Shown here in pieces: positions 1 to 64,000 of a DNA stretch of 64,000 nt. Source of the stretch: Candidatus Kerfeldbacteria bacterium (GTDB lineage Bacteria; Patescibacteriota; Patescibacteriia; UBA9570; XYC2-FULL-38-9); the NCBI GenBank assembly GCA_018500015.2, contig JAHBAR020000020.1:29981-93980 (forward strand), given 5' to 3'. The position numbers were made by a program, and so were the translations under genes. Each line of letters begins with the position of its first letter. Position 1 is the first letter of the stretch. Below the pieces are notes generated by a model. It did not search any database and was not told where the DNA came from. It was given only the letters and a program-made list of their open reading frames with translations.

Positions 1-1688
1 TGATCTCCATCTGCATGCGTAAACATCTCATCATGCACTGTTGGTTGAGTTGGAACGCCATGATGTACTGCAATATCATTTGTTAAAAAGCCATCTGCTG
101 AACGCAATGTAGAGCCTTGTGGAAGATAGATGCGTGTGTGAGTACGATAACGTGTGTAAAAATCATTCACCTGTTGAGTTGTATTTGTATAGGTAATTTC
201 AGCAACGCCAACATAATTATCTCCATCTTTTTTTACCGAATAGGAAATTGAGCGCTCCATTTTTTCATCAGTTTTGAGTGCTGCAAGGTTTGCATCAACC
301 ACCATTAAGTAGTCACCATCGGCTTTATGCATTTCGCCAGACCAATTATTCTGCTCAACAAGTTCTTGAATAAGCGGTTCATCGACATAAATCAAAATCT
401 GTTTTTCATCAATATTTTTTATCAACACATTCCAAATATCCACAAATCGATTACGTGGCAGCGTCAGCAGTTTATCCATAAGAATTTTGGACATGCGTCC
501 AATGATCTCTTTACGCTGCTCGTCAGAAATACCTTTATCATAGTAGGCAAACTCAACCTCGTATTGCAATTTTTGAAAAAAATTCTCTTGCGTAAACGTC
601 ACACCATCAACAGTGATTGGACCAACCAATCCAAGGAGCGATTCAATAAATGTTGGAGTTACCGCAATCACTCCATCAAGGTGTGGTTCTGCACCACCTT
701 CTTCATGATACTTTGACTCTGCCTTGCGTGCCGTGGTTGGAAAATCTGGAGACCAGTTAATATTACGCAACAGCCAATTTTGCGTCGTCGTATGCTTTGC
801 GATAGGGGCTGGTGACGGCTCTGTTATATAACTACTTGCCGGATTATCAAGATTGTAAATATTGTCGGTGTATATATTAAACTCGCCAGAATTGACTTTA
901 AAAATTCCGTATGTACCTATAAATCCACCTGTTGGACGCAACTCGCGATTGTTTTGCAGTAAGAACAAATAGGTTTTTGGTGTCGGGTATCCTAAGATTG
1001 CTGGCAATAACTCCGCTGTGGGCAAAATTCGGTTCATGAGCGTATCGAGTAACGGCAACTGATCCTTTACTGTATCGACAGCCTCTTTTACAGGACCTAA
1101 AAGGCCTGTACTTGGAATAGTGTTCAAAGATTCAACAGCAAGACCGATTTCAGAACGCACTCCATGCAAATCAACCGTAGAATCGGCAAGCACCTGAAGC
1201 ATTGAACGCTTATCTTCAGCGGTCAAATCAGCAAATGAAGCTTCGTCCTTTTGTTTTTGCAACACAGCAAACATATCGCCACCCAAACGCGCGAGTGTTT
1301 TCATTCCTGTAGAAATATTTATCCCAGCGTTGAGCAAGTTATCTATTGCGGTCACTTGTTCAGCAAGTCCGGGGATCCATTTATACACTGTGAAACGCCC
1401 CAACGCCTCTTGTGCGCTCAGAAAATGATTTTTTGCTGCCTCAAGATCGGTTTGCGCAAGATCAAAATTTTGATGAGACAATGCGGTTTGCGCGTACTCT
1501 AAACTCTGCTTTGCGCTCATCGCCTCTGAATACACATCTTTGAGCTTATTATAATTTGCGGCGGTGTAGAGCGCGATGAGAATGGCTAGTGTAGCAACAG
1601 CAAGACACAGACTCATAAGAATCGTAACCCAGATGCGTCGACGGCGTGTTTTTTGTTTTTGAACAATGTGTTTAAGAAAATTGAGCAT
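1..1688 (-). CDS. DUF4012-family membrane-anchored protein (C-terminus runs off the left edge)
   Basis: Absent from the ORF track because it is open to the window edge. Reverse-strand translation from ATG at 1688 gives MLNFLKHIVQKQKTRRRRIWVTILMSLCLAVATLAILIAL, one TM helix. It continues with ...NNRELRPTGGFIGTYG...LRNINWSPDFP...GVIAVTPTFIE..., motifs I recognise as DUF4012, a family typical next to glycan loci. Confidence 0.7.
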   Translation of the reverse strand, partial: MLNFLKHIVQKQKTRRRRIWVTILMSLCLAVATLAILIALYTAANYNKLKDVYSEAMSAKQSLEYAQTALSHQNFDLAQTDLEAAKNHFLSAQEALGRFTVYKWIPGLAEQVTAIDNLLNAGINISTGMKTLARLGGDMFAVLQKQKDEASFADLTAEDKRSMLQVLADSTVDLHGVRSEIGLAVESLNTIPSTGLLGPVKEAVDTVKDQLPLLDTLMNRILPTAELLPAILGYPTPKTYLFLLQNNRELRPTGGFIGTYGIFKVNSGEFNIYTDNIYNLDNPASSYITEPSPAPIAKHTTTQNWLLRNINWSPDFPTTARKAESKYHEEGGAEPHLDGVIAVTPTFIESLLGLVGPITVDGVTFTQENFFQKLQYEVEFAYYDKGISDEQRKEIIGRMSKILMDKLLTLPRNRFVDIWNVLIKNIDEKQILIYVDEPLIQELVEQNNWSGEMHKADGDYLMVVDANLAALKTDEKMERSISYSVKKDGDNYVGVAEITYTNTTQQVNDFYTRYRTHTRIYLPQGSTLRSADGFLTNDIAVHHGVPTQPTVHDEMFTHADGD

Positions 1689-1694
1689 ATGCTT

Positions 1695-2516
1695 TTAATC
1701 TGAGTGTTTTCGCACGTACGTCATCCAATCTTTTAAGTGTATGCGAGTGACTGGAGAGAGCACTTGCATGAGACTAAACTTGCTGGAAGCTGACTCTCGT
1801 TTATGATAGTGAATGATGCCGGATGTTTCTGCAAAGTACACTGTACGGTAGCCATGATCGTGCATGCGATCGCACCAGTCGTAATCCCCAAAATAGAGAA
1901 AAAAATCCTCGTCCATCATACCAACTGTTTCCATAGCTGAACGGCGAATCACAAAACAAGCGCCCAAAAGCCACTCAACATCTTTGGTTTGAGAATGATC
2001 ATCATCGAGCATCAGGTGACGTGCAATATCTTTTTTTGCAAAGAAAAATTTTCCCAAAAATGTGCGACGGAAAATTGGCGTGAAGCGAGAATACTTTCTA
2101 TAACATGACATCTGAATTGTGCCGTCGGGGTTATATAATTTTGGGCCCAAAATACCTACATCAGGATGCGCATCCATATATGCAACAATACGACGAAGAT
2201 CATCAACCTGTGTCACAACAAGATCGGGATTGATCATCACGATATATGTTCCACTTGCGAGGGCGAGACCACGATTATTGCCTGCGGGGTGACCAAGATT
2301 TTTTCCATTATACACTACGTGCGCCTGCGGATAGAGTCTGCGCATTTTGGAAGAAAAATCCTCACTTGAACGATTGTCTACAATAATAATTTCAAAAGGA
2401 ATGCCGTGCTCGGCAAGTCGCAAGCTCAACAAACGTTCAATGTTTAGCCTCAACAAATGCTCCTCTTTATAATCGAGTACGACGAATGAAAGTATCGGGG
2501 CATTTACTGAATCCAT
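1695..2516 (-). CDS. Glycosyltransferase family 2
   Basis: 273 aa. Motifs are IIIVDNRSSEDF near the N-terminus, a DxD-like MINPDLV and HYHKRES, giving a GT-A fold signature. It overlaps the next gene by 13 nt. Confidence 0.75.
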   Translation of the reverse strand: MDSVNAPILSFVVLDYKEEHLLRLNIERLLSLRLAEHGIPFEIIIVDNRSSEDFSSKMRRLYPQAHVVYNGKNLGHPAGNNRGLALASGTYIVMINPDLVVTQVDDLRRIVAYMDAHPDVGILGPKLYNPDGTIQMSCYRKYSRFTPIFRRTFLGKFFFAKKDIARHLMLDDDHSQTKDVEWLLGACFVIRRSAMETVGMMDEDFFLYFGDYDWCDRMHDHGYRTVYFAETSGIIHYHKRESASSKFSLMQVLSPVTRIHLKDWMTYVRKHSD

Positions 2517-3493
2517 GATCGTAGTTGACGTGGTGAAATGTGTGAATGAGAAAGAATTTTTTGCCGTTTATGGAGCATTGCTGGCAGCTGTTTTGCTGCA
2601 GTAGGAAGAATACGCAGCGTTGAGGGCTCGCACAGCAGGATATAACACAGACGTGCTAGCTCAAGAGGAACAATCCATAGAGCGTGCATACAGAGGGTAC
2701 TCCACGGTTCGTTTTTGATCAATACCCACCAGTGATTTTTCAGCGAATTTCCGCGAATTCTGAAAGACTTTTGACGGCGCGCCTTCATCACAGAAATCTC
2801 CCTCAACTCTTGAGCGGTGCGTTTATGAAACATCACACTGGAAGGAACCAACGCAAGGTCGTACCCCGCGTGTCGAAACCGATAAGAAATATCAACATCT
2901 TCTTTGTACGCAACAAACAATGGATCAAAAAACTCTTGGGTTACTCCGGAAACCGCCTCTAACGCACTGCGACGCATACATAGAGCAGCCCCTGTCAAAC
3001 CAAACACATATTGCGGTTTTTCAGGCAACGCCCGGTGTTCGCCTTCGGCAATATTTTTAAATATACGTGAACGTGAGATAGAAATACCAAGAGAGTCAAT
3101 AATCGGATGGCCCAGATCTGATCCAAAACGGAGCAGAGCTGGTGAGGCGGCTCCAACAGAGCGATGACTCTCCAGATAATTCACAAGTTCTTCAATAGCA
3201 CGCGGATCCATGACGAGATCTTGGTTCAGAATGCAGACATACTCCCCTGTTGTTTTTTCAATCCCGAGATTGTAGCCTTTGTCAAAATCCAAGTTTGTTG
3301 TTTGAGGAAAGATGAATAGTGGTATGCCTACTACCGCTTTGAGCATACGCAGCGTCGCATCTGTTGATGCGTTGTCAACAACAATGAGTTCGTGAATTGG
3401 ATACGTTTGTGCGCGTATTGAAGCAAGAAGCTCTTCAATAAATTCCGCACCGTTATATGTGGCAATAACAAGAGAAACCGTTGGTCGTGTCAT
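2504..3493 (-). CDS. Glycosyltransferase family 2
   Basis: I use the internal start MTRPTVSLVIATYNGAEFIEELL...LIVVDNASTDAT...ILNQDLV. ATG at 3493 forms an ATGA overlap with the stop of the upstream gene. The 42-aa extension in the ORF track overlaps that gene. Confidence 0.75.
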   Translation of the reverse strand: MTRPTVSLVIATYNGAEFIEELLASIRAQTYPIHELIVVDNASTDATLRMLKAVVGIPLFIFPQTTNLDFDKGYNLGIEKTTGEYVCILNQDLVMDPRAIEELVNYLESHRSVGAASPALLRFGSDLGHPIIDSLGISISRSRIFKNIAEGEHRALPEKPQYVFGLTGAALCMRRSALEAVSGVTQEFFDPLFVAYKEDVDISYRFRHAGYDLALVPSSVMFHKRTAQELREISVMKARRQKSFRIRGNSLKNHWWVLIKNEPWSTLCMHALWIVPLELARLCYILLCEPSTLRILPTAAKQLPAMLHKRQKILSHSHISPRQLRSWIQ

Positions 3494-4956
3494 ATATGAC
3501 GATTGAATGGGATAGAAATATAGACTAGCGCACCAAGAAGTATTCCAAGGCCAAGAGGATGATTGATATATGGCGTGAGCGCGTGCACGCTCATAACAAG
3601 CAAAATCGCGACACCACATACAAGCGCGCCAAGATCATTATGCGCATAGTACCAACGCACACAGACATACACAAGAAACAAGAGCGCAACAGTAATATAC
3701 AACACACCGACACCGCCAACTTTTAACCACAGATCCAAATACCCAAACTCAAATGCTGACGTAGTATACACTCCATCTGCATGAGATGCCATAATACGTG
3801 GATCAGCAGAGGTGTACGTCACTGTTGCTCCAAAGCCTGCACCAATCAGAGGGTGCTGTGTAATGGCCCTAAAAAGCGGGCCAAACTCTTGTAGACGCGT
3901 CATTGCTGCAGCTTCGGTGTGCACAGATGTAACGCGCTCGGAAAATAAAGAGCCCGACATCGCTGTATCACGCGGCAAAGGAATACGCACCATAACGACA
4001 ATGCAGACAATAGCAAGTGCTGTATACCAGAGTGTGAGGAGTATACGAGAAAACAAACGCCTCCATTCTGCTCTGCGTTGAATGCACAACACGATAGTAA
4101 CAACAGCAAGAACACATCCACCCATCAACCAAAATGTGCGCGAGTAGCTGAGCAGCACGGTAAAAATCATTGCGAAAAAAAGTGCGCGGTACGGTCGAAG
4201 AGATTCTTTCCGCATCAGTAAACGAATATACAAAACCCCCATAGCCACAAGTGCGTAGATGTGGCTTTGCAAAAAGACGCGCGCGAACCCTGATGGGAAA
4301 CGGAAAATTTCTGCAATGCGCGTGTCACGAAGCCAAAGGTACGCAATCGTACTCACCGGCTGCGTTGCAAGCGGGTGCGAAAAAATTATGGCAATAATCA
4401 ATGTTTTTCCAAACAACCACCACAATGCAAAAATAATTGGCTTTAACATATACCGCAAGTCTTCACGCGTACGAAGAGCTTGAGTAAGAGGAAATGCAAG
4501 ACCTAAAAACAGCCAAGCGTTCACATCAAAAAATATTCCTGAGAGTGAATAATGACGCGCTACTGCGACACAAACACCATACGCGATCACGCACAGCACT
4601 CCAACATACCAGCGAAACCATGGCATGCGGAGCAACACTATAGAGCGCGTTCGCAACGCATGAACTGCCGCCATCACAATAAGCACCAAAAATAATCCAA
4701 GCCGAATCGACGCATGAAATCCACCTACTGATACGGCAAACATATACCCTTGCGAGCTGATGATGAGTTCAACTGCTACAACAGCGACACCGACGCGCAA
4801 ATCTTTGTATGAAGCGTATGCGACTCGAAGAAGAACATATACAAAACAAAACCATGCGATCGATGGCATTTGCCACGCAAGAAAAGAGGCCACCTCAACA
4901 CTCGCCAGCATGAATCCCATACGAAAAAAAGAAAGTAATTTCTGTTTCTCCTGCAT
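3490..4956 (-). CDS. O-antigen ligase/polymerase-like (Wzy_C-type) polytopic membrane protein
   Basis: The protein has about 12 hydrophobic segments. It carries an LSYSRTFWLMGG region typical of the Wzy/O-antigen ligase family. Start taken at MQEKQK (4956), directly after the upstream stop at 4958. Confidence 0.55.
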   Translation of the reverse strand: MQEKQKLLSFFRMGFMLASVEVASFLAWQMPSIAWFCFVYVLLRVAYASYKDLRVGVAVVAVELIISSQGYMFAVSVGGFHASIRLGLFLVLIVMAAVHALRTRSIVLLRMPWFRWYVGVLCVIAYGVCVAVARHYSLSGIFFDVNAWLFLGLAFPLTQALRTREDLRYMLKPIIFALWWLFGKTLIIAIIFSHPLATQPVSTIAYLWLRDTRIAEIFRFPSGFARVFLQSHIYALVAMGVLYIRLLMRKESLRPYRALFFAMIFTVLLSYSRTFWLMGGCVLAVVTIVLCIQRRAEWRRLFSRILLTLWYTALAIVCIVVMVRIPLPRDTAMSGSLFSERVTSVHTEAAAMTRLQEFGPLFRAITQHPLIGAGFGATVTYTSADPRIMASHADGVYTTSAFEFGYLDLWLKVGGVGVLYITVALLFLVYVCVRWYYAHNDLGALVCGVAILLVMSVHALTPYINHPLGLGILLGALVYISIPFNRHI

Positions 4957-4957
4957 A

Positions 4958-5845
4958 TTACAATTGTTTATTTTTTCTTTTTCGCAGCTGAAATGCATCA
5001 TCAAGAAATTGAACAAGGCGCGCAAGTGCTAGAGCTGGGTATGTGCAAAACGCGATAATTTTTGTATCACGAATACTTTCATGTTTTTGAAAATATGTTT
5101 TTACACTCTCATTAAAGTTCCGTTGATTCTGGAGAGAGAGTTTTTTTCCAAATGTCGCTCCTTTCACATGAATCATTGAGGTAAGCGGTGCGTACATAAT
5201 TTTGAGCTTAAGCTCTTCATGAATACGCTTTTGTAAATCAACCTCTTCAAACCAGAGAAAAAAACTCTCGTCAAATCCACCCACACGCTCAAACACATCG
5301 TGCGGAATAATCATACAAGCACCCATTACTTGGTCGACTTCCTGCTCTTTAGCGTAATCAAAATTGGCAAGTAAATATCTTTGCAGCGCTTTTGCGCGCG
5401 GAAATGCGTGATGCAACTTCAGTAATGTGAGCGCTTGATCACTCACCTTGGGATATGCACGCACAGAATCTTGATGAGAGCCATCTGGAAATGTGAGATG
5501 AAAACCAAGACAGCCAATCTCTGATCGCTGCTTCATGTAGTCGTATGCAATACGCACAGAATTTTCTGTGAGCACCGTATCATCATTGAAAAAAAACAAC
5601 ATGTCGCCTTCCGCTACTTGAGCTCCACGATTATTTGCTGCACCAAAGCCAAGATTTTTTTTGTTTTCAATGAGACGCACCCACGGGAATTGAAGTTTGA
5701 GCATTGCTTGAGTGCCATCTGTGGATCCGTTATCAGAAACAATCACTTCGTATTCAATATCTGTGGTGAACGCACGTAACGCACGCACGCAATCAGCAAT
5801 GTGGTCTTTGGCGTTATGTGATACAAGAATAATTGAAGCTTGCAT
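4958..5845 (-). CDS. Glycosyltransferase family 2
   Basis: 295 aa. MQASIILVSHNAKDHI...VIVSDNGSTDGT...FFNDDTV. Confidence 0.75.
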   Translation of the reverse strand: MQASIILVSHNAKDHIADCVRALRAFTTDIEYEVIVSDNGSTDGTQAMLKLQFPWVRLIENKKNLGFGAANNRGAQVAEGDMLFFFNDDTVLTENSVRIAYDYMKQRSEIGCLGFHLTFPDGSHQDSVRAYPKVSDQALTLLKLHHAFPRAKALQRYLLANFDYAKEQEVDQVMGACMIIPHDVFERVGGFDESFFLWFEEVDLQKRIHEELKLKIMYAPLTSMIHVKGATFGKKLSLQNQRNFNESVKTYFQKHESIRDTKIIAFCTYPALALARLVQFLDDAFQLRKRKNKQL

Positions 5846-5847
5846 AG

Positions 5848-7002
5848 TTATAGAATATCAGCATTTTTCAAAATTGTGCGCACAACATCAAAACGCTTGC
5901 TCCATGCATGGTGCTGAGCCATGCTCATGCGACGCTTACGCAATGTAGAGGACTCAGTTGAAAGCGCTTGTTGAATTTCGCGCGAAAAATCTTCTGGCGA
6001 AACAGCAAAGTGGACGAGATCTTGAAACTGATCGACACCAGCAACAGGCGTTGCGACAATCGGCACACCAGCCGCGAGATATTCGTAGAGCTTTAACGGA
6101 TTCATTGAATGTGTGAACGCATCAATTTTGTGTGGAATGATTGCGCAATCAAAAGTGTGGAGCGTTTCTGGCAACTTCAAATACGGAACCGATCCAAGAA
6201 AGCGGACATTTTTTTTCTTGCATAATCGCTTCACATCATCTTTTGCATCTTTCCATACTGGTCCCACAAAATGAAAATCATACTCAGGATGTTTGTCGAT
6301 GATATAATCGAGCAAAGAAAAATTCATGCGCGATTGAATCACTCCATGGTATCCAATAACCGGTCGTTCGTGCTCACCAATGAATGACTGCAACGTACTG
6401 TCTGTCGCAGCAAAGTGTTCATAATCAACACCGTTTGGAACAAAAAATACATTGGAACGTCGTTCAAAAATATCGAGCAATCCTTCTGAAACAGTAAAAA
6501 TAATATCTGCGCGTTCAGTGATGGTGCGATATGCTTCGGCTAATCGATCTGTGTATTGCGTGTACGCTGGATGCTCCATCCAATTATCAACAGCATCAAA
6601 AATAAATGCTTTGGGTTTGAGATCAAGAATAGCCTCAGCCGAAAGTGGATCATAGCTCCACACTATGCTCTCATGTATATCAACGTTCAATGTCTTAAGT
6701 GCTCTTTGCACAGAACGCATTCCATACGCTGTAACGTATGACGTGTTTGAATTCACCGGGTCGCTATCTATACGATATGACGCACCGCGCATCTGTGTGT
6801 GCATATTTTTTCTCCATGGACGAGACGACAGTGCGACGCGCAAAACTTTTGAACGAGAGATCGGAAGTACATCAACACTGACGATACGTTCAAATACGTT
6901 AGATGTTTGCAACTGTCGCAACATATGAAAATTCCTATTTACCATCCCCTGCTTCCACAGATGGTTGTAAGTCATATTCATCATGATAAGTGTTCGCGTC
7001 AT
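5848..7002 (-). CDS. Glycosyltransferase, GT-B fold (GT4-like)
   Basis: The C-terminal motif NPLKLYEYLAAGVPIVATPVAGV is typical of the family. Start chosen at MTRTLIMMNMTY (7002), which gives an ATGA overlap with the upstream stop. Confidence 0.65.
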   Translation of the reverse strand: MTRTLIMMNMTYNHLWKQGMVNRNFHMLRQLQTSNVFERIVSVDVLPISRSKVLRVALSSRPWRKNMHTQMRGASYRIDSDPVNSNTSYVTAYGMRSVQRALKTLNVDIHESIVWSYDPLSAEAILDLKPKAFIFDAVDNWMEHPAYTQYTDRLAEAYRTITERADIIFTVSEGLLDIFERRSNVFFVPNGVDYEHFAATDSTLQSFIGEHERPVIGYHGVIQSRMNFSLLDYIIDKHPEYDFHFVGPVWKDAKDDVKRLCKKKNVRFLGSVPYLKLPETLHTFDCAIIPHKIDAFTHSMNPLKLYEYLAAGVPIVATPVAGVDQFQDLVHFAVSPEDFSREIQQALSTESSTLRKRRMSMAQHHAWSKRFDVVRTILKNADIL

Positions 7003-8099
7003 ACTCGTTCGATTACCTGTTGAAGCTGTTGCGCGCGCACGTTCCATTGAAAATCTTGCTGCACACGGATGCGTCCATATTCACCCATCATAGTGGCTTT
7101 TTCTGTGTCTGTCACGAGCACTTCCATCGCACTTCCAAGAGCTTCGGAATCTTCCGCATCAACAATGTAGCCGGTCTTTTCATGAATAACAGCATCACGC
7201 GTACCACCTGTATCGCCAGCGATCACTGGCTTGCCAAAAGCGTTTGCTTCGAGATATGTGATACCAAAACCTTCAACATCTCCGTTTGATAATGCACGCG
7301 ACGGCATCGCATACAGAGTGCAGCGCGTATACCACGTGGCGAGCTCGTGCGAAGTAAGCTTGCCTACAAAAAGAATGCGCTCACGGTAATTGCTTTTCGC
7401 AATCATCTCTTTGAGCATGTTTTCTTGCGGACCACTTCCCCCAATCACACACACTGTGTCTAGCGCTGAATCAGCAATCTGTTCAAACGCCGTGATAACA
7501 CGATAAAACCCTTTGCGCTCGACGAGTCTTCCTGCTGCAAAAATAACTTTTTTGTTAGCGAGGTAATACCGTTCATTTAAAATAGAAAGATCTTCTTGCG
7601 TGACAGACTCTTGTTCAGGAGTCAGTGCAGGACATGGAGTGATGACGGAAATCTTCTGCTCTGGTACACCAAGTGCTCGTACATACTCTTGCGTGAACAC
7701 ACTCACGGTGGTGACTGCACGTGCGTGTCGCAATATTGTGCGCATCATCAAACGATGACGCCATTTCGACTGCGGACCTGACGGCACAGTGACATCCATA
7801 GCATGAGTCATCACGATATATGGCACACCATACACAAGAAAAAAAAGGAGTGCAACTGTACCAAGTGGAATAGCTTGACCAACAAGGATACAATCAATAG
7901 GTTGCGCGTGATGCATTGTGCGCAATGAAAAAAATGCCCGCATCCACCGCGGCCAATATGTTTTTGAAAGCAATGCATCGGCACTATTATCAAGAACTGT
8001 TATGGTGCCTTGCGAAGCGTCCACAATATTCTTGTAGTAGTTTCCTACTCCGCCAATCATCGGCGGGTACTCAAGCGTAATGAGGACTGCTCTTTTCAT
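6999..8099 (-). CDS. Glycosyltransferase family 4 (group 1)
   Basis: 366 aa. N-terminal LEYPPMIGGVGNYY and C-terminal EGFGITYLEANAFGKPVIAGDTGG. Confidence 0.8.
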   Translation of the reverse strand: MKRAVLITLEYPPMIGGVGNYYKNIVDASQGTITVLDNSADALLSKTYWPRWMRAFFSLRTMHHAQPIDCILVGQAIPLGTVALLFFLVYGVPYIVMTHAMDVTVPSGPQSKWRHRLMMRTILRHARAVTTVSVFTQEYVRALGVPEQKISVITPCPALTPEQESVTQEDLSILNERYYLANKKVIFAAGRLVERKGFYRVITAFEQIADSALDTVCVIGGSGPQENMLKEMIAKSNYRERILFVGKLTSHELATWYTRCTLYAMPSRALSNGDVEGFGITYLEANAFGKPVIAGDTGGTRDAVIHEKTGYIVDAEDSEALGSAMEVLVTDTEKATMMGEYGRIRVQQDFQWNVRAQQLQQVIERV

Positions 8100-8108
8100 A
8101 TACGTGAA

Positions 8109-9560
8109 CTACATTTTGCGAGAAAGAATTGCGCGAATGTCAGAGAGAGCGATGCCGCGCAACAAAAACACAAGCGCACCGTACACCACCGCGGAAATTC
8201 CAATAAGAGAAAGAAGATTATACGAGTGTTGAATAGCAAACAAAATACCAGCCATGATCGCGCCGGACAATAAAAAGATCGCGGCTTTTTTGAGCACGAT
8301 GCCATATGCAAACGGCGCGATACGGTATGCTGTTGGAAAACCAATAATAACAAGCACGATGCTTGAGGTAAGGAACGCATACGCAGCACCCATGTAACTG
8401 AAATATGGAATCAACACAAAATTCAACACGACATTTATCATAAGAGCAATGATCATGTTGCGGGTATTTGTGCGCTGTAATCCGGCAGCATTCAACAGAT
8501 TGCCGATTGGATAATTCAAAAATACAAACGGCAAAGCGTACATGAGCACACGTAATGGCTGTGCGGCTGTTCCCCACACTGTGTCCCACACAGCAAGAAT
8601 AATATCTTCACCAAGCACGAGTACACCAAATGAAATTGGGATGCTCAGCAACAACATATACACCAATGCGTTGCTGAAAGTTTTTCCAGCCGCCTGCGTG
8701 TTGTGCTTAAGATACTCACTCATCACCGGGTAGTAGCTTGTGGCAAATGAGCCCGGGATAACAGTGAGCGCAAACACAGATTTATAAGCGATGGCATACC
8801 ACGCGGCGTGAGTGTTGCTTACCGTGACCTTAAGCAATTGCTGATCCACCGATCCGTACAAACGGTTGCACAGATTTGCAACAGCAAATGGCCACGAGAT
8901 TAAAAAAATGGTTTGTGCATCTTTTTTGTTGAATCGAATACGAAAACGAATGCGTGCTTTTTTGAACACAAGCGTAAGCATGCCGATTGATTGCAGCAAA
9001 GAGCCGACGCTGAGCGCTCCAATCAACAACGGAAGCGGTGCGTCTATCTTCAAAAGAATAACTCCTGAAACAACGACAGCAATTTGATATACGAATGTCG
9101 AAATCGCTTCGTACAATAGTTGCTTTTTTGCTCGAAACACTGACCAACAGAGTGATGTAACGGTATCAATGGTCATCGCAATTGACGCAACAGCGACAAG
9201 CAGCACATCTTCGGCAGTCACGTTTTGAAAAATAATATTTGCGCCAAGGATTGTGCCAAACATGACAATCCACGCAACCATCATGAGCATGATTTTCAAA
9301 CCAATGACACGATCAACATGTTCTTGCAAATGATCAGGGTCTTTTGCGCCTTCACGTGTGAGCACCTGACCAATACCAAAATCCATGAACAACGAAAACA
9401 CTGACGTGAACGTCAGTGCATAGGCGTACTTACCAGTGTTTTCGGTTCCCAAACTGTTGGACAGGTAGGCAAAATACCACAGAGAAATGACCTTTTGCAT
9501 CAACGATGCAACAGTCAGATATGTCGTGTTTCTCGCCAAACGAGATTCCGACATAACCAC
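8109..9560 (-). CDS. Oligosaccharide/polysaccharide flippase (Wzx, MOP superfamily)
   Basis: 483 aa with about 12-14 TM segments. The N-terminus LARNTTYLTVASLMQKVISLWYFAYLSNSLGTENTGKYA is typical of the Polysacc_synt family. Confidence 0.7.
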   Translation of the reverse strand: MVMSESRLARNTTYLTVASLMQKVISLWYFAYLSNSLGTENTGKYAYALTFTSVFSLFMDFGIGQVLTREGAKDPDHLQEHVDRVIGLKIMLMMVAWIVMFGTILGANIIFQNVTAEDVLLVAVASIAMTIDTVTSLCWSVFRAKKQLLYEAISTFVYQIAVVVSGVILLKIDAPLPLLIGALSVGSLLQSIGMLTLVFKKARIRFRIRFNKKDAQTIFLISWPFAVANLCNRLYGSVDQQLLKVTVSNTHAAWYAIAYKSVFALTVIPGSFATSYYPVMSEYLKHNTQAAGKTFSNALVYMLLLSIPISFGVLVLGEDIILAVWDTVWGTAAQPLRVLMYALPFVFLNYPIGNLLNAAGLQRTNTRNMIIALMINVVLNFVLIPYFSYMGAAYAFLTSSIVLVIIGFPTAYRIAPFAYGIVLKKAAIFLLSGAIMAGILFAIQHSYNLLSLIGISAVVYGALVFLLRGIALSDIRAILSRKM

Positions 9561-9564
9561 TCTG

Positions 9565-9972
9565 TTAACGTTTTGACCACTGTGGGGATCTGCGAGCGCG
9601 GCGTAAACCCGGTTTCTTGCGTTCCTTCATGCGATCATCACGACGAAGCATGCCTCGGCTCTTGAGTAATGTGCGCCATTCAGCGTTCATAGCAACAAGG
9701 ATACGAGAGATGCCGTGACGAACGGCTTCAGCTTGACCAGCTGTGCCGCCGCCTGACACTTTTGCTTCAAAATGACCGTTGAGAGGAGCTGCAACGAGGC
9801 GGATTGGAGAGATAATCATCTCAACATGCGTTTTTTGAAAACGCTCTGCAGCCGGTTTGCCGTTGACAATCACCTCTTCTGCTTTTCCACCTTCAACAAA
9901 ACGAACGCGTGCAGAAGCTGTTTTACGACGACCGATAGCTGTGTTCGGATTTTTTTTCTTGGATTGCGTCAT
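9565..9972 (-). CDS. rpsI: 30S ribosomal protein S9
   Basis: GGGTAGQAEAVRHGISRIL...RRDDRMKERKKPGLRRARRSPQWSKR. Confidence 0.95.
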   Translation of the reverse strand: MTQSKKKNPNTAIGRRKTASARVRFVEGGKAEEVIVNGKPAAERFQKTHVEMIISPIRLVAAPLNGHFEAKVSGGGTAGQAEAVRHGISRILVAMNAEWRTLLKSRGMLRRDDRMKERKKPGLRRARRSPQWSKR

Positions 9973-9973
9973 G

Positions 9974-10321
9974 TTATTGGATGGTTAAACGTTTCATCAT
10001 CTCTTTGCGCAACTTTGTGTCTGGAAGCATGCCTTTGACGGTCATTTGCAGCAGACGAGATGGATTGTTGCTTTTGAGATCTTTGAGTAACACAGTTTTC
10101 AAACCACCAGGGTGTTGTGTGTGTCTATAATACAATTTCTGTGTTGCCTTTTTACCAGTCACCTTTACCGCTTTCGCGTTTGTCACAACAACAGCATCGC
10201 CGCAATCAAGGTGTGGTTGGTATTCAGGTTTATTTTTGCCGCGGAGAATGAGTGCAATCTCTGAAGCGAGACGACCCAAAGGTTTACCCGCAGCATCAAT
10301 AGTATGTGTAGTTCTTTTCAT
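9974..10321 (-). CDS. rplM: 50S ribosomal protein L13 (short, 115 aa)
   Basis: IDAAGKPLGRLASEIALILRGKNKPEYQPHLDCGDAVVVTNA. It sits immediately upstream of rpsI. Confidence 0.9.
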   Translation of the reverse strand: MKRTTHTIDAAGKPLGRLASEIALILRGKNKPEYQPHLDCGDAVVVTNAKAVKVTGKKATQKLYYRHTQHPGGLKTVLLKDLKSNNPSRLLQMTVKGMLPDTKLRKEMMKRLTIQ

Positions 10322-10331
10322 AGAGGTACAA

Positions 10332-10685
10332 TTATGAGACGAATTCGAGAACTACTTGTTCTGCTGCGTCTCCTTGGCGGCTCGCTATTTTTGTTATGCG
10401 TGTATAACCTCCTTTGCGATCTGCAAAACGGGGGCCAAGCACTTCAACAAGTTTGCGAGCAGCGGTTTTGTTACCAAGACGTTGTTCGAGTAAGCGCATC
10501 GTGTGCACGCTCTTTGTCTTTCCTTTCGTAACGAGAGGTTCAACAAATTGACGCACTGCTTTTGCTTTAATCGCGGTGGTCACAATACGCTCGTGAGTGA
10601 TCAAAGAAATAGCGAGTGTCTTAAAGAGCGCTTTGCGTGGTGCGGCTTTCCGATCGAGTGTAAATGTTCTTTTCTGATGTCGCAT
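10332..10685 (-). CDS. rplQ: 50S ribosomal protein L17
   Basis: MRHQKRTFTLDRKAAPRKALFKTLAISLITHERIVTTAIKAKAVR. It follows rpoA. Confidence 0.95.
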   Translation of the reverse strand: MRHQKRTFTLDRKAAPRKALFKTLAISLITHERIVTTAIKAKAVRQFVEPLVTKGKTKSVHTMRLLEQRLGNKTAARKLVEVLGPRFADRKGGYTRITKIASRQGDAAEQVVLEFVS

Positions 10686-10691
10686 ACACGT

Positions 10692-11399
10692 TTATTTTGC
10701 TTCACCAAATTGAGCTTGGGACAATGCTTGGAATTGTTCAACCAAAATGTGTGCTGCTTGAGAGAATGCTTCTTCAGGAGCAACAGTACCATCAGTGACA
10801 ATGTCGAGGATCAATTTGTCGTAGTTAGTCATTTGACCGACACGAACGTGTTCGGTTTTGAAGTTCACAGTGCGCACTGGAGTGTAGACAGCATCAATAG
10901 CGATGTAGCCGACATCCATTTTTTCATGCTCACGCGCTTCAACAGTCACATAGCCGCGACCTTTTTGCACAACAATTTTCATGTTGAGTTCAGCAGCTTT
11001 GTCTGTGAGAGTTGCGATCACTGCATCAGAATTCACAACCTCAACTTGTGAGTTTGCTTTGAAATCTTTTGCAGTTACAACGCCCTCGCCTTTTTTAGTG
11101 AGCTCAAGTTCAACTGGTTCGTCAGAGAACATGTTGAAACGAAGCGCTTTCACATGAAGGATGATTTCAACGACATCTTCTTTTACATGAGGGATCGTCG
11201 AAAATTCGTGATCAACACCTTTAATTTTCATCGCTGTAGCAGCTGCGCCAGAGAGAGAAGACAACAATACGCGGCGCAATGCGTTGCCCAATGTATTTCC
11301 GTATTCTGGATAACATGGAGAAACGATGATGCGAGCAGCATGTGCCTTGTCTGCAATGCTTTCTGCAACGAACGATGTTGGCAAAGAAATCTGTTCCAT
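10692..11399 (-). CDS. rpoA: DNA-directed RNA polymerase alpha subunit, N-terminal domain only (235 aa)
   Basis: GNTLGNALRRVLLSSLSGAAATAMKIKGVDHEFSTIPHVKEDV. Synteny is rpsD-rpoA-rplQ. The ORF ends where the alpha NTD normally ends, and rplQ starts 7 nt later. Confidence 0.9.
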   Translation of the reverse strand: MEQISLPTSFVAESIADKAHAARIIVSPCYPEYGNTLGNALRRVLLSSLSGAAATAMKIKGVDHEFSTIPHVKEDVVEIILHVKALRFNMFSDEPVELELTKKGEGVVTAKDFKANSQVEVVNSDAVIATLTDKAAELNMKIVVQKGRGYVTVEAREHEKMDVGYIAIDAVYTPVRTVNFKTEHVRVGQMTNYDKLILDIVTDGTVAPEEAFSQAAHILVEQFQALSQAQFGEAK

Positions 11400-11411
11400 A
11401 GTCGTGTGAAA

Positions 11412-12047
11412 TTAAAGAGAATAGAGCTCAATGATAAGGTTCATTTGAATATCAGAACCGATCATATCCATGGTTGGTAATTGATTTACCGTAATGGTGA
11501 GTTGTTTGCGGTCAGCAGTGAGCCAGCTTGGCACGACTTGGTTCGGATTTTCTGTAGGAGGAAGGGCTTTCCAGTAATTGTCCTCTTTCTTTGTAGGACG
11601 CACGTTCAGCACATCAGATGGGGAAACGTGCATTGAAGGAATGTCAACGTTCTGACCGTTGAGCATGAAGTGACCATGTGAAACGAGCTGACGGGCTTGT
11701 TTGCGAGATGTTGCAAAACCTGCACGGTACACCACGTTATCGAGGCGCGTTTCGAGCATTTTGAGCATCTCTTCGCCAGTCTTACCGACAGCTGCTTTGG
11801 AACGCTCGTAGTACAAATGGAATTGGCGTTCGAGCAAACCGTATGTGCGTTTTGCGCGTTGTTTTTCACGCAGTTGCAAACCGTAGCCGCTCATACGAGG
11901 AGCTCGGCCTTTGCCGCCGTGCACACCAGGAAGCTGGTTGCGTTTTGTCACGGCGCATTTTGATGTATAGCAACGGTCACCTTTGAGGAAAAGTTTCTTT
12001 CCTTCACGGCGACACTGTTTGCATGATGAGATTGAAGTAGTAGCCAT
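11412..12047 (-). CDS. rpsD: 30S ribosomal protein S4
   Basis: CKQCRREGKKLFLKGDRCYTSKCA...YGLQLREKQRAKRTYGLLERQF. Confidence 0.95.
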   Translation of the reverse strand: MATTSISSCKQCRREGKKLFLKGDRCYTSKCAVTKRNQLPGVHGGKGRAPRMSGYGLQLREKQRAKRTYGLLERQFHLYYERSKAAVGKTGEEMLKMLETRLDNVVYRAGFATSRKQARQLVSHGHFMLNGQNVDIPSMHVSPSDVLNVRPTKKEDNYWKALPPTENPNQVVPSWLTADRKQLTITVNQLPTMDMIGSDIQMNLIIELYSL

Positions 12048-12061
12048 ATCAGAGTGTCATG

Positions 12062-12511
12062 TTACATGCGACGTGGTTTCTTTGGACGGCAACCGTTGTG
12101 TGGCATCGGAGTTTTGTCTTCAATGCTCATGATGTTGAGACCTTGAGCGTTGAGAGCGCGGATAGCACCTTCGCGGCCACTACCGATACCCATCACCAAC
12201 ACATCGATATCTTTGAGACCGATGTCTGCAAGTTTCTCCACAGCGTTTTTGACGATCACGCCAGCTGCGTATGGAGTTGATTTCTTTGGACCTTTGAATC
12301 CGCAACGACCAGCCGAAGACTGAGATAACGTGTTGCCAGTGAGGTCAGTAAACGTAACGATAGTATTGTTGTAGGATGCTTGAATATAGACGCGTCCACG
12401 AGTGACTTGTTTTTTCTTCTTGCCTTTGGACTTTTTCTTTGGAGCAACGGTCGCTGTAGCAGATGCAGCAGCTGTTGTTGCGTCGTCCTGTTGTTTCTTC
12501 TCTTCTTCCAT
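12062..12511 (-). CDS. rpsK: 30S ribosomal protein S11 with a Lys/Ala-rich N-terminal extension
   Basis: [22 protein letters not shown]...[13 protein letters not shown]...[12 protein letters not shown]. Confidence 0.95.
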
Positions 12512-12520
12512 AGATCCAAA

Positions 12521-12913
12521 TTATGTTTTCTGATCAGATTGTTTGCGACCAGAGCCAGCAGTTTTGCGAACGTTACCGCGAACGGTACGATTGTTCGTCT
12601 TTGTGCGTTGACCGCGTGTTGGAAGATGGCGAGCGTGACGAGTGCCACGGTATGCGCCGATGTCCTTCAAACGTTTTACGTTTGCGAGAACTTCGCGACG
12701 CAATTCACCTTCAACTTTAATACCTTTGCGATCGAGCTCTTCACGAATTGCCTGAACTTGTGCCTCGGTCAAATCATGAACGCGAGTGTTGGGATTAATA
12801 CCAACGGTTTTTAAAACCTTTTTACTGAGCGTAAGACCAACGCCATAGAGATACGTAAGAGCGACCTCAATGCGCTTGTCTTTTGGCAAAGTAACACCTG
12901 AAATACGTGCCAT
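12521..12913 (-). CDS. rpsM: 30S ribosomal protein S13
   Basis: [34 protein letters not shown]...[20 protein letters not shown]. Confidence 0.95.
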
Positions 12914-12915
12914 AG

Positions 12916-13032
12916 TTAGCCTTGTCGTTGTTTATGCTTTGGATTAGTTGCGCAGATCACAAAAACACGACCACGTCGGCGGACGGTTTTACAATCCTTG
13001 CAGCGAACTTTAACAGATGCTTGAACCTTCAT
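12916..13032 (-). CDS. rpmJ: 50S ribosomal protein L36 (38 aa, below the ORF-track size cutoff)
   Basis: My translation of the reverse strand is [38 protein letters not shown] followed by a stop. It lies between infA and rpsM, as is usual. Confidence 0.9.
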
Positions 13033-13035
13033 AAC

Positions 13036-13335
13036 TTACAAACGAGAAATTATTCTTCCCTTAGTTAAATCGTAGGGTGTCATTTCAACAATTACATCAT
13101 CGCCGGGAAGCACGCGTATTTTGTACATACGCATTTTTCCAGAAAGATGAGCCAGTACTTGGTGACCGTTTTCCAATGTGACGCGGAATGAAGCCGCGGG
13201 CAACAGCTCGTCGACCGTTCCTTTTACCTCTAAAAACCCCTTTTTGTTGGTTCGAATTGCAGCAGCATTTCGACGAGGATTGCTCGATGGTGCATCCTGG
13301 TTTGGTTGGCTTGAGGAATCGGTTGTCTGGATCAT
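13036..13335 (-). CDS. infA: Translation initiation factor IF-1 with an N-terminal extension of about 30 aa
   Basis: [63 protein letters not shown]. No in-frame alternative start lies nearer the S1 fold. Confidence 0.9.
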
Positions 13336-13465
13336 GTTTGGCGTTTAACGCACAATGAATAAGACACTTTCTAGGCTAGCGGCCCAGAAAGTTGACGAAC
13401 AGTCATCACATTGTAAAGAGTTTCAGACAAGTTCGTGACTTCAGCTTTATAGAAGTGCGTTGCAT

Positions 13466-13493
13466 AGTATACCATATTTTTTTATGGTGTCAA
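13466..13493 (-). promoter_or_regulatory. Sigma70-type promoter for the infA-rpsI operon
   Basis: On the minus strand it reads TTGACA, a 16-nt spacer, then (TGg)TATACT. It lies about 125 nt upstream of the infA ATG. Confidence 0.6.
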
Positions 13494-13508
13494 ATAGCGC
13501 TTCGCACA

Positions 13509-13538
13509 CACCAAATCGGATATGCCACCAAATCGGAT
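13509..13538. repeat. Perfect 13-nt direct repeat, two copies with 17-nt period
   Basis: CACCAAATCGGAT occurs at 13509-13521 and 13526-13538 (minus-strand reading ATCCGATTTGGTG). It sits between the Clp stop at 13544 and the -35 box at 13488-13493. Confidence 0.8.
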
Positions 13539-13543
13539 TTATA

Positions 13544-16297
13544 CTATTCATGCACAACGCGCATAACACCACCAGCCTCCAAAACAAGGGTATCACGACG
13601 ACCAATATTGCCTTGAAGAAGGATCCGAGCAAGACCAGAATCAATCGTATCTTGGAGTAATCTGCGCAAAGGTCGTGCTCCATACATTGGATGATACCCT
13701 TTTTCAGCAAGCTCTGAGATGGCTTCAGCAGATACTTCGAGATTGATCCCTTTATCGGCTTTCAAACGCTGAGCAGTTTTTGCGATCATTCGGCGCGCGA
13801 TTTCATGCACGACCTCTTTTGACAACGGCGTACAAGCAACTACTTGGTCAAAACGATTCAACAACTCCGAACGGAATGATTGTGGCAACACTTTTTCCAT
13901 AAGCCATTCATGAATATCTTCAGAAGCCATCCCGGCATTGTATGCATTATATATATTTTGATTTGCAGCATTTGATGTTGCGATAATCATACAATTCGTA
14001 AAATCACATGTGCTCCCCTGCCCATCTGTCACGCGACCATCGTCCATAATTTGGAGGAATACATTCAGCACATCTGGATGCGCCTTCTCAAGTTCGTCGA
14101 GTAAAATGAGTCCGTACGGTTGCATACGAACACGCTCAGTGAGCAAGCCGGTCTCCCCTTTGCCGCCAATAAGTTTACGCACACTAAACGGATCTTGATA
14201 TTCAGTCATATCAAAACGGATAATGCCATGATTTTCACCAAAATATACGCTTGCCAACGCTTTTGCGAGCTCGGTTTTACCAACACCCGAAGGTCCGACG
14301 AATAACAAATTTGCAATTGGACGATTCGCTTCACGCAAACCTTCACGAGCTCGACGCACACTTTCGGCACATGCTTTCACTGCAGCATCTTGTCCAACAA
14401 CATACTCATGGAGCATCTCCTCCAAATGTAACAACTTTTGGCGCTCATCTTCTGTCAGTGACGTTACCGGAATCCCTGTTTTTTGAGAGATGACGTATGC
14501 AATGTCTTCGTGAGTGACTAATGACTTCTCTCCCTTTTTCTCAGCAACATAGAGCGCTGTTTCTGAAATGACATCAATAGCTTTTGCAGGGAGATAACGA
14601 TCATGAATATATTTTTTACTCCATTCAACCGCAGAGGCGATAGCCCGGTACGTAAAAAAAACGTGATGCTTGCTTTCTTCGATGAGCGCTCGCGCTTCGC
14701 ACACTTGGATTGCTTCACTCTCGCTCATTTCATTGATATGCACAAGTTGAAAACGGCGTAAAAACGGCGCATGTGACTCAATAAGCTGTTGATACTCTGC
14801 GGTGGTTGAGGTTGCAACAATATGCAGCCGCCCTTCTGACAATGCATTCATTAAAATAGAGGCCACATCTTCAGATCCTCCTGTAGAGCGCATGTTAATA
14901 AGATGATGAATATCTTCGATGCCTAAAATGATGTTCCCTGCATCTTCAATTTCTTGAATGACTTCTAACATTCGACTCTCAACAGCGCCCAACCCTTCAG
15001 CATGCGACAAAAGCGCCCCTGGATCAAGCACAACAAAACGCTTGTCTTGAAGGCTCTCCGGCACATCTTCTGCCGCCATGAGTTCGGCGACACCTTCAAA
15101 CATCGAGGTTTTTCCAGCACCGGAAGGTCCAACGCATAACACATTTCCATGCGGCTCTTGAAGAATGCGCATAACCTGTTCCATCTCATCGATTCGACCA
15201 ATCAATGGAAAAAACGCTCCACGCACAGCTCGTGCTGTATAATCGCTAGACAACGATTGTAAGAGCGGCGAAGGTCGAGCAGTCATCGACCGATTCATAA
15301 TACCCTTTGGTTTATGAGACGACTTTTTTTCCCACAATGCAAAACGCTCACGCAAATGCTCAGCGATACGAATCCATTCAATGGCTTGACGAACCGTATT
15401 GTCGTTGATTTCGAGTTCATCAAAAATTCGAGAAGACCATGCATCATGCTCAACAATAGCAATAAACAACTCCGCAACATCAACGGCACGCTGCTTATCA
15501 AGCAGCGCTGTTTCAAAAGCGTAGAAAAATAACTTTACAGAGTCTACACTGAGGTTGAGTCCTGCCCCGGTTTGCACATGTTCTGCCTGCATTGCGCGAG
15601 CAATCTGCTCCATCACGACCTTCGGAGCCAGACCCAAGCGCACAAATGTCGCGGCAAGCTTTCCTTCCTCAAAAATACCGGCCAGAATATGCAGCGGCGT
15701 AATTTGATGATGGTGGAGTTTTTTTGCAAGATGATAGGCATGATCAATCACCTCTAGTGCATCAGGAGTAAAAAATGTGGAAATGTCATATATTGCACTG
15801 CTTTGAAGATCTTTCAAGACTTCGTGAGTACGATGTGAAGGTAGCTCGTCCATACGCGCGTACTCTTCAGGAATTCTACGACCTAAAAATATAGTACGTT
15901 CAAGGCGATAATATAACAATCCATCAACAAGTAACGAAAGCCAAAAAAAACCAATGATGGGGTTTGGCTGCGTGAACAAACCAACAACAGATTCATAGCG
16001 AAAATGACCAACAACCACTGTGTATATACACAAAGCAATTCCTATCAAACCGATACATCCAAGGATGATATGAAGAGCAAGATTTAACACGCGCTGCATG
16101 CGGCGCTGCGACACATGGCGCGGACTCATTGGAAGATCCCACGCAAATGCACGCGAACGCATAATCGCGTACAGCGCTCTTTTTCCACGACACTGTGCAC
16201 ATGTCACATGATGTTGCGCAGGGGTGACGGTATACCCAAACCCTTTGCACACAAGGCATGGAATAAATTCAATATCAGATTGAAACACTTCTTGCAT
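13544..16297 (-). CDS. Double-ring Clp/Hsp100-type AAA+ ATPase with an N-terminal zinc finger and two TM helices
   Basis: 917 aa. The N-terminus has CLVCKGFG...CAQCRGKR (CxxCxGxG, DnaJ-like). Two hydrophobic helices follow (VLNLALHIILGCIGLIGIALCIYTVVV, IIGFFWLSLLVDGLLYY), then Clp_N-like repeats. D1 has Walker A GPSGAGKT and D2 has GPSGVGKT with LILLDELEKAH. I see no long coiled-coil M-domain and no IGF/LGF ClpP-docking loop. Confidence 0.8.
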   Translation of the reverse strand: MQEVFQSDIEFIPCLVCKGFGYTVTPAQHHVTCAQCRGKRALYAIMRSRAFAWDLPMSPRHVSQRRMQRVLNLALHIILGCIGLIGIALCIYTVVVGHFRYESVVGLFTQPNPIIGFFWLSLLVDGLLYYRLERTIFLGRRIPEEYARMDELPSHRTHEVLKDLQSSAIYDISTFFTPDALEVIDHAYHLAKKLHHHQITPLHILAGIFEEGKLAATFVRLGLAPKVVMEQIARAMQAEHVQTGAGLNLSVDSVKLFFYAFETALLDKQRAVDVAELFIAIVEHDAWSSRIFDELEINDNTVRQAIEWIRIAEHLRERFALWEKKSSHKPKGIMNRSMTARPSPLLQSLSSDYTARAVRGAFFPLIGRIDEMEQVMRILQEPHGNVLCVGPSGAGKTSMFEGVAELMAAEDVPESLQDKRFVVLDPGALLSHAEGLGAVESRMLEVIQEIEDAGNIILGIEDIHHLINMRSTGGSEDVASILMNALSEGRLHIVATSTTAEYQQLIESHAPFLRRFQLVHINEMSESEAIQVCEARALIEESKHHVFFTYRAIASAVEWSKKYIHDRYLPAKAIDVISETALYVAEKKGEKSLVTHEDIAYVISQKTGIPVTSLTEDERQKLLHLEEMLHEYVVGQDAAVKACAESVRRAREGLREANRPIANLLFVGPSGVGKTELAKALASVYFGENHGIIRFDMTEYQDPFSVRKLIGGKGETGLLTERVRMQPYGLILLDELEKAHPDVLNVFLQIMDDGRVTDGQGSTCDFTNCMIIATSNAANQNIYNAYNAGMASEDIHEWLMEKVLPQSFRSELLNRFDQVVACTPLSKEVVHEIARRMIAKTAQRLKADKGINLEVSAEAISELAEKGYHPMYGARPLRRLLQDTIDSGLARILLQGNIGRRDTLVLEAGGVMRVVHE

Positions 16298-16300
16298 ACA

Positions 16301-16669
16301 TCAAGAATTCACAGAAAAAAAATGAAACCACACTTGATATGCTAGAACGGGTGGAAAAATAAGCCACAAAAACAGCACCAGAATCCAGAATACTGACAAC
16401 ACACATGAAGAGAGCAACATCAATACAAAATGAACGCTGCGCACGCATATGCTAATGACACGGCTTACCGGGTCTCGAAAACCAAACATCGGCGCTGTAA
16501 TATAATGCGCGAGCGTTTTAATATGAAAATTACGAAAAATGCCTTCAATTTCATTGACGGCGAGCACCATAATTTTACGAGCACCACCAGTGTACCACCA
16601 CGCAGGCAACAACACGATCTGAACAATCAGAGTGAGAAGAACGTGTTGTAAAGCAAGCAGAGCTGACAT
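16301..16669 (-). CDS. Small hypothetical membrane protein
   Basis: Start taken at MSALLALQHVLLTLIVQIVLLPAWWY (16669). The longer ORF-track version overlaps the NUDIX gene. It has 3-4 hydrophobic segments and no family that I recognise. Confidence 0.4.
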   Translation of the reverse strand: MSALLALQHVLLTLIVQIVLLPAWWYTGGARKIMVLAVNEIEGIFRNFHIKTLAHYITAPMFGFRDPVSRVISICVRSVHFVLMLLSSCVLSVFWILVLFLWLIFPPVLAYQVWFHFFSVNS

Positions 16670-16709
16670 ATTTCTTTTTAGTATACCACAGAATACGCGC
16701 TCAAGAAAA

Positions 16710-17090
16710 CTAGAGAGCGGAAAAAAAGTTACGCACCGTATCGTACGAAAGCAAAACCATACACTCTTCAAATGTGCACCAACGCAATTCATCAGCCTCA
16801 GTATCTTTTGCCTCCGGTCGCTGTGCAACAACCCGCATCTCAAACATTGCCACACGTGAAGGCGCGCCATGAGGAAGAGTGTAGATCATATCGGGTAATG
16901 CACGCACAATTTCACACTGCAAACCGGTCTCTTCGAGCACTTCACGCAATGCGGCCGTCTCTACTTTTTCACCCGGCTCAATATGTCCTTTTGGAAAGGA
17001 CCAATCGTTGTATCGAGGACGATGAATACACAAAAAAAGCTGCACCCCGTTCTCTGTACGTGTAATAATTCCGCCAGCTTTATTGACCAT
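16710..17090 (-). CDS. NUDIX hydrolase
   Basis: Nudix box GHIEPGEKVETAALREVLEETGL. Confidence 0.8.
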   Translation of the reverse strand: MVNKAGGIITRTENGVQLFLCIHRPRYNDWSFPKGHIEPGEKVETAALREVLEETGLQCEIVRALPDMIYTLPHGAPSRVAMFEMRVVAQRPEAKDTEADELRWCTFEECMVLLSYDTVRNFFSAL

Positions 17091-18186
17091 ATGTTGACTT
17101 GAATACGGCTAAAAGTTCGTGTGCGGCACGACTCCATTCAAAACGACGGACATTTGCATAGCCACGCTCCTGCAACACTGAAGCGTAGGATGGACTATGA
17201 ACCACGGTAAGGATTGCACACGCTATACTGCGCGCATCGTTCGGATCGCACAATACTGCACTATCGCCCAACACCTCGGGTAATGAGGTGGTGGTTGTAG
17301 CAATGACCGGGATACCGTGTAGTTGAGCTTCAAGAGGCGGCAAACCAAAACCTTCATACACAGATGGGTATACCATGACAGAGGCACTTGAATACAACCG
17401 CTCTTTCTCATCTTCTGTTGCATACCCTCTGTATTCGACTCCAGCAACGCGCATACGATCAACTGTCGCTTGTGCGTGGTACCCTGCTTTACCTATGACT
17501 ACACATTCTATAGAAGGTAACTCTTTTTTCACCTCAACATAAGCATCGATCAGTGCATCTATATTTTTACGTGGCTCGATAGTGCTTACAGAAATGATGC
17601 GCGGTTGTACAGGAAAAGTATGTCCGCCACCATTGAGTTGCTCAATACCCGGGTACACAACAACGCATCGCCTTTCAGGCACACCATACACGGCCGACAC
17701 TTCACGTGCTGTACTTTTGGAAACGCACACCAGACGAGTTGCACGCGTCAACATCGTGCGTAACATACGATGCCAAAAACGACCTTTTAATGGAAGATAT
17801 GCGGGATACCGCTCAAATGAAAGATCATGTACGGTGAGTACCACAGGAAATGGCGGTTGTGTGCGTGGAACAAAATGTAAATTTGGCATCCAAAGCACAT
17901 CACACTCACCAAATAACCACGTCCACGAACGCCACATCCCTACGGCAATTGAAAACGTTACAAAACGTTTGGGTGCGCGAGTCAACCGCCAATGTATGTT
18001 GCTGCCAACAAACTCTTTTTGTGCACGCGCAAGCAACGCCCCATCGGGGTAATGAGAAAGGATGCACAACTCAAACTGGTGTTGAGGCGCGCTCTCAATG
18101 AGATGTTTCAGTTGAAAAAAGGTATACCACCCAACACCTGACGGTTTCGGTTCTTGTAGCGCTCGACAATCAACAGCAATGCGCAT
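17080..18186 (-). CDS. Glycosyltransferase family 4
   Basis: YEGFGLPPLEAQLHGIPVIATTTTSLPEV. 368 aa, GT-B layout. Confidence 0.8.
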   Translation of the reverse strand: MRIAVDCRALQEPKPSGVGWYTFFQLKHLIESAPQHQFELCILSHYPDGALLARAQKEFVGSNIHWRLTRAPKRFVTFSIAVGMWRSWTWLFGECDVLWMPNLHFVPRTQPPFPVVLTVHDLSFERYPAYLPLKGRFWHRMLRTMLTRATRLVCVSKSTAREVSAVYGVPERRCVVVYPGIEQLNGGGHTFPVQPRIISVSTIEPRKNIDALIDAYVEVKKELPSIECVVIGKAGYHAQATVDRMRVAGVEYRGYATEDEKERLYSSASVMVYPSVYEGFGLPPLEAQLHGIPVIATTTTSLPEVLGDSAVLCDPNDARSIACAILTVVHSPSYASVLQERGYANVRRFEWSRAAHELLAVFKSTYGQ

Positions 18187-18200
18187 ACTGTACCGTGTAT

Positions 18201-18824
18201 TTATGCTACACGATGTTCAGAGACAAAAAAGTCACGAGTGTAGGTGAGGACTACTCCAGCAACTATACCTGAAATCACCGCAATAATAACAACAAATGAA
18301 GGGTCCCAATGCTCTTTTACCACAATAGGATCTGCAGCTGTCAGTATGAATTGCGCAACACCATCCTGCGATCCTACCTCTTGAGCCTTTGATTCAATGA
18401 CTGTGGCTACAGCTCCTGCAAGTGCATATGCACGTGCTTGGTCAGCCTCAGTGAACTGCACAATGAAATTTTGCGCACCATATTGCCGTGTTTGAAAACG
18501 ATTGGTAAACCGACTGAGAGATTCAATAGTATACGGCACAGCAGCCTCATCGTACACATCTGAGACAATAGCAGGAGTCATCATCCAACTCATGGCATTT
18601 TGCGAGAACACCTCAGAAGCTTTGAGGTCTGAATAGGCCCCACCAAACTCATCATGTGCTCGGACCGATGGCTGAGCAAGAACAACATCAAACGATACAA
18701 TGGCGGTATATCCCACCGGGCGTTGTGTGGCAAAGAAAAAAGCTGCTAGACCAGCACCAATACCAAGGATAATGGCGAGCAGTGCTGACTCGCGAAGAAG
18801 TGAGAGATGGGATCGTGTATGCAT
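18201..18824 (-). CDS. Wzz-like chain-length-determinant / polysaccharide co-polymerase-like protein (short)
   Basis: It has N- and C-terminal TM helices (LLAIILGIGAGLAAFFF and VVIIAVISGIVAGVVL) flanking a soluble domain of about 140 aa. It lies inside the glycan locus. Confidence 0.4.
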   Translation of the reverse strand: MHTRSHLSLLRESALLAIILGIGAGLAAFFFATQRPVGYTAIVSFDVVLAQPSVRAHDEFGGAYSDLKASEVFSQNAMSWMMTPAIVSDVYDEAAVPYTIESLSRFTNRFQTRQYGAQNFIVQFTEADQARAYALAGAVATVIESKAQEVGSQDGVAQFILTAADPIVVKEHWDPSFVVIIAVISGIVAGVVLTYTRDFFVSEHRVA

Positions 18825-18842
18825 AGATATAGTGTACTGAGA

Positions 18843-19943
18843 TTAAGCGGCAGAAGCAACTGCCTCATCAACAGTCTGCTGTATCTTTTTCTTAAACTGC
18901 ACAACATCAAAACGCTCAACAGTAGCCCGAACTGTCTCAGGCTCAAACTGTTGCGCATCAAAATCCAAGATGGCGTTGGCAAAATCTTCCCATGTTTGAT
19001 ATTGAATGAGCAAGCCGTTTACACCGTGTTGCACAATTTCAGCAGCACCCCCCTTATTGTACGCAATAACCGGACGACCGGAAGCTAGAGCCTCAATCAT
19101 GGTGATGCCAAAATCTTCTTCTTGCGGATTTAAGAATGCTTGGCAATGTGCATAATGCTTCTTGAGCTCGGACTCAGAGATGCGCCCAAGAAATTCAATA
19201 TTTGGATGGGCCATTTTTTTCAGACGCTGCAGCTCAGGGCCTGTGCCAAAAATTTTGAGTGGTCGCCCAAGCTTGTTAAATGCTGTCACGAGTAAATCAA
19301 ATCGTTTGTAGGGAACCAGTCGACCACCAGCAAAAAAATAATTACCAACTTGGTCAAGAGGAACTGGGAAAAAATCAGACACCGTGACTGGAGGGTGAAT
19401 AATTTGAGCGTTTCGATGATAGTACTTTTTAATGCGGTGCTGGACAACAGCAGAGTTTGCGATAATGACATCAGCTCGTTCCGATGCTAAACGGTCCCAT
19501 ATGCGAACACGAGAAAGAAATAGTTGTAGAGGACGCTGGAGCATTTTTGGAACACCAATCTCTTGCACATACGAATGTGTGTCGCTCCATAAAAATCGTG
19601 TTGGTGTGTGACAATACGCGACATGTACAGTGTCGGGACGTGTGACAATCCCTTTTGCAAAGGATGAAGATGTTGAGATCACCACATCGTATTCAGAGAG
19701 ATCATAGCTCTCTACAGCTGTCGGCATCAACGGAAAAAACCATTGATATTTACGCAAACCAAATGGTAAGCGTTGAATGAATGAGGTGCGAATATCTTTG
19801 TCGTTAAAAAATGGATCGGCGTTTTTTGGATCATGCACAACAACGTACACAGGCGCATCTGGCCAAATTTCACAGAATACTTTGAGCACTTGTTCGGCAC
19901 CACCGTTTTGAGCGAGGTGATCATGGACTATGGCAACTTTCAT
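18843..19943 (-). CDS. Glycosyltransferase family 4
   Basis: MKVAIVHDHLAQNGGAEQV...EEDFGITMIEALASGRPVIAYNKGGAAEIV. Confidence 0.8.
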   Translation of the reverse strand: MKVAIVHDHLAQNGGAEQVLKVFCEIWPDAPVYVVVHDPKNADPFFNDKDIRTSFIQRLPFGLRKYQWFFPLMPTAVESYDLSEYDVVISTSSSFAKGIVTRPDTVHVAYCHTPTRFLWSDTHSYVQEIGVPKMLQRPLQLFLSRVRIWDRLASERADVIIANSAVVQHRIKKYYHRNAQIIHPPVTVSDFFPVPLDQVGNYFFAGGRLVPYKRFDLLVTAFNKLGRPLKIFGTGPELQRLKKMAHPNIEFLGRISESELKKHYAHCQAFLNPQEEDFGITMIEALASGRPVIAYNKGGAAEIVQHGVNGLLIQYQTWEDFANAILDFDAQQFEPETVRATVERFDVVQFKKKIQQTVDEAVASAA

Positions 19944-21358
19944 AATGCGCGTCGTTTTTGAAAAAGAATAAAAGGAGTTTTGATAATAATAATCATATCT
20001 AGCATCAATGACCAGTGCTCAATGTAAAAAGTATCCAAACGCACCTCATCCTCAAAGTCCAAATCTGATCGTCCGGATACTTGCGCAAGGCCGGTGATTC
20101 CCGGTTTTACATTCAGCACGCGACGCGCTGCCCTAGAATACTGCGCAACCTCTTCCGGTAAATGCGGACGCGGACCTACGACGCTCATCTCTCCGCGCAG
20201 CACTAAGATAAACTCAAGAAGCTCATCAAGCGAATATCGACGTAAAAACGCACCAACACGTGTGATGCGAGGATCATCTACAATTTTTACAAGCGGCGAA
20301 CCGCTGCGTATATTTTTTTCCTGGAGTTCTTTAGAATAACGCAAAGAGTCGGTTTTTGGTTTCATCGTACGAAATTTAAAATACCAAAATGCTTTTCCAT
20401 ATTGCCCAACGCGCATAACGCGATCGTTGTTATCTTTACGCGAAAATACAATTGGCCATCCAGAATCGATAAGAATACAGAGGGCGATAATAAGGTAGAT
20501 TGGCAAAAGAATACTCAGAGCGCAGAGTGAAAACACAATATCAAAAAGACGCTTCGCAATTCTTCCCCAACCGTCCAGCGGGGTGCGCAACACCTCTACA
20601 ACCGGAACGCCGGCAATAGGCTGAATGCGCATATGTGAAGATTGTGTGTCAAACAACGCAGCAGCATACAAAAATGTCATGTGTTGTTCATCACAAAAGG
20701 CATAGACATCTTTCTGACGCTCTGGGTCACGCTCTGTTTGCGCGAGCATAATAGCGTCTACGGTGCGGGTCGGTTGCAATTGAGCAATATGCTGGCGCAC
20801 CTCCTCTGTCCAACTATCGGCCTGAAAAATAATCGTGTATCCTAAACGTTTCACATTTGCAATTTCATTTGAAATAAGTTGCGCGACATGGCCCTCACCA
20901 ATAAGGACAATATTTTTTACACCGATCCCACGTTGCATGAGCTTGCGTTGAACACCAAGAACAATCAGACGACCGAGTGTGACAAAAATCAACGAGCACA
21001 CATAGGTTGCCAAAATAATAAAGCGCGATGAAAATAGGTCGCGATTAAAGAAAAACAACACTATGATAATGAGCACACCTGTTGAGCAGGAAAAAAACAC
21101 ACGGCGCACTTCTTCAGTAATCTTTCGATTGGCGCGAATACCATATGCGCTTGAAAGAGCAAATATCAACAACCACAGGGCTGATGTCACGCAAGCAAAA
21201 CCAAAAAATTGCGAAAACGGAATGGTGTAAATTGCTGGCTGAATGTGCGTGACGGACTCTTGAAAACGCAGTGTGTAGGCAACGACGGCAGAAAGCACTA
21301 ACATCGCCCAATCAATGGGAACGAGGATTGCCGCAAAAAGTAACTCAGTGCGTTTCAT
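19940..21358 (-). CDS. Polyprenyl-phosphate glycosyl-1-phosphate transferase (WbaP-like priming enzyme)
   Basis: C-terminal bacterial sugar transferase motifs are present: VGPRPHLPEEV and KPGITGLAQVSGRSDL. An N-terminal multi-TM region precedes them. Start set at MKRTELLF (21358) because the upstream part of the tracked ORF is RNase P RNA. Confidence 0.8.
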   Translation of the reverse strand: MKRTELLFAAILVPIDWAMLVLSAVVAYTLRFQESVTHIQPAIYTIPFSQFFGFACVTSALWLLIFALSSAYGIRANRKITEEVRRVFFSCSTGVLIIIVLFFFNRDLFSSRFIILATYVCSLIFVTLGRLIVLGVQRKLMQRGIGVKNIVLIGEGHVAQLISNEIANVKRLGYTIIFQADSWTEEVRQHIAQLQPTRTVDAIMLAQTERDPERQKDVYAFCDEQHMTFLYAAALFDTQSSHMRIQPIAGVPVVEVLRTPLDGWGRIAKRLFDIVFSLCALSILLPIYLIIALCILIDSGWPIVFSRKDNNDRVMRVGQYGKAFWYFKFRTMKPKTDSLRYSKELQEKNIRSGSPLVKIVDDPRITRVGAFLRRYSLDELLEFILVLRGEMSVVGPRPHLPEEVAQYSRAARRVLNVKPGITGLAQVSGRSDLDFEDEVRLDTFYIEHWSLMLDMIIIIKTPFILFQKRRAL

Positions 21359-21362
21359 AAGC

Positions 21363-21812
21363 GCTCGTTTGCGTATACCAACATGATGTGTAAGCCGAAT
21401 TCTGTTAGCGCCACATCTCAGCAGCGCTATGATAATCATCTCTCTGTGACATGACGTTGCCGCCATGCTCAAGCCCATACTCAGGTTGCACTACACAGGG
21501 TTTACCACTGCTTCCATTCACATGGAGCACTCACGCATAGCTTCCACACTGCGTGACTTTTCACCTTTCTCCGTTTTGCAACGGATAGTATTGTCTCTGT
21601 GACACTTTCCCTCGCGTTTTCATCATCACAGCACGCCATGCAGACATATGTTCTTCATGGCGCACCATCCGATAATTGTGCGGGTTGCCGTTAGCAACTG
21701 TGTTTGTCGTTCTTGGAAAGCCAAGAATTCGAGTGTTCGGACTTTCCTCTGCCCTCTGTTTTTCAACATCATTGCAGCGATTATCCCATCAATTGTATAT
21801 ACGCAAACGAAC
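21363..21812 (-). ncRNA. rnpB: RNase P RNA (bacterial type A)
   Basis: The minus strand contains AGAGGAAAGTCCGAACAC (P4 5' strand) and ACAGAATTCGGCTTACA (P4 3' strand). It also has GGTAAACCC and GCTTGAGC blocks. A 13-bp P1 forms between TCGTTTGCGTATA (5') and TATACGCAAACGA (3'). Ends are good to about 5 nt. Confidence 0.88.
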
Positions 21813-21840
21813 GTGCTATTCAGTGATAGCAACGTCGCAT

Positions 21841-21869
21841 ATTATGCTTAAAAAAGCTCAATTTGTCAA
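21841..21869 (-). promoter_or_regulatory. Sigma70-type promoter upstream of rnpB
   Basis: Minus strand reads TTGACA, a 17-nt spacer, then CATAAT. It ends about 28 nt upstream of P1. Confidence 0.55.
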
Positions 21870-21890
21870 AAGTTCGTCCCATGACACTCT

Positions 21891-23771
21891 CTACTGAAGA
21901 ACGCCTTTCACTCTACGAACGCCCGCTGAGCACGCTTCTTCTTTTACAATCTTAAACGTACCTTTGATGTTTTCCGTGTTCGTCACATGTGGGCCACCAC
22001 AGAGCTCACGGGTATACACCGTTCCGTCTGGTGCTTTTGCGGAATACACATTCACTTTGTCAGGATATTTTTCCCAGAAGCTGCCTTCAACACCTTGAGC
22101 TTGCGCGTCGGCCTTGTCCATCACTTCAATGCTCACTGTACATTTTTTTGAAATCGCTTCATTCACATACTCTTCTACTTTGCGCACAATTTCAGGCTCA
22201 ACTTTTTTTGGATACGTAAAATCAAAACGCGTGCGCTCTTCGGTAATGTTTGATCCGGCTTGGTGCACATCGTTGCCCAAGTATTTTCGGAGCGCGGCGA
22301 GCATCAAGTGTGTGCACGTATGCAACATTGTTGTCTTCTCGCTATGGTCTGCAAGGCCTCCTTTAAACTTCCCTGCTGATGCTGTGCGTGACAGATCTTG
22401 ATGCTTCTCCATTTCTTTTGCAAATTCTACAGCATCGACAGAAAGATTTTTTTCTGCGGCGAGCTCTTGTGTGAGCTCGAGTGGGAAACCATACGTCGAA
22501 AACAATACAAAGGCATCGCGGCCGGAAATATTCTGGGTTGCAAGCTTCTCAAACTCTTTCATGCCTTTTTGGAGCGTCTCGCGGAATTTTTTTTCTTCTC
22601 GTGCAATTTCTTCAGTGATGCTTTCGCGTTTTTCTGAAAGGTTTGGGTAGGCCTCAGCGTAGGTAGTAATGATACTCTGTGCAAGATCGGCAAAGACACC
22701 TTGAGGGACACCAAGCATATCGGCATAACGCACAGCTCGACGCAGCAATCTGCGCACAACATACCCACGATCGGTGTTTGATGGAATGACACCGTCGCCA
22801 ATTAAAAATGTTGCAGCGCGCAAATGATCGCACACAATGCGATACGCTTTTGTCTGTTCAGAATGTTGTCCATATACAGTGTTCGTCAGCTGTTCGATTT
22901 TTTGACGCAGCCCGGTAAACAGATCAATGGTAAACACATCAGGATTATCATTCACTGCAGCAGCTAAACGCTCAAGCCCGCCACCAAAATCGACATTCGG
23001 TTTTGGAAGAAGCTCGAATCCTGACTCAGTTTTTCGATACGCCATGAACACATTGTTGCCGATTTCCACAAATCTGCCGCAATCGCAATTCACATGGCAT
23101 GGCTCAGCACTCCATTGAGAATTTTCATGAAGTTGTAGCTGCTCACCAAAATCCCAAAACATTTCTGTATCAGGGCCACCAGGTTCGCCAACAGGCATGT
23201 TGCTTGGCACGCCAGCGCGCGACCACCAATTTTTTTTGTCGCCGTAATAGAAAATACGAGCACCTTGCATGCCTTTTGTTTCTGCATCTTCTGCAATAGG
23301 AGCGTCAATACCTTTTGCCTTCAACTGCGCCTGCCAAAGTCCTGCCGCTTGTGTATCGCGAGGAATGCCCAAACTTTCGTTGCCAGAGTAACAGGTAAAA
23401 TACAAACGGCGTGGATCAAGTCCAAGTTCATCAGTCAAAAAAGAAAACATCCACTGAATTTGTTCCGCTTTAAAATAATCGCCGAATGACCAGTTACCAA
23501 GCATTTCAAAAAAAGTGGTATGGCGATTATCGCCGACTTCTTCGATGTCTTGTGCCCGAAATGATTTTTGGGAGTCAGCGATACGTGTACCGAGAGGATG
23601 CGCACTGCCGAGCAAATACTGAATCATCGGCTGCATGCCAGAGCCTGTGAAGAGTGTCGTCGGATCGTTTTCTGGAAACAGCAATGCAGACGGAACGACA
23701 ACATGGTTCTGCTTCTTAAAAAATTCGAGATACGCCGAACGAATAGAATGAGTAGTGTGCATACAAATCAA
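21891..23771 (-). CDS. alaS: Alanine--tRNA ligase, short form (about 623 aa, start probably MHTTHSIR at 23762)
   Basis: IRSAYLEFFKKQNHVVVPSALLFPENDPTTLFTGSGMQP. The editing-domain motifs HTCTHLMLAAL and CGGPHV are present. The protein ends shortly after them, so there is no C-Ala domain. Confidence 0.9.
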   Translation of the reverse strand: MICMHTTHSIRSAYLEFFKKQNHVVVPSALLFPENDPTTLFTGSGMQPMIQYLLGSAHPLGTRIADSQKSFRAQDIEEVGDNRHTTFFEMLGNWSFGDYFKAEQIQWMFSFLTDELGLDPRRLYFTCYSGNESLGIPRDTQAAGLWQAQLKAKGIDAPIAEDAETKGMQGARIFYYGDKKNWWSRAGVPSNMPVGEPGGPDTEMFWDFGEQLQLHENSQWSAEPCHVNCDCGRFVEIGNNVFMAYRKTESGFELLPKPNVDFGGGLERLAAAVNDNPDVFTIDLFTGLRQKIEQLTNTVYGQHSEQTKAYRIVCDHLRAATFLIGDGVIPSNTDRGYVVRRLLRRAVRYADMLGVPQGVFADLAQSIITTYAEAYPNLSEKRESITEEIAREEKKFRETLQKGMKEFEKLATQNISGRDAFVLFSTYGFPLELTQELAAEKNLSVDAVEFAKEMEKHQDLSRTASAGKFKGGLADHSEKTTMLHTCTHLMLAALRKYLGNDVHQAGSNITEERTRFDFTYPKKVEPEIVRKVEEYVNEAISKKCTVSIEVMDKADAQAQGVEGSFWEKYPDKVNVYSAKAPDGTVYTRELCGGPHVTNTENIKGTFKIVKEEACSAGVRRVKGVLQ

Positions 23772-23811
23772 AATAATATGGTGTAGAGAATACCAAAAAG
23801 CGGCTTATTTC

Positions 23812-24891
23812 TCAAGCGTTACCCGTGCTCACAATTTTTCCACTACCAATGAGCTGCTCACTACGGTACCATACAGCATACTGTCCTGGGGTCACGGCGC
23901 GTTGTGGATTCTGAAATGTAACCAGAATATTCCCCTCATCTTTTTTGAGAATTGCGCGCTGCGCTTTCTGGCGATAGCGCACTTGTACTTCATATTCTTG
24001 GGAAACATCTTCATCGTCAGTAAGCCAATATACATCTTTCACCACGCACGTCGTTGCATACATCAGCTCGTCCTCCGAATTATTACTCACAACCAACTCT
24101 TTTGTTGCTTCGCGTTTTTCCACAACGTAATATGGTCCTGTGCCACCAATTCCCAACCCTTCGCGTTGGCCGAGTGTATATTGAAATAATCCTGTATGCG
24201 TTCCTAATACTTTTCCATTTACATCAACAATATTTCCCGGCGCTTCTTGCATATACTGTTTCAAAAATACACGATAGTCGATATTACCAATAAAACAAAT
24301 ACCCGTAGAGTCTTTTTTTGCCGCGTTTTGAAAACCACGCTTCAGCGCAATTTCACGCACCTCGGGCTTTGTTAGTTCTCCAAGCGGAAAAAGCGTTTTG
24401 CGGAGTGATTCGCGTGGCATGCGTGCTAAAAAATATGTTTGATCTTTATTCAGATCTTTGGGTCGCAGCAATGTTGCGTTCTGAATGCGTGCGTAGTGAC
24501 CAGTCGCAATCATATCAGCCTCTTCGTCACGCAATGCTCGTTCTAAAAACACGTCGAACTTCATCTCCTGATTACACAGAATGTCAGGATTTGGTGTGAG
24601 CCCAAGCTCAATATCATGTAAAAATTCTTTGAACACACGATCATAATATTCTTTCTCGAGATGATAGATGTGAAATGGAATTCCTAACTTCTCACAGACG
24701 GAACGTGCATCTTCCGCATCTTTTTCCCAATTACAATCAGTCGCCATGCCTTTTCGATACAGAGGATCAGAAGTCATGTCATCCCAATTTTTCATGAATA
24801 CGCCAACAACATCGTGACCGTGTTCTACAAGTAACGATGCAGCAACCGAGGAGTCAACTCCCCCGCTCATGCCAACAACAATTCTGCTCAT
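23812..24891 (-). CDS. mnmA: tRNA 2-thiouridine(34) synthase
   Basis: VVGMSGGVDSSVAASLL PP-loop, plus DQTYFLARM and GICFIG. Confidence 0.9.
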   Translation of the reverse strand: MSRIVVGMSGGVDSSVAASLLVEHGHDVVGVFMKNWDDMTSDPLYRKGMATDCNWEKDAEDARSVCEKLGIPFHIYHLEKEYYDRVFKEFLHDIELGLTPNPDILCNQEMKFDVFLERALRDEEADMIATGHYARIQNATLLRPKDLNKDQTYFLARMPRESLRKTLFPLGELTKPEVREIALKRGFQNAAKKDSTGICFIGNIDYRVFLKQYMQEAPGNIVDVNGKVLGTHTGLFQYTLGQREGLGIGGTGPYYVVEKREATKELVVSNNSEDELMYATTCVVKDVYWLTDDEDVSQEYEVQVRYRQKAQRAILKKDEGNILVTFQNPQRAVTPGQYAVWYRSEQLIGSGKIVSTGNA

Positions 24892-24892
24892 C

Positions 24893-25810
24893 TTATTTTA
24901 CCAATGGACTATATCCACTCCTTACCTCTTCGCCATCCGAATACCCATCGCCATCCGTGTCAGAGTTATGTGCACTGGTGCCATAGGTACGCTCCTGTGC
25001 ATCAGTTAAACCATCGTTGTCGCTATCAATGGTAGAAGAAGTATTTGTGTTCAAAGTAACTGGGGCTGTCACGGTGATATACACCCACACACCAGCTCCG
25101 GCAACAATCGCGAGAGTAAGTAGCGCAACAATAACTATCAATATCTTTTGCCATGGTGAAAGACGCTCACGACCAAATAATTCCTCTTGCTCTACCTCGG
25201 AAAGAATAGATTGGTGAATAGTTTGCGTTGTCTGAGGCGGTACATGCACGGCGGAATCAATGGATGGTGGTAGTTGACTAAAAATTTGCGTCGCGGCTGT
25301 TTGAGGTTGCGCAGGTTGTGCAACGGATTGCGGTTGCTGCGGTGGTTGCTCTACAACAGACGCGGGCTGGCTTGGAAACACCGGCATGCCCGGCTGCTGC
25401 ATCGGCTGCGCTGGCACTTGTGGCGGCAAGGCAGGTGCACTGTAGGGTGTAAATGCCGGCGCTTGTTGTGTAACAGACTGTGGTAATGGAGAGCCTTGTT
25501 GAACATCAAATGCATTAGACTGCATTGCAATTGCAGGTTGCGGCTGAGAAGTGTGTTGAGCAAATAAATTTACAGGCTCACGAGGTGCGAGACGTTGAGG
25601 CTGTGCCGGTTGTACAGGCTGCGGAGGTTGCCAAGCAGGCACAGGTGCTTGTGGTAATGGTAATGGCTCCAAAGGTTTTTGAGTGGTCTCTGGCTGAGCA
25701 ATGCTCGGCGCATCATGCGGAAGAGACCATATATCTTGGGGCTGTTGAGCGGGCTGTGCAGGTTGTGGGTTTTGGTTTTGTTGCGACGATTGAGAGAGTG
25801 GCGAATCCAT
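24893..25810 (-). CDS. Pro/Gln-rich membrane-anchored protein with C-terminal thrombospondin-type-3-like Ca-binding repeats
   Basis: About 200 aa of PQ-rich low complexity comes first. One TM follows (ILIVIVALLTLAIVAGAGVWVYI), then DSDNDGLTDAQE...DTDGDGYSDGEE. Confidence 0.6.
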   Translation of the reverse strand: MDSPLSQSSQQNQNPQPAQPAQQPQDIWSLPHDAPSIAQPETTQKPLEPLPLPQAPVPAWQPPQPVQPAQPQRLAPREPVNLFAQHTSQPQPAIAMQSNAFDVQQGSPLPQSVTQQAPAFTPYSAPALPPQVPAQPMQQPGMPVFPSQPASVVEQPPQQPQSVAQPAQPQTAATQIFSQLPPSIDSAVHVPPQTTQTIHQSILSEVEQEELFGRERLSPWQKILIVIVALLTLAIVAGAGVWVYITVTAPVTLNTNTSSTIDSDNDGLTDAQERTYGTSAHNSDTDGDGYSDGEEVRSGYSPLVK

Positions 25811-25836
25811 ATATAATATAGTATATCACATTTTTC

Positions 25837-27639
25837 TTAAGTCGCGATGACCCAACGATTTCGACCTTCTGAACCGGAGCGAGATGTCTGGTATCCGGGA
25901 ACGTGCGCAGGATCTTCGGTACCGGGAAAACCTTTCCCATAATTGAGGGCACGCGCAACACTTGTCTTTGCCTTATCAAATGGCATCACCTGATACATGG
26001 TACGCTGAGCAGTACCGCTGCCTACAATCTCCGGAGTTGGTGCAAGCACAATGCCAGCGATAGTCGCTGTAAAGGCCTCTCTATCAAACTGAACAGAAAG
26101 CCCTTGATCGGCACACATACGCATCACTACTTTCATCACCTCTTCTTCCACAACAGAACGCAAACGCTCAAGAACGTATGGAAAGTTATGCTGTTGATTT
26201 AATTCAACAAGAACAACAAACTCTTCACCGCCAATACGAGCTGCAAATTCGTTGCGACGTAAGAATTTTTTAAAGACACGACCAAACGCACGAAGTACTA
26301 AATCACCGACACTATGGCCGTGTGTATCATTAATGCGCTTAAAAAAATCTATATCCATGAGAATGAGTCCGTATGTATGCCCTTGGCGTTGCATTTCTGA
26401 CCACACACGCTTTTTCTCAATCTCCAAAGCAAGGGTGTTTGGAAGAAGTGTGAGCGCATCAATATGGGCAAATTGATCGATGTAAAAGATAGACCTCTCA
26501 ATAGCTTGAAAAGTATTTTTTTCAAAAAGCTCAGCCGGGGCAACGCGTTGAGCAAGACGCAACAACACACTACGCATTCCTTCGCGCGGATCACCGTGCA
26601 CTAAGACTGCGCTTTGTCCCTGCCTCTCATCTTGTCGCCGTGTATATTCAGCATAGATGTGTGGATCGTCTTGAGGTATAGATGGCAGATGCTGAAGAAG
26701 GGCCTGTATCGATATGTCATCTATTACCGGCCCCTGCGCACGTGTATCTCTGCGCTGTTGAGAAGCGACCTGCGGATTCATCTCCATACCATCTACAAAC
26801 CGCTCAACCGCATTACGACCATTTCTCTTTACCGAGTATAGCGCTGCATCAGCCTGATCAAACCACAGGATAGGATTTTTTTGATCAGCACGGCTTGCAA
26901 AACCTATGCTCACAGTGACAGGAACATTTCGGAGCTGTGTTTTCTCAATACCCTCAGGCATGCGCGCTAAAACACGGTCTGCAAGATTTCTTTGCACAAG
27001 CTCACGGAAATTTTCCAAAAGAAGAGAGGCATGCTCTGCGTTTGTATTTCGGAGTATCAAAGCAAACTCCTCTCCGCCATAACGATACATATCATCTGTA
27101 GCGCGCCGAAACACATGCTTCATCAATTTTACAACCTCCTGTAAAGCAATATCTCCTGCGGGTAAACCTCCTCGTGTATTTACCCGTTTAAAAAAATCAA
27201 TATCAACGATAGCGATCACCGTACCTTTATCTTCTACACGTTCATGTTTTTCACGGTCTAGCTGTGTCCACACGCGAGCAAGATCGCGATCAAACATGTT
27301 ACGATTCAATGCTTGGGTTAATGGATCAACGCCTGCCAGCTTTTCCAATTGCCCAATATATATAATTACTTCCCGTATCTCACTTGGTTCAAAGTAGTCA
27401 GCATATTCAACAATCAGCTGACGCATCAAAATTCCGGGCACCAGAGAAACATCTCGAGTATCATGCAACTGTTCACGCAATTCTACACAACGTACACGAA
27501 GATTCTCTACAAGATTCGCCTTTGTGGGCAGCTTTCTGTCTTCGCTTCTAGCGCGTACGCTATATCTCTCAGCAAGTACGGGAGGTCGTCCAAATCGTAA
27601 TGGCCGTTCTTTTTTTCTTTGAAGAATAACATTATCCAT
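25837..27639 (-). CDS. Tandem GGDEF-domain protein (putative diguanylate cyclase)
   Basis: Two GGDEF domains: RATDDMYRYGGEEFALIL (RxxD I-site 5 aa upstream) and RRNEFAARIGGEEFVVLV (no RxxD). I recognise no REC, PAS or EAL domain. Confidence 0.8.
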   Translation of the reverse strand: MDNVILQRKKERPLRFGRPPVLAERYSVRARSEDRKLPTKANLVENLRVRCVELREQLHDTRDVSLVPGILMRQLIVEYADYFEPSEIREVIIYIGQLEKLAGVDPLTQALNRNMFDRDLARVWTQLDREKHERVEDKGTVIAIVDIDFFKRVNTRGGLPAGDIALQEVVKLMKHVFRRATDDMYRYGGEEFALILRNTNAEHASLLLENFRELVQRNLADRVLARMPEGIEKTQLRNVPVTVSIGFASRADQKNPILWFDQADAALYSVKRNGRNAVERFVDGMEMNPQVASQQRRDTRAQGPVIDDISIQALLQHLPSIPQDDPHIYAEYTRRQDERQGQSAVLVHGDPREGMRSVLLRLAQRVAPAELFEKNTFQAIERSIFYIDQFAHIDALTLLPNTLALEIEKKRVWSEMQRQGHTYGLILMDIDFFKRINDTHGHSVGDLVLRAFGRVFKKFLRRNEFAARIGGEEFVVLVELNQQHNFPYVLERLRSVVEEEVMKVVMRMCADQGLSVQFDREAFTATIAGIVLAPTPEIVGSGTAQRTMYQVMPFDKAKTSVARALNYGKGFPGTEDPAHVPGYQTSRSGSEGRNRWVIAT

Positions 27640-27640
27640 C

Positions 27641-28075
27641 TCAAAACTCTCTAGTATAAAAAAATTTCCTTGTCTGTATTACATCATGTTTGATGGCTTT
27701 TTTCAATTGACCAACGCTTGTGAACCGAACGTTTGGCCGGAGAAACTTCAATAAATGAACGATGATCCATTGATCGTAAATTGTCTTATCAAAATCCAAA
27801 ATATACACTTCTAACTTACGCTCACGCAGATTGAATGTTTTTGCCGCGCCAATAAAAGCGGCGCCGTGATATAGCTTGCCGTCTACACGAACCAGAGCAA
27901 CATATATGCCTTCACGAATCGAGCGATTATGGAGTCGAACATTGGCTGTGGGATAACCAAGAAGACGTCCGCGTTGAAAACCCTTGCGGACAATACCACG
28001 AATCCGCGCTATTTCTTTACGCCCTTTTTTGAGGGTTGCACGCTTGCCTGTATGCCGCGTTGTATAGTTTTCCAT
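27641..28075 (-). CDS. Stand-alone riboflavin kinase (RibF C-terminal-domain type)
   Basis: GIVRKGFQRGRLLGYPTANV...EVYILDFDKTIYDQWIIVHLLKFLRPNVRFTSVGQLKKAIKHDV. The start is uncertain because the ORF overlaps the upstream gene by 67 nt. Confidence 0.7.
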   Translation of the reverse strand: MENYTTRHTGKRATLKKGRKEIARIRGIVRKGFQRGRLLGYPTANVRLHNRSIREGIYVALVRVDGKLYHGAAFIGAAKTFNLRERKLEVYILDFDKTIYDQWIIVHLLKFLRPNVRFTSVGQLKKAIKHDVIQTRKFFYTREF

Positions 28076-28368
28076 TCTTTTTTGAGCGCAGCATTCATAG
28101 TGCGTGCTGTTTCTTCGGTCAGTTGACGATGCTGTTGATACTCTTCCATGACTTCATCAACCAAACGATTGTATGATGCTGCTGTTATATGTTTCATCTT
28201 TGCCGCTTTTTGTGAAACCATAGACAACAGAGCAACGCCGTGTTCAACAGAATCTTTCCAGATCTTTTTTCCTTTTGGGGTTTTGGTAAAAAAAGTAATA
28301 ATGCCTGCAGCTGCGGTGCCTAACACTGTCGCACCGACTAAAAATTTTGAAGCTGTGTGTTTTGCCAT
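28009..28368 (-). CDS. YtxH-like small membrane-anchored helical protein
   Basis: N-terminal TM FLVGATVLGTAAAGIITFF, followed by a charged helical region. Confidence 0.4.
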   Translation of the reverse strand: MAKHTASKFLVGATVLGTAAAGIITFFTKTPKGKKIWKDSVEHGVALLSMVSQKAAKMKHITAASYNRLVDEVMEEYQQHRQLTEETARTMNAALKKEWKTIQRGIQASVQPSKKGVKK

Positions 28369-28400
28369 ATGCGTTTGAGAATTAATTTGGATACATTCTA

Positions 28401-29756
28401 CTACACCAACTCAATGGTGTCACCAAGCGATGGTATGCGACTTGAGAGTTTGTGCTGTGTCTGTATATACTCACTCAAACTTTTGGCTTGATCTTCTTCA
28501 CCGTGAGTAATAAAAATGTTGCGCAGCTTGAGTGGATCAAATGTCGCAAGCCAACGAGCAATGTGCGGCTGATCGGCATGCGCGGAATATCCACCAATCG
28601 CTTTCACTTTTGCCCGAACCGGAATCTCTTCTCCATGCATACGAATCGATGTTTCACCATCAAGTAAGCGGCGTCCAAGCGATCCTTGCACTTGATACCC
28701 AACAATAAGATAGCGATTTTTTGGATCAGAAATATACTGTTCAATGTGCCGTACAATACGGCCGCCTTGAGCCATACCCGAACCCGCAATAATAACCTTT
28801 GGTGCTGGCACACTGCTAATCGCCATTGACTCCTGAGTTGTGCGTGTCATCTTCAAACCCGGAAATGAAAAAATGTCTGCATCTTTTCGTATCATCTCCT
28901 GCGTTTCCGGATTTAAATACCGGGAATACTGCTGAAACACTTCGGTAGCAGCAATGGCCAATGGGCTATCGAGAAAAATCTGCAAGCGAGGAATATCATT
29001 ATTATTTACAAACGTATTACACTCATACAAAATCTCTTGTGTGCGCTCCATGGCAAACGCCGGAATCATCAACACCCCACCTTCAGCCGCGACAGTGTAC
29101 ATCATCTCCTTCAATAGACGTGTACGCTCTGCCGGACTCTCATGCACGCGTCCGCCATACGTCGACTCAACGACCACGTAGTTCGCCTCACCGATGATGT
29201 CGGTAGGATACAACAGCGGTACAGGAGTATTGCCAAGATCACCGGAAAATACAATTGAAACACCGTTATGGGTGATGCGAATACATGAAGAACCTAAAAT
29301 ATGCCCCGCATCAAAAAACTCTACAGTTGTGTGCTCATCAACTTGGATTACTTCTCGATATTCCACACCTCGAAATCGAGCAATGATCGCACTCACATCC
29401 TCGGCGCTATATATAGGCTCTTTGTCGTGTCGCCGCGCCTCTTCTTCTAAAATGTGCAATGAGTCAGAGACAATAAGTTTTGCGAGAGCCGCTGTTGGTT
29501 GTGTTGCGTAGACAGTTCCTGCAAACCCTTCTCGCGCCAACTTTGGCAAGCGACCGGTGTGGTCTAAGTGTGCGTGCGTGATAAAAACAGCACTCACCTC
29601 TTTGGGGTCGAACAAAAAATCATCATAGTTACTCTCTGTTGCCATGCGACTGCCCTGAAATAATCCACAATCAATGAGATATTTTTTGGTGTCAGTCTCA
29701 AGTAAGTACGATGAACCGGTCACCTCTTGTGCAGCTCCACAAAATGTAATTTTCAT
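28401..29756 (-). CDS. Metallo-beta-lactamase / beta-CASP family ribonuclease (CPSF73/TTHA0252-like)
   Basis: FCGAAQEVTGSSYLLE...ITHAHLDHTGRLP...C-terminal YSAHADQ. 451 aa. Confidence 0.8.
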   Translation of the reverse strand: MKITFCGAAQEVTGSSYLLETDTKKYLIDCGLFQGSRMATESNYDDFLFDPKEVSAVFITHAHLDHTGRLPKLAREGFAGTVYATQPTAALAKLIVSDSLHILEEEARRHDKEPIYSAEDVSAIIARFRGVEYREVIQVDEHTTVEFFDAGHILGSSCIRITHNGVSIVFSGDLGNTPVPLLYPTDIIGEANYVVVESTYGGRVHESPAERTRLLKEMMYTVAAEGGVLMIPAFAMERTQEILYECNTFVNNNDIPRLQIFLDSPLAIAATEVFQQYSRYLNPETQEMIRKDADIFSFPGLKMTRTTQESMAISSVPAPKVIIAGSGMAQGGRIVRHIEQYISDPKNRYLIVGYQVQGSLGRRLLDGETSIRMHGEEIPVRAKVKAIGGYSAHADQPHIARWLATFDPLKLRNIFITHGEEDQAKSLSEYIQTQHKLSSRIPSLGDTIELV

Positions 29757-29759
29757 AAT

Positions 29760-30335
29760 TTACCAAGGAGAATTTTTTATGCCCAACCAATACCCAACGT
29801 GGTTGCCAACAATATGCATAATTGTACCAAATGAAATCAAAATAACCCACATCACCGTTGTGATCTCAACAAAAAATCCGAGCACGAGCGATGCGCCAAG
29901 CACAAAATCAATTTGGTCAAATGGGAACCATGTCTCGCCCGGCGGAATACGCATGCGACGTTTAAAAAAAGATTTCACCAAATCGCCGGCAATCGCTCCA
30001 AATGCAAATGCAAAACCAAACCACCACGGAAATTTGCTCATATCAAATGGCGACCATGCACTCATGAATGCAATATGCATCACAAGATACTGTTCGAGCA
30101 GAAAAAACAGACCTCCACACAGTGTTGCCGTAATCAATCCGCGCCATGTTTTGTGCGCACCAAAAATTGGCTCGCCGGCAATGGTCCACCCAAAATCAAC
30201 GGGAACAGCAAGTCCACCAAACACACGCTGGAAAAACACCGGCGACATGTTGGCAACACCGGCAGGGAGATAAAAGAACGTCAAACGAAGGGTGAGAAGT
30301 CCAACGAAACCAAGAAAAAGAAATATACTACTCAT
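29760..30335 (-). CDS. CDP-archaeol synthase-like protein (CarS/DUF46 family)
   Basis: YLPAGVANMSPVFF...PVDFG...IFGAHKTWRGL...AIAGDLVKSFFKRRMRIPPGETWFPFDQIDFVLG. This matches the CarS family pattern as I remember it. About 5 TM segments. Confidence 0.65.
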   Translation of the reverse strand: MSSIFLFLGFVGLLTLRLTFFYLPAGVANMSPVFFQRVFGGLAVPVDFGWTIAGEPIFGAHKTWRGLITATLCGGLFFLLEQYLVMHIAFMSAWSPFDMSKFPWWFGFAFAFGAIAGDLVKSFFKRRMRIPPGETWFPFDQIDFVLGASLVLGFFVEITTVMWVILISFGTIMHIVGNHVGYWLGIKNSPW

Positions 30336-32344
30336 TACAAATCAAGGTTCGCATTTTTTGCATGTGTTTGAATGAAGTGTTTTCGAGAGCTGACATCTGA
30401 GCCCATGAGAATGTCAAAAATTTCATCTGCTTTCGCAGCATCCTCAATAGTCACTTTTAAGAGCGTGCGGGTTGCTGGGTCCATTGTCGTTTCCCAGAGC
30501 TGGCCCGGATTCATTTCACCCAAACCTTTGTAGCGCTGAATGTTTACACCAGCCACTGTACGCTCTTCATCTTCTTCCAAAGGCTCTTGTGGAGCTTCTA
30601 CTTCAGGTTCTTTTGTCTTCTTCCCTTTTTTTGCCGCTGCAGCCGCAGCTAATCGTTCAACAGCAATTTCTTTTTCAGCATCTGAATACACATATTCAAC
30701 AGTTGAACCTTTTTGCAAACGATACAGAGGTGGTTGAGCGATATAGATGTGTCCGGCAGAGACTAGTTGAGGAAAATGACGATAGAATAATGTCAGAAGT
30801 AATGTGCGAATGTGCGCACCGTCAACGTCGGCATCGGTCATGATGATAATGCGATGATAACGAAGTTTTGCGATGTCGAACATCTCGCCGATGTTGGTGC
30901 CAAGCGCGATGAGCAGCGACTTGATTTCATTATTTTGCAGCATCTTGTCCAAACGCGCTTTTTCGACATTGAGAATTTTACCGCGTAATGGCAAAATCGC
31001 TTGAAACGAACGGTCACGCCCTTGCTTGGCTGAGCCTCCTGCAGAGTCTCCCTCTACAATGTAGAGCTCGCAATCTTCTGCGCGACGCGAAGAACAGTCG
31101 GCAAGTTTGCCGGGTAATGTCATTCCTTCAAGCGCACCTTTACGGAGTACGGTGTCACGTGCGGCACGAGCGGCATCACGCGCCTCTTTTGCAAGCAAAC
31201 ATTTGTGCAAAATTTCCTTAGCATCTTGCGGATGTTCTTCCAAAAAAATAGTAAACTGTTCACCAAAAACAGAATCAACAATCGGACGTACTTCGGCGTT
31301 GCCGAGCTTTTCCTTTGTCTGACCTTCAAATTGCGGTTCTGGAATTTTGATGGAAACGATAGCGGTCAACCCCTCGCGCACATCTTCACCAGTCAGATTC
31401 TCATCTTTTTCTTTTAAAAAATTGTTTTTGCGCGCATACGAGTTGAGTGTGCGAGTGAGCGCTGTGCGGAAGCCTACCAAGTGCGACCCGCCTTCAATGG
31501 TGTGAATATTATTGACGAATGAATTCACCGCTTCGGTGAAATCTTTACTATACTGCACAGCAATCTCAACCTTCACGTGCTCCATCTCTTTTTCAACATA
31601 AAACACCTCTTCTTGGGCAATCTCTTTTTTATGATTGAGATGCTCAACGTATGATGCAATGCCACCCTCAAAGTAAAATCCGTATGCGTGCACAACATCG
31701 GAACGTTCATCACGAATTGAAAAACGAACGCCTTTTGTAAGGTACGCTTGTTGGCGCAAGTGATCCAAAATATATTTCCAATCAAACTCTGTGACAGTAA
31801 AAATGGATGCGTCTGGTTTAAAAGAAATTGTGGTGCCCGTTCCTTTTGCCACCTTGATCGGCTTCACATTTCCTTGCGCTTTGCCACGCTTGTATTCCTG
31901 GCGCCACAGTTTGCCGTCGCGTCGTACTTCCGCAACCAAATCATCGGATAGTGCATTCACCACAGAGACACCGACACCATGAAGGCCGCCGGAAACTTTG
32001 TATCCGCCATCGCCGAACTTACCACCAGCGTGCAACACCGTAAGAACGGTTTCGAGCGTAGATTTCTTTGTCTTCGGATGTTTTTCAACAGGAATACCAC
32101 GACCGTTATCTTCAACAGAGAGCCAACCATCTGGCAGCAACGTAATCGTGATTGAATTGCAATATCCAGCCATCGCCTCGTCGATGGAGTTATCAACAAC
32201 CTCCCAAATCAAATGATGCAACCCTTTGTGCGCAGTGTTGCCGATATACATACCGGGGCGTTTGCGAACCGGCTCCAGACCTTCCAAAACCGTGATTTGT
32301 TGTGCACCGTACGCCTGTGTCACTTTATCTGTCAATTTTGCCAT
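30335..32344 (-). CDS. gyrB: DNA gyrase subunit B
   Basis: Start at MAKLTDKVTQAYGAQQITVLEGLEPVRKRPGMYIG (32344). Motifs: EVVDNSIDEA, GGLHGVG, EGDSAGG, QRYKGLGEMNP. A charged insertion (AAKKGKKTKEPEVEAPQEPLEEDEE) lies near the C-terminus. Confidence 0.95.
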   Translation of the reverse strand: MAKLTDKVTQAYGAQQITVLEGLEPVRKRPGMYIGNTAHKGLHHLIWEVVDNSIDEAMAGYCNSITITLLPDGWLSVEDNGRGIPVEKHPKTKKSTLETVLTVLHAGGKFGDGGYKVSGGLHGVGVSVVNALSDDLVAEVRRDGKLWRQEYKRGKAQGNVKPIKVAKGTGTTISFKPDASIFTVTEFDWKYILDHLRQQAYLTKGVRFSIRDERSDVVHAYGFYFEGGIASYVEHLNHKKEIAQEEVFYVEKEMEHVKVEIAVQYSKDFTEAVNSFVNNIHTIEGGSHLVGFRTALTRTLNSYARKNNFLKEKDENLTGEDVREGLTAIVSIKIPEPQFEGQTKEKLGNAEVRPIVDSVFGEQFTIFLEEHPQDAKEILHKCLLAKEARDAARAARDTVLRKGALEGMTLPGKLADCSSRRAEDCELYIVEGDSAGGSAKQGRDRSFQAILPLRGKILNVEKARLDKMLQNNEIKSLLIALGTNIGEMFDIAKLRYHRIIIMTDADVDGAHIRTLLLTLFYRHFPQLVSAGHIYIAQPPLYRLQKGSTVEYVYSDAEKEIAVERLAAAAAAKKGKKTKEPEVEAPQEPLEEDEERTVAGVNIQRYKGLGEMNPGQLWETTMDPATRTLLKVTIEDAAKADEIFDILMGSDVSSRKHFIQTHAKNANLDL

Positions 32345-32435
32345 AATTTTCGCTAAATAGAGCTCAATACTTCTGAGGTTTAGTATATCATAAAAATCGA
32401 TTTTCCGTAAGGTTTTTGCCGTTCTACTTTTAGAC

Positions 32436-33695
32436 TCATTCAATCCTCAACCGCATCTTTATTTCATTCAATTTTTCGGCTACCTCCACGTCCGAAGCTT
32501 GACTCCCTGTCAGATGTCTAAACGCCTCTAAAAACAAGGGCTGCAAAGCTCTCGATGCTTCTGTTTTCTTATGTACAAAGACTATGATGTTTAAAAATGT
32601 ACGATAAGCAACGGATTCTTTACTGCATGGCGCAAGAACAGGAATACTTTGAAACACAGAATCAACCTCACAAACAAATTGATCATACGCAATTTGGTCA
32701 TCAAGCTCTAGGCCTGCCCGCTCTAAGGCGGCGATATACTTTTCAGCATCTTGGCCATACCTTGCAGCAAGCTGAGCGCACTGCTCACGGCTCGATATCA
32801 TAGCCAAAGTTAAATCACGAGGAAGAGTAGAAAAATATCTTTCAACTATGCGAAGGTATCTATAGGTTGCCAACTGTACTTTTGGATTATCAATTACGGA
32901 TTGGTGGCAGTCTTTCAGAAGAAGAGTGTAATCAAAATCGAGTCCTTGCATGATTTGAAAACGCCGGAGTTTGCGTAGTTCATGATCAGCGTCGCCACGA
33001 GTTTCTAAACGCTGACGGAGTCGATCCGCATCAACAATTTGCAGCTCTATAAAACGACCGTACGGCCGCAATCCTTCTCTGCGTTCTGTAGGCAAAAAAT
33101 TCATTGCTGGATGAGATGGCACGATACCATATTCCAACATATGGGTAACCACGCTGTGAGGTTGCGTTTTTTTGGCATACCGTAAGGCCGTATGCACAGT
33201 AGACTGTCTGTCCATAGACTGCATACCGCCACTCTTTCTTAGAGTATCTTCAAGCTCTGGCCCAAATTCTGCAATAATACGACCGTCCCACCTATCTCTA
33301 ATTGAAGCTATGGTATCTGAGCGATCAACAAGAGTACCGTCCTGATATGCTCTAAAATCTGCATATGCTCCACTCACTAGTGAGTCAATCAGTGATGCAG
33401 AGCTGGGGTCCACCGCGACACGCTGTAATACCGTGACAGGCGCACCATTGTGTTCTAAAAATTCAGGTACGCCGCCATTTGGTCGTATGCGTAAATCTGC
33501 AGCTCCGAGAATCCCCACTGTATGATCGGGAAAAAGATCGTGAATTAAAGACATTGCATAAAAATGCATCTTATAAAAATACGGCGAGGTTGGAATACGT
33601 TTGTTAAACCGTCTTTCCAAAAAATCATTGTCATGCGTTCTATACCATTCTTTTAATGCGAGAGGATCTTCTGGACGACCAAAAAAAACGCACAC
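32436..33695 (-). CDS. Hypothetical protein (419 aa, GTG start as tracked)
   Basis: A long, clean ORF in line with its neighbours. I recognise no motif. See the finding on the T8 tract at its 5' end. Confidence 0.5.
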   Translation of the reverse strand: MCVFFGRPEDPLALKEWYRTHDNDFLERRFNKRIPTSPYFYKMHFYAMSLIHDLFPDHTVGILGAADLRIRPNGGVPEFLEHNGAPVTVLQRVAVDPSSASLIDSLVSGAYADFRAYQDGTLVDRSDTIASIRDRWDGRIIAEFGPELEDTLRKSGGMQSMDRQSTVHTALRYAKKTQPHSVVTHMLEYGIVPSHPAMNFLPTERREGLRPYGRFIELQIVDADRLRQRLETRGDADHELRKLRRFQIMQGLDFDYTLLLKDCHQSVIDNPKVQLATYRYLRIVERYFSTLPRDLTLAMISSREQCAQLAARYGQDAEKYIAALERAGLELDDQIAYDQFVCEVDSVFQSIPVLAPCSKESVAYRTFLNIIVFVHKKTEASRALQPLFLEAFRHLTGSQASDVEVAEKLNEIKMRLRIE

Positions 33696-33782
33696 GACCT
33701 TCTTCGCCGACCTTGTCTGGTGCCTGCTGCAAAACCTTACGAATTTCTTGAGAAGGAATCATATATTTACTGTACTTTATTA

Positions 33783-35714
33783 CTACTTAGGTAAGGTCAC
33801 ACTAAATGTTGCGCCTTTGCCACGGCCGGCTGACTGCACGTCAATGCTTCCATGCAGAACTTCGAGCGTGCGTTTCACAATATACAACCCTAAACCGGTG
33901 CCGTTTGGATCCATCTCAATCCCCTCTTGTCCGCGTTGAAATTTATCAAAAATCTTTTCTCTCTCTTCCCGCGTCACACCCATGCCGGTGTCTGTGACAG
34001 AGATAGTGTAATGCTCTGCGCGTGCCACAAGGGAAACAGTGATCGTTCCATTTTTTGTATATCGAATGGCGTTGTCAACCAAATTTGAAAGCGCTTCAAA
34101 TAATTTGTACTTATCAGTCATGGTCATCAGCTCTTCTACTTCTGTGTTGAGTGTGAGTGTGTTTTTTCGTTGCGTTGCCAGCGGCTCAAGATGAGCAATA
34201 ATGCCTCGTATCAAATCGACAATGTCAATCTTCTCAAGATTCACACGAATTTGCGGGTCCTCGAGCTCAGTTGCTGAGAGTAACTCATTCACAATGCGCT
34301 CGAGACGACCACTACTCACATATGCATGATGCACAAACTCGCGCAATTTTTCTTCTGAAAGCTTTGGATCTTCTTCAACCATCGAGAGCATACCTTTGAT
34401 GACGGTTGTCGGTGTGCGCAACTGATGCGAAGCCACAGACAAAAAGTGCGACTTCATTTCAAGTAGTGCTCGCAAATGCTTAGTGGCTTCATCAATGCGC
34501 TCTTGTAGGATGGTGTTGAAATTATGCACCTCTTCATATAATCGGCTGTTGGTAAGAGCGATTGCCGCATCGTTTGCCAGCGTCACCAATAATTCAAGAT
34601 TAATTTCGCTCACCGCCTTTCCTGAATGCAAGTTGTCGACACCAATAACACCAATGACCTTTTCTTTCGACACCATCGGCACAATCACGAATGACTTCGT
34701 TTGTACAAAACCAGCATACATTTTATTCACACGCGGATCGTGTTCAGCATCAAGCACAACCATGGGCTGACGATACTTTACCACGTGCGAAAAAATGGAT
34801 TTACTAATATCAACAGTAAAGTCCAAACGGATATGCTCACTCATACCACGACCAATGCGCGGCGCGAATGTTTTACCATCAGGATTCATCAAATACATCA
34901 ACGCGCGATCAACGTGAAGAAGCTGTATAATACTGTCCATAACCGACTCCAAAGTCTCCTTCACATTCAGCGAAGAGTTCATTGTTTGACTAATGCGATT
35001 GAGGGCAACAAGCTGCTCAATACGAATTGCAAATTTTACATCAAGCATGACTCGATGGAATGTCACCGATAACAAAGTACGAACGTGTTCAAGTGTGTCG
35101 ACAGTATCTTTGACCAAACGCATACGTCCACCTCGACACTCAATCCAACCAACAAGCGTAGCATTCACTGCAAGAGGCACAACTGTATGAATATTTTTTT
35201 TCAATACATAATCATGAAGCTCGGGTCTGTGCATCAATTCGACGCGCGTGAGCACATGCCATGCATCTTGATCCTTCAATAAAAACGATCTGAGTGCTTT
35301 GCCATGAGACGTTTCATTATCCAAGACCGATTCAAACTGCTTTGCTTCACTTCGTAAGTACACCACCACATCAGAAAACCCCATCGAGCTCATCAACAAC
35401 GCCCGGACATGCTGCACAAGCTCATTCTTGTCTGTGTATTGAGCAAAAATATTGACGAGCTTTTCTTCAATATGGTCTGCAGGAATTGATACGCGCAATA
35501 TAAGGCGACGCGTATATTGACGAATAATGGTGCGTAACGGTGCAAACGCGACTAGTAACACAACGCCTGTCGCACCATAGATAACTGGCTCAAAAAAAGG
35601 TTGGTGTTGAGTGATCGCGCGCAATGTACGAACAGCTATTTCATATAGCACAGCAAGCACACCAATGGTGATGATTGTGTAGATATATTGATGTCGAATA
35701 CGGTGTGCAGGCAT
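33783..35714 (-). CDS. Sensor histidine kinase with N-terminal TM region and GAF domain
   Basis: H-box FLSVASHQLRTPTTVIKG, N-box LVDNAIRYT and G-boxes DTGMGV, GTGLGLYIVK. No response regulator is adjacent. Confidence 0.85.
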   Translation of the reverse strand: MPAHRIRHQYIYTIITIGVLAVLYEIAVRTLRAITQHQPFFEPVIYGATGVVLLVAFAPLRTIIRQYTRRLILRVSIPADHIEEKLVNIFAQYTDKNELVQHVRALLMSSMGFSDVVVYLRSEAKQFESVLDNETSHGKALRSFLLKDQDAWHVLTRVELMHRPELHDYVLKKNIHTVVPLAVNATLVGWIECRGGRMRLVKDTVDTLEHVRTLLSVTFHRVMLDVKFAIRIEQLVALNRISQTMNSSLNVKETLESVMDSIIQLLHVDRALMYLMNPDGKTFAPRIGRGMSEHIRLDFTVDISKSIFSHVVKYRQPMVVLDAEHDPRVNKMYAGFVQTKSFVIVPMVSKEKVIGVIGVDNLHSGKAVSEINLELLVTLANDAAIALTNSRLYEEVHNFNTILQERIDEATKHLRALLEMKSHFLSVASHQLRTPTTVIKGMLSMVEEDPKLSEEKLREFVHHAYVSSGRLERIVNELLSATELEDPQIRVNLEKIDIVDLIRGIIAHLEPLATQRKNTLTLNTEVEELMTMTDKYKLFEALSNLVDNAIRYTKNGTITVSLVARAEHYTISVTDTGMGVTREEREKIFDKFQRGQEGIEMDPNGTGLGLYIVKRTLEVLHGSIDVQSAGRGKGATFSVTLPK

Positions 35715-35716
35715 AG

Positions 35717-35746
35717 TTGACTGTAGAACAAACGTTTCGATATACT
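35717..35746 (+). promoter_or_regulatory. Sigma70-type promoter for tRNA-Thr
   Basis: TTGACT, an 18-nt spacer, then TATACT. It ends 20 nt before the tRNA 5' end. Confidence 0.55.
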
Positions 35747-35766
35747 ACTCACGGTTTATATATTGC

Positions 35767-35842
35767 GCCGAAGTAGCTCAGCTGGTAGAGCAACGCATTC
35801 GTAACGCGTAGGTCACGAGTTCAAATCTCGTCTTCGGCTCCA
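35767..35842 (+). tRNA. tRNA-Thr (anticodon CGT), CCA encoded
   Basis: Hand-folded cloverleaf. Acceptor GCCGAAG/CTTCGGC, D arm GCTC-AGCTGGTA-GAGC. The anticodon arm carries loop TTCGTAA. T arm ACGAG-TTCAAAT-CTCGT, discriminator T, then CCA. Confidence 0.88.
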
Positions 35843-35849
35843 CCATCCC

Positions 35850-37004
35850 TTATTCAGCAACGCTTGCCTCGGCGTTTACATTCGTTTCAGCAGTGCTTGC
35901 ATCCTCTGTCTCTGCATCAGCATCAACATACGGATTCTCAGTTGCAGTGGTTGTATCTTCAACTACCGGATAATGCGGAAGCATCTTATACACCTTTGCT
36001 GAAGTGGTGATCTCTTCTATACGATCGTCGACTGTTTCAAAACCGATTAAAATGTGGCTCGCATCAACAGTTCCTGCACCATCATCACGACTGTTCAGCT
36101 TGATAATATGGTAACCATATTGTGTTTTAACAAGCTCAGAGAGTGCGCCAACTTCAAGAGCAAATGCAGCCTCTTCAAAAGAAGCGACCATAACCCCTTT
36201 TCCAAAGGTGCCCAACGCACCGCCAGAGGATGCTGAACCAGTATCGGTGCTGTACTCTTCGGCCAACTGTTCAAAAGTCTTCTCCCCTGCTTTAACTTGA
36301 GCAAGAACATCTTCGGCTGTTGATTGTGCACTAGAATCCACAGAAGAATCTGAAGCAAGTGCATCATTAAGCTTTTGGCGAAGCACCACAGGATAGAGAA
36401 CATTTTTCTTAAAATCGACAACTGTCCAGCCATACAAATCCTCTAATGTTTGAGCAATTTCATCTTCAGAAGAAGCTTGTGGCAAAATCGTTTGCGTGAA
36501 ATAGTTATCAACATCTTCATCAGAAACCGTGACATTCATCTTTTTGGCTAACTCTTCAGTGTAGGCAAGCTCAAGTTCGCGATCATACTCTTGCTCGCGC
36601 AAAACAGCATCTGTTGGCTGAGCTGCAATCGACAAACCATATTCAGTTTGCTTGCCAAAAAAGTGTTTTGCTGCAGCGACGGTATCTTCGTATTGATCCA
36701 ACGGAACACTCAACCATTTGCCATCAACATGCGCGACCGCAACTGGGAACGGAAGGTGATGAACAAACCACGAACGCAGCGCATTACTTGATTTTCCCGG
36801 GAAAAAATACACCATACACCACATCACGCATACAAAAACAACAATAATCACCAGCCAAAACAAAGCGATGGTTTTCCACAGACGGCGTTTTTTCTCAACG
36901 AGCGCTGGCGTGCCTGAAGAAGTGGTGCTTTTTTCTACGGCCGAAACCTCTGCGTCAACAACTTTTTCGTCCATCTTTTCTTCATTCATTTTTTTGTCGT
37001 TCAT
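35850..37004 (-). CDS. Membrane-anchored parvulin-type peptidyl-prolyl isomerase (PrsA/SurA-like)
   Basis: N-terminal TM, then PPIC domain [43 protein letters not shown]. Confidence 0.8.
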
Positions 37005-37474
37005 GGCTGTGTATAATTATTCCAAAAATAGCGAAACCATTTTTGAGGGTTAGGTTGATAATCTCGTATAGGAATATACTCCTTTGTGTCCGAGTCTGGC
37101 AATACCACGCCGGGGGAATCCTCTACATCGGAAAAAATAATAACCTGCTCACCCGGACTCTGAACACCAAGCTTTGTACGCGCTTGCTTGGCTTGTTCGT
37201 TGGCGGTGTTCAGTAAAGCAATAACAGATTTGAGGTCGCCATTACGACTTTCAAGTCGTATGACCTCTGCATTGAGCTTGTCGATTTCGTGCTGCAACTC
37301 CAAACGACGCAACCCTTCGCGCACAACAGAAAATGCGATAATACCCACGAGCGCCAAACCAACGACAATAAAAAGCGGAGAACGCCAAACGCGGACGTAC
37401 CACGCCCCCTCGCGCAACGCTCGGCGGCCTACCATTCTTCCTGAGGCTCTGGTGCCTCTGAGTGCCTTTTGCAT
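37001..37474 (-). CDS. Septum-formation-initiator-like (FtsB/DivIC-type) protein
   Basis: One TM ([15 protein letters not shown]) followed by a coiled coil [27 protein letters not shown]. The start may instead be MVGRR at 37435. Confidence 0.5.
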
Positions 37475-37950
37475 GTTTTGAGTATGAGTTCTTTTATCGC
37501 TTCAGGTTTGCTGACAGCGCGCAGCTCAATGTGCCCGCTTTCATGCATCGGGACAACAATCACCGTGCCTGCACCGGCAAATATTGCACCAATTCCTGTG
37601 GAATGATACCGCACTTCGCGGATCATGGACAGAGGGTATTCGTTCACTTGCTTCACAAACAGCTTTGGACGATCAACATCAATCAACCGTTCGTTGGTAA
37701 GATATACTGCTGACAACGAAAAAAGAAGCCAAGAGCGCACAATAAGAAAAAAACTAAGCACAAACAGCGCAGCCCATATCACAATGCCAAGTACGCCAAT
37801 ACGAAATAGTGGATAGGTTAAAAATGCGGCAAGAGCAAAAAAGATTGCGGAAAAAAAGAGCGCCTTGCTATACTGGAGTATGAATTGGGGTCGGATGGTT
37901 GTAATCAACGATTCGCTATACCGCAATGTGACAAGTAATTTGTGTTTCAT
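37429..37950 (-). CDS. Membrane protein with bacterial-PH-like C-terminal domain
   Basis: Two TM helices followed by YLTNERLIDVDR...IREVRY, which resembles the bPH_2 (YdbT-like) pattern. Confidence 0.35.
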   Translation of the reverse strand: MKHKLLVTLRYSESLITTIRPQFILQYSKALFFSAIFFALAAFLTYPLFRIGVLGIVIWAALFVLSFFLIVRSWLLFSLSAVYLTNERLIDVDRPKLFVKQVNEYPLSMIREVRYHSTGIGAIFAGAGTVIVVPMHESGHIELRAVSKPEAIKELILKTCKRHSEAPEPQEEW

Positions 37951-38066
37951 ATGTCCAAAAAATCAAAGCGTAATTGGCAGCATCGCGTGTGGGTGGTGAT
38001 CTCTATCTGCGGCGTTCTTGCCATGCTTATGTATACAATGCTTCCTCTGCTCAGCACAACCTGAAT

Positions 38067-39122
38067 TTAAAACTGTGCCCGCTCAATAAGAAACAAGACG
38101 ATGCCGAGCACAGCACTTACTGCAGAGATAATCCAAAAACGCATGACGATCTTTGGCTCTTGCCAACCGATTGCCTCAAAATGATGGTGAATAGGTGTTG
38201 AGATAAACACCTTTTTTCCTTTGCGCAATTTTTTGGAGGTGATCTGAATAATGACAGAAACCGATTCTGCCACCAAAATGCTGCCAATAATTGGAAGAAG
38301 CCATACGGTGTTGGTAAGCATCGCTACCACGCCAAGCGTAACACCTAAAGACATTGATCCAGTGTCACCCATGTAGAAGCGTGCTGGATGGATGTTAAAC
38401 CACAAGAAAGCGAGAAGGCTGCCTGCGATGACTGCACAGAACGTTGCGAGGTCGTAGTGGCCTTGAATGTATGCAATCGCACCAAATGCTGCGAAGCTCG
38501 CGAGCAACACGCCGCCGGCCAAACCATCAAGTCCGTCGGTTTCGTTTACCGAAAACGATGTGGCCACAATAACGAATACAAAAATAGGAAATGTCCACCA
38601 GCCGATTTCAACATTGCCGTAAAATGGAATATCGATAATGGTCCATTGCAGCTTCACTGTAAACCAATAGGCCGCAATCAGCGCAATGATAGTAAAAAGT
38701 CCAAGACGCTCCATCATCTTCATTCCCCCGCCATTTTCACCGATACGTCGAATATTTAGAAAGTCATCGGCAAGCCCTACGAGCGCTGCAAGCACCAATG
38801 CGCCAAGCGGTAAAAGTGTTTCACTGCGCGATAAAAAACTTAAACTTGGCGGGACAATATTTGGCATGATCAACGGCAGAAGCGCAAATAATCCTGCAAG
38901 AAATGCTGTCGTACCCCAAATAAGCACACCGCCCATTGTTGGCGTACCTTGTTTGTGCGCGTGGAGTTTTGCGAAGACCGGTGTTTTGGAAAGATCGTCG
39001 CGGATATTTTTTCCTAAACGATAGCGATATAAAAAATGAGTAAGTACTGGGGTGCACGCAAACGCCAAAATAAATGAGGCGGAGGTCAGAAACAAAATTT
39101 TAACGACAGTAGTGGAGTCCAT
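38067..39122 (-). CDS. mraY: Phospho-N-acetylmuramoyl-pentapeptide transferase
   Basis: GTPTMGG, DDFLNI, NETDGLDGLA, MGDTGSMSLG, PIHHHFE. Confidence 0.92.
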   Translation of the reverse strand: MDSTTVVKILFLTSASFILAFACTPVLTHFLYRYRLGKNIRDDLSKTPVFAKLHAHKQGTPTMGGVLIWGTTAFLAGLFALLPLIMPNIVPPSLSFLSRSETLLPLGALVLAALVGLADDFLNIRRIGENGGGMKMMERLGLFTIIALIAAYWFTVKLQWTIIDIPFYGNVEIGWWTFPIFVFVIVATSFSVNETDGLDGLAGGVLLASFAAFGAIAYIQGHYDLATFCAVIAGSLLAFLWFNIHPARFYMGDTGSMSLGVTLGVVAMLTNTVWLLPIIGSILVAESVSVIIQITSKKLRKGKKVFISTPIHHHFEAIGWQEPKIVMRFWIISAVSAVLGIVLFLIERAQF

Positions 39123-39499
39123 CAGACTGATTGATTAATAATGACGAGTAAAATAGATTCAATAAACAACAACAGCTCACAACAGGCTGTGAGCATAAGA
39201 ACGGTCATACGCATGCGATAGAGGTGTGTCGCATAGGCCAGCGTAGTGTTGAGAGCTACAATGCCCAACCCTATACATGGGATCCACGCAGCGTCCCACA
39301 AGGAACCTGTCCTATCAATGCCAAAATAGACGGTATAATGAAGGAAAATCGTGGTTTGGTTTTTTGGTAATCCAAAATAGAGTGCACATGCTTGAGCCGC
39401 AACGAGAGCGATCGTGATAATAACAATAATCTGCGGCCAACGAATGCCAAATCGCAGACGAGAAAAACCTAACAGTACCGCCGACCAATTAAATTTCAT
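39122..39499 (-). CDS. Small hypothetical membrane protein
   Basis: 125 aa with 4 hydrophobic segments. Its stop overlaps the mraY start. Confidence 0.4.
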   Translation of the reverse strand: MKFNWSAVLLGFSRLRFGIRWPQIIVIITIALVAAQACALYFGLPKNQTTIFLHYTVYFGIDRTGSLWDAAWIPCIGLGIVALNTTLAYATHLYRMRMTVLMLTACCELLLFIESILLVIINQSV

Positions 39500-39578
39500 A
39501 AGTTATGTTGAAACTCCCTCAAAGATTACCTGAATTTTTGAATACATGCAATCCTAAAATATGGTAAAATATATGCTC

Positions 39579-39607
39579 TTGACTGGGGATCGGCTTAATG
39601 CTATATT
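39579..39607 (+). promoter_or_regulatory. Sigma70-type promoter for rpmA
   Basis: TTGACT, a 17-nt spacer, then TATATT, 33 nt upstream of the rpmA ATG. Confidence 0.55.
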
Positions 39608-39639
39608 CTCCGCTGGAAAACTTATTATCATTCATCCGT

Positions 39640-39912
39640 ATGGCACATACCAAGGCTGGTGGCTCGACCAATAATGGGCGCGATTCAGTATCAAAACGCT
39701 TAGGTGTCAAACGCTACGGCGGTCAAATCGTCAAAACTGGCAACATTCTTGTGCGCCAGCGCGGCGAGAAGATGATTGCAGGCGATGGCACTCGCATGGG
39801 CAAAGACAACACAATCTACGCGGTTCGCGACGGAGTTGTCTCGTTCATGAAAAAGAAGATCGTCCATTTCACAGGCCACTTCAAAAGTAAACAAGTCATC
39901 AGCGTGAAATAA
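39640..39912 (+). CDS. rpmA: 50S ribosomal protein L27
   Basis: Start at [31 protein letters not shown]. There is no rplU upstream. Confidence 0.92.
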
Positions 39913-39933
39913 CGCCCTAGAACTTTTCAATCC

Positions 39934-39957
39934 AAACCGCTGTCATGGCGGTTTTTT
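39934..39957. terminator. Rho-independent terminator between convergent genes
   Basis: AAACCGC-TGTCATG-GCGGTTTTTT, 22 nt after the rpmA stop. Confidence 0.6.
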
Positions 39958-39959
39958 GA

Positions 39960-40754
39960 TTATGCTTGTTGTTTTTCAGCCAACTCCTCTTCGGTCCACA
40001 CAGGCAATCGCTCTGGATCGGAAATTTTTCGATCAATGCGAATATGTGGAGAGATTTCCACATATTGAGGTGAGAAAAAGTCCTGCTTTGGAACAAAGCG
40101 AGGATGCTTAAGCATACTCATGTCCGAAAGCACATCAATACCTTGTATATGTAGAGTGCGCTCCCAAGACTCAAGTAGATAAGAAAAAGATCGCGGAACT
40201 TGCGTTAGGAGCATGCCGCCGTCGGGATTAAGTCGCCGCCACATACGTTGAAGAAAGACAAAAAGAAAACGTGGGTCGTCTGAAAAGAGAGTCATGGGAC
40301 CATGTGGGCAGCACAAGATAAGATCAAATTTTTTTGAATCAGGAGCCTGTACATCAAGCCACCTATCAATTTCGCGCCATGCGGCTGCATGCGAAAGATC
40401 ACCTTCAAGAACAGAAATATGAGCAGCTACATACTCAGCGCGAATGCGTTCATTAGTATTATCACGAAGGCTTATTGCTAACCCAGCATCAGGCAAAAAC
40501 CCGGACAACGCATGCCCGTCGCTCATAAAATCGCCAATCACCACGGGCAGTCCTTTATTTTTGCGTTCCGATACAAAACGACGAATTCCGTCACGTTCAA
40601 AAAAAAGATTCTCAAACTCTCTTTCATAATCACTGCTTAGTCTACGATAAATATACCATCTTTTTGCACCCTCCCTAGTTTCCCCAAGTCGCATGTGACG
40701 CGACTCTCGCTGCATCTGCTCCAATGGGTGCCGCAAATCACGATGGTGTTTCAT
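39960..40754 (-). CDS. Hypothetical protein, possibly class-I SAM-methyltransferase-like
   Basis: Weak motifs only: VVIGDFMSDG, FDLILCCPHG, LNPDGGMLLTQVP. Start set at MKHHRDL because the longer tracked ORF overlaps the divergent DUF1801 gene. Confidence 0.35.
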   Translation of the reverse strand: MKHHRDLRHPLEQMQRESRHMRLGETREGAKRWYIYRRLSSDYEREFENLFFERDGIRRFVSERKNKGLPVVIGDFMSDGHALSGFLPDAGLAISLRDNTNERIRAEYVAAHISVLEGDLSHAAAWREIDRWLDVQAPDSKKFDLILCCPHGPMTLFSDDPRFLFVFLQRMWRRLNPDGGMLLTQVPRSFSYLLESWERTLHIQGIDVLSDMSMLKHPRFVPKQDFFSPQYVEISPHIRIDRKISDPERLPVWTEEELAEKQQA

Positions 40755-40778
40755 ACAGAAACATATTATACTGTGTAT

Positions 40779-41186
40779 ATGAAAATAACTGCAACAACGA
40801 TCGCAAAATACAATGCGATGCAAAAAGGCGATCTCAAAAAAGTGTGCGCGCTTTTGAAGAAAGAGTTTGACACAACACTCAAAAAAGCAGAAAGCAAAAT
40901 TTGGCACGGCAGCCCAGTGTGGTTTCTCGATGGCAATCCTGTCGCAGGCTACAGCATCCAAAAGCGCGGAGTGGTTGTGCTTTTTTGGAGCGGTCAGTCG
41001 TTCACGCACAAGGGCTTAGAGAAAGAAGGTTCGTTCAAAGCGGCACAGATTGCGTACACCTCCCCTGCCGATGTCAAACTCACCGATCTGCGCAAGTGGC
41101 TCCGCGAATGCAAAACGATTCAGTGGGACTACAAGAATATCGTAAAGAACCGCGGCAAGCTTCATAAGATCATCACAAAAAAATAA
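40779..41186 (+). CDS. DUF1801 (YdhG-like) domain protein
   Basis: MKITATTIAKYNAMQKGDLKKVCALLKKEFD...KIWHGSPVWFLDGNPVAGYS... Confidence 0.55.
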   Translation: MKITATTIAKYNAMQKGDLKKVCALLKKEFDTTLKKAESKIWHGSPVWFLDGNPVAGYSIQKRGVVVLFWSGQSFTHKGLEKEGSFKAAQIAYTSPADVKLTDLRKWLRECKTIQWDYKNIVKNRGKLHKIITKK

Positions 41187-41206
41187 CTTCCAATAGGAAG
41201 TTATTT
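41181..41206. terminator. Bidirectional hairpin terminator (copy 1 of a twin hairpin)
   Basis: AAATAACTTCC-AATA-GGAAGTTATTT flanked by A- and T-runs. Its arms contain the stop codons of both convergent genes. Confidence 0.6.
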
Positions 41207-42181
41207 TTTCAACAGCAACAAAATCAATCCAACAATTCGGTCTTTGTCTTGCGGATTACTTTCAGCAACAAAAACAGTAAGTGCCGTAAGTGCACTTGGC
41301 GTGATTGATTCTTTTTTGAGCATCTTTGCTTTATTCAAAAACCACACGAAGGCAAATGCACCCGAACGTTTATTGCCATCAACAAACGGATGATTTTTAA
41401 CGATGAAATATAACAAATGCGCTGCCTTTTCCTCGATAGACGCATACACATCCTTACCACCAAAACCTTGAAAAACATTTCCGACAATTCCAGAAAGAGC
41501 CTCGGAGGATCGTTCTTGAGCAAAGATTTCTGTTGCGGAACGTTCCTTGATTAACTGCGCTTTCATTTCAGCGATAGCGCGCGAAAGTTCATCAGCTGTG
41601 ATGCGGACATTTTTTTTCGTTGCGCCAGCGCGTGGCAACTCAGATCTATCGTACGCGTCCAAAGAAAGCCAAGTCGTGGAAAATAATTTCACAAGCTCGA
41701 GCACGCTTTGCGTATCCATTCTTCCCTCTTTTGGTAAAAGCTTTTGAACATCAGCAATAGCCTTTTCAAAAGATTTGTAATTACGAGCAATCTGCTTCGG
41801 GTTAATTGCAAATCCTTTTGTAATATAGGCATTCAATGTTTTGGTTGCCCACTTACGAAAATCAATAGCTCGAACAGAATTTACTCTGTATCCAACCGAA
41901 AGTATGACATCAAGATTATATCCTTGAACCATATATTCTTTTTTATCTTCGGCAGTATGTGCAAAAATTGCACATACTGAATGCGCGTCAAGTTCCTTGT
42001 CCTTAAAGATATTATTAATATGTTTTGTAACTACAGACCTTTCCACGTTAAACATTAAGGCAATCTGAGCCTGTGTAGCCCAAAAGGTATTTTTTTTAAT
42101 ATCCTTACGAAGTTCAATGGCTCCGTTTTTGCTTTGATAAATAGCTAACTGTTGTACCTCGTTTTTCTTTTTCATACACAA
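41201..42181 (-). CDS. RhuM-family N-terminal region fused to a Fic/Doc-type domain
   Basis: N-terminal AIYQSKNGAIELRKD...WATQAQIALMFNVERSVVTKHINNIF...GYNLDVILSVGYRVNS (RhuM-like). The C-terminal motif HPFVDGNKRSG matches HxFx(D/N)(A/G)NKR of Doc. Confidence 0.75.
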   Translation of the reverse strand: MCMKKKNEVQQLAIYQSKNGAIELRKDIKKNTFWATQAQIALMFNVERSVVTKHINNIFKDKELDAHSVCAIFAHTAEDKKEYMVQGYNLDVILSVGYRVNSVRAIDFRKWATKTLNAYITKGFAINPKQIARNYKSFEKAIADVQKLLPKEGRMDTQSVLELVKLFSTTWLSLDAYDRSELPRAGATKKNVRITADELSRAIAEMKAQLIKERSATEIFAQERSSEALSGIVGNVFQGFGGKDVYASIEEKAAHLLYFIVKNHPFVDGNKRSGAFAFVWFLNKAKMLKKESITPSALTALTVFVAESNPQDKDRIVGLILLLLKK

Positions 42182-42246
42182 AATTTACTTTTTAACGAGG
42201 ATGGTGTTAGACGTATTGTACCATAAAAACAGTGGCTCCGCGAGGC

Positions 42247-42280
42247 AAAAAAAATAACTCCGATGGGAGTTATTTTTTAT
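42247..42280. terminator. Bidirectional hairpin terminator (copy 2 of a twin hairpin)
   Basis: AAAAAAAATAACTCC-GATG-GGAGTTATTTTTT, just downstream of the Zn-ribbon gene stop. Confidence 0.6.
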
Positions 42281-42291
42281 TTTGCCCCTGG

Positions 42292-42534
42292 TTATTTTTT
42301 CCAGCGAGGGGCGAAGCGGATCATGAATGTGAAAAATTTTGCTTTGAGTGGGCTGATACCATCTTTGATCATGTTGTTGTAGCACATTGCTTGGAATTCT
42401 TTGAGCGACATGCCTTCGCCGTGAAGTTGTCCGTTACTGTAGCACTTGCTGCAATATTTTTCTGATTCGCGCTTGCCTGTGTCGTTCTTAAACGGCATCA
42501 TGCAGCTTTCACAGACTTGGTTCATAGTACTCAT
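42292..42534 (-). CDS. Putative zinc-ribbon protein (Zn_ribbon_2-like)
   Basis: CESCMMP...YCSKCY, followed by a helical tail. 80 aa. Confidence 0.55.
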   Translation of the reverse strand: MSTMNQVCESCMMPFKNDTGKRESEKYCSKCYSNGQLHGEGMSLKEFQAMCYNNMIKDGISPLKAKFFTFMIRFAPRWKK

Positions 42535-42565
42535 ATGTTATAAATTAAAAATAATACAGCTATAT

Positions 42566-42970
42566 TTACATCCTCGCAAAAAAGGTCGCGATCACACTTG
42601 CAGCGGCGATAACGAAGGTGCCCCATGCGAGGTCGATGAGTGTGATCGAAAGCGGCCAGTTTTTGAGTGTAGCGAAGTTGGTGAAATCGTACGCGCCATA
42701 GGCCAAGAATCCTAAGAGCGCACCACGCGTAAACGCCGCGAACAATGCAGCGCGCATCGTTGACTCTGCAACAGCGGGTTGCACCACAAAATATACAACG
42801 CCGGCTGCAAAGAGCGCATAAAAAATTGCTGCCGCTCCCCAGTTGACGCTCTCGCTCATTAAGTGTCCGATTTGCGCGCGGTACACTCCACGACTAGCTA
42901 TGCCAAGCCACACAGCATCGAGTGCAAGATAGCTGAGCAAAACGATAATGTATTGTGCGATGATGTTCAT
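42566..42970 (-). CDS. DUF2177-like membrane protein
   Basis: MNIIAQYIIVLLSYLALDAVWLGIASRGVYRAQIGHLM. 4 TM segments. Confidence 0.5.
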   Translation of the reverse strand: MNIIAQYIIVLLSYLALDAVWLGIASRGVYRAQIGHLMSESVNWGAAAIFYALFAAGVVYFVVQPAVAESTMRAALFAAFTRGALLGFLAYGAYDFTNFATLKNWPLSITLIDLAWGTFVIAAASVIATFFARM

Positions 42971-43017
42971 ATACTTTAAGTATACCAATTGACTTTCCAT
43001 TATGCGAGTCGTGTAAC

Positions 43018-43044
43018 AAAAAACTCCCGCCTTTTGAGCGAGAG
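43018..43044 (-). terminator. Rho-independent terminator after rplL
   Basis: Minus strand reads CTCTCGC-TCAAAAG-GCGGGAG followed by TTTTTT. Confidence 0.6.
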
Positions 43045-43062
43045 CTTCTGAATAGATACCTA

Positions 43063-43446
43063 TTATTTGAGAGTGACTTTTGCGCCAGCCTCTTCGAGCT
43101 TTGCTTTCATTTTGTCAGCATCCTCTTTCTTCACGTTCTCAGCAACTGCTGATGGAGCGCCGTCAACGAGAGCCTTAGCTTCCTTAAGACCAAGTTGAGT
43201 GAGTTCGCGTACAACTTTGATTGCACCGATCTTGTTTGCGCCTGCGTCTGTGAGTTCAACAGTGAATTCTGTTTTCTCTTCAGCTGGAGCTGCTGCACCT
43301 GCTGCTGGCATAGCACCCATCATCATAGGAGCTGCTGCTGATACGCCGAATTTTTCTTCGAGCACTTTGACGAGCTCAGAAAGATCGAGCACAGACATTT
43401 TTTCGATTTGTTCAACGAGTTGTTGAAACTTTTCTGGTACTTCCAT
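43063..43446 (-). CDS. rplL: 50S ribosomal protein L7/L12
   Basis: [19 protein letters not shown]...[27 protein letters not shown]...[13 protein letters not shown]. Confidence 0.95.
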
Positions 43447-43471
43447 AGGAATAGTTTAAAAGAATTGATAG

Positions 43472-43999
43472 TTAAGCTGATTTCTTTTCAGAAATTTGAC
43501 TGAGTGTTTGCACCAAGCCACGAATATTGCCATTGAGCACAGTAACGAAACCAGATAACGGAGCGTTGAGCGAGCCCAACATTTTCGCCAAGAGTTCTTG
43601 ACGTGATGGAATTGCGGAGAGCGCTGTCATCTGCTTTGCGTCGATGATTTTGCCTTCCAACACACCACCGTGGAAGCTCACGAGGTTTTGTTTCTTGCCG
43701 TACTCTGCAATGACTTTGGCTGCGGAGACTTCGTCGTTGTTTGAAAAGACGATGCCGACATCACCAGTGAAAGAGTTGATAGCTGCTTTATCGAGGCCAG
43801 CGTTCTCTGCCATGATGGCAATGAGCGTTTTCTTGGCAACGACGAGTTCACAGTTCTCAGCGCGCAATTTGCGACGAAGGTCTTGTGCGTCATTGACCTT
43901 GAGGCCAAGGTAATGAACGAACGCGACGCTTTTTGCTTTTGCGTATTTCTCCTGGAGTGTGGCAAGCTCAGCAGCTTTTTGACTACGAGTTTTTGCCAT
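43472..43999 (-). CDS. rplJ: 50S ribosomal protein L10
   Basis: Start at MAKTRSQKAAELATLQEKYAKAKSVAFVHYLGLKVNDAQDLRRKLR (43999). The upstream 47 aa of the tracked ORF is leader. Confidence 0.92.
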   Translation of the reverse strand: MAKTRSQKAAELATLQEKYAKAKSVAFVHYLGLKVNDAQDLRRKLRAENCELVVAKKTLIAIMAENAGLDKAAINSFTGDVGIVFSNNDEVSAAKVIAEYGKKQNLVSFHGGVLEGKIIDAKQMTALSAIPSRQELLAKMLGSLNAPLSGFVTVLNGNIRGLVQTLSQISEKKSA

Positions 44000-44142
44000 T
44001 ACAGTGAAATTAAAAATCTGCGTGTATATCGCAGAGTCCAAAAACATTCGCGCAGCATAGAAGCTACTGCAGCGAAATAGATTTTGGTATCTCTTAGAGG
44101 ATTTACGTAACTCTCGCCACACCTCTAGTCTACGATACAACG
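44000..44142 (-). promoter_or_regulatory. rplJ 5' leader with terminator-like hairpin (candidate L10-leader attenuator)
   Basis: This is an untranslated leader of about 140 nt between the promoter and the rplJ ATG. The minus strand at 44012-44035 reads TCTGCG-ATATACA-CGCAGA-TTTTT, ending 12 nt before the ATG. Confidence 0.5.
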
Positions 44143-44148
44143 GGTATG

Positions 44149-44177
44149 AATATATGAAAAAATCAGAATTATGTCAA
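44149..44177 (-). promoter_or_regulatory. Consensus sigma70 promoter for rplJ-rplL
   Basis: Minus strand reads TTGACA, a 17-nt spacer, then TATATT. The -35 box overlaps the stop codon of the upstream GT-C gene. Confidence 0.6.
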
Positions 44178-46285
44178 GAAGCGGGCAGTTGTACACACTT
44201 TTCAACAGAGTCAACCGGCTCACCAATTGGAATATCAACAAAAAGATCAGGTGAAATAGAACGAATATCAGAACGCACATACCGACAACTTGCAAATACT
44301 TTTGAAGAGGTAATAAAACGTTTTTCACCTTGTGTAACAACAAATAATTTGCTATCACCCTCTTTTTGAATAAGGAAGCTTTGCTTAAAGCTATCTGGGA
44401 AGCCAGCTTTCTTGAGTCGTTTGTTTATCTGCCGACGCAACACTTCTTCAGAGATAAATTGCGCCGTCTTATTGCTCATATCAAACCGGTACACCTCAAG
44501 CCCTGTGGAAGAGAGCTCGTCAACTGGACGAGCGACACTCAGCACATACTCTTTCACGGCGGGCTTTGCACGCGACAACTCCTTTGGCCATACAATCCAT
44601 CCTGAATGCCGTCTAAACAACAACGCCTCCATCTTTGCCGGTGTCTCCAACACTTTTGGCTTATTGCGATGCATATCGATAATGGTGTGCGCGGTGTCTT
44701 CACCCCAATAAAAATTGCGAAACGAAACAACCAGCAACGATTCATCGTCGCTCATGTGTTCACGCACATACGCATACGCCGTTTTGTAATCGATCGACTG
44801 AACACTATCAGCCACCGCAGCGTTAAACACGCTTACAGAGGGCACACGTGGGATAGACACCGGGACGCATAACAGCGCAACAACACATGCCCACGCGACT
44901 GTCGGCTGCAAACGCTTCATGTTCAAGCCGCGCACCAGATCACGCGCAGTGATAACGACAAAAGGGATAATCAACAGACTCACGAGGGCAAAATATCGAC
45001 GAGCAGGAAAGGAGCTGAGTACAAAAATATAAATCAAGAACAGTGAGGCAGATGTGCTCCCCATAAAACGCATGGTCATGCTTTTGCGAAACATACATAG
45101 TAGACCGATGACATACAGCGCAATAGCTAAACCAAAAATCGGAAAATCAAAAAAACCATAGAGCTCGTAAATAGGATTACGATACGCAACATGAATCACG
45201 CGCCACGGAATGTAGCGGTAAAACTGATCAACAACAAGCATCCCAACACTCAAGAGCAGCGCAGCAATCATAGCCCATGTCATAGGTGCAACAGACGGCG
45301 AAAAAAAGCTCCGGTGTTTTGCGTATTGCACAATCCACTCAACAATAACAAAAAGGAGGAACCCCGGTATGAATACCAAACAAATAATTTGCAGGTGCAT
45401 TGAGGCAATATAGAACGGAATGGTCACAAGGCTCCAGAAAAAAAACTTTCCGTGCTGGCGAAGAGTGTATGCACGGAATGCCAGATACACACATACCAGC
45501 GTTACACCAAAAATTAAAAAAAACGGTTCATACATGCGCGTTAGCGCTCCGAGTTGAATAAAGGTGTTTGAAAAGACCAGTGTGAATGCAACAAGTGCGG
45601 CTGTCACCCTATCCTTCAACCACGCACGCATAACCAGATACATACCAATCACCAACAAGATGAATGAAACAATTGCCGGCAAACGCGCACTCAGCTCAGA
45701 AATACCAAAAAGATTCATTGATTGCGCAATAATCCACGTATATCCCCATGCCCGAGTGTATTCCCACACCTGTCCATTGGCGCCCACAAACGGTTTACTT
45801 GTTGAAAAATCATAGTGTACAAACTCGCCGGTTTTTATATACCCTACTGCACTTTCAAATTGAAAAATTTCATCACCATCAATCGACATTGACCCGGCGT
45901 ACCATACGCTCATAATAGCAACGGCGATCAAAGCAATAATAATCAATGCGTCTTTCCACACTCGAGCGTCGGGTTGTTTTTTTTCGACTAACACCGGATC
46001 CTGCCTCATGAGCACAACAGCGGCAAGACAGACAGCACCAAGAACAAGAGGAAGACGCACATCAGAAAGGGAGAAACCGTCGATTTGTCCAAAGTGGAAT
46101 ACCCGCCCAACAATAAGAATACCGAGCGCGCCAATCAACACTTCGCGTGCATATGAACGATGACGTATTTTTTGAAGCACCCACAGCAATACTCCTGCGA
46201 TGAGGGCATATACACACAACGAAAAAAATGGATCGCCAAAAATGAGTGGGTTAATGTTCAGAAAATCATGGAACCACGCAAACAT
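44174..46285 (-). CDS. Large polytopic membrane protein, putative GT-C fold glycosyltransferase (ArnT/PMT-like)
   Basis: 703 aa. A multi-TM N-terminal region of about 480 aa carries an acidic first-loop motif, IDGDEIFQFESAVGY. A soluble C-terminal domain of about 200 aa follows. Confidence 0.5.
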   Translation of the reverse strand: MFAWFHDFLNINPLIFGDPFFSLCVYALIAGVLLWVLQKIRHRSYAREVLIGALGILIVGRVFHFGQIDGFSLSDVRLPLVLGAVCLAAVVLMRQDPVLVEKKQPDARVWKDALIIIALIAVAIMSVWYAGSMSIDGDEIFQFESAVGYIKTGEFVHYDFSTSKPFVGANGQVWEYTRAWGYTWIIAQSMNLFGISELSARLPAIVSFILLVIGMYLVMRAWLKDRVTAALVAFTLVFSNTFIQLGALTRMYEPFFLIFGVTLVCVYLAFRAYTLRQHGKFFFWSLVTIPFYIASMHLQIICLVFIPGFLLFVIVEWIVQYAKHRSFFSPSVAPMTWAMIAALLLSVGMLVVDQFYRYIPWRVIHVAYRNPIYELYGFFDFPIFGLAIALYVIGLLCMFRKSMTMRFMGSTSASLFLIYIFVLSSFPARRYFALVSLLIIPFVVITARDLVRGLNMKRLQPTVAWACVVALLCVPVSIPRVPSVSVFNAAVADSVQSIDYKTAYAYVREHMSDDESLLVVSFRNFYWGEDTAHTIIDMHRNKPKVLETPAKMEALLFRRHSGWIVWPKELSRAKPAVKEYVLSVARPVDELSSTGLEVYRFDMSNKTAQFISEEVLRRQINKRLKKAGFPDSFKQSFLIQKEGDSKLFVVTQGEKRFITSSKVFASCRYVRSDIRSISPDLFVDIPIGEPVDSVEKCVQLPAS

Positions 46286-46352
46286 ACTGCTACAGTATAA
46301 AAGCGATTACCGCTCTAGGCAACCGCTTCGCATTCATGATAGGATGCGACAT

Positions 46353-46937
46353 ATGAAAAAATGCTTTTTCTCAATATTACCTGCGCTTTTAATAGTGTTC
46401 GTTCCTGTAACCGCTTCAGCGCATATTGTTGCCAGCAACGATTTAACCAGCGGCTTCACTCACCCACTCTTTGGAATTGACCACCTTCTTGCTATGGTCG
46501 CGGTTGGAGTGCTTAGCATGCTGCTTGGAATTGCACGCGTATGGCAGCTGCCAGCCATCTTTGTCGGCTTCATGATCCTTGGTGGCATCACAGGCATCAA
46601 CGCACTTCCAATCATTGGCGTTGAACAGAGCATTGCGCTGTCAGTGATCTTCTTTGGCTTACTCATTGCCCGCTCTCAACATATGCCGTACGTACTCGCA
46701 CTCTGCACAACTGCGCTGTTTGGCTTTATGCACGGCTATGCACACGGAGCTGAAATGCCGATTGTCGCACAGCCGGTATTTTTTTCATTTGGTTTTGTGC
46801 TTTCAACATTGCTGCTGCACATCAGTGGCGTGCTGATTGGTAAAATGAGCTTGCGTTCACAAATCACACACACCATTCTTCGATTGGGCGGCGGGGGCAT
46901 GACGATTGCAGGCATGCTTTTTCTTTTTGCTCTATAA
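46353..46937 (+). CDS. hupE: HupE/UreJ-family nickel (cobalt) permease
   Basis: Start at MKKCFFSILPALLIVFVPVTASAHI (signal peptide). Signature HPLFGIDHLLAMVAVG, 6 TM segments. Confidence 0.75.
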   Translation: MKKCFFSILPALLIVFVPVTASAHIVASNDLTSGFTHPLFGIDHLLAMVAVGVLSMLLGIARVWQLPAIFVGFMILGGITGINALPIIGVEQSIALSVIFFGLLIARSQHMPYVLALCTTALFGFMHGYAHGAEMPIVAQPVFFSFGFVLSTLLLHISGVLIGKMSLRSQITHTILRLGGGGMTIAGMLFLFAL

Positions 46938-46943
46938 AAAAGA

Positions 46944-47762
46944 ATGCAACACACTCAAGACAAGCTTATACAATTACAAGAAATGCTGCGCTCGATGGGC
47001 ACAGTACTTGTTGCCTTTTCTGGCGGTGTCGACAGCACACTGCTTGCCAAGGTTGCACACGATGTATTAGGTGACAAAGCAATTGCGATCATCGCGCAAT
47101 CTGAGACCTATACCAAATCTGAGATGACTGAAGCGCTCAACGTGGCCAAAATCATCGGCATTCACACCGAAACCATCCACACAGAAGAAGTGTCAGACCC
47201 ACGGTATAAAAAAAATCCGGTGAATCGCTGCTACTATTGCAAAAGCGAACTGTTCACCAAATTAAAAGCGTACGCGAAACAGCACAACTTCACATATATA
47301 GTCGAAGGCACAAACGCCTCGGACAAAGATGATTATCGCCCCGGCAAAAAAGCGATCATCGAAAGCGCCGTCAACAGTCCGCTCAAAGATGTTGGCCTTA
47401 ATAAAGATGAAATTCGCGAACTGCTGAAAGGCTATGGCATTCCAAACTGGAACAAACCATCCAATGCCTGCCTTGCTTCACGCTTCCCATATGCAACCGA
47501 AATCACTCCAGAAAAATTAGCGACGGTTGAAAAAGCAGAAATTTTCATCAAACAATTTGGCATTGATCAACTTCGCGTTCGCTATCATGATAAAGTTGCG
47601 CGCATTGAAGTGCCAGAGGAATATATGGACACAATTCTTGCACACAGAAAAGAAATTTTCGATCACTTTAAACACCTCGGCTTCGCGTACACCGCGCTTG
47701 ATCTCAAAGGGTATCGCACCGGCTCACTCAATGAAACAATTGTATGGAAAAAGAAAGAATAA
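46944..47762 (+). CDS. larE: LarE, PP-loop ATP-dependent sulfur transferase of nickel-pincer cofactor synthesis
   Basis: PP-loop VAFSGGVDSTLLA, CYYCK (Cys96, Cys99) and SNACLASRFPY (Cys176). Confidence 0.85.
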   Translation: MQHTQDKLIQLQEMLRSMGTVLVAFSGGVDSTLLAKVAHDVLGDKAIAIIAQSETYTKSEMTEALNVAKIIGIHTETIHTEEVSDPRYKKNPVNRCYYCKSELFTKLKAYAKQHNFTYIVEGTNASDKDDYRPGKKAIIESAVNSPLKDVGLNKDEIRELLKGYGIPNWNKPSNACLASRFPYATEITPEKLATVEKAEIFIKQFGIDQLRVRYHDKVARIEVPEEYMDTILAHRKEIFDHFKHLGFAYTALDLKGYRTGSLNETIVWKKKE

Positions 47763-48493
47763 TCGAAACACTCAACAACTACAAAGAGAAAAAAATTAAT
47801 TTGAACGAAGCACTCAATGAGCTGCGTGATCTTCCATTTGAAAATCTCGACTTTGCAAAAATAGATCATCATCGCACACTGCGCAACGGATACCCGGAGG
47901 TGATTTATTGCAAAGGCAAAACCATTCCGCAAATTGTCGCCATCTTCGCCCACCTTCGTGAAAAGTCTTCAAACATCATGCTCACTAAAGCATCGCGCGA
48001 GGTCTACGAAGCGTTGAAAGTGATCGACAAAAAAGTGGAATTCAACGAACTTGCTGGATGCATTGCGCTCAAACGTCGCAAAAATAAAAAGAAAGGCACT
48101 ATCCTCATTGTTGCTGCTGGCACTGCCGACCTCCCTGTTGCCGAAGAAGCAAAGTTTACCGCTGAGTTCATGGGAGTCACTGTCGACACTGTGTATGACG
48201 TTGGTGTTGCGGGACTTCCGCGCTTGCTCGCATCAAAAGAAAAAATCTTCAGCGCAAAATGCATTATCGCAATTGCCGGCATGGACGGTGCGTGCGTGCC
48301 AACAACCGCAGGCCTCGCAAAATGTCCAATCATTGGAGTGCCCACATCCACAGGCTATGGTGCAAATCTCGACGGACTCGCCCCACTCCTCACCATGCTC
48401 AACTCCTGCGCGCCGGGTGTCTCGGTGATGAATATCGACAACGGATTTGGGGCAGGATACTTGGCCGCTATCATAGTCCAACAATCTAAATAA
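47744..48493 (+). CDS. larB: LarB, NaAD carboxylase/hydrolase of nickel-pincer cofactor synthesis
   Basis: DFAKIDHHRTLRNGYPEVIYCKGKTIPQI, followed by the PurE-like VAAGTADLPVAEEA...AIAGMDGA. It overlaps larE by 19 nt. Confidence 0.85.
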   Translation: MEKERIIETLNNYKEKKINLNEALNELRDLPFENLDFAKIDHHRTLRNGYPEVIYCKGKTIPQIVAIFAHLREKSSNIMLTKASREVYEALKVIDKKVEFNELAGCIALKRRKNKKKGTILIVAAGTADLPVAEEAKFTAEFMGVTVDTVYDVGVAGLPRLLASKEKIFSAKCIIAIAGMDGACVPTTAGLAKCPIIGVPTSTGYGANLDGLAPLLTMLNSCAPGVSVMNIDNGFGAGYLAAIIVQQSK

Positions 48494-48635
48494 ACACATA
48501 AATGGCACACTGCTTGTCGTTCGCTTTCGCGCTACTCGACGTACCAGAAAGTACGCCTCGGTCGCGCTCAAGCTTCACGACTTCGCATTGCGCTCATTTC
48601 TGAGTTTATTCCTCAAGTATGATAAAATATTGTGT

Positions 48636-49841
48636 ATGAAAAGATTATTGATCGACGCACGCTCAGGAATTTCTGGCGATATGTTCTCCGGTGCTTTGTT
48701 AGGTTTGCTCGATGACGATGCGTTTGTTATTCGTGAGCTCAAAAAACTCAAGCTCAACGAATTCAAAATTGAAACGCGCTGGGTCGAAAAAAAAGGTGTA
48801 CGTGCAAAAAAATTTGATGTGATTCTCTATGATCATCATCACGACGATCATGGACACGAACAGGGACATAACCACTCTCATTCACATGTGCACAATCGCA
48901 ATCTCAGCGACATCACACATATCATAGATGGCAGCATGCTTTCTCCTGCTGTGAAAAATTTGAGCAAAAAAATATTTTTAACGCTTGGAAAAGCAGAAGC
49001 GAAAGCGCACGCTGTCCCACTCAATGAAGTGCACTTTCATGAAGTTGGTGCTATTGATTCAATAGTCGACATTGTAAGCGCTGCTATTCTCATTACTAAG
49101 CTCGGTATCACTGAATATGCTGTTGCCAACCTCACCGAAGGCACGGGTGCAGTGCATATTGACCACGGTGAAGTTACGCTTCCTGTTCCTGCTGTGCGTG
49201 AACTGCTCAAAAACGTACCACTTTCACGTGTACGCGTTGCCAAAGAACTCATCACACCAACTGGCGCTGCAATTCTTAAAACCATGAAGATGAAGTTTGT
49301 TGACTCAGTTGATATGGAAGGGACGAAAATTTCCTACGGTGCTGGTACACGCGATCTCGATTTTCCAAACGTGCTCAAAGTGGCAATTGCGGCCGACACA
49401 CACCACGATCGCAAAATGTTGATCGAGACACACATCGACGACATGACTCCTGAGATGATTCCACACATCGTCGATGCACTTCTCACGCGCGGCGCTATCG
49501 ACGCATTTGCTCAACCACTCGTGATGAAAAAAAATCGCGTTGGCGTTTTACTTTCTGTGCTCTGTGAAGCAGCGCGCGTTGACTCTCTCGTAGAAGCGAT
49601 CTTCGAAGAGACATCGACATTCGGTATGCGCGTGCGACCAATCGATCGCGTGATTCTCAAACGCACAATGAAAAATCTTAAAACGCCTTATGGTTCGGTT
49701 CCAATAAAAATTGGCAGCTACAATGGCAAGCGCATGAATGCAAAGGCAGAATCAGATGTAGCGGCAAAAATTGCGAAAGACAAACACATTCCATTAAAAG
49801 AAGTCTACGCTGCAATCAATTCAGCGCTCAATCGAGATTGA
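48636..49841 (+). CDS. larC: LarC, nickel-inserting cyclometallase
   Basis: Start at MKRLLIDARSGISGDMFSGALLGL. His-rich HHHDDHGHEQGHNHSHSHVH. It is a single uninterrupted ORF. Confidence 0.85.
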   Translation: MKRLLIDARSGISGDMFSGALLGLLDDDAFVIRELKKLKLNEFKIETRWVEKKGVRAKKFDVILYDHHHDDHGHEQGHNHSHSHVHNRNLSDITHIIDGSMLSPAVKNLSKKIFLTLGKAEAKAHAVPLNEVHFHEVGAIDSIVDIVSAAILITKLGITEYAVANLTEGTGAVHIDHGEVTLPVPAVRELLKNVPLSRVRVAKELITPTGAAILKTMKMKFVDSVDMEGTKISYGAGTRDLDFPNVLKVAIAADTHHDRKMLIETHIDDMTPEMIPHIVDALLTRGAIDAFAQPLVMKKNRVGVLLSVLCEAARVDSLVEAIFEETSTFGMRVRPIDRVILKRTMKNLKTPYGSVPIKIGSYNGKRMNAKAESDVAAKIAKDKHIPLKEVYAAINSALNRD

Positions 49842-49894
49842 TTATTCGCGGTATTTCTTGTATACTCGTGAGCAGCTTTTTGCTCTATTTTTGT

Positions 49895-51241
49895 ATGCTC
49901 AACTGGCGCAAACCTATCATTTACCTCTTTTTTTGGAAAGATACTCACATCTTGCGATATTTGCGTGAACTCACACCAATTCAATTTTGGCCGCGCAATG
50001 AAATCAAAAAATTGCAGAACGAAAAATTGCAGATGCTTTTACAGCATGCTTACGATCACGTGCCGTATTATCACGATCTGTTTGAAAAATTAGGCATCGT
50101 TGCTGACGGGAAAGTTGATGCGTCACAATTTTCCAAAATTCCACCACTCACCAAAGATGTTATTCGCGAGCAAAAAGAGCGCTTATATGCCGACGATAAA
50201 GAAACACGCGACTTTTATAAAAACACATCTGGCGGCTCAACCGGCGTGCCAGTAGAGTTTGTGCAAGATTCCACGTATCGCGACATGTCGTGGGCGAATA
50301 AAATTATGTACAACCGCATGGTCGGCAAAGACGATGGCATGCGCGAAGTCAAACTCTGGGGCTCTGAACGCGATATTTTTCAAGGTTCAGAAAGTTTCCG
50401 CGCGCGCTTACAACACTTTTTGTACAACCGCATGTTGCTCAACAGCTTCCGCATGTCGGAAAGCAAAATGGGTGAATATGTCGAACGCATTAACACATTC
50501 AAACCAGTGCTGCTCTGGTCATACATCGACTCTGCATACGAACTTGCACGCTATATAAAAACACATAACCTCAAGGTCCACGCCCCAAAAGCCATCTTAG
50601 TGACAGCCGGCACAGTGTATCCAGAAATCAAAGAGTACATTTCCAAAGCATTCAACGCGCCGGTCTACAACCAATATGGCTCACGCGAAGCTGGCGACAT
50701 GGCATGCGAATGCCCAGAGCGGAACGGGCTACATGTATTTGAATATCTGTATGTTTTTGAAATTCTTGATGAAAAATTACAATCGGTTGCACCCGGTGTT
50801 ATTGGTGATATTTACGTTACGTTGCTCATGAATTCTTCAATGCCTCTTATTCGCTATCGTATTGGCGACACTGCGTCATGGAAAGAAGATGCTGCGTGTG
50901 GATGTGGACGCAATTTGCCACGCATAAACGATGTGCATGGTCGCATCACTGATCACTTCCGCAGAGCCGATGGCACTGTTATTCACGGTGAATACTTCAC
51001 TCACCTCTTTTATTTCCGTCCGTGGATCAAAAAATTCCAGGTTATTCAAAATGATCACACACACGTCACTTGTTTGATCGTCAAAAACAGCCAAGAAAAT
51101 CATGCTGACGTGGGCGACATTGCGGACAAAATCAAACTCGTGATGGGCAATGAATGCGAAGTCACTTTTCAATATGTTGATGACATCGCGCCCAGTGGAT
51201 CGGGTAAATACTTGTACACAAAAAGCTTGATTGCTGCGTAA
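49895..51241 (+). CDS. Adenylate-forming ligase of the PaaK/CapK/F390-synthetase family
   Basis: NTSGGSTGVPVEF (AMP-binding core), plus YNQYGSREAG and RYRIGD. Start taken at MLNWRK; the tracked TTG start is less likely. Confidence 0.7.
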   Translation: MLNWRKPIIYLFFWKDTHILRYLRELTPIQFWPRNEIKKLQNEKLQMLLQHAYDHVPYYHDLFEKLGIVADGKVDASQFSKIPPLTKDVIREQKERLYADDKETRDFYKNTSGGSTGVPVEFVQDSTYRDMSWANKIMYNRMVGKDDGMREVKLWGSERDIFQGSESFRARLQHFLYNRMLLNSFRMSESKMGEYVERINTFKPVLLWSYIDSAYELARYIKTHNLKVHAPKAILVTAGTVYPEIKEYISKAFNAPVYNQYGSREAGDMACECPERNGLHVFEYLYVFEILDEKLQSVAPGVIGDIYVTLLMNSSMPLIRYRIGDTASWKEDAACGCGRNLPRINDVHGRITDHFRRADGTVIHGEYFTHLFYFRPWIKKFQVIQNDHTHVTCLIVKNSQENHADVGDIADKIKLVMGNECEVTFQYVDDIAPSGSGKYLYTKSLIAA

Positions 51242-51246
51242 AAAGT

Positions 51247-52590
51247 ATGTCTCTGTCCTCTGTCTTTAACTCCGAACGAATCGAAAGCGGTCTTCAAAAA
51301 ATACTTCTTATAGGGTATTCAAAAATTCTAAAAAAAGAACCGAGCGAAAAAATCAAAAACTTTTTCACCAACTTTGGGTATCTTGCACTCGCTGAATTAA
51401 TCGGTAGCGTCATCGGCTTTCCAATTAAAATTCTTGTTGGGCGCTTTTTGGGCCCTGAGGAGTATGGTAAATACGCCCTCATTCTCAACCTTACTCAATT
51501 TTTTATCATTCCAATGCTTTTGGGATTTTCGACCGCAGTACTTCAATACCTTCCTTCACACCCCGAAAAAAAATCCCGCATTATGACAATTGTGTTTGCT
51601 TGTACTATTGTCACCACCGGTTTTTTTACTCTCTTCTTTTTATTGACACCACATATTTGGACAAGCCTATTTAATGTTTCGCGAGACATTTTTATATGGA
51701 CTATTGCGTATAGCATTATCTATGTTTTTTATTATGTACTTGAAGCATTTCAACGCGGATCACATCGCTTCTTTCTTCTCTTTTGGATTACCATTCTCAA
51801 CTCTTCAGTGTTGCTTATCACATTTTTAATTTTCTTATTTGGCTTTCATCAAGAAACATATCAAACCTTTATCACCGCTAACATTGTTGCCTTTGCCTCT
51901 TCGTGCGTAGTCTTTCTGTACTTTTTTTTCTTCAAGGACAAGCCTGACTACACGCCTGATGCGCAACTGACAAAAAAAATACTCAGCTACTCGGGGTTGG
52001 CAACACTCGGCGGCATTACAGGGTTCATTATAGGTAATACAGATCGTCTATTTTTGAATCATTACGCCTCGCTGTACTGGGTTGGTGTATATGCTGCATA
52101 CACAAATGCAAGCACATTTCTGATTGGCAGATTTTTTCAACTCTTTTTAAATGTATATTTTCCTACTGTTGCTAAAGAAAAAGATAAGAGTGCTGTTATA
52201 CACTCTGTACAACGCATGTATCGATTTGCAGTTATTCCAATTTTTATTGTTTCCGTTCTTTCCATTTGGGGTGTCATGTTACTATTTGGCAACGCCTTTC
52301 CTATTTTACCGCATTTCATTTTGCTTTTTTCATTTAACAACTGCTTGATGGTGCTCTATCAACTACAGATGTGGCTCTTCAACGCTCAAGGAAACCGCGG
52401 TATGAAGACAACGTCGCGGATACTCATCTTCAATGCTGTGTTGAATATTATTCTCTACTTTTTCCTCATTCAGTGGTGGGGCGTGGTTGGTGCCTTGTTC
52501 TCTGCAACAATCACCTACACTATTTTTATTCTCTACTATCGTAATCGAGTGCGTCATTTTATTGCTCGTGGATATTTTAACGAAGCCTAA
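51247..52590 (+). CDS. Oligosaccharide flippase (Wzx/MOP family)
   Basis: 447 aa with about 12 TM segments. The N-terminus FGYLALAELIGSVIGFPIKILVGRFLGPEEYGKYA is typical of Polysacc_synt. Confidence 0.65.
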   Translation: MSLSSVFNSERIESGLQKILLIGYSKILKKEPSEKIKNFFTNFGYLALAELIGSVIGFPIKILVGRFLGPEEYGKYALILNLTQFFIIPMLLGFSTAVLQYLPSHPEKKSRIMTIVFACTIVTTGFFTLFFLLTPHIWTSLFNVSRDIFIWTIAYSIIYVFYYVLEAFQRGSHRFFLLFWITILNSSVLLITFLIFLFGFHQETYQTFITANIVAFASSCVVFLYFFFFKDKPDYTPDAQLTKKILSYSGLATLGGITGFIIGNTDRLFLNHYASLYWVGVYAAYTNASTFLIGRFFQLFLNVYFPTVAKEKDKSAVIHSVQRMYRFAVIPIFIVSVLSIWGVMLLFGNAFPILPHFILLFSFNNCLMVLYQLQMWLFNAQGNRGMKTTSRILIFNAVLNIILYFFLIQWWGVVGALFSATITYTIFILYYRNRVRHFIARGYFNEA

Positions 52591-52597
52591 AAAATGT

Positions 52598-53725
52598 ATG
52601 AAGATCTGTATCATCAGCTTAGGAAGTTATCCGCTCTTTAATCCCACATGCACACGCACATTCGGTGGATCTGAAGTGCAATTGTTTGTACTTGCACAAG
52701 AGTTGGCAAAAAATCCTAACATCGATCTCCATTTTATTGTTGGCGATTTTGGACAAGAAAAAGTTGAAAAGTACGGACGCATCACTGTCTACAAAGGCAT
52801 CCCAGTCAAACGACACTCAAAAGTCGCTCGCTTTTTACCACGAAGCAAAGTGCTGCTCTTTAACTTGATGCGCAAAATTCAAGCTGATATATATATTCAA
52901 CGCTCTGCGAGCGCTGGCACAGGGCTCATTGCCCTCCTCGCTCACTTTTGGCGCAAAAAATTTGTGTACATGACTGCGCATGAAATAGATTGCAACGGTG
53001 GATTTGAACAACAAAATAGCTGGCTCGCGGGCAAACTTTTTCAATTCGGCATTCGTAGTGCAGACTTAGTAGTAACTCAATCACAAGAGCATGCGCAGAT
53101 GATCACAGCGCACCATCGTCGCAGTAGTATTGTCATTCCATCGCTCTATGCAATTGCGCCTGAGAGTGCGTTTGAACATATAGAAAAAACATACACGCTT
53201 TGGGTTGGTCGTTGCGAAGATTGGAAACGTCCGGAAATTTTTATTGAACTTGCACACCGCCATCCTGAACAAGAGTTTGTAATGATCTCGCCTGAGTCAA
53301 ACAATCAAAGTGACTACTACATTGAAATCAAAAAACAACTTGAACACGCACCAAAAAATTTGCGCCACGTCACCTATGTTCCGTTTGCAGAAATCGACGA
53401 ATACTTCAAACACGCAAAGCTTTTTATCAACACCTCTTCATACGAGGGCTTCCCAAATACATTTGTGCAAGCCATGAAAAACCAAACGCCAATTCTTTCC
53501 CTTGTCGTCAATCCAGACCAGATGCTTGAACATGCAGGCTGTGGCGCTTCCGCACACAATGACACCGAGCAATTCTACGCTCTTGCAAAAAAATACCTGA
53601 GCACTCCTGCTCTTCTATCTAAATGTGGACAAGCTGGCTATCGCTATGCAAAAGAAATACATGATAGTCACAAAATTACACAGCAATACACAGAGCTATT
53701 TGAAGATTTGATACAAAAACGTTAG
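52598..53725 (+). CDS. Glycosyltransferase family 4
   Basis: Start at MKICIISLGSYPL...GGSEVQ. C-terminal SSYEGFPNTFVQAMKNQTPILS. Confidence 0.75.
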   Translation: MKICIISLGSYPLFNPTCTRTFGGSEVQLFVLAQELAKNPNIDLHFIVGDFGQEKVEKYGRITVYKGIPVKRHSKVARFLPRSKVLLFNLMRKIQADIYIQRSASAGTGLIALLAHFWRKKFVYMTAHEIDCNGGFEQQNSWLAGKLFQFGIRSADLVVTQSQEHAQMITAHHRRSSIVIPSLYAIAPESAFEHIEKTYTLWVGRCEDWKRPEIFIELAHRHPEQEFVMISPESNNQSDYYIEIKKQLEHAPKNLRHVTYVPFAEIDEYFKHAKLFINTSSYEGFPNTFVQAMKNQTPILSLVVNPDQMLEHAGCGASAHNDTEQFYALAKKYLSTPALLSKCGQAGYRYAKEIHDSHKITQQYTELFEDLIQKR

Positions 53726-53736
53726 GATATGCTGAT

Positions 53737-55374
53737 ATGAATGAACAACGCGTTGCGGTCATTGAACAAAATACACCAGCATATCCAAAAGCACCTTTTT
53801 CTCCTGCTAAAATCTTTCCTGAACTTAACTCTCCAGCGCTTACATTTTTAAAAAACGAGACACTTGATGAAAGTAATGAAGTATATACATCAGTGCGTGA
53901 GCTTTTTATTAAGCTTGAAATGGACAAAGAGCATATTGGCACACCTGACTGGGAACCATTTCGCGAAATGATCAAGCCAGGTCAACACGCTGTACTCAAA
54001 GCAAATTTTGTTAAAGGTAATCATCCGCTCAATGAAGTAGGCATCACAAGCATGATCACTCACGCTTCGGTGATGCGCGCAGTCATCGATTACCTCCTAC
54101 TTTCAACAAATGGCAATTGTAAAATCACCATTTGCGATGTCGCCCTTCAAAGTTCTGTATGGGAAGAAATTATTGAAGGCTCAGGCACCAAGGCGCTTGT
54201 GGAATTCTATGCACAACACGGCATTCAGATTAACCTACTTGATCTGCGTCGTGAAATTTCACACCTCAATGATCAATTCGTTATCGACAGTCGCGATTTT
54301 GCTGATCGTGATCCATTAGGATACGCAGCAGTTGATCTTGGCAAGCAAAGCGCACTCATGCCAATCATACACAAGTACAAGCGCTTCATGATCACTGATT
54401 ATGGTCGAGGCACAGTTCCAGAACATCATAATCCAGAAAAAAATGAATACTGCATCGCCAAAACAATTTTAAGCGCAGATTTATTTATCAATTTGCCAAA
54501 ACTGAAAAGTCACCGCAAAACAGGTCTCACTTGTGCGCTCAAGAATCTTATCGGCATGAACGGCGACAAACGTTGGATTGCTCACCACACCGAACGCTCA
54601 AAAGGTTTGGGCGGCGATGAATTCCCCAAGTACGTGCTCCGGAACTGGTTTGAATTTCGGCTGTTCAGTTTCCTCAAACGCAACGGCAAGATGGGTATTT
54701 GGGCCGCTTCTCAAATTCGCAAAAACCATACACGCGCATACAAAATCAAAAACCAACTATTTGGACTGTTTGGTATTGACCGTACAAAAAAAGGTACGTC
54801 AACTCAAACGAATACTGCCGCATGTGAAACATATGTACCTCCAGAACGCATCTACCACATCTCGTACGATGCATTTCTAAAAACCTTTCCCGGCAGCTCC
54901 CGCGAAGTATTTCAAGAACTCAACCCTGTAGCTTCACGCCCAATGGAAGGGAGTTGGTATGGCAACGACACTCTGTGGCGCACAGTTTCTGACTTAAATC
55001 ACATCATCTTCTTTGCAGACAAAAACGGAGAGCTCCGTGAAACTGTGCAACGCAACTATTTCTGCATTGTTGATGGCATTATTGGAGGAGAAAAAGAGGC
55101 TCCAATGGAGCATACGCCAAAATTTACCGCAACACTTGTTGGCGGCACTCACCCTCTTGCCATTGACTTTGGTTGCGCGCGCATCATGGATTTTGATTAC
55201 AACAAAATTCCCATGATTAAAAATTTATTTGAACAAAAAGTAAATTTTTCACACCTCACTCCTGATCAGATTGAGTTGGTATCAAATAGATCTGAGCTCC
55301 CACATTTTCATTTCCGTCCTGCGCGCAACTGGAAAGGACACATTGAGACCGATCCACGCTGGTGGGCTGACTAA
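53737..55374 (+). CDS. DUF362-domain protein (long form, 545 aa)
   Basis: HAVLKANFVKGNHP, SMITHASVMRAV and LPKLKSHRKTGLTCALKNLIGMNG resemble the DUF362 family pattern as I remember it. It is the last gene of the lar-containing operon. Confidence 0.6.
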   Translation: MNEQRVAVIEQNTPAYPKAPFSPAKIFPELNSPALTFLKNETLDESNEVYTSVRELFIKLEMDKEHIGTPDWEPFREMIKPGQHAVLKANFVKGNHPLNEVGITSMITHASVMRAVIDYLLLSTNGNCKITICDVALQSSVWEEIIEGSGTKALVEFYAQHGIQINLLDLRREISHLNDQFVIDSRDFADRDPLGYAAVDLGKQSALMPIIHKYKRFMITDYGRGTVPEHHNPEKNEYCIAKTILSADLFINLPKLKSHRKTGLTCALKNLIGMNGDKRWIAHHTERSKGLGGDEFPKYVLRNWFEFRLFSFLKRNGKMGIWAASQIRKNHTRAYKIKNQLFGLFGIDRTKKGTSTQTNTAACETYVPPERIYHISYDAFLKTFPGSSREVFQELNPVASRPMEGSWYGNDTLWRTVSDLNHIIFFADKNGELRETVQRNYFCIVDGIIGGEKEAPMEHTPKFTATLVGGTHPLAIDFGCARIMDFDYNKIPMIKNLFEQKVNFSHLTPDQIELVSNRSELPHFHFRPARNWKGHIETDPRWWAD

Positions 55375-57572
55375 TTTTTCTTGTACAGCTTTATTGCATC
55401 TTCACCTTTTGTAAGCGTGAGCGTATTGATGTCCAATACTGAGTATGTTGCTGTGATACTTATAACATCAGAAAAAGAAATTTTTGCGCCGTCTTGTGCA
55501 GTATAACTGAATTGATATGCGAGTTGTTGTGCACTATCCGTCCGCGGAGGGACAAACAATACAACAGTATTGAGAGGGGTTTTTTGTTTATCTGATAAAC
55601 GAATTGTGGGATGAAGAACAACAAATACGCCCTTGGTATTTTGCATGAGCGAGCGTATATTCATCTCACCTGTTATCTCGTGATCGTTATCAACAAACAC
55701 CTTTGTGCTACGCAACCATGCGAGATTATCTATCACACTCCCTCCATCAAAATTGTTAAACTTATCATCATTAAGATGTTGTTTTCCTCGAACAGGTATA
55801 AGATTCCATTCATAGAGCATGAGATTGTCAACACTACGCTCAGGTTCAAGCGTCCACGCCTCATTAACAAATTCACGCACAACGCAGTCAGGCATTTCGG
55901 GCAATGTGCAATCCCATCTTTTTTGACGATACTCATCAGCCAAAAACCATGCGTGCGGATATGTACTTAAATCTGTAAAAAAAGATGTAGCCACCTCTTT
56001 TCTATCTTTTAAATTTCCATCCTCATCTTGCATGTATACAGCGTGAATGTTATCAGAAGTATTCTGCATAACATTCCAGATGCCTACATTATAAGAAAAC
56101 AGTCCATCATCTGGTTGTACAGTGATTGTTCGCAAGGCTTCGGCGTATGGATAATACAACTCATAAATTTGATCTTCACCTGAGCTTTGAGCATGCAGTA
56201 ATTCACGAAGATGCCCATATGGAATACACGCTAAGGTAAACATACTGCACCACACAAAAAAAACTGTGTGCGGCTTCATACGAGAAAATAGGCGTTGAGT
56301 TACAGTTGTCGCAATACGTGCATACACCCACACACCAATTGCGAAACATACTGTAATCAAAGGCAATACATGGTATCCATAACGAGGGCTAAAATAACGA
56401 TCAAAAAACCACAATTCAATAGCCGAAAACGCTGCCACGCCAACAACATATGCATATCGCGATGAAGAAAAAGCATAGACACACGCAACTGCAATAGCAA
56501 GCCCAATACCATAAAAAAATGCGGGCTGAGGAAGTTGATTGGTCAAAAATTGATAATACCCGCGCTCTTCAACGATCAATGCCTGAATATCAATATTGAA
56601 GGTAAATGCGTTGCGCAGTTGTCCAAGAAGATGAGGCATGCTCACAAGCACTACACAGCTCACACATACAAAAAGTAAAAAGAGAATAACAGAAGGGTCT
56701 CGAAGCGCTAGAGACGCATGTCCTTGACGCAGATTTTTGATACAGATATACACAACACGAACTAACAGCATGCCGCCTAAAATGGGTACATAGCCGAGAG
56801 TAAGCGAATGTACGGATACGGATAGCGAAAAAATGGCGATGCACGCGGCGCAAGCAGCCAGATAGGCCCTAACACGGAAACGCTCTGAGTAGATTGGTGG
56901 GGATGAAAATAGACGATATACAGCAAAAAGCAAGACCACGATCAATAGTTGCAACAGGTCATACATCCGGACATAGTGCGACATGATGATCGACCATGGA
57001 GAAAGGGCCAAAAAAAGGGCGACCATAAGCGCAATGCTCTGAGAAAAATATTTTTTAACAATCCATGTACACACAAAAAGCGTAACAATATTGATGCATA
57101 GATTCATCACCATACCTACTGTTGTGCTTTGCCCAAATATTCCTTGAGAAATAGCAAGCAACGCTGTGTACACAATTCCACGAGAGTATTCAGGGAAGCT
57201 GCCATGAAGCATCTGTTGTGCAGCTAAAAAATGATAAAAAGAATCAACAGGAAGCACTCCAATCGGCAACACCCATACACGTATACTCACAGCAAGTACA
57301 ACAATACTTGCAAACACTGCATAGAAAAAAAGTGAGGGTGTTTTTTTGGTGAGCTGGGGGGCTGAAGTATTTCGAAGTGCAACGTAACCCAAAATAACGC
57401 CCGCGCCGCCAAATATCATTGGCACATATGCAGGGAGGATAAAAGACGCATATGAGAATACGAGCGCAGCAATGCCGACCAACACTACACCAATGCGCGC
57501 CAGTGTGGACACAAAAGAAGCAGAACGAACGTTATCAGTGCGATGTATCATGCAATTGTATTTTAGACTCAA
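55371..57572 (-). CDS. Large polytopic membrane protein, putative GT-C fold glycosyltransferase
   Basis: 733 aa with about 14 TM segments. First-loop motif LPVDSFYHFLAAQ. A soluble C-terminal domain of about 250 aa follows. The start may be MIHRTDN at 57551. Confidence 0.45.
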   Translation of the reverse strand: MSLKYNCMIHRTDNVRSASFVSTLARIGVVLVGIAALVFSYASFILPAYVPMIFGGAGVILGYVALRNTSAPQLTKKTPSLFFYAVFASIVVLAVSIRVWVLPIGVLPVDSFYHFLAAQQMLHGSFPEYSRGIVYTALLAISQGIFGQSTTVGMVMNLCINIVTLFVCTWIVKKYFSQSIALMVALFLALSPWSIIMSHYVRMYDLLQLLIVVLLFAVYRLFSSPPIYSERFRVRAYLAACAACIAIFSLSVSVHSLTLGYVPILGGMLLVRVVYICIKNLRQGHASLALRDPSVILFLLFVCVSCVVLVSMPHLLGQLRNAFTFNIDIQALIVEERGYYQFLTNQLPQPAFFYGIGLAIAVACVYAFSSSRYAYVVGVAAFSAIELWFFDRYFSPRYGYHVLPLITVCFAIGVWVYARIATTVTQRLFSRMKPHTVFFVWCSMFTLACIPYGHLRELLHAQSSGEDQIYELYYPYAEALRTITVQPDDGLFSYNVGIWNVMQNTSDNIHAVYMQDEDGNLKDRKEVATSFFTDLSTYPHAWFLADEYRQKRWDCTLPEMPDCVVREFVNEAWTLEPERSVDNLMLYEWNLIPVRGKQHLNDDKFNNFDGGSVIDNLAWLRSTKVFVDNDHEITGEMNIRSLMQNTKGVFVVLHPTIRLSDKQKTPLNTVVLFVPPRTDSAQQLAYQFSYTAQDGAKISFSDVISITATYSVLDINTLTLTKGEDAIKLYKKN

Positions 57573-57586
57573 AGGCTAGTATAGCA

Positions 57587-58714
57587 CTATTTGCTTTGAA
57601 ACACCCGCGCATAGAGGGCTTTAGTGTGCTTTGTCACCTCCTCCCATCCCATTGACAATGCATACTCACGATTTTTTTTCTTCATCTCCTCCAACTCTTG
57701 TGGGTGTGTGTATGTATATTCCAAAAATGAATAAATACTTTCTGAATCGCGCTTGGGAATGATTTTACCACCAGCAACCAAATATTGCGCATCACCTGTG
57801 TTTGTGGCAAGCACCGCGAGCCCCGAGCTCATCGCTTCTAACAAAGAGTTACTCATCCCTTCATTCATTGAAGGGAGCACAAATACATCAGACTCATGAT
57901 ACAGCTCAAGCATTTTTTCATGAGGCACCGCGCCAAAGAATGTGATTGCCTCAACAGCATTGGTATCTTGAGAAAATGATTTTAGTTGCTCCATGTCCTC
58001 ACCTTCACCAGCAATATACAAACGAGAATGAGGGTATTGTGAATGAAAACGCCCAAACCCTTCGATTAAATAGCGAATGCCTTTACGCTCAACAAGGCGC
58101 GATGTAGAAATAACAGTAAATGGTCGATCAGAACGCTCTTGCGGAACAAAGTCTTGTGTGTAGACACCATTGCGCAACACTTCAATATTTTGCTCTGGCG
58201 CAACACGCAAGGCCAACTCTTTCAAACCTTCTGATGTTGATGTCACAGCTACAGCATCTTTCCAAATGCGCTTGCTCAGGTGTGCAAAAAAAAGTATGTC
58301 CAGCCAAAAGTACTTTTTATTATAAAATGGCACATCGCTTCCACGCAAGCTGACAATGTAAGGTAATCGTAATTTACGTGCGATGTATCCACATGGAATG
58401 CCAAAGTAGGCATGTACACCATCGTAGACATGCTGCGCTCGTAACTTTTTGGCTTTAGCATATGCCGCAAAACTGTACCACAACAGGTCAATATTAGACT
58501 GCTTATGCAAGGAGCCGCGTTTGTGAATATTGACGTAGTAAATTGTGATGCGATCGCTAAAATGCTCAACACGATCAGCGCCAATAGATGAGGTGACTAC
58601 GTCAATGGTCGTCTCCGAGTTGGTGCGACGAAACTCTTTGAGAATCTGCAATGTTGCATTTGCAGCACCACCGCCAAGTGGAGGAAATTCATAATTCAAC
58701 AAAAGTAACCGCAT
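57587..58714 (-). CDS. Glycosyltransferase family 4
   Basis: Start at MRLLLLNYEFPPLGGGAANAT. C-terminal NEGMSNSLLEAMSSGLAVLATNTGD. Confidence 0.8.
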   Translation of the reverse strand: MRLLLLNYEFPPLGGGAANATLQILKEFRRTNSETTIDVVTSSIGADRVEHFSDRITIYYVNIHKRGSLHKQSNIDLLWYSFAAYAKAKKLRAQHVYDGVHAYFGIPCGYIARKLRLPYIVSLRGSDVPFYNKKYFWLDILFFAHLSKRIWKDAVAVTSTSEGLKELALRVAPEQNIEVLRNGVYTQDFVPQERSDRPFTVISTSRLVERKGIRYLIEGFGRFHSQYPHSRLYIAGEGEDMEQLKSFSQDTNAVEAITFFGAVPHEKMLELYHESDVFVLPSMNEGMSNSLLEAMSSGLAVLATNTGDAQYLVAGGKIIPKRDSESIYSFLEYTYTHPQELEEMKKKNREYALSMGWEEVTKHTKALYARVFQSK

Positions 58715-58801
58715 ATCGACTTGTAGGATACCACACCTCTTCAAATCACGAAACGATTGACAATGTCATGAAAAAATAGGATAGTATGTGGCGAAATACA
58801 T

Positions 58802-59752
58802 ATGCGCATTCTTGTCACCGGCGTCGCCGGATTTATTGGATCTCACCTCACGGACCGCCTACTCGAGCTTGGACACGAGGTTATTGGTATTGATAATTTC
58901 AACGACTACTACAACCCTCTCTATAAAGAAGAGAATATCGCGACGGCTCTCAAACATCCAAAATTCACACTCCATCGCGTTGACATCTGCGACCAAGCAG
59001 AGGTTGAACGGATTGTTCAAACACAACACATCGATACTGTTATTCATTTAGCGGCGCAAGCAGGGGTTCGTATTTCCATTCAACAACCGATGCGTGCATA
59101 CAAAAATAACGTCGAAGGAACACTCGTCGTGTTCGAAGCGGCACGCAAAGCTGGCATTCACGACATCATCTACGCATCATCTTCATCTGTGTACGGCAAT
59201 CAACCTACTGCTCCATTCTCAGAAACCCTGAATGTCGACAACCCAATCTCCCCATACGCTGCAACCAAAAAAGCAAATGAGCTGTTGGCCCACACGTATC
59301 ATCATCTCTACAAAATGAATATGACTGGTTTGCGCTTTTTTACGGTGTATGGAGAGCGTGGTCGACCAGATATGTCGCCATACCTGTTTGCTGATGCGAT
59401 TGTACACGACCGTCCAATTGCGAAGTTCGGTGATGGTACAAGCTTGCGTGATTTTACCTATGTTGCCGACATTGTCTCGGGTATTGTTGCGTGTATGCAA
59501 AAAAATCTTGGCTATCAAATTTTCAACCTTGGAAACTCACAGCCGATTACTCTCAATGCATACATCGCAACCTTTGAGCGTGTCACTGCAAAAAAAGCAC
59601 TCATCGATCAAAAGCCCATGCAGCCGGGCGATGTATTCATGACTGCCGCAGACACAGCTAAAGCACAATCAATGCTCGGGTGGCACCCAACGACCTCACT
59701 TGAGCAAGGCCTTACACGATTCATTCAATGGTTTAAGATACACCGTCTATGA
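58802..59752 (+). CDS. NAD-dependent UDP-glucuronate 4-epimerase-like SDR (CapI/LpsL-type)
   Basis: MRILVTGVAGFIGSHL...IDNFNDYYNP...SSSSVYG...YAATKKANELLAHTYHHLY...GLRFFTVYGERGRPDM. Confidence 0.75.
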   Translation: MRILVTGVAGFIGSHLTDRLLELGHEVIGIDNFNDYYNPLYKEENIATALKHPKFTLHRVDICDQAEVERIVQTQHIDTVIHLAAQAGVRISIQQPMRAYKNNVEGTLVVFEAARKAGIHDIIYASSSSVYGNQPTAPFSETLNVDNPISPYAATKKANELLAHTYHHLYKMNMTGLRFFTVYGERGRPDMSPYLFADAIVHDRPIAKFGDGTSLRDFTYVADIVSGIVACMQKNLGYQIFNLGNSQPITLNAYIATFERVTAKKALIDQKPMQPGDVFMTAADTAKAQSMLGWHPTTSLEQGLTRFIQWFKIHRL

Positions 59753-60678
59753 AATATTCCGTCATCGTCCCTGTCTACAATGAAGAAGCAAACATTGCTT
59801 CGCTGCATCGCGATATTGTTTCAACAATGGAAAAACTCCATGCACCGTTTGAAATTATTTTTATCAACGATGGAAGTTCTGATAATACACAAAAAGTACT
59901 CGAGACACTCTCTCCTGTGACAGTGATTACGATGCGTAAAAATTTTGGACAAACTGCGGCGATGGACGCGGGCATCAAGCAAGCCACAGGCGAAATTATT
60001 ATCACGCTTGATGGCGATGGACAAAATCCTCCATCCGAAATTCCAAAATTGCTCGAGGTCATGGAGCACAAAGGAGTTGATATTGTTTCTGGGTGGCGAA
60101 AAAAACGTCGCGATCCATTTCTGAAACGCTTTGTGTCACGCGGCGCATATGGATTACGCAGCATCTTTGTCAAAGATCAAATTCATGACTCCGGCTGCTC
60201 ACTGAAAGCATATAAACGCTTCTGTTTTGACGGGATTGATTTGTATGGCGAAATGCATCGTTTCATCCCTGCAATGTTGAGTTGGTCTGGCTTTACCGTA
60301 TCCGAAGTACCCATTGAACATCGTGAGCGTGTGCATGGTGTCTCAAAGTACAATTGGCGACGCGTCATTAAAGGCTTTATTGATATGCTCTTTATCTGGT
60401 TCTGGCGCAAATACGCCGCTCGTCCACTCCACCTTCTTGGTATGCTCAGCATTGTCTTAGGCACTGGCGGCATCGCTCTCGCTCTGTGGGTATTCATACG
60501 ACGCGTCATTCTTCAGATCTCTCTTGCAAACAGCACCATGCCTATGATCAGCCTATTCTGCATTGTTCTTGCTGGTCAATTTTTTGTCTCAGGCTTAATT
60601 TTAGATGTTGTGATGAAGCAATATTACGGTAACAGCAACAAACGCTACTACTCCATTCGCTCAGTAACTCAACGATAA
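59749..60678 (+). CDS. GT2 polyprenyl-phosphate glycosyltransferase (ArnC/GtrB/DPM1-like)
   Basis: YSVIVPVYNEEANI...IIFINDGSSDNT...ITLDGDGQNPP, plus two C-terminal TM helices. Confidence 0.8.
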   Translation: MKYSVIVPVYNEEANIASLHRDIVSTMEKLHAPFEIIFINDGSSDNTQKVLETLSPVTVITMRKNFGQTAAMDAGIKQATGEIIITLDGDGQNPPSEIPKLLEVMEHKGVDIVSGWRKKRRDPFLKRFVSRGAYGLRSIFVKDQIHDSGCSLKAYKRFCFDGIDLYGEMHRFIPAMLSWSGFTVSEVPIEHRERVHGVSKYNWRRVIKGFIDMLFIWFWRKYAARPLHLLGMLSIVLGTGGIALALWVFIRRVILQISLANSTMPMISLFCIVLAGQFFVSGLILDVVMKQYYGNSNKRYYSIRSVTQR

Positions 60679-60681
60679 TCC

Positions 60682-62793
60682 ATGACCTTCGCTCGCCTCG
60701 TGAATAGTCGACTGTTTCACGGCGCTTTTTTTATTACTCTCCTTGCCACAACATCAACACTTGTCTCATTTTTTTTCAATAACCAACTGTCGATTCCGGT
60801 TGCATGGGCGTGGGTGTGGACCATGTGCGCATACGGCATCTATGGACTCATTCCAATTGCCTACATCATTGAACGTAAGCTCCCTCTTGAAAAGCGGCAA
60901 GCACTCACTGTATTTCGAGTGATGTTTTTTTCCCTCGTACTCCCCCTTCTCGCATTTATCGTTCAATGGTTTTCGGAAGGTAAAGCGTTGCTCATCGCAC
61001 TTGCTTGTATTGTGCCGGCGTGTATATACATCCTTGCATATGATGCTATTACTGCAGTGTATGAAGAAAAAAAAGAGCACACAGTAAAAAAACAATCTCA
61101 AACTTCTTCTCGCAAAAAAAAGATGTACCTGCTGATCCTCTGCTGTGTGATTGTCCTTGGCGCACTCTTGCGAGGATATAACGCTTACACAAGCCAACTT
61201 GATGGAGATGAGGGAAATTACCTCTATGACGCTCTCCATATCGCACGCGGCTTTTCACCAGACGAACAATTCCAAGTACGAAGCCTCTCATATATCTATC
61301 CATTATCATGGTGGCTGCAACTCACTCATGCGCATACGATTGTTCCGGCAAGAATTTTTTTCGTAGGTATTTTTATTCTTTCTGCCTTACTTCTTGCAGG
61401 AAGCGTGTGGCTGATGTTGAAATCACGCAAAGCTGTCCTCATTGCGACCGCATTGTATGCCATAAGCCCGTTCGCTGCATACATTGGATCAATTCTCAAA
61501 ACAGAACCCATGCAGGAGTTTTATCATCTTGTTGTTCTGTTTTTTGGCTTGCTTGTATTTTTGAAAAAAAAATGGTGGGCGATTATTCCGCTGGTCATTG
61601 GTGTGGTTGGCGACATTCTTGTACGACCATCGTCAACGCTCTTTCTTCTGTTTTTGTTGTGCGTACTTCTCTACTGCGTGGTTGAACGCTCCCGTTTTCG
61701 AGCCTTAGTACATCCGCGATCTTTACCAATTGTGTTGTGGGCACTCTCCACTGCGCTCTTTGGTGGGGCCGTTTACGCATTTCATATAAGCAGTTATCTT
61801 CAGCGACTCTTTCCCTCCATACACTTCTTTATCCACGGCGACTTACTGCAACATACTAAACTCATCATTGCTACAATCAACGACATCTCGCGTATTGGTT
61901 CACGCGTTCTTCTTCTTGAATACGGCATGATGCTTATCCTTGTGTTCGCAAGCATGCTTTGGTTAGCGCGCACTCGCGCAGCGCGATACGGGTTATGGGC
62001 AATATACACAGCATTACTTGGGTACATAATCCACGGACTTGTTCAATTTGAACAGATACAACATGCATCATCGTTACGCTGGGCAGCGGTGGTGTGTATA
62101 GGAATCTCAGCACTGAGCAGCGTCATCTACACCCTCTACCTCAGTATAAAAAATAAGATCACTTCCACGCACAGCCGTTTTCTTTGGGCCGTGTGGAGCT
62201 ACTTCTCTATACTCATAGCATTCTACACTGTCTTCAATCGCTATTACGTTTCATATGTGTATGAATTACTTCTGTGTTTTGTGCTCCTAGCAACATATGT
62301 ATGCATCCAATGTCTAAATAACCGAATACTGCTTTCGACACTCTGCATAGGCATACTGACATCCAGCCTCATTGCCTTCTTTATCTTTTTCCCGGCAACT
62401 CGAGATAATCTACTCATTGAAAAATATCACTTTCGCAATCACTCAATCGAGAGTATTACAAAAATATCAGGATTTATTGCTGGGTCTACTCAACCACATG
62501 AAGAAATTTTTTCCGGCAACACCATCTTTGTTGCGAATGCCAATCGTATTCTTGCAATGAACATTTCACATCCAGAGTTTGATTACCACGATTACCCTAC
62601 AGAAGAAAAAGAAGAGAAGCTCCTGAACTACCTTCAACAAGATTCTATTCAATACGCTATTCTCGATTACAAAATGCGTTTTTTCTATTTTGAAAAAAAT
62701 AAACGCATCAAAAAATATCTTCGCAATTTCTTTACTCCGGTATATATTGATAGCGCAAACGATATTCAAATTTTGAAAAAAAATCCGCTATGA
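60682..62793 (+). CDS. GT-C fold membrane glycosyltransferase (ArnT/GT39/PMT_2-like)
   Basis: 703 aa, multi-TM. First-loop motif LDGDEGNYLYDALHIARG. It lies directly after the ArnC-like gene. Confidence 0.65.
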   Translation: MTFARLVNSRLFHGAFFITLLATTSTLVSFFFNNQLSIPVAWAWVWTMCAYGIYGLIPIAYIIERKLPLEKRQALTVFRVMFFSLVLPLLAFIVQWFSEGKALLIALACIVPACIYILAYDAITAVYEEKKEHTVKKQSQTSSRKKKMYLLILCCVIVLGALLRGYNAYTSQLDGDEGNYLYDALHIARGFSPDEQFQVRSLSYIYPLSWWLQLTHAHTIVPARIFFVGIFILSALLLAGSVWLMLKSRKAVLIATALYAISPFAAYIGSILKTEPMQEFYHLVVLFFGLLVFLKKKWWAIIPLVIGVVGDILVRPSSTLFLLFLLCVLLYCVVERSRFRALVHPRSLPIVLWALSTALFGGAVYAFHISSYLQRLFPSIHFFIHGDLLQHTKLIIATINDISRIGSRVLLLEYGMMLILVFASMLWLARTRAARYGLWAIYTALLGYIIHGLVQFEQIQHASSLRWAAVVCIGISALSSVIYTLYLSIKNKITSTHSRFLWAVWSYFSILIAFYTVFNRYYVSYVYELLLCFVLLATYVCIQCLNNRILLSTLCIGILTSSLIAFFIFFPATRDNLLIEKYHFRNHSIESITKISGFIAGSTQPHEEIFSGNTIFVANANRILAMNISHPEFDYHDYPTEEKEEKLLNYLQQDSIQYAILDYKMRFFYFEKNKRIKKYLRNFFTPVYIDSANDIQILKKNPL

Positions 62794-63809
62794 ATGCACA
62801 CCAGAAAAAGATGCTCAATATTGTTGGTACGCTCCTAGGGATTGGGATGTTGATTTGGTTTTTCACTCTTATTTCATTTCATGATCTTATTGAAGGCATA
62901 CAAGAATTATCATGGGGCATTATTGCTCTCACCGCTTTACTCAGTCTTCTATCCTATTATTTTCGTGCAGCCCGTTTTTACCATCCACTCAACAAACGTA
63001 TTCCGATGTATGATCTGTTCATCATTTCGCTAATTCATACCTTTACAAATACAGCTCTTCCCGCGCGCTCCGGAGAGTTTTCGTTCTTATACTACGGCAA
63101 AAAATATTCTGGATTACCGCTTGGATACCTTACGTCATCGCTTGTGTTTATTCGATACATTGAACTGTTTGTTTTGGCAAGCTCTTTTCCCATCATGCTG
63201 GCATTTGTCCCTACGCGGAACGCCATTTTTACTTCGCTCTATTATGCCTCCGGAGTATTGTGCATCCTCATGATTATTGGTTTTATCTTTGCACTACTGT
63301 ACCAAAAACATATTCTCACTTGGCTGAATAAGCAGATTTCAACATCAAAGATAAAAAAATACGCCGTGCGTTTCTTCATCCATTTTTTCGAAATGCTTCG
63401 TGATGTTTCAGCACGTCCAACACACATTGCATGGTGCTTTTTCTATACCGTACTTGTATGGTATACAGCCTTTTTTTCAACGTATCTTCTTGTGCTCGCA
63501 TTGGACATCCCTTTCAACTTTGCACAGTCAACATTGAGCGGTTTGTTTGTAATTCTCACCGGACTCTTGCCCATTAGTGGGTTTATGGGCATTGGATTGT
63601 GGGAAGGCGCATGGGTCATTGCGCTTACCTTACAAGGTGTTGACCATGAAGTTGCGATCACGAGTGGGATTGTCATGCATGCGCTGCGAGCACTTCTCCT
63701 AGTCATCTTTGGCGGCCTCGGTTTTACTCTTCACCACTTTAGGAAAGAGCCTGTAGTAACTCCCGAGCCGCACGATCAGACTCCTCAGCCACACAGCGAC
63801 GTTGCATAA
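62790..63809 (+). CDS. UPF0104 / LPG-synthase-TM-like flippase-like membrane protein
   Basis: 339 aa with about 8 TM segments. The N-terminus KKMLNIVGTLLGIGMLIWFF...YYFRAARF is typical of the family. Confidence 0.55.
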   Translation: MNAHQKKMLNIVGTLLGIGMLIWFFTLISFHDLIEGIQELSWGIIALTALLSLLSYYFRAARFYHPLNKRIPMYDLFIISLIHTFTNTALPARSGEFSFLYYGKKYSGLPLGYLTSSLVFIRYIELFVLASSFPIMLAFVPTRNAIFTSLYYASGVLCILMIIGFIFALLYQKHILTWLNKQISTSKIKKYAVRFFIHFFEMLRDVSARPTHIAWCFFYTVLVWYTAFFSTYLLVLALDIPFNFAQSTLSGLFVILTGLLPISGFMGIGLWEGAWVIALTLQGVDHEVAITSGIVMHALRALLLVIFGGLGFTLHHFRKEPVVTPEPHDQTPQPHSDVA

Positions 63810-64000
63810 TACGCGCATCATCAAGACGAGCCTGAACATACGCAAGAGATTTTTCGATCTTGCCTACTTCGGTGTACGGCACAACCGCGTGGGGAGCAAC
63901 ATGAGGATTGTAACGTGAAAGCAGTTCAATATACTGGTCAACTTTGCGCGCATAACTCAACACCACGCATGGCGTATGCGCAATTGTTGAGAGAATAGCA
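63739..64000 (-). CDS. C-terminal fragment of an unidentified gene entering from the right edge
   Basis: The reading frame stays open to position 64000 (...AILSTIAHTPCVVLSYARKVDQYIELLSRYNPH...). I recognise no family. It has a 71-nt convergent overlap with the previous gene. Confidence 0.4.
   Translation of the reverse strand, partial: AILSTIAHTPCVVLSYARKVDQYIELLSRYNPHVAPHAVVPYTEVGKIEKSLAYVQARLDDARIMQRRCVAEESDRAARELLQALS

What the first reader, a model, noticed from the sequence alone, without database searches (positions are those of the whole stretch)
46353..55374. Nickel-pincer cofactor genes (hupE-larE-larB-larC) in one operon with glycan-assembly genes, and no LarA
Seen in the sequence: eight same-strand genes run in a row. 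They are the HupE Ni permease, LarE, LarB, LarC, a PaaK/CapK-type adenylating ligase, a Wzx flippase, a GT4 and a DUF362 protein. Junctions are a 19-nt overlap or gaps of 5-11 nt, apart from 142 nt before larC and 53 nt after it. No ORF in the 64 kb resembles LarA. Established knowledge: LarB, LarE and LarC make the nickel-pincer nucleotide (NPN) cofactor used by LarA-family 2-hydroxyacid racemases and epimerases. Genomes carrying larBCE without larA have been taken to imply unknown NPN-dependent enzymes. Inference: here Ni uptake and NPN synthesis appear dedicated to a surface-glycan pathway. For example, a sugar or 2-hydroxyacid substituent might be epimerised, activated by the adenylating ligase, and exported by the flippase. 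I am not aware of such a coupling having been described.
Basis: partly seen in the sequence, partly recalled or inferred. Interest (0 to 1): 0.75.

Follow-up and report, generated by a model that had tools for sequence, protein, structure and literature searches.

The report
Nickel-cofactor genes feeding a hidden LarA relative
In an uncultured Kerfeldbacteria (CPR) genome, nickel-uptake and nickel-pincer cofactor genes lie in a row with sugar-coat genes, and the last gene (a 'DUF362' protein) is a distant relative of lactate racemase that keeps its cofactor-holding residues, so it is probably the missing nickel enzyme.

Summary
Eight same-strand genes (hupE, larE, larB, larC, a PaaK/CapK-type ligase, wzx, GT4, DUF362) sit at 46353-55374 with the stated junctions. 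No canonical LarA (Lar_N/LarA_C) occurs in the window or in 10 kb beyond it.

'No LarA' is misleading, though. DUF362 (PF04015) belongs to LarA's Pfam clan (CL0471). With the PF04015 model as a common ruler, LarA His174, Lys184 and His200 align to H259, K269 and H283 of the window protein. All three are invariant in 268 of 268 family members. A high-confidence model finds LarA-family structures as its best PDB matches, though with low TM-scores.

The link between lar genes and DUF362 recurs:
- a close relative keeps hupE-larE-larB...larC-capK-wzx;
- another Patescibacterium has divergent larC-larE at the same position;
- an alphaproteobacterium has larB-larC-larE next to an ATP-grasp::DUF362 fusion;
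- 12 of 60 metagenomic larC loci carry a Tat-signal DUF362 gene beside larC-larE-larB.

The ligase is directly adjacent to DUF362 in 54 of 83 loci, and fusions with ligases and GT4 exist.

Best reading: DUF362 is the NPN-dependent enzyme of a conserved ligase+GT4 glycan-tailoring module. NPN binding and the substrate are untested. I found no paper making this link.

The parts
44174..46285 (-). Divergent upstream gene: 703-aa membrane protein, weakly PMT-like (GT-C glycosyltransferase)
   Evidence: Pfam PMT E 7e-4, below the cut-off. The homologue is conserved in the same position in L165 at 58% identity.
46353..46937 (+). hupE: HupE/UreJ-type nickel permease with an N-terminal signal sequence
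   Evidence: PF04955, 156.9 bits. The sequence was read. The L165 orthologue is 58% identical.
46944..47762 (+). larE: PP-loop sulfur insertase, of the CxxC...C type (C96, C99, C176)
   Evidence: TIGR00268, 334 bits against a cut-off of 150. Cysteine positions. The motif matches the [4Fe-4S]-dependent LarE of T. maritima (PMC9283937).
47744..48493 (+). larB: NaAD carboxylase/hydrolase. It overlaps larE by 19 nt.
   Evidence: NF033503, 268 bits against a cut-off of 175.
48494..48635 (.). 142-nt spacer between larB and larC. In the relative L165 this site holds a 2.57-kb insert of three genes.
   Evidence: blastn collinearity between the window and L165. L165 gene list. No Rfam match.
48636..49841 (+). 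larC: CTP-dependent nickel insertase (LarC1+LarC2 fused) with a His-rich stretch
   Evidence: PF01969, 416 bits. LarC1 185 against 90 and LarC2 137 against 50. Sequence.
49850..49866 (+). Conserved block GGTATTTCTTGTATACT in the 53-nt larC-ligase spacer. It resembles an extended -10 element (TGTATACT) and may be an internal promoter.
   Evidence: The block is identical in L165 except at one position, while the flanking spacer varies. The promoter scan hit 49838-49866. The hairpin with T-run at 49870-49894 is not conserved in L165.
49895..51241 (+). PaaK/CapK-type adenylate-forming ligase
   Evidence: PDB PaaK 4r1l, E 2.9e-26. NCBIfam hits to PaaK-like families are below their cut-offs. Homologues carry CapK_C. 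The ligase gene lies on the same strand within 300 nt of DUF362 in 54 of 83 loci.
51247..52590 (+). wzx-type (MOP family) glycan flippase
   Evidence: PF01943, 85.7 bits.
52598..53725 (+). GT4 glycosyltransferase (start corrected to ATG at 52598)
   Evidence: PF00534, 53 bits. Start codon read. GT4 genes occur in 46-48 of 83 DUF362 loci. DUF362-GT4 fusions exist.
53737..55374 (+). Long-type DUF362 protein (545 aa, no signal peptide). It is a LarA-clan homologue and the proposed NPN-dependent enzyme.
   Evidence: PF04015, 84.1 bits. AlphaFold2 model with pLDDT 92. Best Foldseek PDB hits are the LarA family. Clan CL0471 membership from PMC11770544.
54511..54585 (+). Codons for H259, K269 and H283, the equivalents of LarA His174 (catalytic), Lys184 (NPN tether) and His200 (Ni ligand)
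   Evidence: With the PF04015 HMM as a ruler, both proteins map to profile positions 111, 121 and 136. The same local alignment came from tblastn, hhalign and hmmsearch. The three residues are invariant in 84 of 84 and 268 of 268 sequences.
55371..63809 (.). Rest of the glycan locus: a 733-aa protein of unknown function (-), GT4 (-), SDR epimerase/dehydratase with a canonical GxxGxxG motif (+), GT2 (+), a 703-aa protein of unknown function (+), and an LPG_synthase_TM protein (+)
   Evidence: Pfam. SDR motif. The same cassette is found around GT4-CapK-DUF362 in Methanolobus and in other Patescibacteria.

Best explanation
The array has two parts: a cofactor-supply unit and a glycan-tailoring module.

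Supply unit. HupE imports Ni. LarB, a [4Fe-4S]-type LarE and LarC make the nickel-pincer nucleotide (NPN) from NaAD.

Glycan module. It consists of a PaaK/CapK-type ligase, Wzx, GT4 and DUF362. The proposed NPN user is the cytoplasmic 545-aa DUF362 protein. It is a divergent member of the LarA clan and keeps three LarA positions: the catalytic His (H259), the Lys that tethers NPN (K269) and the His that ligates Ni (H283).

Inferred chemistry. By analogy with LarA, DUF362 would use NPN for a transient hydride abstraction at a CH-OH carbon, giving stereoinversion or oxidation. The substrate would carry a carboxylate, for example a 2-hydroxyacid substituent or a sugar acid. The ligase would adenylate that carboxylate and couple it. 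GT4 would build it into a lipid-linked unit, and Wzx would flip the unit across the membrane.

Status of each step. Shown: gene identities, family homology, residue conservation, and recurrent genomic linkage and fusions. Inferred: NPN binding by DUF362, the reaction type, the substrate and co-transcription.
For: 1. Homology to LarA.
- DUF362 and DUF2088/Lar_N share Pfam clan CL0471 (PMC11770544).
- A genuine LarA (P0125) scores above the PF04015 gathering cut-off (25.8 bits, E 1.3e-5).
- The full-length AlphaFold2 model (pLDDT 92) has LarA-family structures as its 11 best Foldseek PDB hits (E from 3e-4, probability up to 1.0).

2. Residue equivalence.
- On the PF04015 profile, LarA Lys184 and window K269 both end at position 121.
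- LarA His200 and window H283 both map to position 136.
- Window H259 maps to position 111. LarA His174 is inferred at 111 from the 10-residue His-Lys spacing shared by LarA, the window protein and the profile; it was not read out directly.
- H259, K269 and H283 are invariant in 84 of 84 loci-derived proteins and in 268 of 268 representatives.

3. Recurrent linkage of lar genes with the long-type DUF362.
- L165 keeps the array (LarE 92%, LarB 94%, LarC 79%, CapK 90% identity).
- L169 has larC-larE upstream of capK-MT-wzx-GT4-DUF362. Its LarC is only 29% and its LarE 39% identical to the window's, against 56% for CapK and DUF362.
- L061 has larB-larC-larE, a His-rich membrane protein, and an ATP-grasp::DUF362 fusion.

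4. Linkage in another DUF362 branch. In 12 of 60 larC metagenome loci, a ~306-aa DUF362 protein with a Tat signal is divergently adjacent to larC-larE-larB.

5. The module is real.
- The ligase is directly adjacent to DUF362 in 54 of 83 loci.
- Fusions exist: DUF362+GT4+CapK in one ORF (L032), DUF362-GT4, and ATP-grasp-DUF362.

6. No canonical LarA was found in about 74 kb examined.
Against: - No biochemical evidence exists for NPN binding by any DUF362 protein.
- Structural similarity is modest. TM-scores are 0.2-0.28. A model of residues 1-300 alone gave no significant LarA hit; LarAH 9q3j ranked 2 and 4 with E 0.06-0.09.
- Direct profile-profile alignment to a low-diversity LarA profile is not significant (E 0.12-0.48). 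The residue mapping therefore rests on the Pfam-HMM ruler and on weak pairwise alignments (E 0.007 at Z=1).
- No equivalent of LarA's second catalytic His108 was identified.
- Only 1 of the first 83 subfamily loci (L061), and 2 of all 87 comparison loci (L061, L169), have lar genes within 10 kb. None of 80 larC metagenome loci has a long-type DUF362.
- Genome-level co-occurrence could not be tested.
- A possible internal promoter separates larC from the ligase gene.
- The rest of this genome (about 90%) was not searched for LarA or NphT-like AKRs.
Confidence: 0.6

Rival explanations
1. The lar genes serve a different NPN enzyme encoded elsewhere in the genome, such as a canonical LarA homologue or an NphT-like AKR. 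Their position next to the glycan genes would then reflect genome compaction or shared regulation, and DUF362 would not bind NPN.
For: Only about 74 kb of the genome could be inspected. Most DUF362-subfamily loci have no lar genes nearby. A conserved block resembling a promoter lies between larC and the ligase gene. Non-LarA NPN enzymes are known (NphT; PMC13524815).
Against: The lar-DUF362 linkage recurs in three further long-type contexts, with different gene orders and with lar genes of different origin (L165, L169, L061). It also recurs in a separate Tat-exported DUF362 branch. DUF362 keeps the LarA Lys/His triad invariantly.
Confidence: 0.17
2. Another protein of the cluster is the NPN user. 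Candidates are the SDR epimerase/dehydratase, the 733-aa or 703-aa proteins of unknown function, or the ligase. DUF362 would then use a different cofactor or none.
For: The NphT study notes that enzymes annotated as NAD(P)-dependent which co-occur with larBCE may really bind NPN. An SDR gene lies 3.4 kb downstream.
Against: The SDR has a canonical GxxGxxG NAD-binding motif, and SDR genes are found in only 28 of 83 DUF362-subfamily loci. The two proteins of unknown function are absent from most related loci (4 and 0 of 83). In L061 and L169 the genes shared with the window next to lar are the ligase and DUF362.
Confidence: 0.08
3. An intermediate or product of the Lar pathway (a pyridinium dicarboxylate or dithiocarboxylate nucleotide) is itself a substrate. 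The PaaK-like ligase would activate it and attach it to the glycan, so the pathway would not be making an enzyme cofactor here.
For: The ligase acts on carboxylates and sits directly after larC in the window, L165 and L169. L169 shows only larC and larE in the 10 kb available.
Against: There is no precedent. A nickel permease and LarC (the Ni insertion step) are present, which argues for the finished Ni cofactor. The ligase-DUF362 pair is conserved in dozens of loci without lar genes. The conserved tether Lys and Ni-ligand His in DUF362 point to a bound cofactor.
Confidence: 0.03

Closest known systems
LarA superfamily (DUF2088: Lar_N PF09861 + LarA_C PF21113), the NPN-dependent 2-hydroxyacid racemases and epimerases such as LarA_Lp (PDB 5HUQ)
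   Same: Same Pfam clan, CL0471. The best structural matches of the model are LarA-family entries. Equivalents of His174, Lys184 and His200 are conserved. The gene is linked to larB, larC and larE and to a Ni permease. The likely reaction is a hidden-redox step at a CH-OH carbon.
   Different: No Lar_N or LarA_C match. About 11-15% identity over the structurally aligned stretches. A helical insertion of about 100 residues (about 300-400). No identified equivalent of His108. Constant partnership with an ATP-dependent ligase and GT4 inside glycan loci. The substrate is unknown.
LarA homologues with a single catalytic histidine (PDB 9q3j and 9q2u/9q3k; PMC12611868)
   Same: They lack one of the two catalytic His residues and are proposed to act in carbohydrate metabolism. 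They were the best LarA-type hits of the N-terminal model.
   Different: They are genuine DUF2088 proteins and form octamers. They are not associated with CapK/GT4 modules.
NphT, an NPN-dependent aldo-keto reductase (PMC13524815)
   Same: It is an NPN enzyme outside the canonical LarA family, found by adjacency to larBCE in clusters lacking larA. It has a His/Lys motif and acts on sugars.
   Different: It has a TIM-barrel fold unrelated to LarA or DUF362. It is biochemically proven, whereas DUF362 is not.
Generic DUF362 proteins (PF04015), often with a Tat signal or Fe-S domains
   Same: Same Pfam family and the same His-Lys-His positions. A Tat-signal branch sits next to larC-larE-larB.
   Different: They are about 300 aa, exported, and paired with a polyferredoxin rather than with a ligase and GT4. 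The window protein is a 480-560-aa cytoplasmic subfamily.
Wzx-dependent glycan loci carrying PaaK/CapK-like or TupA-like ATP-grasp ligases
   Same: Flippase, GT4, GT2, SDR and UGDH genes together with a carboxylate-activating ligase.
   Different: I found no paper describing such loci as depending on nickel or NPN.

Membership tests
LarA superfamily (DUF2088) | Match to Lar_N (PF09861) and LarA_C (PF21113) | tested here: not met
   With the E-value limit at 10, Pfam reports only PF04015 for the window protein. A LarA HMM gives no hit.
LarA superfamily (DUF2088) | Lys that tethers NPN (Lys184) and His that ligates Ni (His200) | tested here: met
   K269 and LarA K184 both map to PF04015 position 121. 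H283 and LarA H200 both map to position 136. Both residues are invariant in 268 of 268 sequences. The equivalence comes from sequence alignment, not from coordinates.
LarA superfamily (DUF2088) | Two catalytic histidines (His108 and His174) | tested here: inconclusive
   H259 aligns with His174. No His was found at the His108-equivalent strand end (D134...Q138). H231 is nearly invariant, but its position in space is unknown.
LarA superfamily (DUF2088) | LarA-like fold | tested here: inconclusive
   For the full-length model the top 11 Foldseek hits are LarA-family entries (E 3e-4, probability 1.0), but TM-scores are only 0.2-0.28. The 1-300 fragment gave no significant hit.
LarA superfamily (DUF2088) | Binds NPN and racemises or epimerises a 2-hydroxyacid | not testable with these tools
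   This needs protein expression with larBCE, mass spectrometry and activity assays.
DUF362 (PF04015; clan CL0471) | Pfam match above the gathering score | tested here: met
   84.1 bits against a cut-off of 24. Clan membership is stated in PMC11770544. LarA cross-hits PF04015 at 25.8 bits.
NPN biosynthesis (LarB, LarE, LarC) | Equivalog-level matches to all three enzymes | tested here: met
   LarE 334 against 150, LarB 268 against 175, LarC1 185 against 90, LarC2 137 against 50.
[4Fe-4S]-dependent LarE subtype | CxxC...C motif in addition to SGGxDS | tested here: met
   C96, C99 and C176 plus SGGVDS. Motif as defined in PMC9283937. The cluster itself was not tested.
HupE/UreJ nickel permease | PF04955 match and an N-terminal signal sequence followed by His | tested here: met
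   156.9 bits. Sequence MKKCFF...ASAH. Transport was not tested.
PaaK (phenylacetate-CoA ligase) equivalog | Score above the equivalog cut-off | tested here: not met
   The best NCBIfam scores are far below the cut-offs: DVU_1553 family 126.7 against 300, and PaaK (TIGR02155) 70 against 646. The protein is a PaaK-like adenylate-forming enzyme (PDB 4r1l, E 2.9e-26) of the CapK_C type, not PaaK itself.
Single operon | Same strand, short gaps and co-transcription | tested here: inconclusive
   Strand and gaps are confirmed. A conserved block resembling an extended -10 element lies in the larC-ligase spacer. No transcript data are available.

The most novel reading that the evidence does not exclude
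DUF362 (PF04015) as a whole is a second large family of nickel-pincer-nucleotide enzymes. It is sister to LarA and has at least two branches. One is cytoplasmic and fused or paired with ligases and GT4 to tailor surface glycans, with representatives in CPR bacteria, methanogens, Planctomycetota and gut Firmicutes. The other is Tat-exported and paired with polyferredoxins. If so, this family would account for part of the roughly 15% of genomes that carry larBCE without larA, and it would make nickel a requirement for building certain cell-surface glycans.
Probability: 0.45. Interest if true: 0.85.

Novelty: new variant of a known kind. Interest (0 to 1): 0.78.

Why it matters
The field has an open question. 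About 15% of genomes make the NPN cofactor but have no LarA (PMC11796402). Outside the LarA family, the papers read here name only an AKR (NphT) and an ornithine cyclodeaminase as users of a nickel-pincer cofactor (PMC13524815).

This locus points to a specific, testable candidate family. DUF362 is used in the LarA literature only as a phylogenetic outgroup. Yet it keeps LarA's cofactor-binding residues and is repeatedly encoded next to lar genes.

The family is large: 1,130 clusters at 50% identity at E<=1e-30, and 7,728 at E<=1e-3. It includes cultured gut and rumen isolates in which genetics is feasible.

If confirmed, the finding would extend NPN catalysis to glycan biosynthesis and link nickel supply to cell-envelope structure. 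It would also show a minimal-genome CPR bacterium investing five genes in one cofactor for one enzyme.

Tried and rejected
- Profile-profile alignment (hhalign). I compared A1, and a combined short+long DUF362 alignment, with LarA_Lp alone and with a 21-sequence LarA alignment. None was significant (E 0.12-0.55) and one alignment was unstable. The LarA homologues I could retrieve were all at least 77% identical, so the profile lacked diversity. I used the PF04015 HMM as a ruler instead.\n- A profile search of PDB sequences with A1 found no LarA.\n- Re-folding only residues 1-300, to obtain a cleaner domain match, made the Foldseek result worse. The DUF362 core is completed by C-terminal strands.\n- Rfam search of 45800-55800 for a riboswitch in the 142-nt and 53-nt spacers found nothing.\n- Promoter and terminator scans gave counts no higher than shuffled sequence. 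The hairpin after larC is not conserved in L165, so I dropped it as a terminator.\n- The 80 larC metagenome loci contained no long-type DUF362 and only one LarA.\n- The small Tat-DUF362 proteins are not members of the Npun_F2552 family (59-77 bits against a cut-off of 500).\n- Apparent long N-terminal 'fusions' in the high-GC loci L075, L033, L046 and L072 are stop-free upstream read-through, not real domains.\n- Genome-wide co-occurrence of DUF362 and larBCE, and a search of the whole MAG for LarA, could not be done because the collection scans were exhausted.

Full report
**Observation**

The window comes from a Candidatus Kerfeldbacteria (Patescibacteria/CPR) MAG. The DUF362 and LarC proteins are identical to NCBI MCW1930179.1 and MCW1930175.1, on a 98.7-kb contig.

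Eight + strand genes are present as described:
- hupE, 46353-46937
- larE, 46944-47762
- larB, 47744-48493
- larC, 48636-49841
- a PaaK/CapK-type adenylate-forming ligase, 49895-51241
- wzx, 51247-52590
- GT4, 52598-53725 (start corrected)
- a 545-aa DUF362 protein, 53737-55374

The three Lar proteins and both LarC halves pass NCBIfam equivalog cut-offs. The ligase's closest solved relatives are phenylacetate-CoA ligases. The junctions are as reported: a 6-nt gap, a 19-nt overlap, then gaps of 142, 53, 5, 7 and 11 nt.

The array lies inside a larger glycan locus:
- a PMT-like GT-C gene upstream
- a second GT4
- an SDR epimerase/dehydratase
- a GT2
- an LPG_synthase_TM protein
- two large proteins of unknown function

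More glycan genes follow beyond the right end of the window.

**Is LarA absent?**

No canonical LarA was found.
- LarA_Lp, which I recalled and then verified as identical to 5HUQ_A, gives no significant tblastn hit.
- A LarA HMM finds nothing among 409 six-frame ORFs.
- Pfam scans of 38 large ORFs show no Lar_N or LarA_C.

The rest of the genome could not be searched.

**The overlooked point: the last gene is a LarA relative**

DUF362 (PF04015) and DUF2088/Lar_N belong to the same Pfam clan, CL0471. The LarA literature uses DUF362 only as an outgroup (PMC11770544). A genuine LarA (P0125, 90% identical to LarA_Lp) scores above the PF04015 gathering threshold (25.8 bits, E 1.3e-5).

An AlphaFold2 model of the window protein is confident (pLDDT 92, pTM 0.92). 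Its 11 best Foldseek matches in the PDB are all LarA-family entries (E from 3e-4, probability up to 1.0). TM-scores are only 0.2-0.28, however, and a model of residues 1-300 alone gave no significant LarA hit. The structural evidence is therefore supportive but modest.

**Residue equivalence**

tblastn, hhalign and hmmsearch all produced the same weak local alignment, DUF362 236-286 against LarA 152-203. To test it independently I used the curated PF04015 HMM as a common ruler, scanning fragments that end or begin at the residues of interest.

| LarA residue and role | PF04015 position | Window residue |
|---|---|---|
| His174, catalytic | 111 | H259 |
| Lys184, NPN tether | 121 | K269 |
| His200, Ni ligand | 136 | H283 |

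Position 111 for His174 is inferred from the shared 10-residue His-Lys spacing. It was not read out directly.

H259, K269 and H283 are invariant in 84 of 84 proteins from diverse phyla. They are also invariant in 268 of 268 sequences that include representatives at 50% identity. No counterpart of LarA's second catalytic His108 was identified. LarA homologues with a single catalytic His exist and have been linked to carbohydrate metabolism (PMC12611868).

**Does the lar-DUF362 link recur?**

Yes, in several independent forms.
1. L165 is an 8.6-kb contig from a close relative. It keeps PMT-like(-) | hupE-larE-larB-[three inserted genes]-larC-capK-wzx, with LarE 92%, LarB 94%, LarC 79% and CapK 90% identity. 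The insert sits exactly at the window's 142-nt spacer.
2. L169 is from a more distant Patescibacterium (DUF362 and CapK 56% identical). It has GT2-GT4-larC-larE-capK-MT-wzx-GT4-DUF362 on one strand. Its LarC and LarE are only 29% and 39% identical to the window's, so lar genes of a different origin were recruited to the same position.
3. L061 is from an alphaproteobacterial MAG. It has UGDH, a GT-like gene, an SDR and a methyltransferase. These are followed by larB-larC-larE, a His-rich membrane protein, a TupA-type ATP-grasp::DUF362 fusion, and two GT8 genes.
4. Among 80 larC loci from metagenomes, 60 have at least 1.1 kb upstream of larC. In 12 of these 60, a ~306-aa DUF362 protein with a twin-arginine signal is divergently adjacent to larC-larE-larB. 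These proteins are 50-90% identical to one another. In L099 the DUF362 gene is followed by a polyferredoxin.

On the other side of the ledger:
- Only 1 of the first 83 long-type loci has lar genes within 10 kb.
- The relatives L170 and L171 have none.
- No long-type DUF362 lies near the 80 metagenomic larC genes.

Adjacency is therefore the exception. Genome-level co-occurrence remains the key untested prediction.

**The module around DUF362**

- The CapK-like ligase gene lies on the same strand within 300 nt of DUF362 in 54 of 83 loci, and within 3 kb in 62.
- A TupA-type ATP-grasp ligase replaces it in L061 and L035.
- GT4 genes occur in 46-48 loci, SDR genes in 28 and UGDH genes in 14.
- Fusions confirm the coupling: a single 1,447-aa ORF with DUF362+GT4+CapK in a planctomycete, DUF362-GT4, ATP-grasp-DUF362 and GT2+ATP-grasp+DUF362 proteins.
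- The same GT4-CapK-DUF362 cassette occurs in a Methanolobus chromosome and in other Patescibacteria.
- The subfamily is large: 1,130 clusters at 50% identity with E<=1e-30.

**Mechanism (inference)**

HupE, LarB, LarE and LarC supply NPN. The LarE here has the CxxC...C motif of the catalytic [4Fe-4S] type.

The cytoplasmic DUF362 protein would bind NPN through K269 and H283. It would use H259 as acid/base for a LarA-like hydride shuttle at a CH-OH carbon of a substrate that carries a carboxylate. The ligase would activate that carboxylate, GT4 would incorporate the unit, and Wzx would export it. The substrate cannot be deduced from the sequence data.

Co-transcription is unproven. The 53-nt larC-ligase spacer holds a block (TGTATACT, resembling an extended -10 element) that is conserved in L165. 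The nearby hairpin is not conserved.

**Comparison with what is known**

The protein fails the membership test for the LarA superfamily proper, because it has no Lar_N or LarA_C match. It is a member of DUF362 within LarA's clan, and it keeps the cofactor-binding features. Known NPN users are the LarA homologues, NphT (an AKR) and an ornithine cyclodeaminase that uses a nickel-pincer adenine dinucleotide (NPAD) (PMC13524815). I found no paper linking DUF362, or glycan assembly, to NPN.

**Verdict**

The coupling is real and recurrent, but the 'missing' NPN enzyme is most likely the DUF362 gene in the same array.
- The finding is a new variant of a known kind.
- It has high follow-up value, because it gives a concrete and widespread candidate for the NPN users missing from larA-less genomes.

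Noticed in passing
L099:8891-9835 (-), with similar genes in L088, L091, L097, L103, L108, L111, L116, L125, L127, L128 and L158: A ~306-aa DUF362 protein with a twin-arginine (RRRDF) signal lies divergently next to larC-larE-larB. In L099 it is followed by a 532-aa polyferredoxin and then citrate lyase genes. A WbqC-like gene follows larB.
   Followed up: partly
L111:827-1753 (-): One of the small lar-adjacent DUF362 proteins has Thr and Tyr where the others have the Lys and His equivalent to LarA Lys184 and His200. It may be a non-covalent or degenerate variant.
   Followed up: no
window 46944-47762: NCBIfam names this LarE 'sacrificial', but it has the CxxC...C motif (C96, C99, C176) of the catalytic [4Fe-4S]-dependent LarE type.
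   Followed up: partly
window 48494-48635 / L165:2735-5308: The 142-nt larB-larC spacer corresponds exactly to a 2.57-kb insert in the relative. The insert holds a 228-aa gene, a 46-aa gene and a 539-aa M23-peptidase/FG-GAP gene. This is either an insertion in that lineage or a deletion scar here.
   Followed up: partly
window 49850-49866: The block GGTATTTCTTGTATACT between larC and the ligase gene is conserved in L165 while the rest of the spacer diverges. It may be an extended -10 promoter.
   Followed up: partly
L032 (Planctomycetota MAG JAJRYY010000178.1), the ORF containing 10001-11494: A single 1,447-aa ORF encodes DUF362, a transmembrane segment, GT4 and a CapK-like ligase. Other representatives are DUF362-GT4, ATP-grasp-DUF362 and GT2+ATP-grasp+DUF362 fusions (P0437, P0499, P0443, P0480).
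   Followed up: partly
L061:8281-8943: A 220-aa multi-pass membrane protein lies between larE and the ATP-grasp::DUF362 gene. It has a PDH motif and a His-rich loop (HRWQHRHGLAHQHH) but no Pfam hit. It may be a nickel transporter that takes the place of HupE.
   Followed up: no
L171:5697-6627: In a Patescibacteria relative without nearby lar genes, an ECF-transporter S-component-like gene and a small phosphoribosyltransferase gene sit between wzx and capK. This may relate to vitamin or cofactor-precursor uptake.
   Followed up: no
L002, L003 and L170, around 2100-5650 and 8989-9921: Patescibacteria DUF362/CapK loci also carry genes for PAPS synthesis (PAPS_reduct-like, APS kinase fusion, Inositol_P). 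L170 additionally has a sulfotransferase gene. This suggests sulfated glycans.
   Followed up: no
one search hit list (P0248, P0255, P0307): The window LarC's next-closest relatives, after the L165 orthologue, are about 50% identical or less. They include DPANN archaea (Nanoarchaeia, Woesearchaeota), which are also small-genome symbionts. In P0248's contig larC stands alone among informational genes.
   Followed up: partly
window 1695-9972 and 17080-21478 (-): Two further glycan clusters lie in the same window: a second Wzx (8109-9560), several GT4 and GT2 genes, and a Bac_transf priming transferase (19940-21478). About half of the 64 kb is devoted to glycan assembly.
   Followed up: partly
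window 24893-25810 (-), 25837-27639 (-) and 41201-42181 (-): Three other genes stood out: a Pro/Gln-rich 305-aa protein with one transmembrane segment, a protein with two GGDEF matches, and a RhuM/Fic-domain protein.
   Followed up: no

Follow-up and report, generated by a model that had tools for sequence, protein, structure and literature searches.

The window, a stretch of 64,000 nt (64 kb) of a Candidatus Kerfeldbacteria contig, contains a block of eight genes on the same strand. These encode, in this order, a HupE/UreJ-family nickel permease, LarE, LarB, LarC, a CapK-like ligase, a Wzx flippase, a GT4 glycosyltransferase and a DUF362 protein, and no gap between them exceeds about 140 nt (Table 1). 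LarE, LarB and LarC synthesise the nickel-pincer nucleotide (NPN), the cofactor of the nickel enzyme lactate racemase (LarA). The true start of the permease is likely Met52 (about nt 46353), judging from the sequence, and its N-terminus appears signal-like. LarC likely starts with the ATG at about nt 48636, and the GT4 enzyme probably with the ATG at about nt 52598. LarE carries the cysteine motif ACLASR, and LarC is full length, with the His-rich stretch present. Homologues of the CapK-like ligase have the Pfam domain CapK_C (PF27533). Promoter and terminator scans of the region from 45.8 to 55.8 kb returned no more than expected by chance.

Table 1. Features of the gene block and of its DUF362 gene
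Feature	Position (nt)	Strand	Evidence
HupE/UreJ-family nickel permease, first gene of the block	46200..46937	+	Pfam HupE_UreJ PF04955, E=4.9e-46
LarE, sulfur insertase of NPN synthesis	46944..47762	+	NCBIfam TIGR00268, 334 bits (cutoff 150)
LarB, carboxylase/hydrolase of NPN synthesis	47744..48493	+	NCBIfam NF033503, 268 bits (cutoff 175)
LarC, nickel-inserting cyclometallase	48588..49841	+	Pfam Ni_insertion, E=1.7e-124; NCBIfam LarC1 185 bits and LarC2 137 bits, both over cutoff
CapK/PaaK-like adenylate-forming ligase	49838..51241	+	Sub-threshold matches to NCBIfam PaaK, F390-synthetase and DVU_1553 ligases
Wzx-type polysaccharide flippase	51247..52590	+	Pfam Polysacc_synt, E=4.8e-24
GT4 glycosyltransferase	52487..53725	+	Pfam Glycos_transf_1 and Glyco_transf_4
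Long-form DUF362 protein (545 aa)	53737..55374	+	Pfam DUF362, AF2 model, Foldseek PDB
Conserved block K255-L-K257-S-H259...G263-x-T265...K269-N270...G273...K278...H283-H284	54499..54591	+	Invariance, HMM register, secondary-structure order
Codon of His259	54511..54513	+	Translation
Codon of Lys269	54541..54543	+	Translation
Codon of His283	54583..54585	+	Translation
Codon of His284	54586..54588	+	Translation

The initial annotation had described the DUF362 gene as the end of a lar operon in a locus without LarA. With respect to LarA this holds, as tblastn and Pfam scans found none in the window. The description as the end of the operon is loose, however, because three glycan genes stand between LarC and DUF362. 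The aldo-keto reductase (AKR, PF00248) and ornithine-cyclodeaminase families had no match among the scanned ORFs of the window, and the DUF362 protein itself does not match the AKR TIM-barrel family.

The DUF362 reading frame is intact, and its product is a clear member of the Pfam family DUF362 (PF04015; E=1.8e-23, 84.1 bits, gathering threshold 24). Residues 255-285, KLKSHRKTGLTCALKNLIGMNGDKRWIAHHT, contain His259, Lys269 and the pair His283/284, which had been compared with His174, Lys184 and His200 of Lactobacillus plantarum LarA. The residue numbers and the H-x9-K spacing agree with the translation and the codons, and the LarA residues are correct in the PDB and literature numbering, as checked in the sequence of PDB 5HUQ. 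Only the start of the peptide was misplaced: nt 54511, given as its first position, belongs to the His259 codon, and the peptide begins at nt 54499.

In a single sequence, the motif is no better than chance, because the full pattern H-x9-K-x13-15-H is present in 13.7% of 20,000 composition-preserving shuffles of the protein. The shorter H-x9-K occurs on average 1.4 times per shuffle, and the protein itself has another instance at residue 523. It is the conservation across homologues that makes the motif meaningful. In an alignment that extends down to about 30% identity, His259, Lys269 and His283 are each present in 131 of 131 sequences. His284 is found in 118 of the 131, and is replaced by Tyr, Phe or Leu in the other 13.

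A Foldseek search of the PDB with the AF2 model of the protein (mean pLDDT 91.3) returned LarA-family chains at all of ranks 1-12 (probability 0.96-0.99), which bears out the distant LarA-like fold that had been suspected. Altogether, the LarA family accounts for 18 of the top 21 matches (probability 0.66-0.99), and the non-LarA matches among these 21 have probabilities of at most 0.18. Nevertheless, the similarity is remote, since the LarA matches have weak E-values (3e-4 to 7e-3) and TM-scores of 0.17-0.28. The fold kinship between DUF362 and the LarA N-domain, which is confirmed here, is not new, because DUF362 and DUF2088/Lar_N have already been placed together in the Pfam clan CL0471; the LarA tree has also been rooted with DUF362 as the outgroup (PMC11770544).

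Sequence profiles relate the two families weakly, but over the region of the motif. True LarAs score 26 bits on the Pfam DUF362 profile, above the gathering score of 24. Conversely, residues 230-279 of one subfamily member (P0116) match positions 144-194 of the Lar_N profile with E=0.044 and 13.4 bits, for a cutoff of 23.3. This weak match covers exactly the motif region. The DUF362 protein of the window has no match to Lar_N (PF09861) even at E<=10, and in scans of three subfamily proteins, LarA_C (PF21113) was not matched. When a LarA HMM was run against 120 subfamily proteins, about 84 domain alignments fell on the LarA motif region. The alignments that were inspected share one common register, and the reverse search agrees with it. 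In both directions, His259, Lys269 and His284 are placed on LarA His174, Lys184 and His200, and the intervening Gly and Ser/Thr also match, so that the conserved block corresponds to H174...G178-x-S180...K184...G189...H200 of LarA. The scores of these local alignments are weak (best E 0.029 in 120 sequences).

On the basis of this weakly scoring register, Lys269 would be the counterpart of the NPN-tethering Lys184, and His259 that of the catalytic His174. His284 pairs with His200 after a one-residue deletion and the neighbouring His283 is the invariant one, and the counterpart of the nickel ligand is predicted to be His283 or His284. In the models, the secondary-structure elements at the block follow the order short helix, strand, His, Gly loop, Lys, short helix, His; the AF2 model of LarA has pLDDT values below 50 exactly over residues 172-186, and therefore supports the order of the flanking elements only. 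For Asp72 and Arg75/Lys of the LarA motif SDxTRP, which are assigned to the ribose and the phosphate, and for His108, there is no evident conserved equivalent. By hhalign, Lys88/Asn90 and Gln138 fall roughly at their places, with low confidence (probability 0.25 at Asp72/Arg75). Lys88-Pro-Asn90 is invariant and contains no Asp, and lies at the end of a strand that topologically matches the Asp72/Arg75 region of LarA. By the same alignment, Gln138 seems to stand where LarA has its second catalytic His (H108), and this residue is Gln in 86 of the 131 homologues.

The profile-profile comparison with LarA that had been suggested as a check did not support the relationship. With narrow and broadened profiles, hhalign of the subfamily against a LarA alignment was not significant (probability 0.25-0.33) and did not place motif on motif; the LarA alignment was shallow, with homologues only at 77% identity or above. 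Searches of the PDB sequences with phmmer and with the family profile gave no LarA match. Together with the frequency of the pattern in shuffles, the hhalign result could be taken to mean that the resemblance has arisen by chance in an unrelated protein. However, this reading is effectively refuted by the invariance of His259, Lys269 and His283, by LarA as the only well-supported fold match in the PDB, by the reciprocal Pfam cross-matches over the motif region, by the identical register in both HMM directions, down to the intervening Gly and Ser/Thr, and by the published clan assignment (PMC11770544).

Within DUF362, the protein belongs to a large and widespread long-form subfamily (480-550 aa; 735 cluster representatives at E<=1e-30; matches in at least 584 GTDB species). 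Its members nearly always come with an ATP-dependent carboxylate-amine ligase of the CapK/PaaK-like or TupA-type ATP-grasp kind, either as a partner or as a fusion. A homologue of the CapK-like ligase is present in 119 of 164 loci. Across the 80 genome loci, its gene for the most part shares the strand of DUF362 and lies no more than 250 nt away. As the ligase is the constant partner, the subfamily belongs to surface-glycan or capsule tailoring.

Linkage to lar genes is much rarer. Of 169 other loci, just three have them within 10 kb of the homologue, each in a different arrangement. The first (L082) has LarC, LarE, CapK, a methyltransferase, Wzx, GT4 and DUF362. In the second (L169, from Doudnabacteria), LarC and LarE are divergent from DUF362 and directly adjoin it. 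The third (L068) contains a distant homologue with 32% identity, and there LarB, LarC and LarE, together with a His-rich membrane protein, are encoded ahead of an ATP-grasp-DUF362 fusion by genes that overlap. LarB was not seen in L082 or L169. DUF362 is the sole non-generic gene that these three loci and the window have in common. The loci of close relatives within the candidate phyla radiation (CPR), to which the Kerfeldbacteria belong, show no lar genes (L001, L002, L083, L084, L165, L167). A search with HupE gave no homologue in other loci, and tblastn against plasmids gave none either.

A comparison of the His and Lys positions between lar-linked homologues and others had been suggested as a check. 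The positions are equally conserved with or without lar genes nearby, so that conservation cannot discriminate between the two groups, and the residues could serve another chemistry. We consider it almost as probable as NPN use that the DUF362 protein, although it shares ancestry with LarA, tailors glycans without NPN. The Lys and His residues would then bind another ligand or metal, or act in acid/base catalysis, and the lar genes would either serve an NPN enzyme elsewhere or adjoin by chance. The absence of lar genes from the 10 kb around the homologue in 166 of 169 other loci fits this explanation, as do the conserved partner, which is a CapK-like ligase and not a Lar protein, the lack of clearly retained equivalents of Asp72, Arg75 and His108, the hhalign result, and the view of the genome, which spans 64 kb only. 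On the other hand, the lar-linked loci are four in number and have three or four different gene orders, whereas by a rough estimate chance adjacency would be expected in well under one locus in 169. In the distant L068, LarBCE and the His-rich membrane protein overlap directly onto the fusion gene. In the window, a nickel permease opens the block, and the retained residues are exactly the set that holds the cofactor in LarA.

A further explanation is that the NPN made by the block is used by another protein of the cluster, with DUF362 as a co-resident tailoring enzyme. The SDR-type sugar-nucleotide epimerase encoded at nt 58802-59752 could be such a user, and so could the CapK-like ligase. There is precedent in annotated NAD(P)-dependent oxidoreductases adjoining larBCE that proved to bind NPN (PMC13524815), and an SDR epimerase gene is found near lar genes not only in the window, but also in L068 (3522-4466). 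We nevertheless consider this explanation improbable. The SDR protein of the window has the canonical NAD motifs GxxGxxG and YxxxK, two genes on the opposite strand lie between its gene and the block, and SDR epimerases are generic in glycan clusters, with or without lar genes. CapK-like enzymes are adenylate-forming and not known to need a hydride cofactor, and L068 is without a CapK homologue. Homology to a known NPN enzyme is seen only in DUF362.

The DUF362 protein is thus a credible, if unproven, candidate for a new nickel-cofactor enzyme, because it keeps the cofactor-holding residues of LarA and its gene shares a block with genes for nickel import and cofactor synthesis. The residues apparently kept are Lys269, His283/284 and those of the Gly-x-Ser/Thr loop; of the catalytic His pair, His259 is retained. 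NPN binding by the protein is plausible, and we put its probability at about 0.45. Whereas the homology, the conservation, the order of the genes and the glycan setting are established, the cofactor, the reaction type and the substrate are inferred, as in the following scheme. Nickel would be imported by the permease that heads the block, LarBEC would make NPN, and this would be loaded on Lys269/His283 of the DUF362 protein. By hydride transfer and transient oxidation, the enzyme could then epimerise, or isomerise in a redox reaction, a glycan unit of the sugar-acid or hydroxy-acid type, and the partner ligase may amidate or acylate this unit before or after this step. More broadly, and more doubtfully, the long-form DUF362 proteins may represent a second large branch of NPN/NPAD enzymes, the first in polysaccharide or capsule biosynthesis, acting with carboxylate-amine ligases in bacteria and archaea, the CPR with their reduced genomes included.

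The search for NPN users beyond LarA is an active question. NPN enzymes other than LarA are now known, and larBCE without LarA occurs in hundreds of genomes, and no more than two users other than LarA were described in 2025-2026 (PMC13524815). To this search, the locus contributes a concrete and testable candidate from a very widespread family, which keeps the cofactor-holding residues of LarA and is linked to genes for nickel import or NPN synthesis in four loci. If the assignment is correct, NPN chemistry would extend to the tailoring of cell-surface glycans, and a large DUF family would gain a cofactor, so that hundreds to thousands of proteins of 'unknown function' would be organometallic nickel enzymes. 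The puzzle of larBCE without LarA would be partly explained, and even minimal CPR genomes would be seen to invest in an organometallic cofactor. If it is wrong, the DUF362 subfamily would still be a well-defined and unexplored partner of glycan ligases of the CapK/TupA type.

Among known systems, LarA (Lar_N PF09861 and LarA_C PF21113; PDB 5HUQ, 2YJG, 9EIA, 6D6Z) has the closest solved fold and shares the clan CL0471. The block of strand, His, Gly-x-Ser/Thr loop, Lys and His is also present in the DUF362 protein, and the DUF362 gene, like that of LarA, neighbours larB, larC, larE and a nickel transporter gene. Unlike LarA, the DUF362 protein stays under the Lar_N and LarA_C thresholds and lacks clear equivalents of Asp72, Arg75 and His108. 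Its N-terminus is extended by about 75 residues, and a helical segment some 100 residues long is inserted at 296-400. LarA acts in 2-hydroxy-acid catabolism, whereas the context of DUF362 is polysaccharide assembly with a ligase partner.

Across LarA homologues, the Lys, the Ni-His, one catalytic His and an Asp are conserved, and NPN binding has been demonstrated for one homologue with a single catalytic His (PMC12611868). We regard this conserved set as the same that is kept in the DUF362 subfamily. LarA Sp and LarA Bw (PDB 9Q2U, 9Q3J, 9Q3K), for which a role in carbohydrate metabolism has been proposed (PMC12611868), likewise keep the Lys, the Ni-His and one catalytic His, and their structures are among the Foldseek matches of the DUF362 model. 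However, in these two proteins His174 is replaced by Asn and His108 is kept, whereas the DUF362 protein keeps His174 and apparently has Gln in the position of His108. Moreover, unlike the DUF362 protein, they are bona fide DUF2088 members. Compared with Pfam DUF362 at large, the long-form subfamily is distinct and has a fixed glycan context. The literature that could be searched assigns neither a function nor a cofactor to any member of DUF362; the apparent mentions of DUF362 in PMC12423673 refer to DUF3623.

The NPN-dependent aldo-keto reductase NphT, discovered by mining LarC neighbourhoods (PMC13524815), resembles the present case as a non-LarA candidate that emerged from adjacency to larBCE without LarA and has a conserved His/Lys pair. 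NphT folds as a TIM barrel, has no relation to LarA and is biochemically proven, whereas the DUF362 protein is related to LarA and a candidate only. For the glycan context, the closest parallel is the tailoring of VPS in V. cholerae by the CapK-like glycine ligase VpsH, the GT4 enzyme VpsI and VpsJ, a proposed C5 epimerase for which other fold matches are given (PMC13463779). The order of ligase, GT4 and uncharacterised enzyme mirrors CapK-(Wzx)-GT4-DUF362, and we regard it as a lead only; a search with a gammaproteobacterial subfamily member found no Vibrio protein among the matches listed. VpsH has been shown experimentally to amidate a uronic acid with an amino acid on a lipid-linked intermediate (PMC13463779), and thus provides an experimental precedent for the CapK-like partner ligase of DUF362.

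The reading frame of the DUF362 protein is intact, and its translation places His259, Lys269 and His283/284 where the initial annotation had put them. The LarA spacing with which they were compared (His174, Lys184 and His200) also proved right in PDB and literature numbering, with the L. plantarum sequence matched to PDB 5HUQ. In a single sequence, the H-x9-K...HH motif is by itself unremarkable: shuffles of the protein contain H-x9-K 1.4 times on average, and the full H-x9-K-x13-15-H pattern occurs in 13.7% of them. The motif gains its weight from the conservation of its residues among homologues. All four are invariant in 51 close homologues. In an alignment of sequences down to about 30% identity, His259, Lys269 and His283 are present in 131/131, His284 in 118/131 and Gly263 in 128/131, and Thr/Ser265, Asn270 and Gly273 are also kept. 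A resemblance to LarA by pure chance is effectively excluded.

The relationship between the DUF362 protein and LarA is real but remote, and the relation of their folds was already known: DUF362 and DUF2088/Lar_N belong to a common Pfam clan, CL0471, and the LarA tree has DUF362 sequences as its outgroup (PMC11770544). The proposal of a distant LarA-like fold agrees with the AF2 model (mean pLDDT 91.3), for which LarA-family chains make up ranks 1-12, and 18 of the top 21, among Foldseek matches in the PDB. The Foldseek probability is 0.96-0.99 at ranks 1-12 and at most 0.18 for non-LarA matches within the top 21, but E-values at ranks 1-12 are only 3e-4 to 7e-3, with TM-scores of 0.17-0.28. 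Secondary structure elements follow an identical order in the DUF362 and LarA models, both around the motif and across the beta-alpha-beta core before it. Profile-profile comparison did not recover the relationship, as two hhalign runs against LarA were not significant and did not place motif on motif, and searches of the PDB by sequence and by profile with the protein or its family gave no match. Two Loigolactobacillus LarAs (P0125 and P0127), bona fide lactate racemases, score 26 bits on Pfam DUF362 over residues 82-245 (gathering threshold 24), and the two families therefore overlap at their edges. The motif region of a member of the long-form DUF362 subfamily (P0116, residues 230-279) weakly matches positions 144-194 of the Lar_N profile.

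When the LarA HMM was run against 120 subfamily proteins, scores were individually insignificant (best E 0.029); about 84 domain alignments fell on HMM positions 140-200, with a single register in all those inspected. It pairs H174 with H259, G178 with G263, S180 with T265, K184 with K269, G189 with G273 and, with one residue deleted, H200 with H284, and the reverse HMM search gave the identical register. The N-terminal part of the hhalign alignment has low confidence; there, LarA His108 lies opposite Gln138, and the end of the SDxTRP strand lies near the invariant Lys88-Pro-Asn90. The core conserved across LarA homologues includes the Lys, the Ni-His, one catalytic His and the ribose-binding Asp (PMC12611868). 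Given these placements, the residues kept in the DUF362 protein appear to resemble this core in the Lys, the Ni-His and one catalytic His; the Asp does not seem to be clearly kept.

In the window, the DUF362 gene is the last of eight same-strand genes (HupE/UreJ, LarE, LarB, LarC, CapK-like ligase, Wzx, GT4, DUF362), with several overlaps between neighbours and no gap longer than about 140 nt. As scans of the block for consensus promoters and terminators were uninformative, co-transcription is only inferred. The HupE/UreJ permease, absent from the initial annotation, likely starts at Met52 (about nt 46353), so that about 67 nt separate it from the divergently oriented gene before it. Glycosylation genes abound in the window, which belongs to a Candidatus Kerfeldbacteria contig. 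Nearly all genes at 1-46285 lie on the minus strand, before the switch to the plus-strand block; this region also holds a RhuM/Fic gene, genes for GGDEF and DUF4012 proteins and at least eight glycosyltransferases. Convergent with DUF362 is a gene for a 733-aa polytopic membrane protein, with homologues at the equivalent position in six related loci (e.g. L001 and L002). It may be a GT-C-type glycosyltransferase, because neighbours of similar size in another homologue locus (L081) have weak PMT/PMT_2 matches.

Features of the lar-glycan block, its surroundings in the window and the related locus L068
Feature	Position (nt)	Strand	Remarks
GGDEF protein	25837-27639
RhuM/Fic gene	41201-42181
HupE/UreJ-family nickel permease	46200-46937	+	first gene of block; 6 nt before LarE; E=4.9e-46
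LarE, LarB, LarC		+	after HupE/UreJ; each above NCBIfam cutoff
CapK/PaaK-like adenylate-forming ligase	49838-51241	+	between LarC and DUF362; sub-threshold NCBIfam matches
Wzx flippase, GT4 glycosyltransferase		+	between LarC and DUF362; Pfam matches
DUF362 protein gene	53737-55374	+	545 aa; Pfam DUF362 84 bits, cutoff 24
Motif peptide of DUF362 protein	54499-54591	+	residues 255-285
733-aa membrane protein	55371-57572	-	no family assignment
SDR sugar-nucleotide epimerase	58802-59752	+
L068: SDR sugar-nucleotide epimerase	3522-4466
L068: LarC	6243-7469		in-frame TAA at 7077-7079
L068: His-rich membrane protein	8281-8943		220 aa (HRWQHRHGLAHQHH; H-x5-DH near N-terminus); no Pfam match

We compared 169 homologue loci (80 from genomes, 80 from metagenomes and 9 from exact-protein look-ups). 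Only three of them have lar genes within 10 kb. L082 (56% identity) has LarC, LarE, CapK, methyltransferase, Wzx, GT4 and DUF362; in L169, from Doudnabacteria (46%), LarC and LarE are divergent from DUF362 and directly abut it; in L068 (32%), LarB, LarC, LarE and a His-rich membrane protein precede an ATP-grasp-DUF362 fusion, the genes overlapping or nearly so. By a rough estimate, chance would produce well under one such locus in 169. As gene orders differ, linkage was gained or retained on more than one occasion, and DUF362 is the sole non-generic component common to these loci. Other close relatives from the candidate phyla radiation (CPR) have no lar genes within 10 kb, and the motif is just as invariant there. 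The expected conservation of the His and Lys residues thus holds, but equally with and without lar neighbours. This would suit the main rival explanation, which we regard as quite possible, namely that the family has LarA ancestry without the LarA cofactor and that the rare lar adjacency has another cause; the lar-linked loci with their differing gene orders count against it. It is less likely, and in our view improbable, that another protein of the cluster uses the nickel-pincer nucleotide (NPN). LarA was indeed absent from the window by tblastn, as initially stated, and no LarA, AKR or ornithine-cyclodeaminase family member was found among about 50 window ORFs scanned. The L068 His-rich protein is possibly a nickel transporter, by analogy with the HupE/UreJ permease of the window. 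The TAA in L068 LarC lies in a conserved region and leaves LarC1-like and LarC2-like ORFs in one frame, similar to L. plantarum with its split larC1/larC2; it may reflect readthrough, synthesis as two polypeptides or an error in the assembly.

The dominant neighbour of long-form DUF362 is the CapK-like ligase (119/164 loci), mostly on the same strand and at most 250 nt up- or downstream in the 80 genome loci. The two genes are a strongly conserved module across bacteria and archaea. A TupA-type ATP-grasp is an alternative partner, near DUF362 in seven loci; four of these have it directly upstream, and in L068 the two are fused. In further fusion proteins (P0282, P0382, P0289, P0326, P0332, P0385), the domain joined to DUF362 is a GT4, a TOD1-like glycosyltransferase or PGA_cap. 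The subfamily comprises 735 cluster representatives at E<=1e-30, from many bacterial and archaeal phyla. From its ligase neighbours and glycan-domain fusions, it follows that long-form DUF362 is a glycan or capsule tailoring enzyme acting with a carboxylate-amine ligase. SDR epimerase genes near lar-linked DUF362 in the window and L068, both of which we read as putatively UDP-glucuronate 4-epimerase type, and UDP-glucose/ManNAc dehydrogenase genes in L083, L084 and L169 hint at uronic acids in the glycans. One close CPR relative, which has no lar genes in the vicinity, encodes a small protein weakly matching ECF-transporter S components and a phosphoribosyltransferase directly upstream of the CapK-like gene, inside the glycan cluster (L165 5697-6627, L166 5013-5943).

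Tentatively, with a probability of roughly 0.45, we favour a LarA-clan glycan-tailoring enzyme to which the upstream genes of the block would supply nickel and NPN. The cofactor would be held through Lys269 and His283/284, and would probably serve transient-oxidation chemistry, with a sugar acid or hydroxy acid handled by the partner ligase as the substrate. The search for further NPN enzymes is an active field (PMC13524815); in the searchable literature, which excludes subscription journals, we found no paper on DUF362 as an NPN enzyme or on lar genes in CPR glycan operons. Experimental precedent, for the ligase partner only, comes from the CapK-like VpsH of V. cholerae, which attaches glycine to a uronic acid of a lipid-linked intermediate (PMC13463779).
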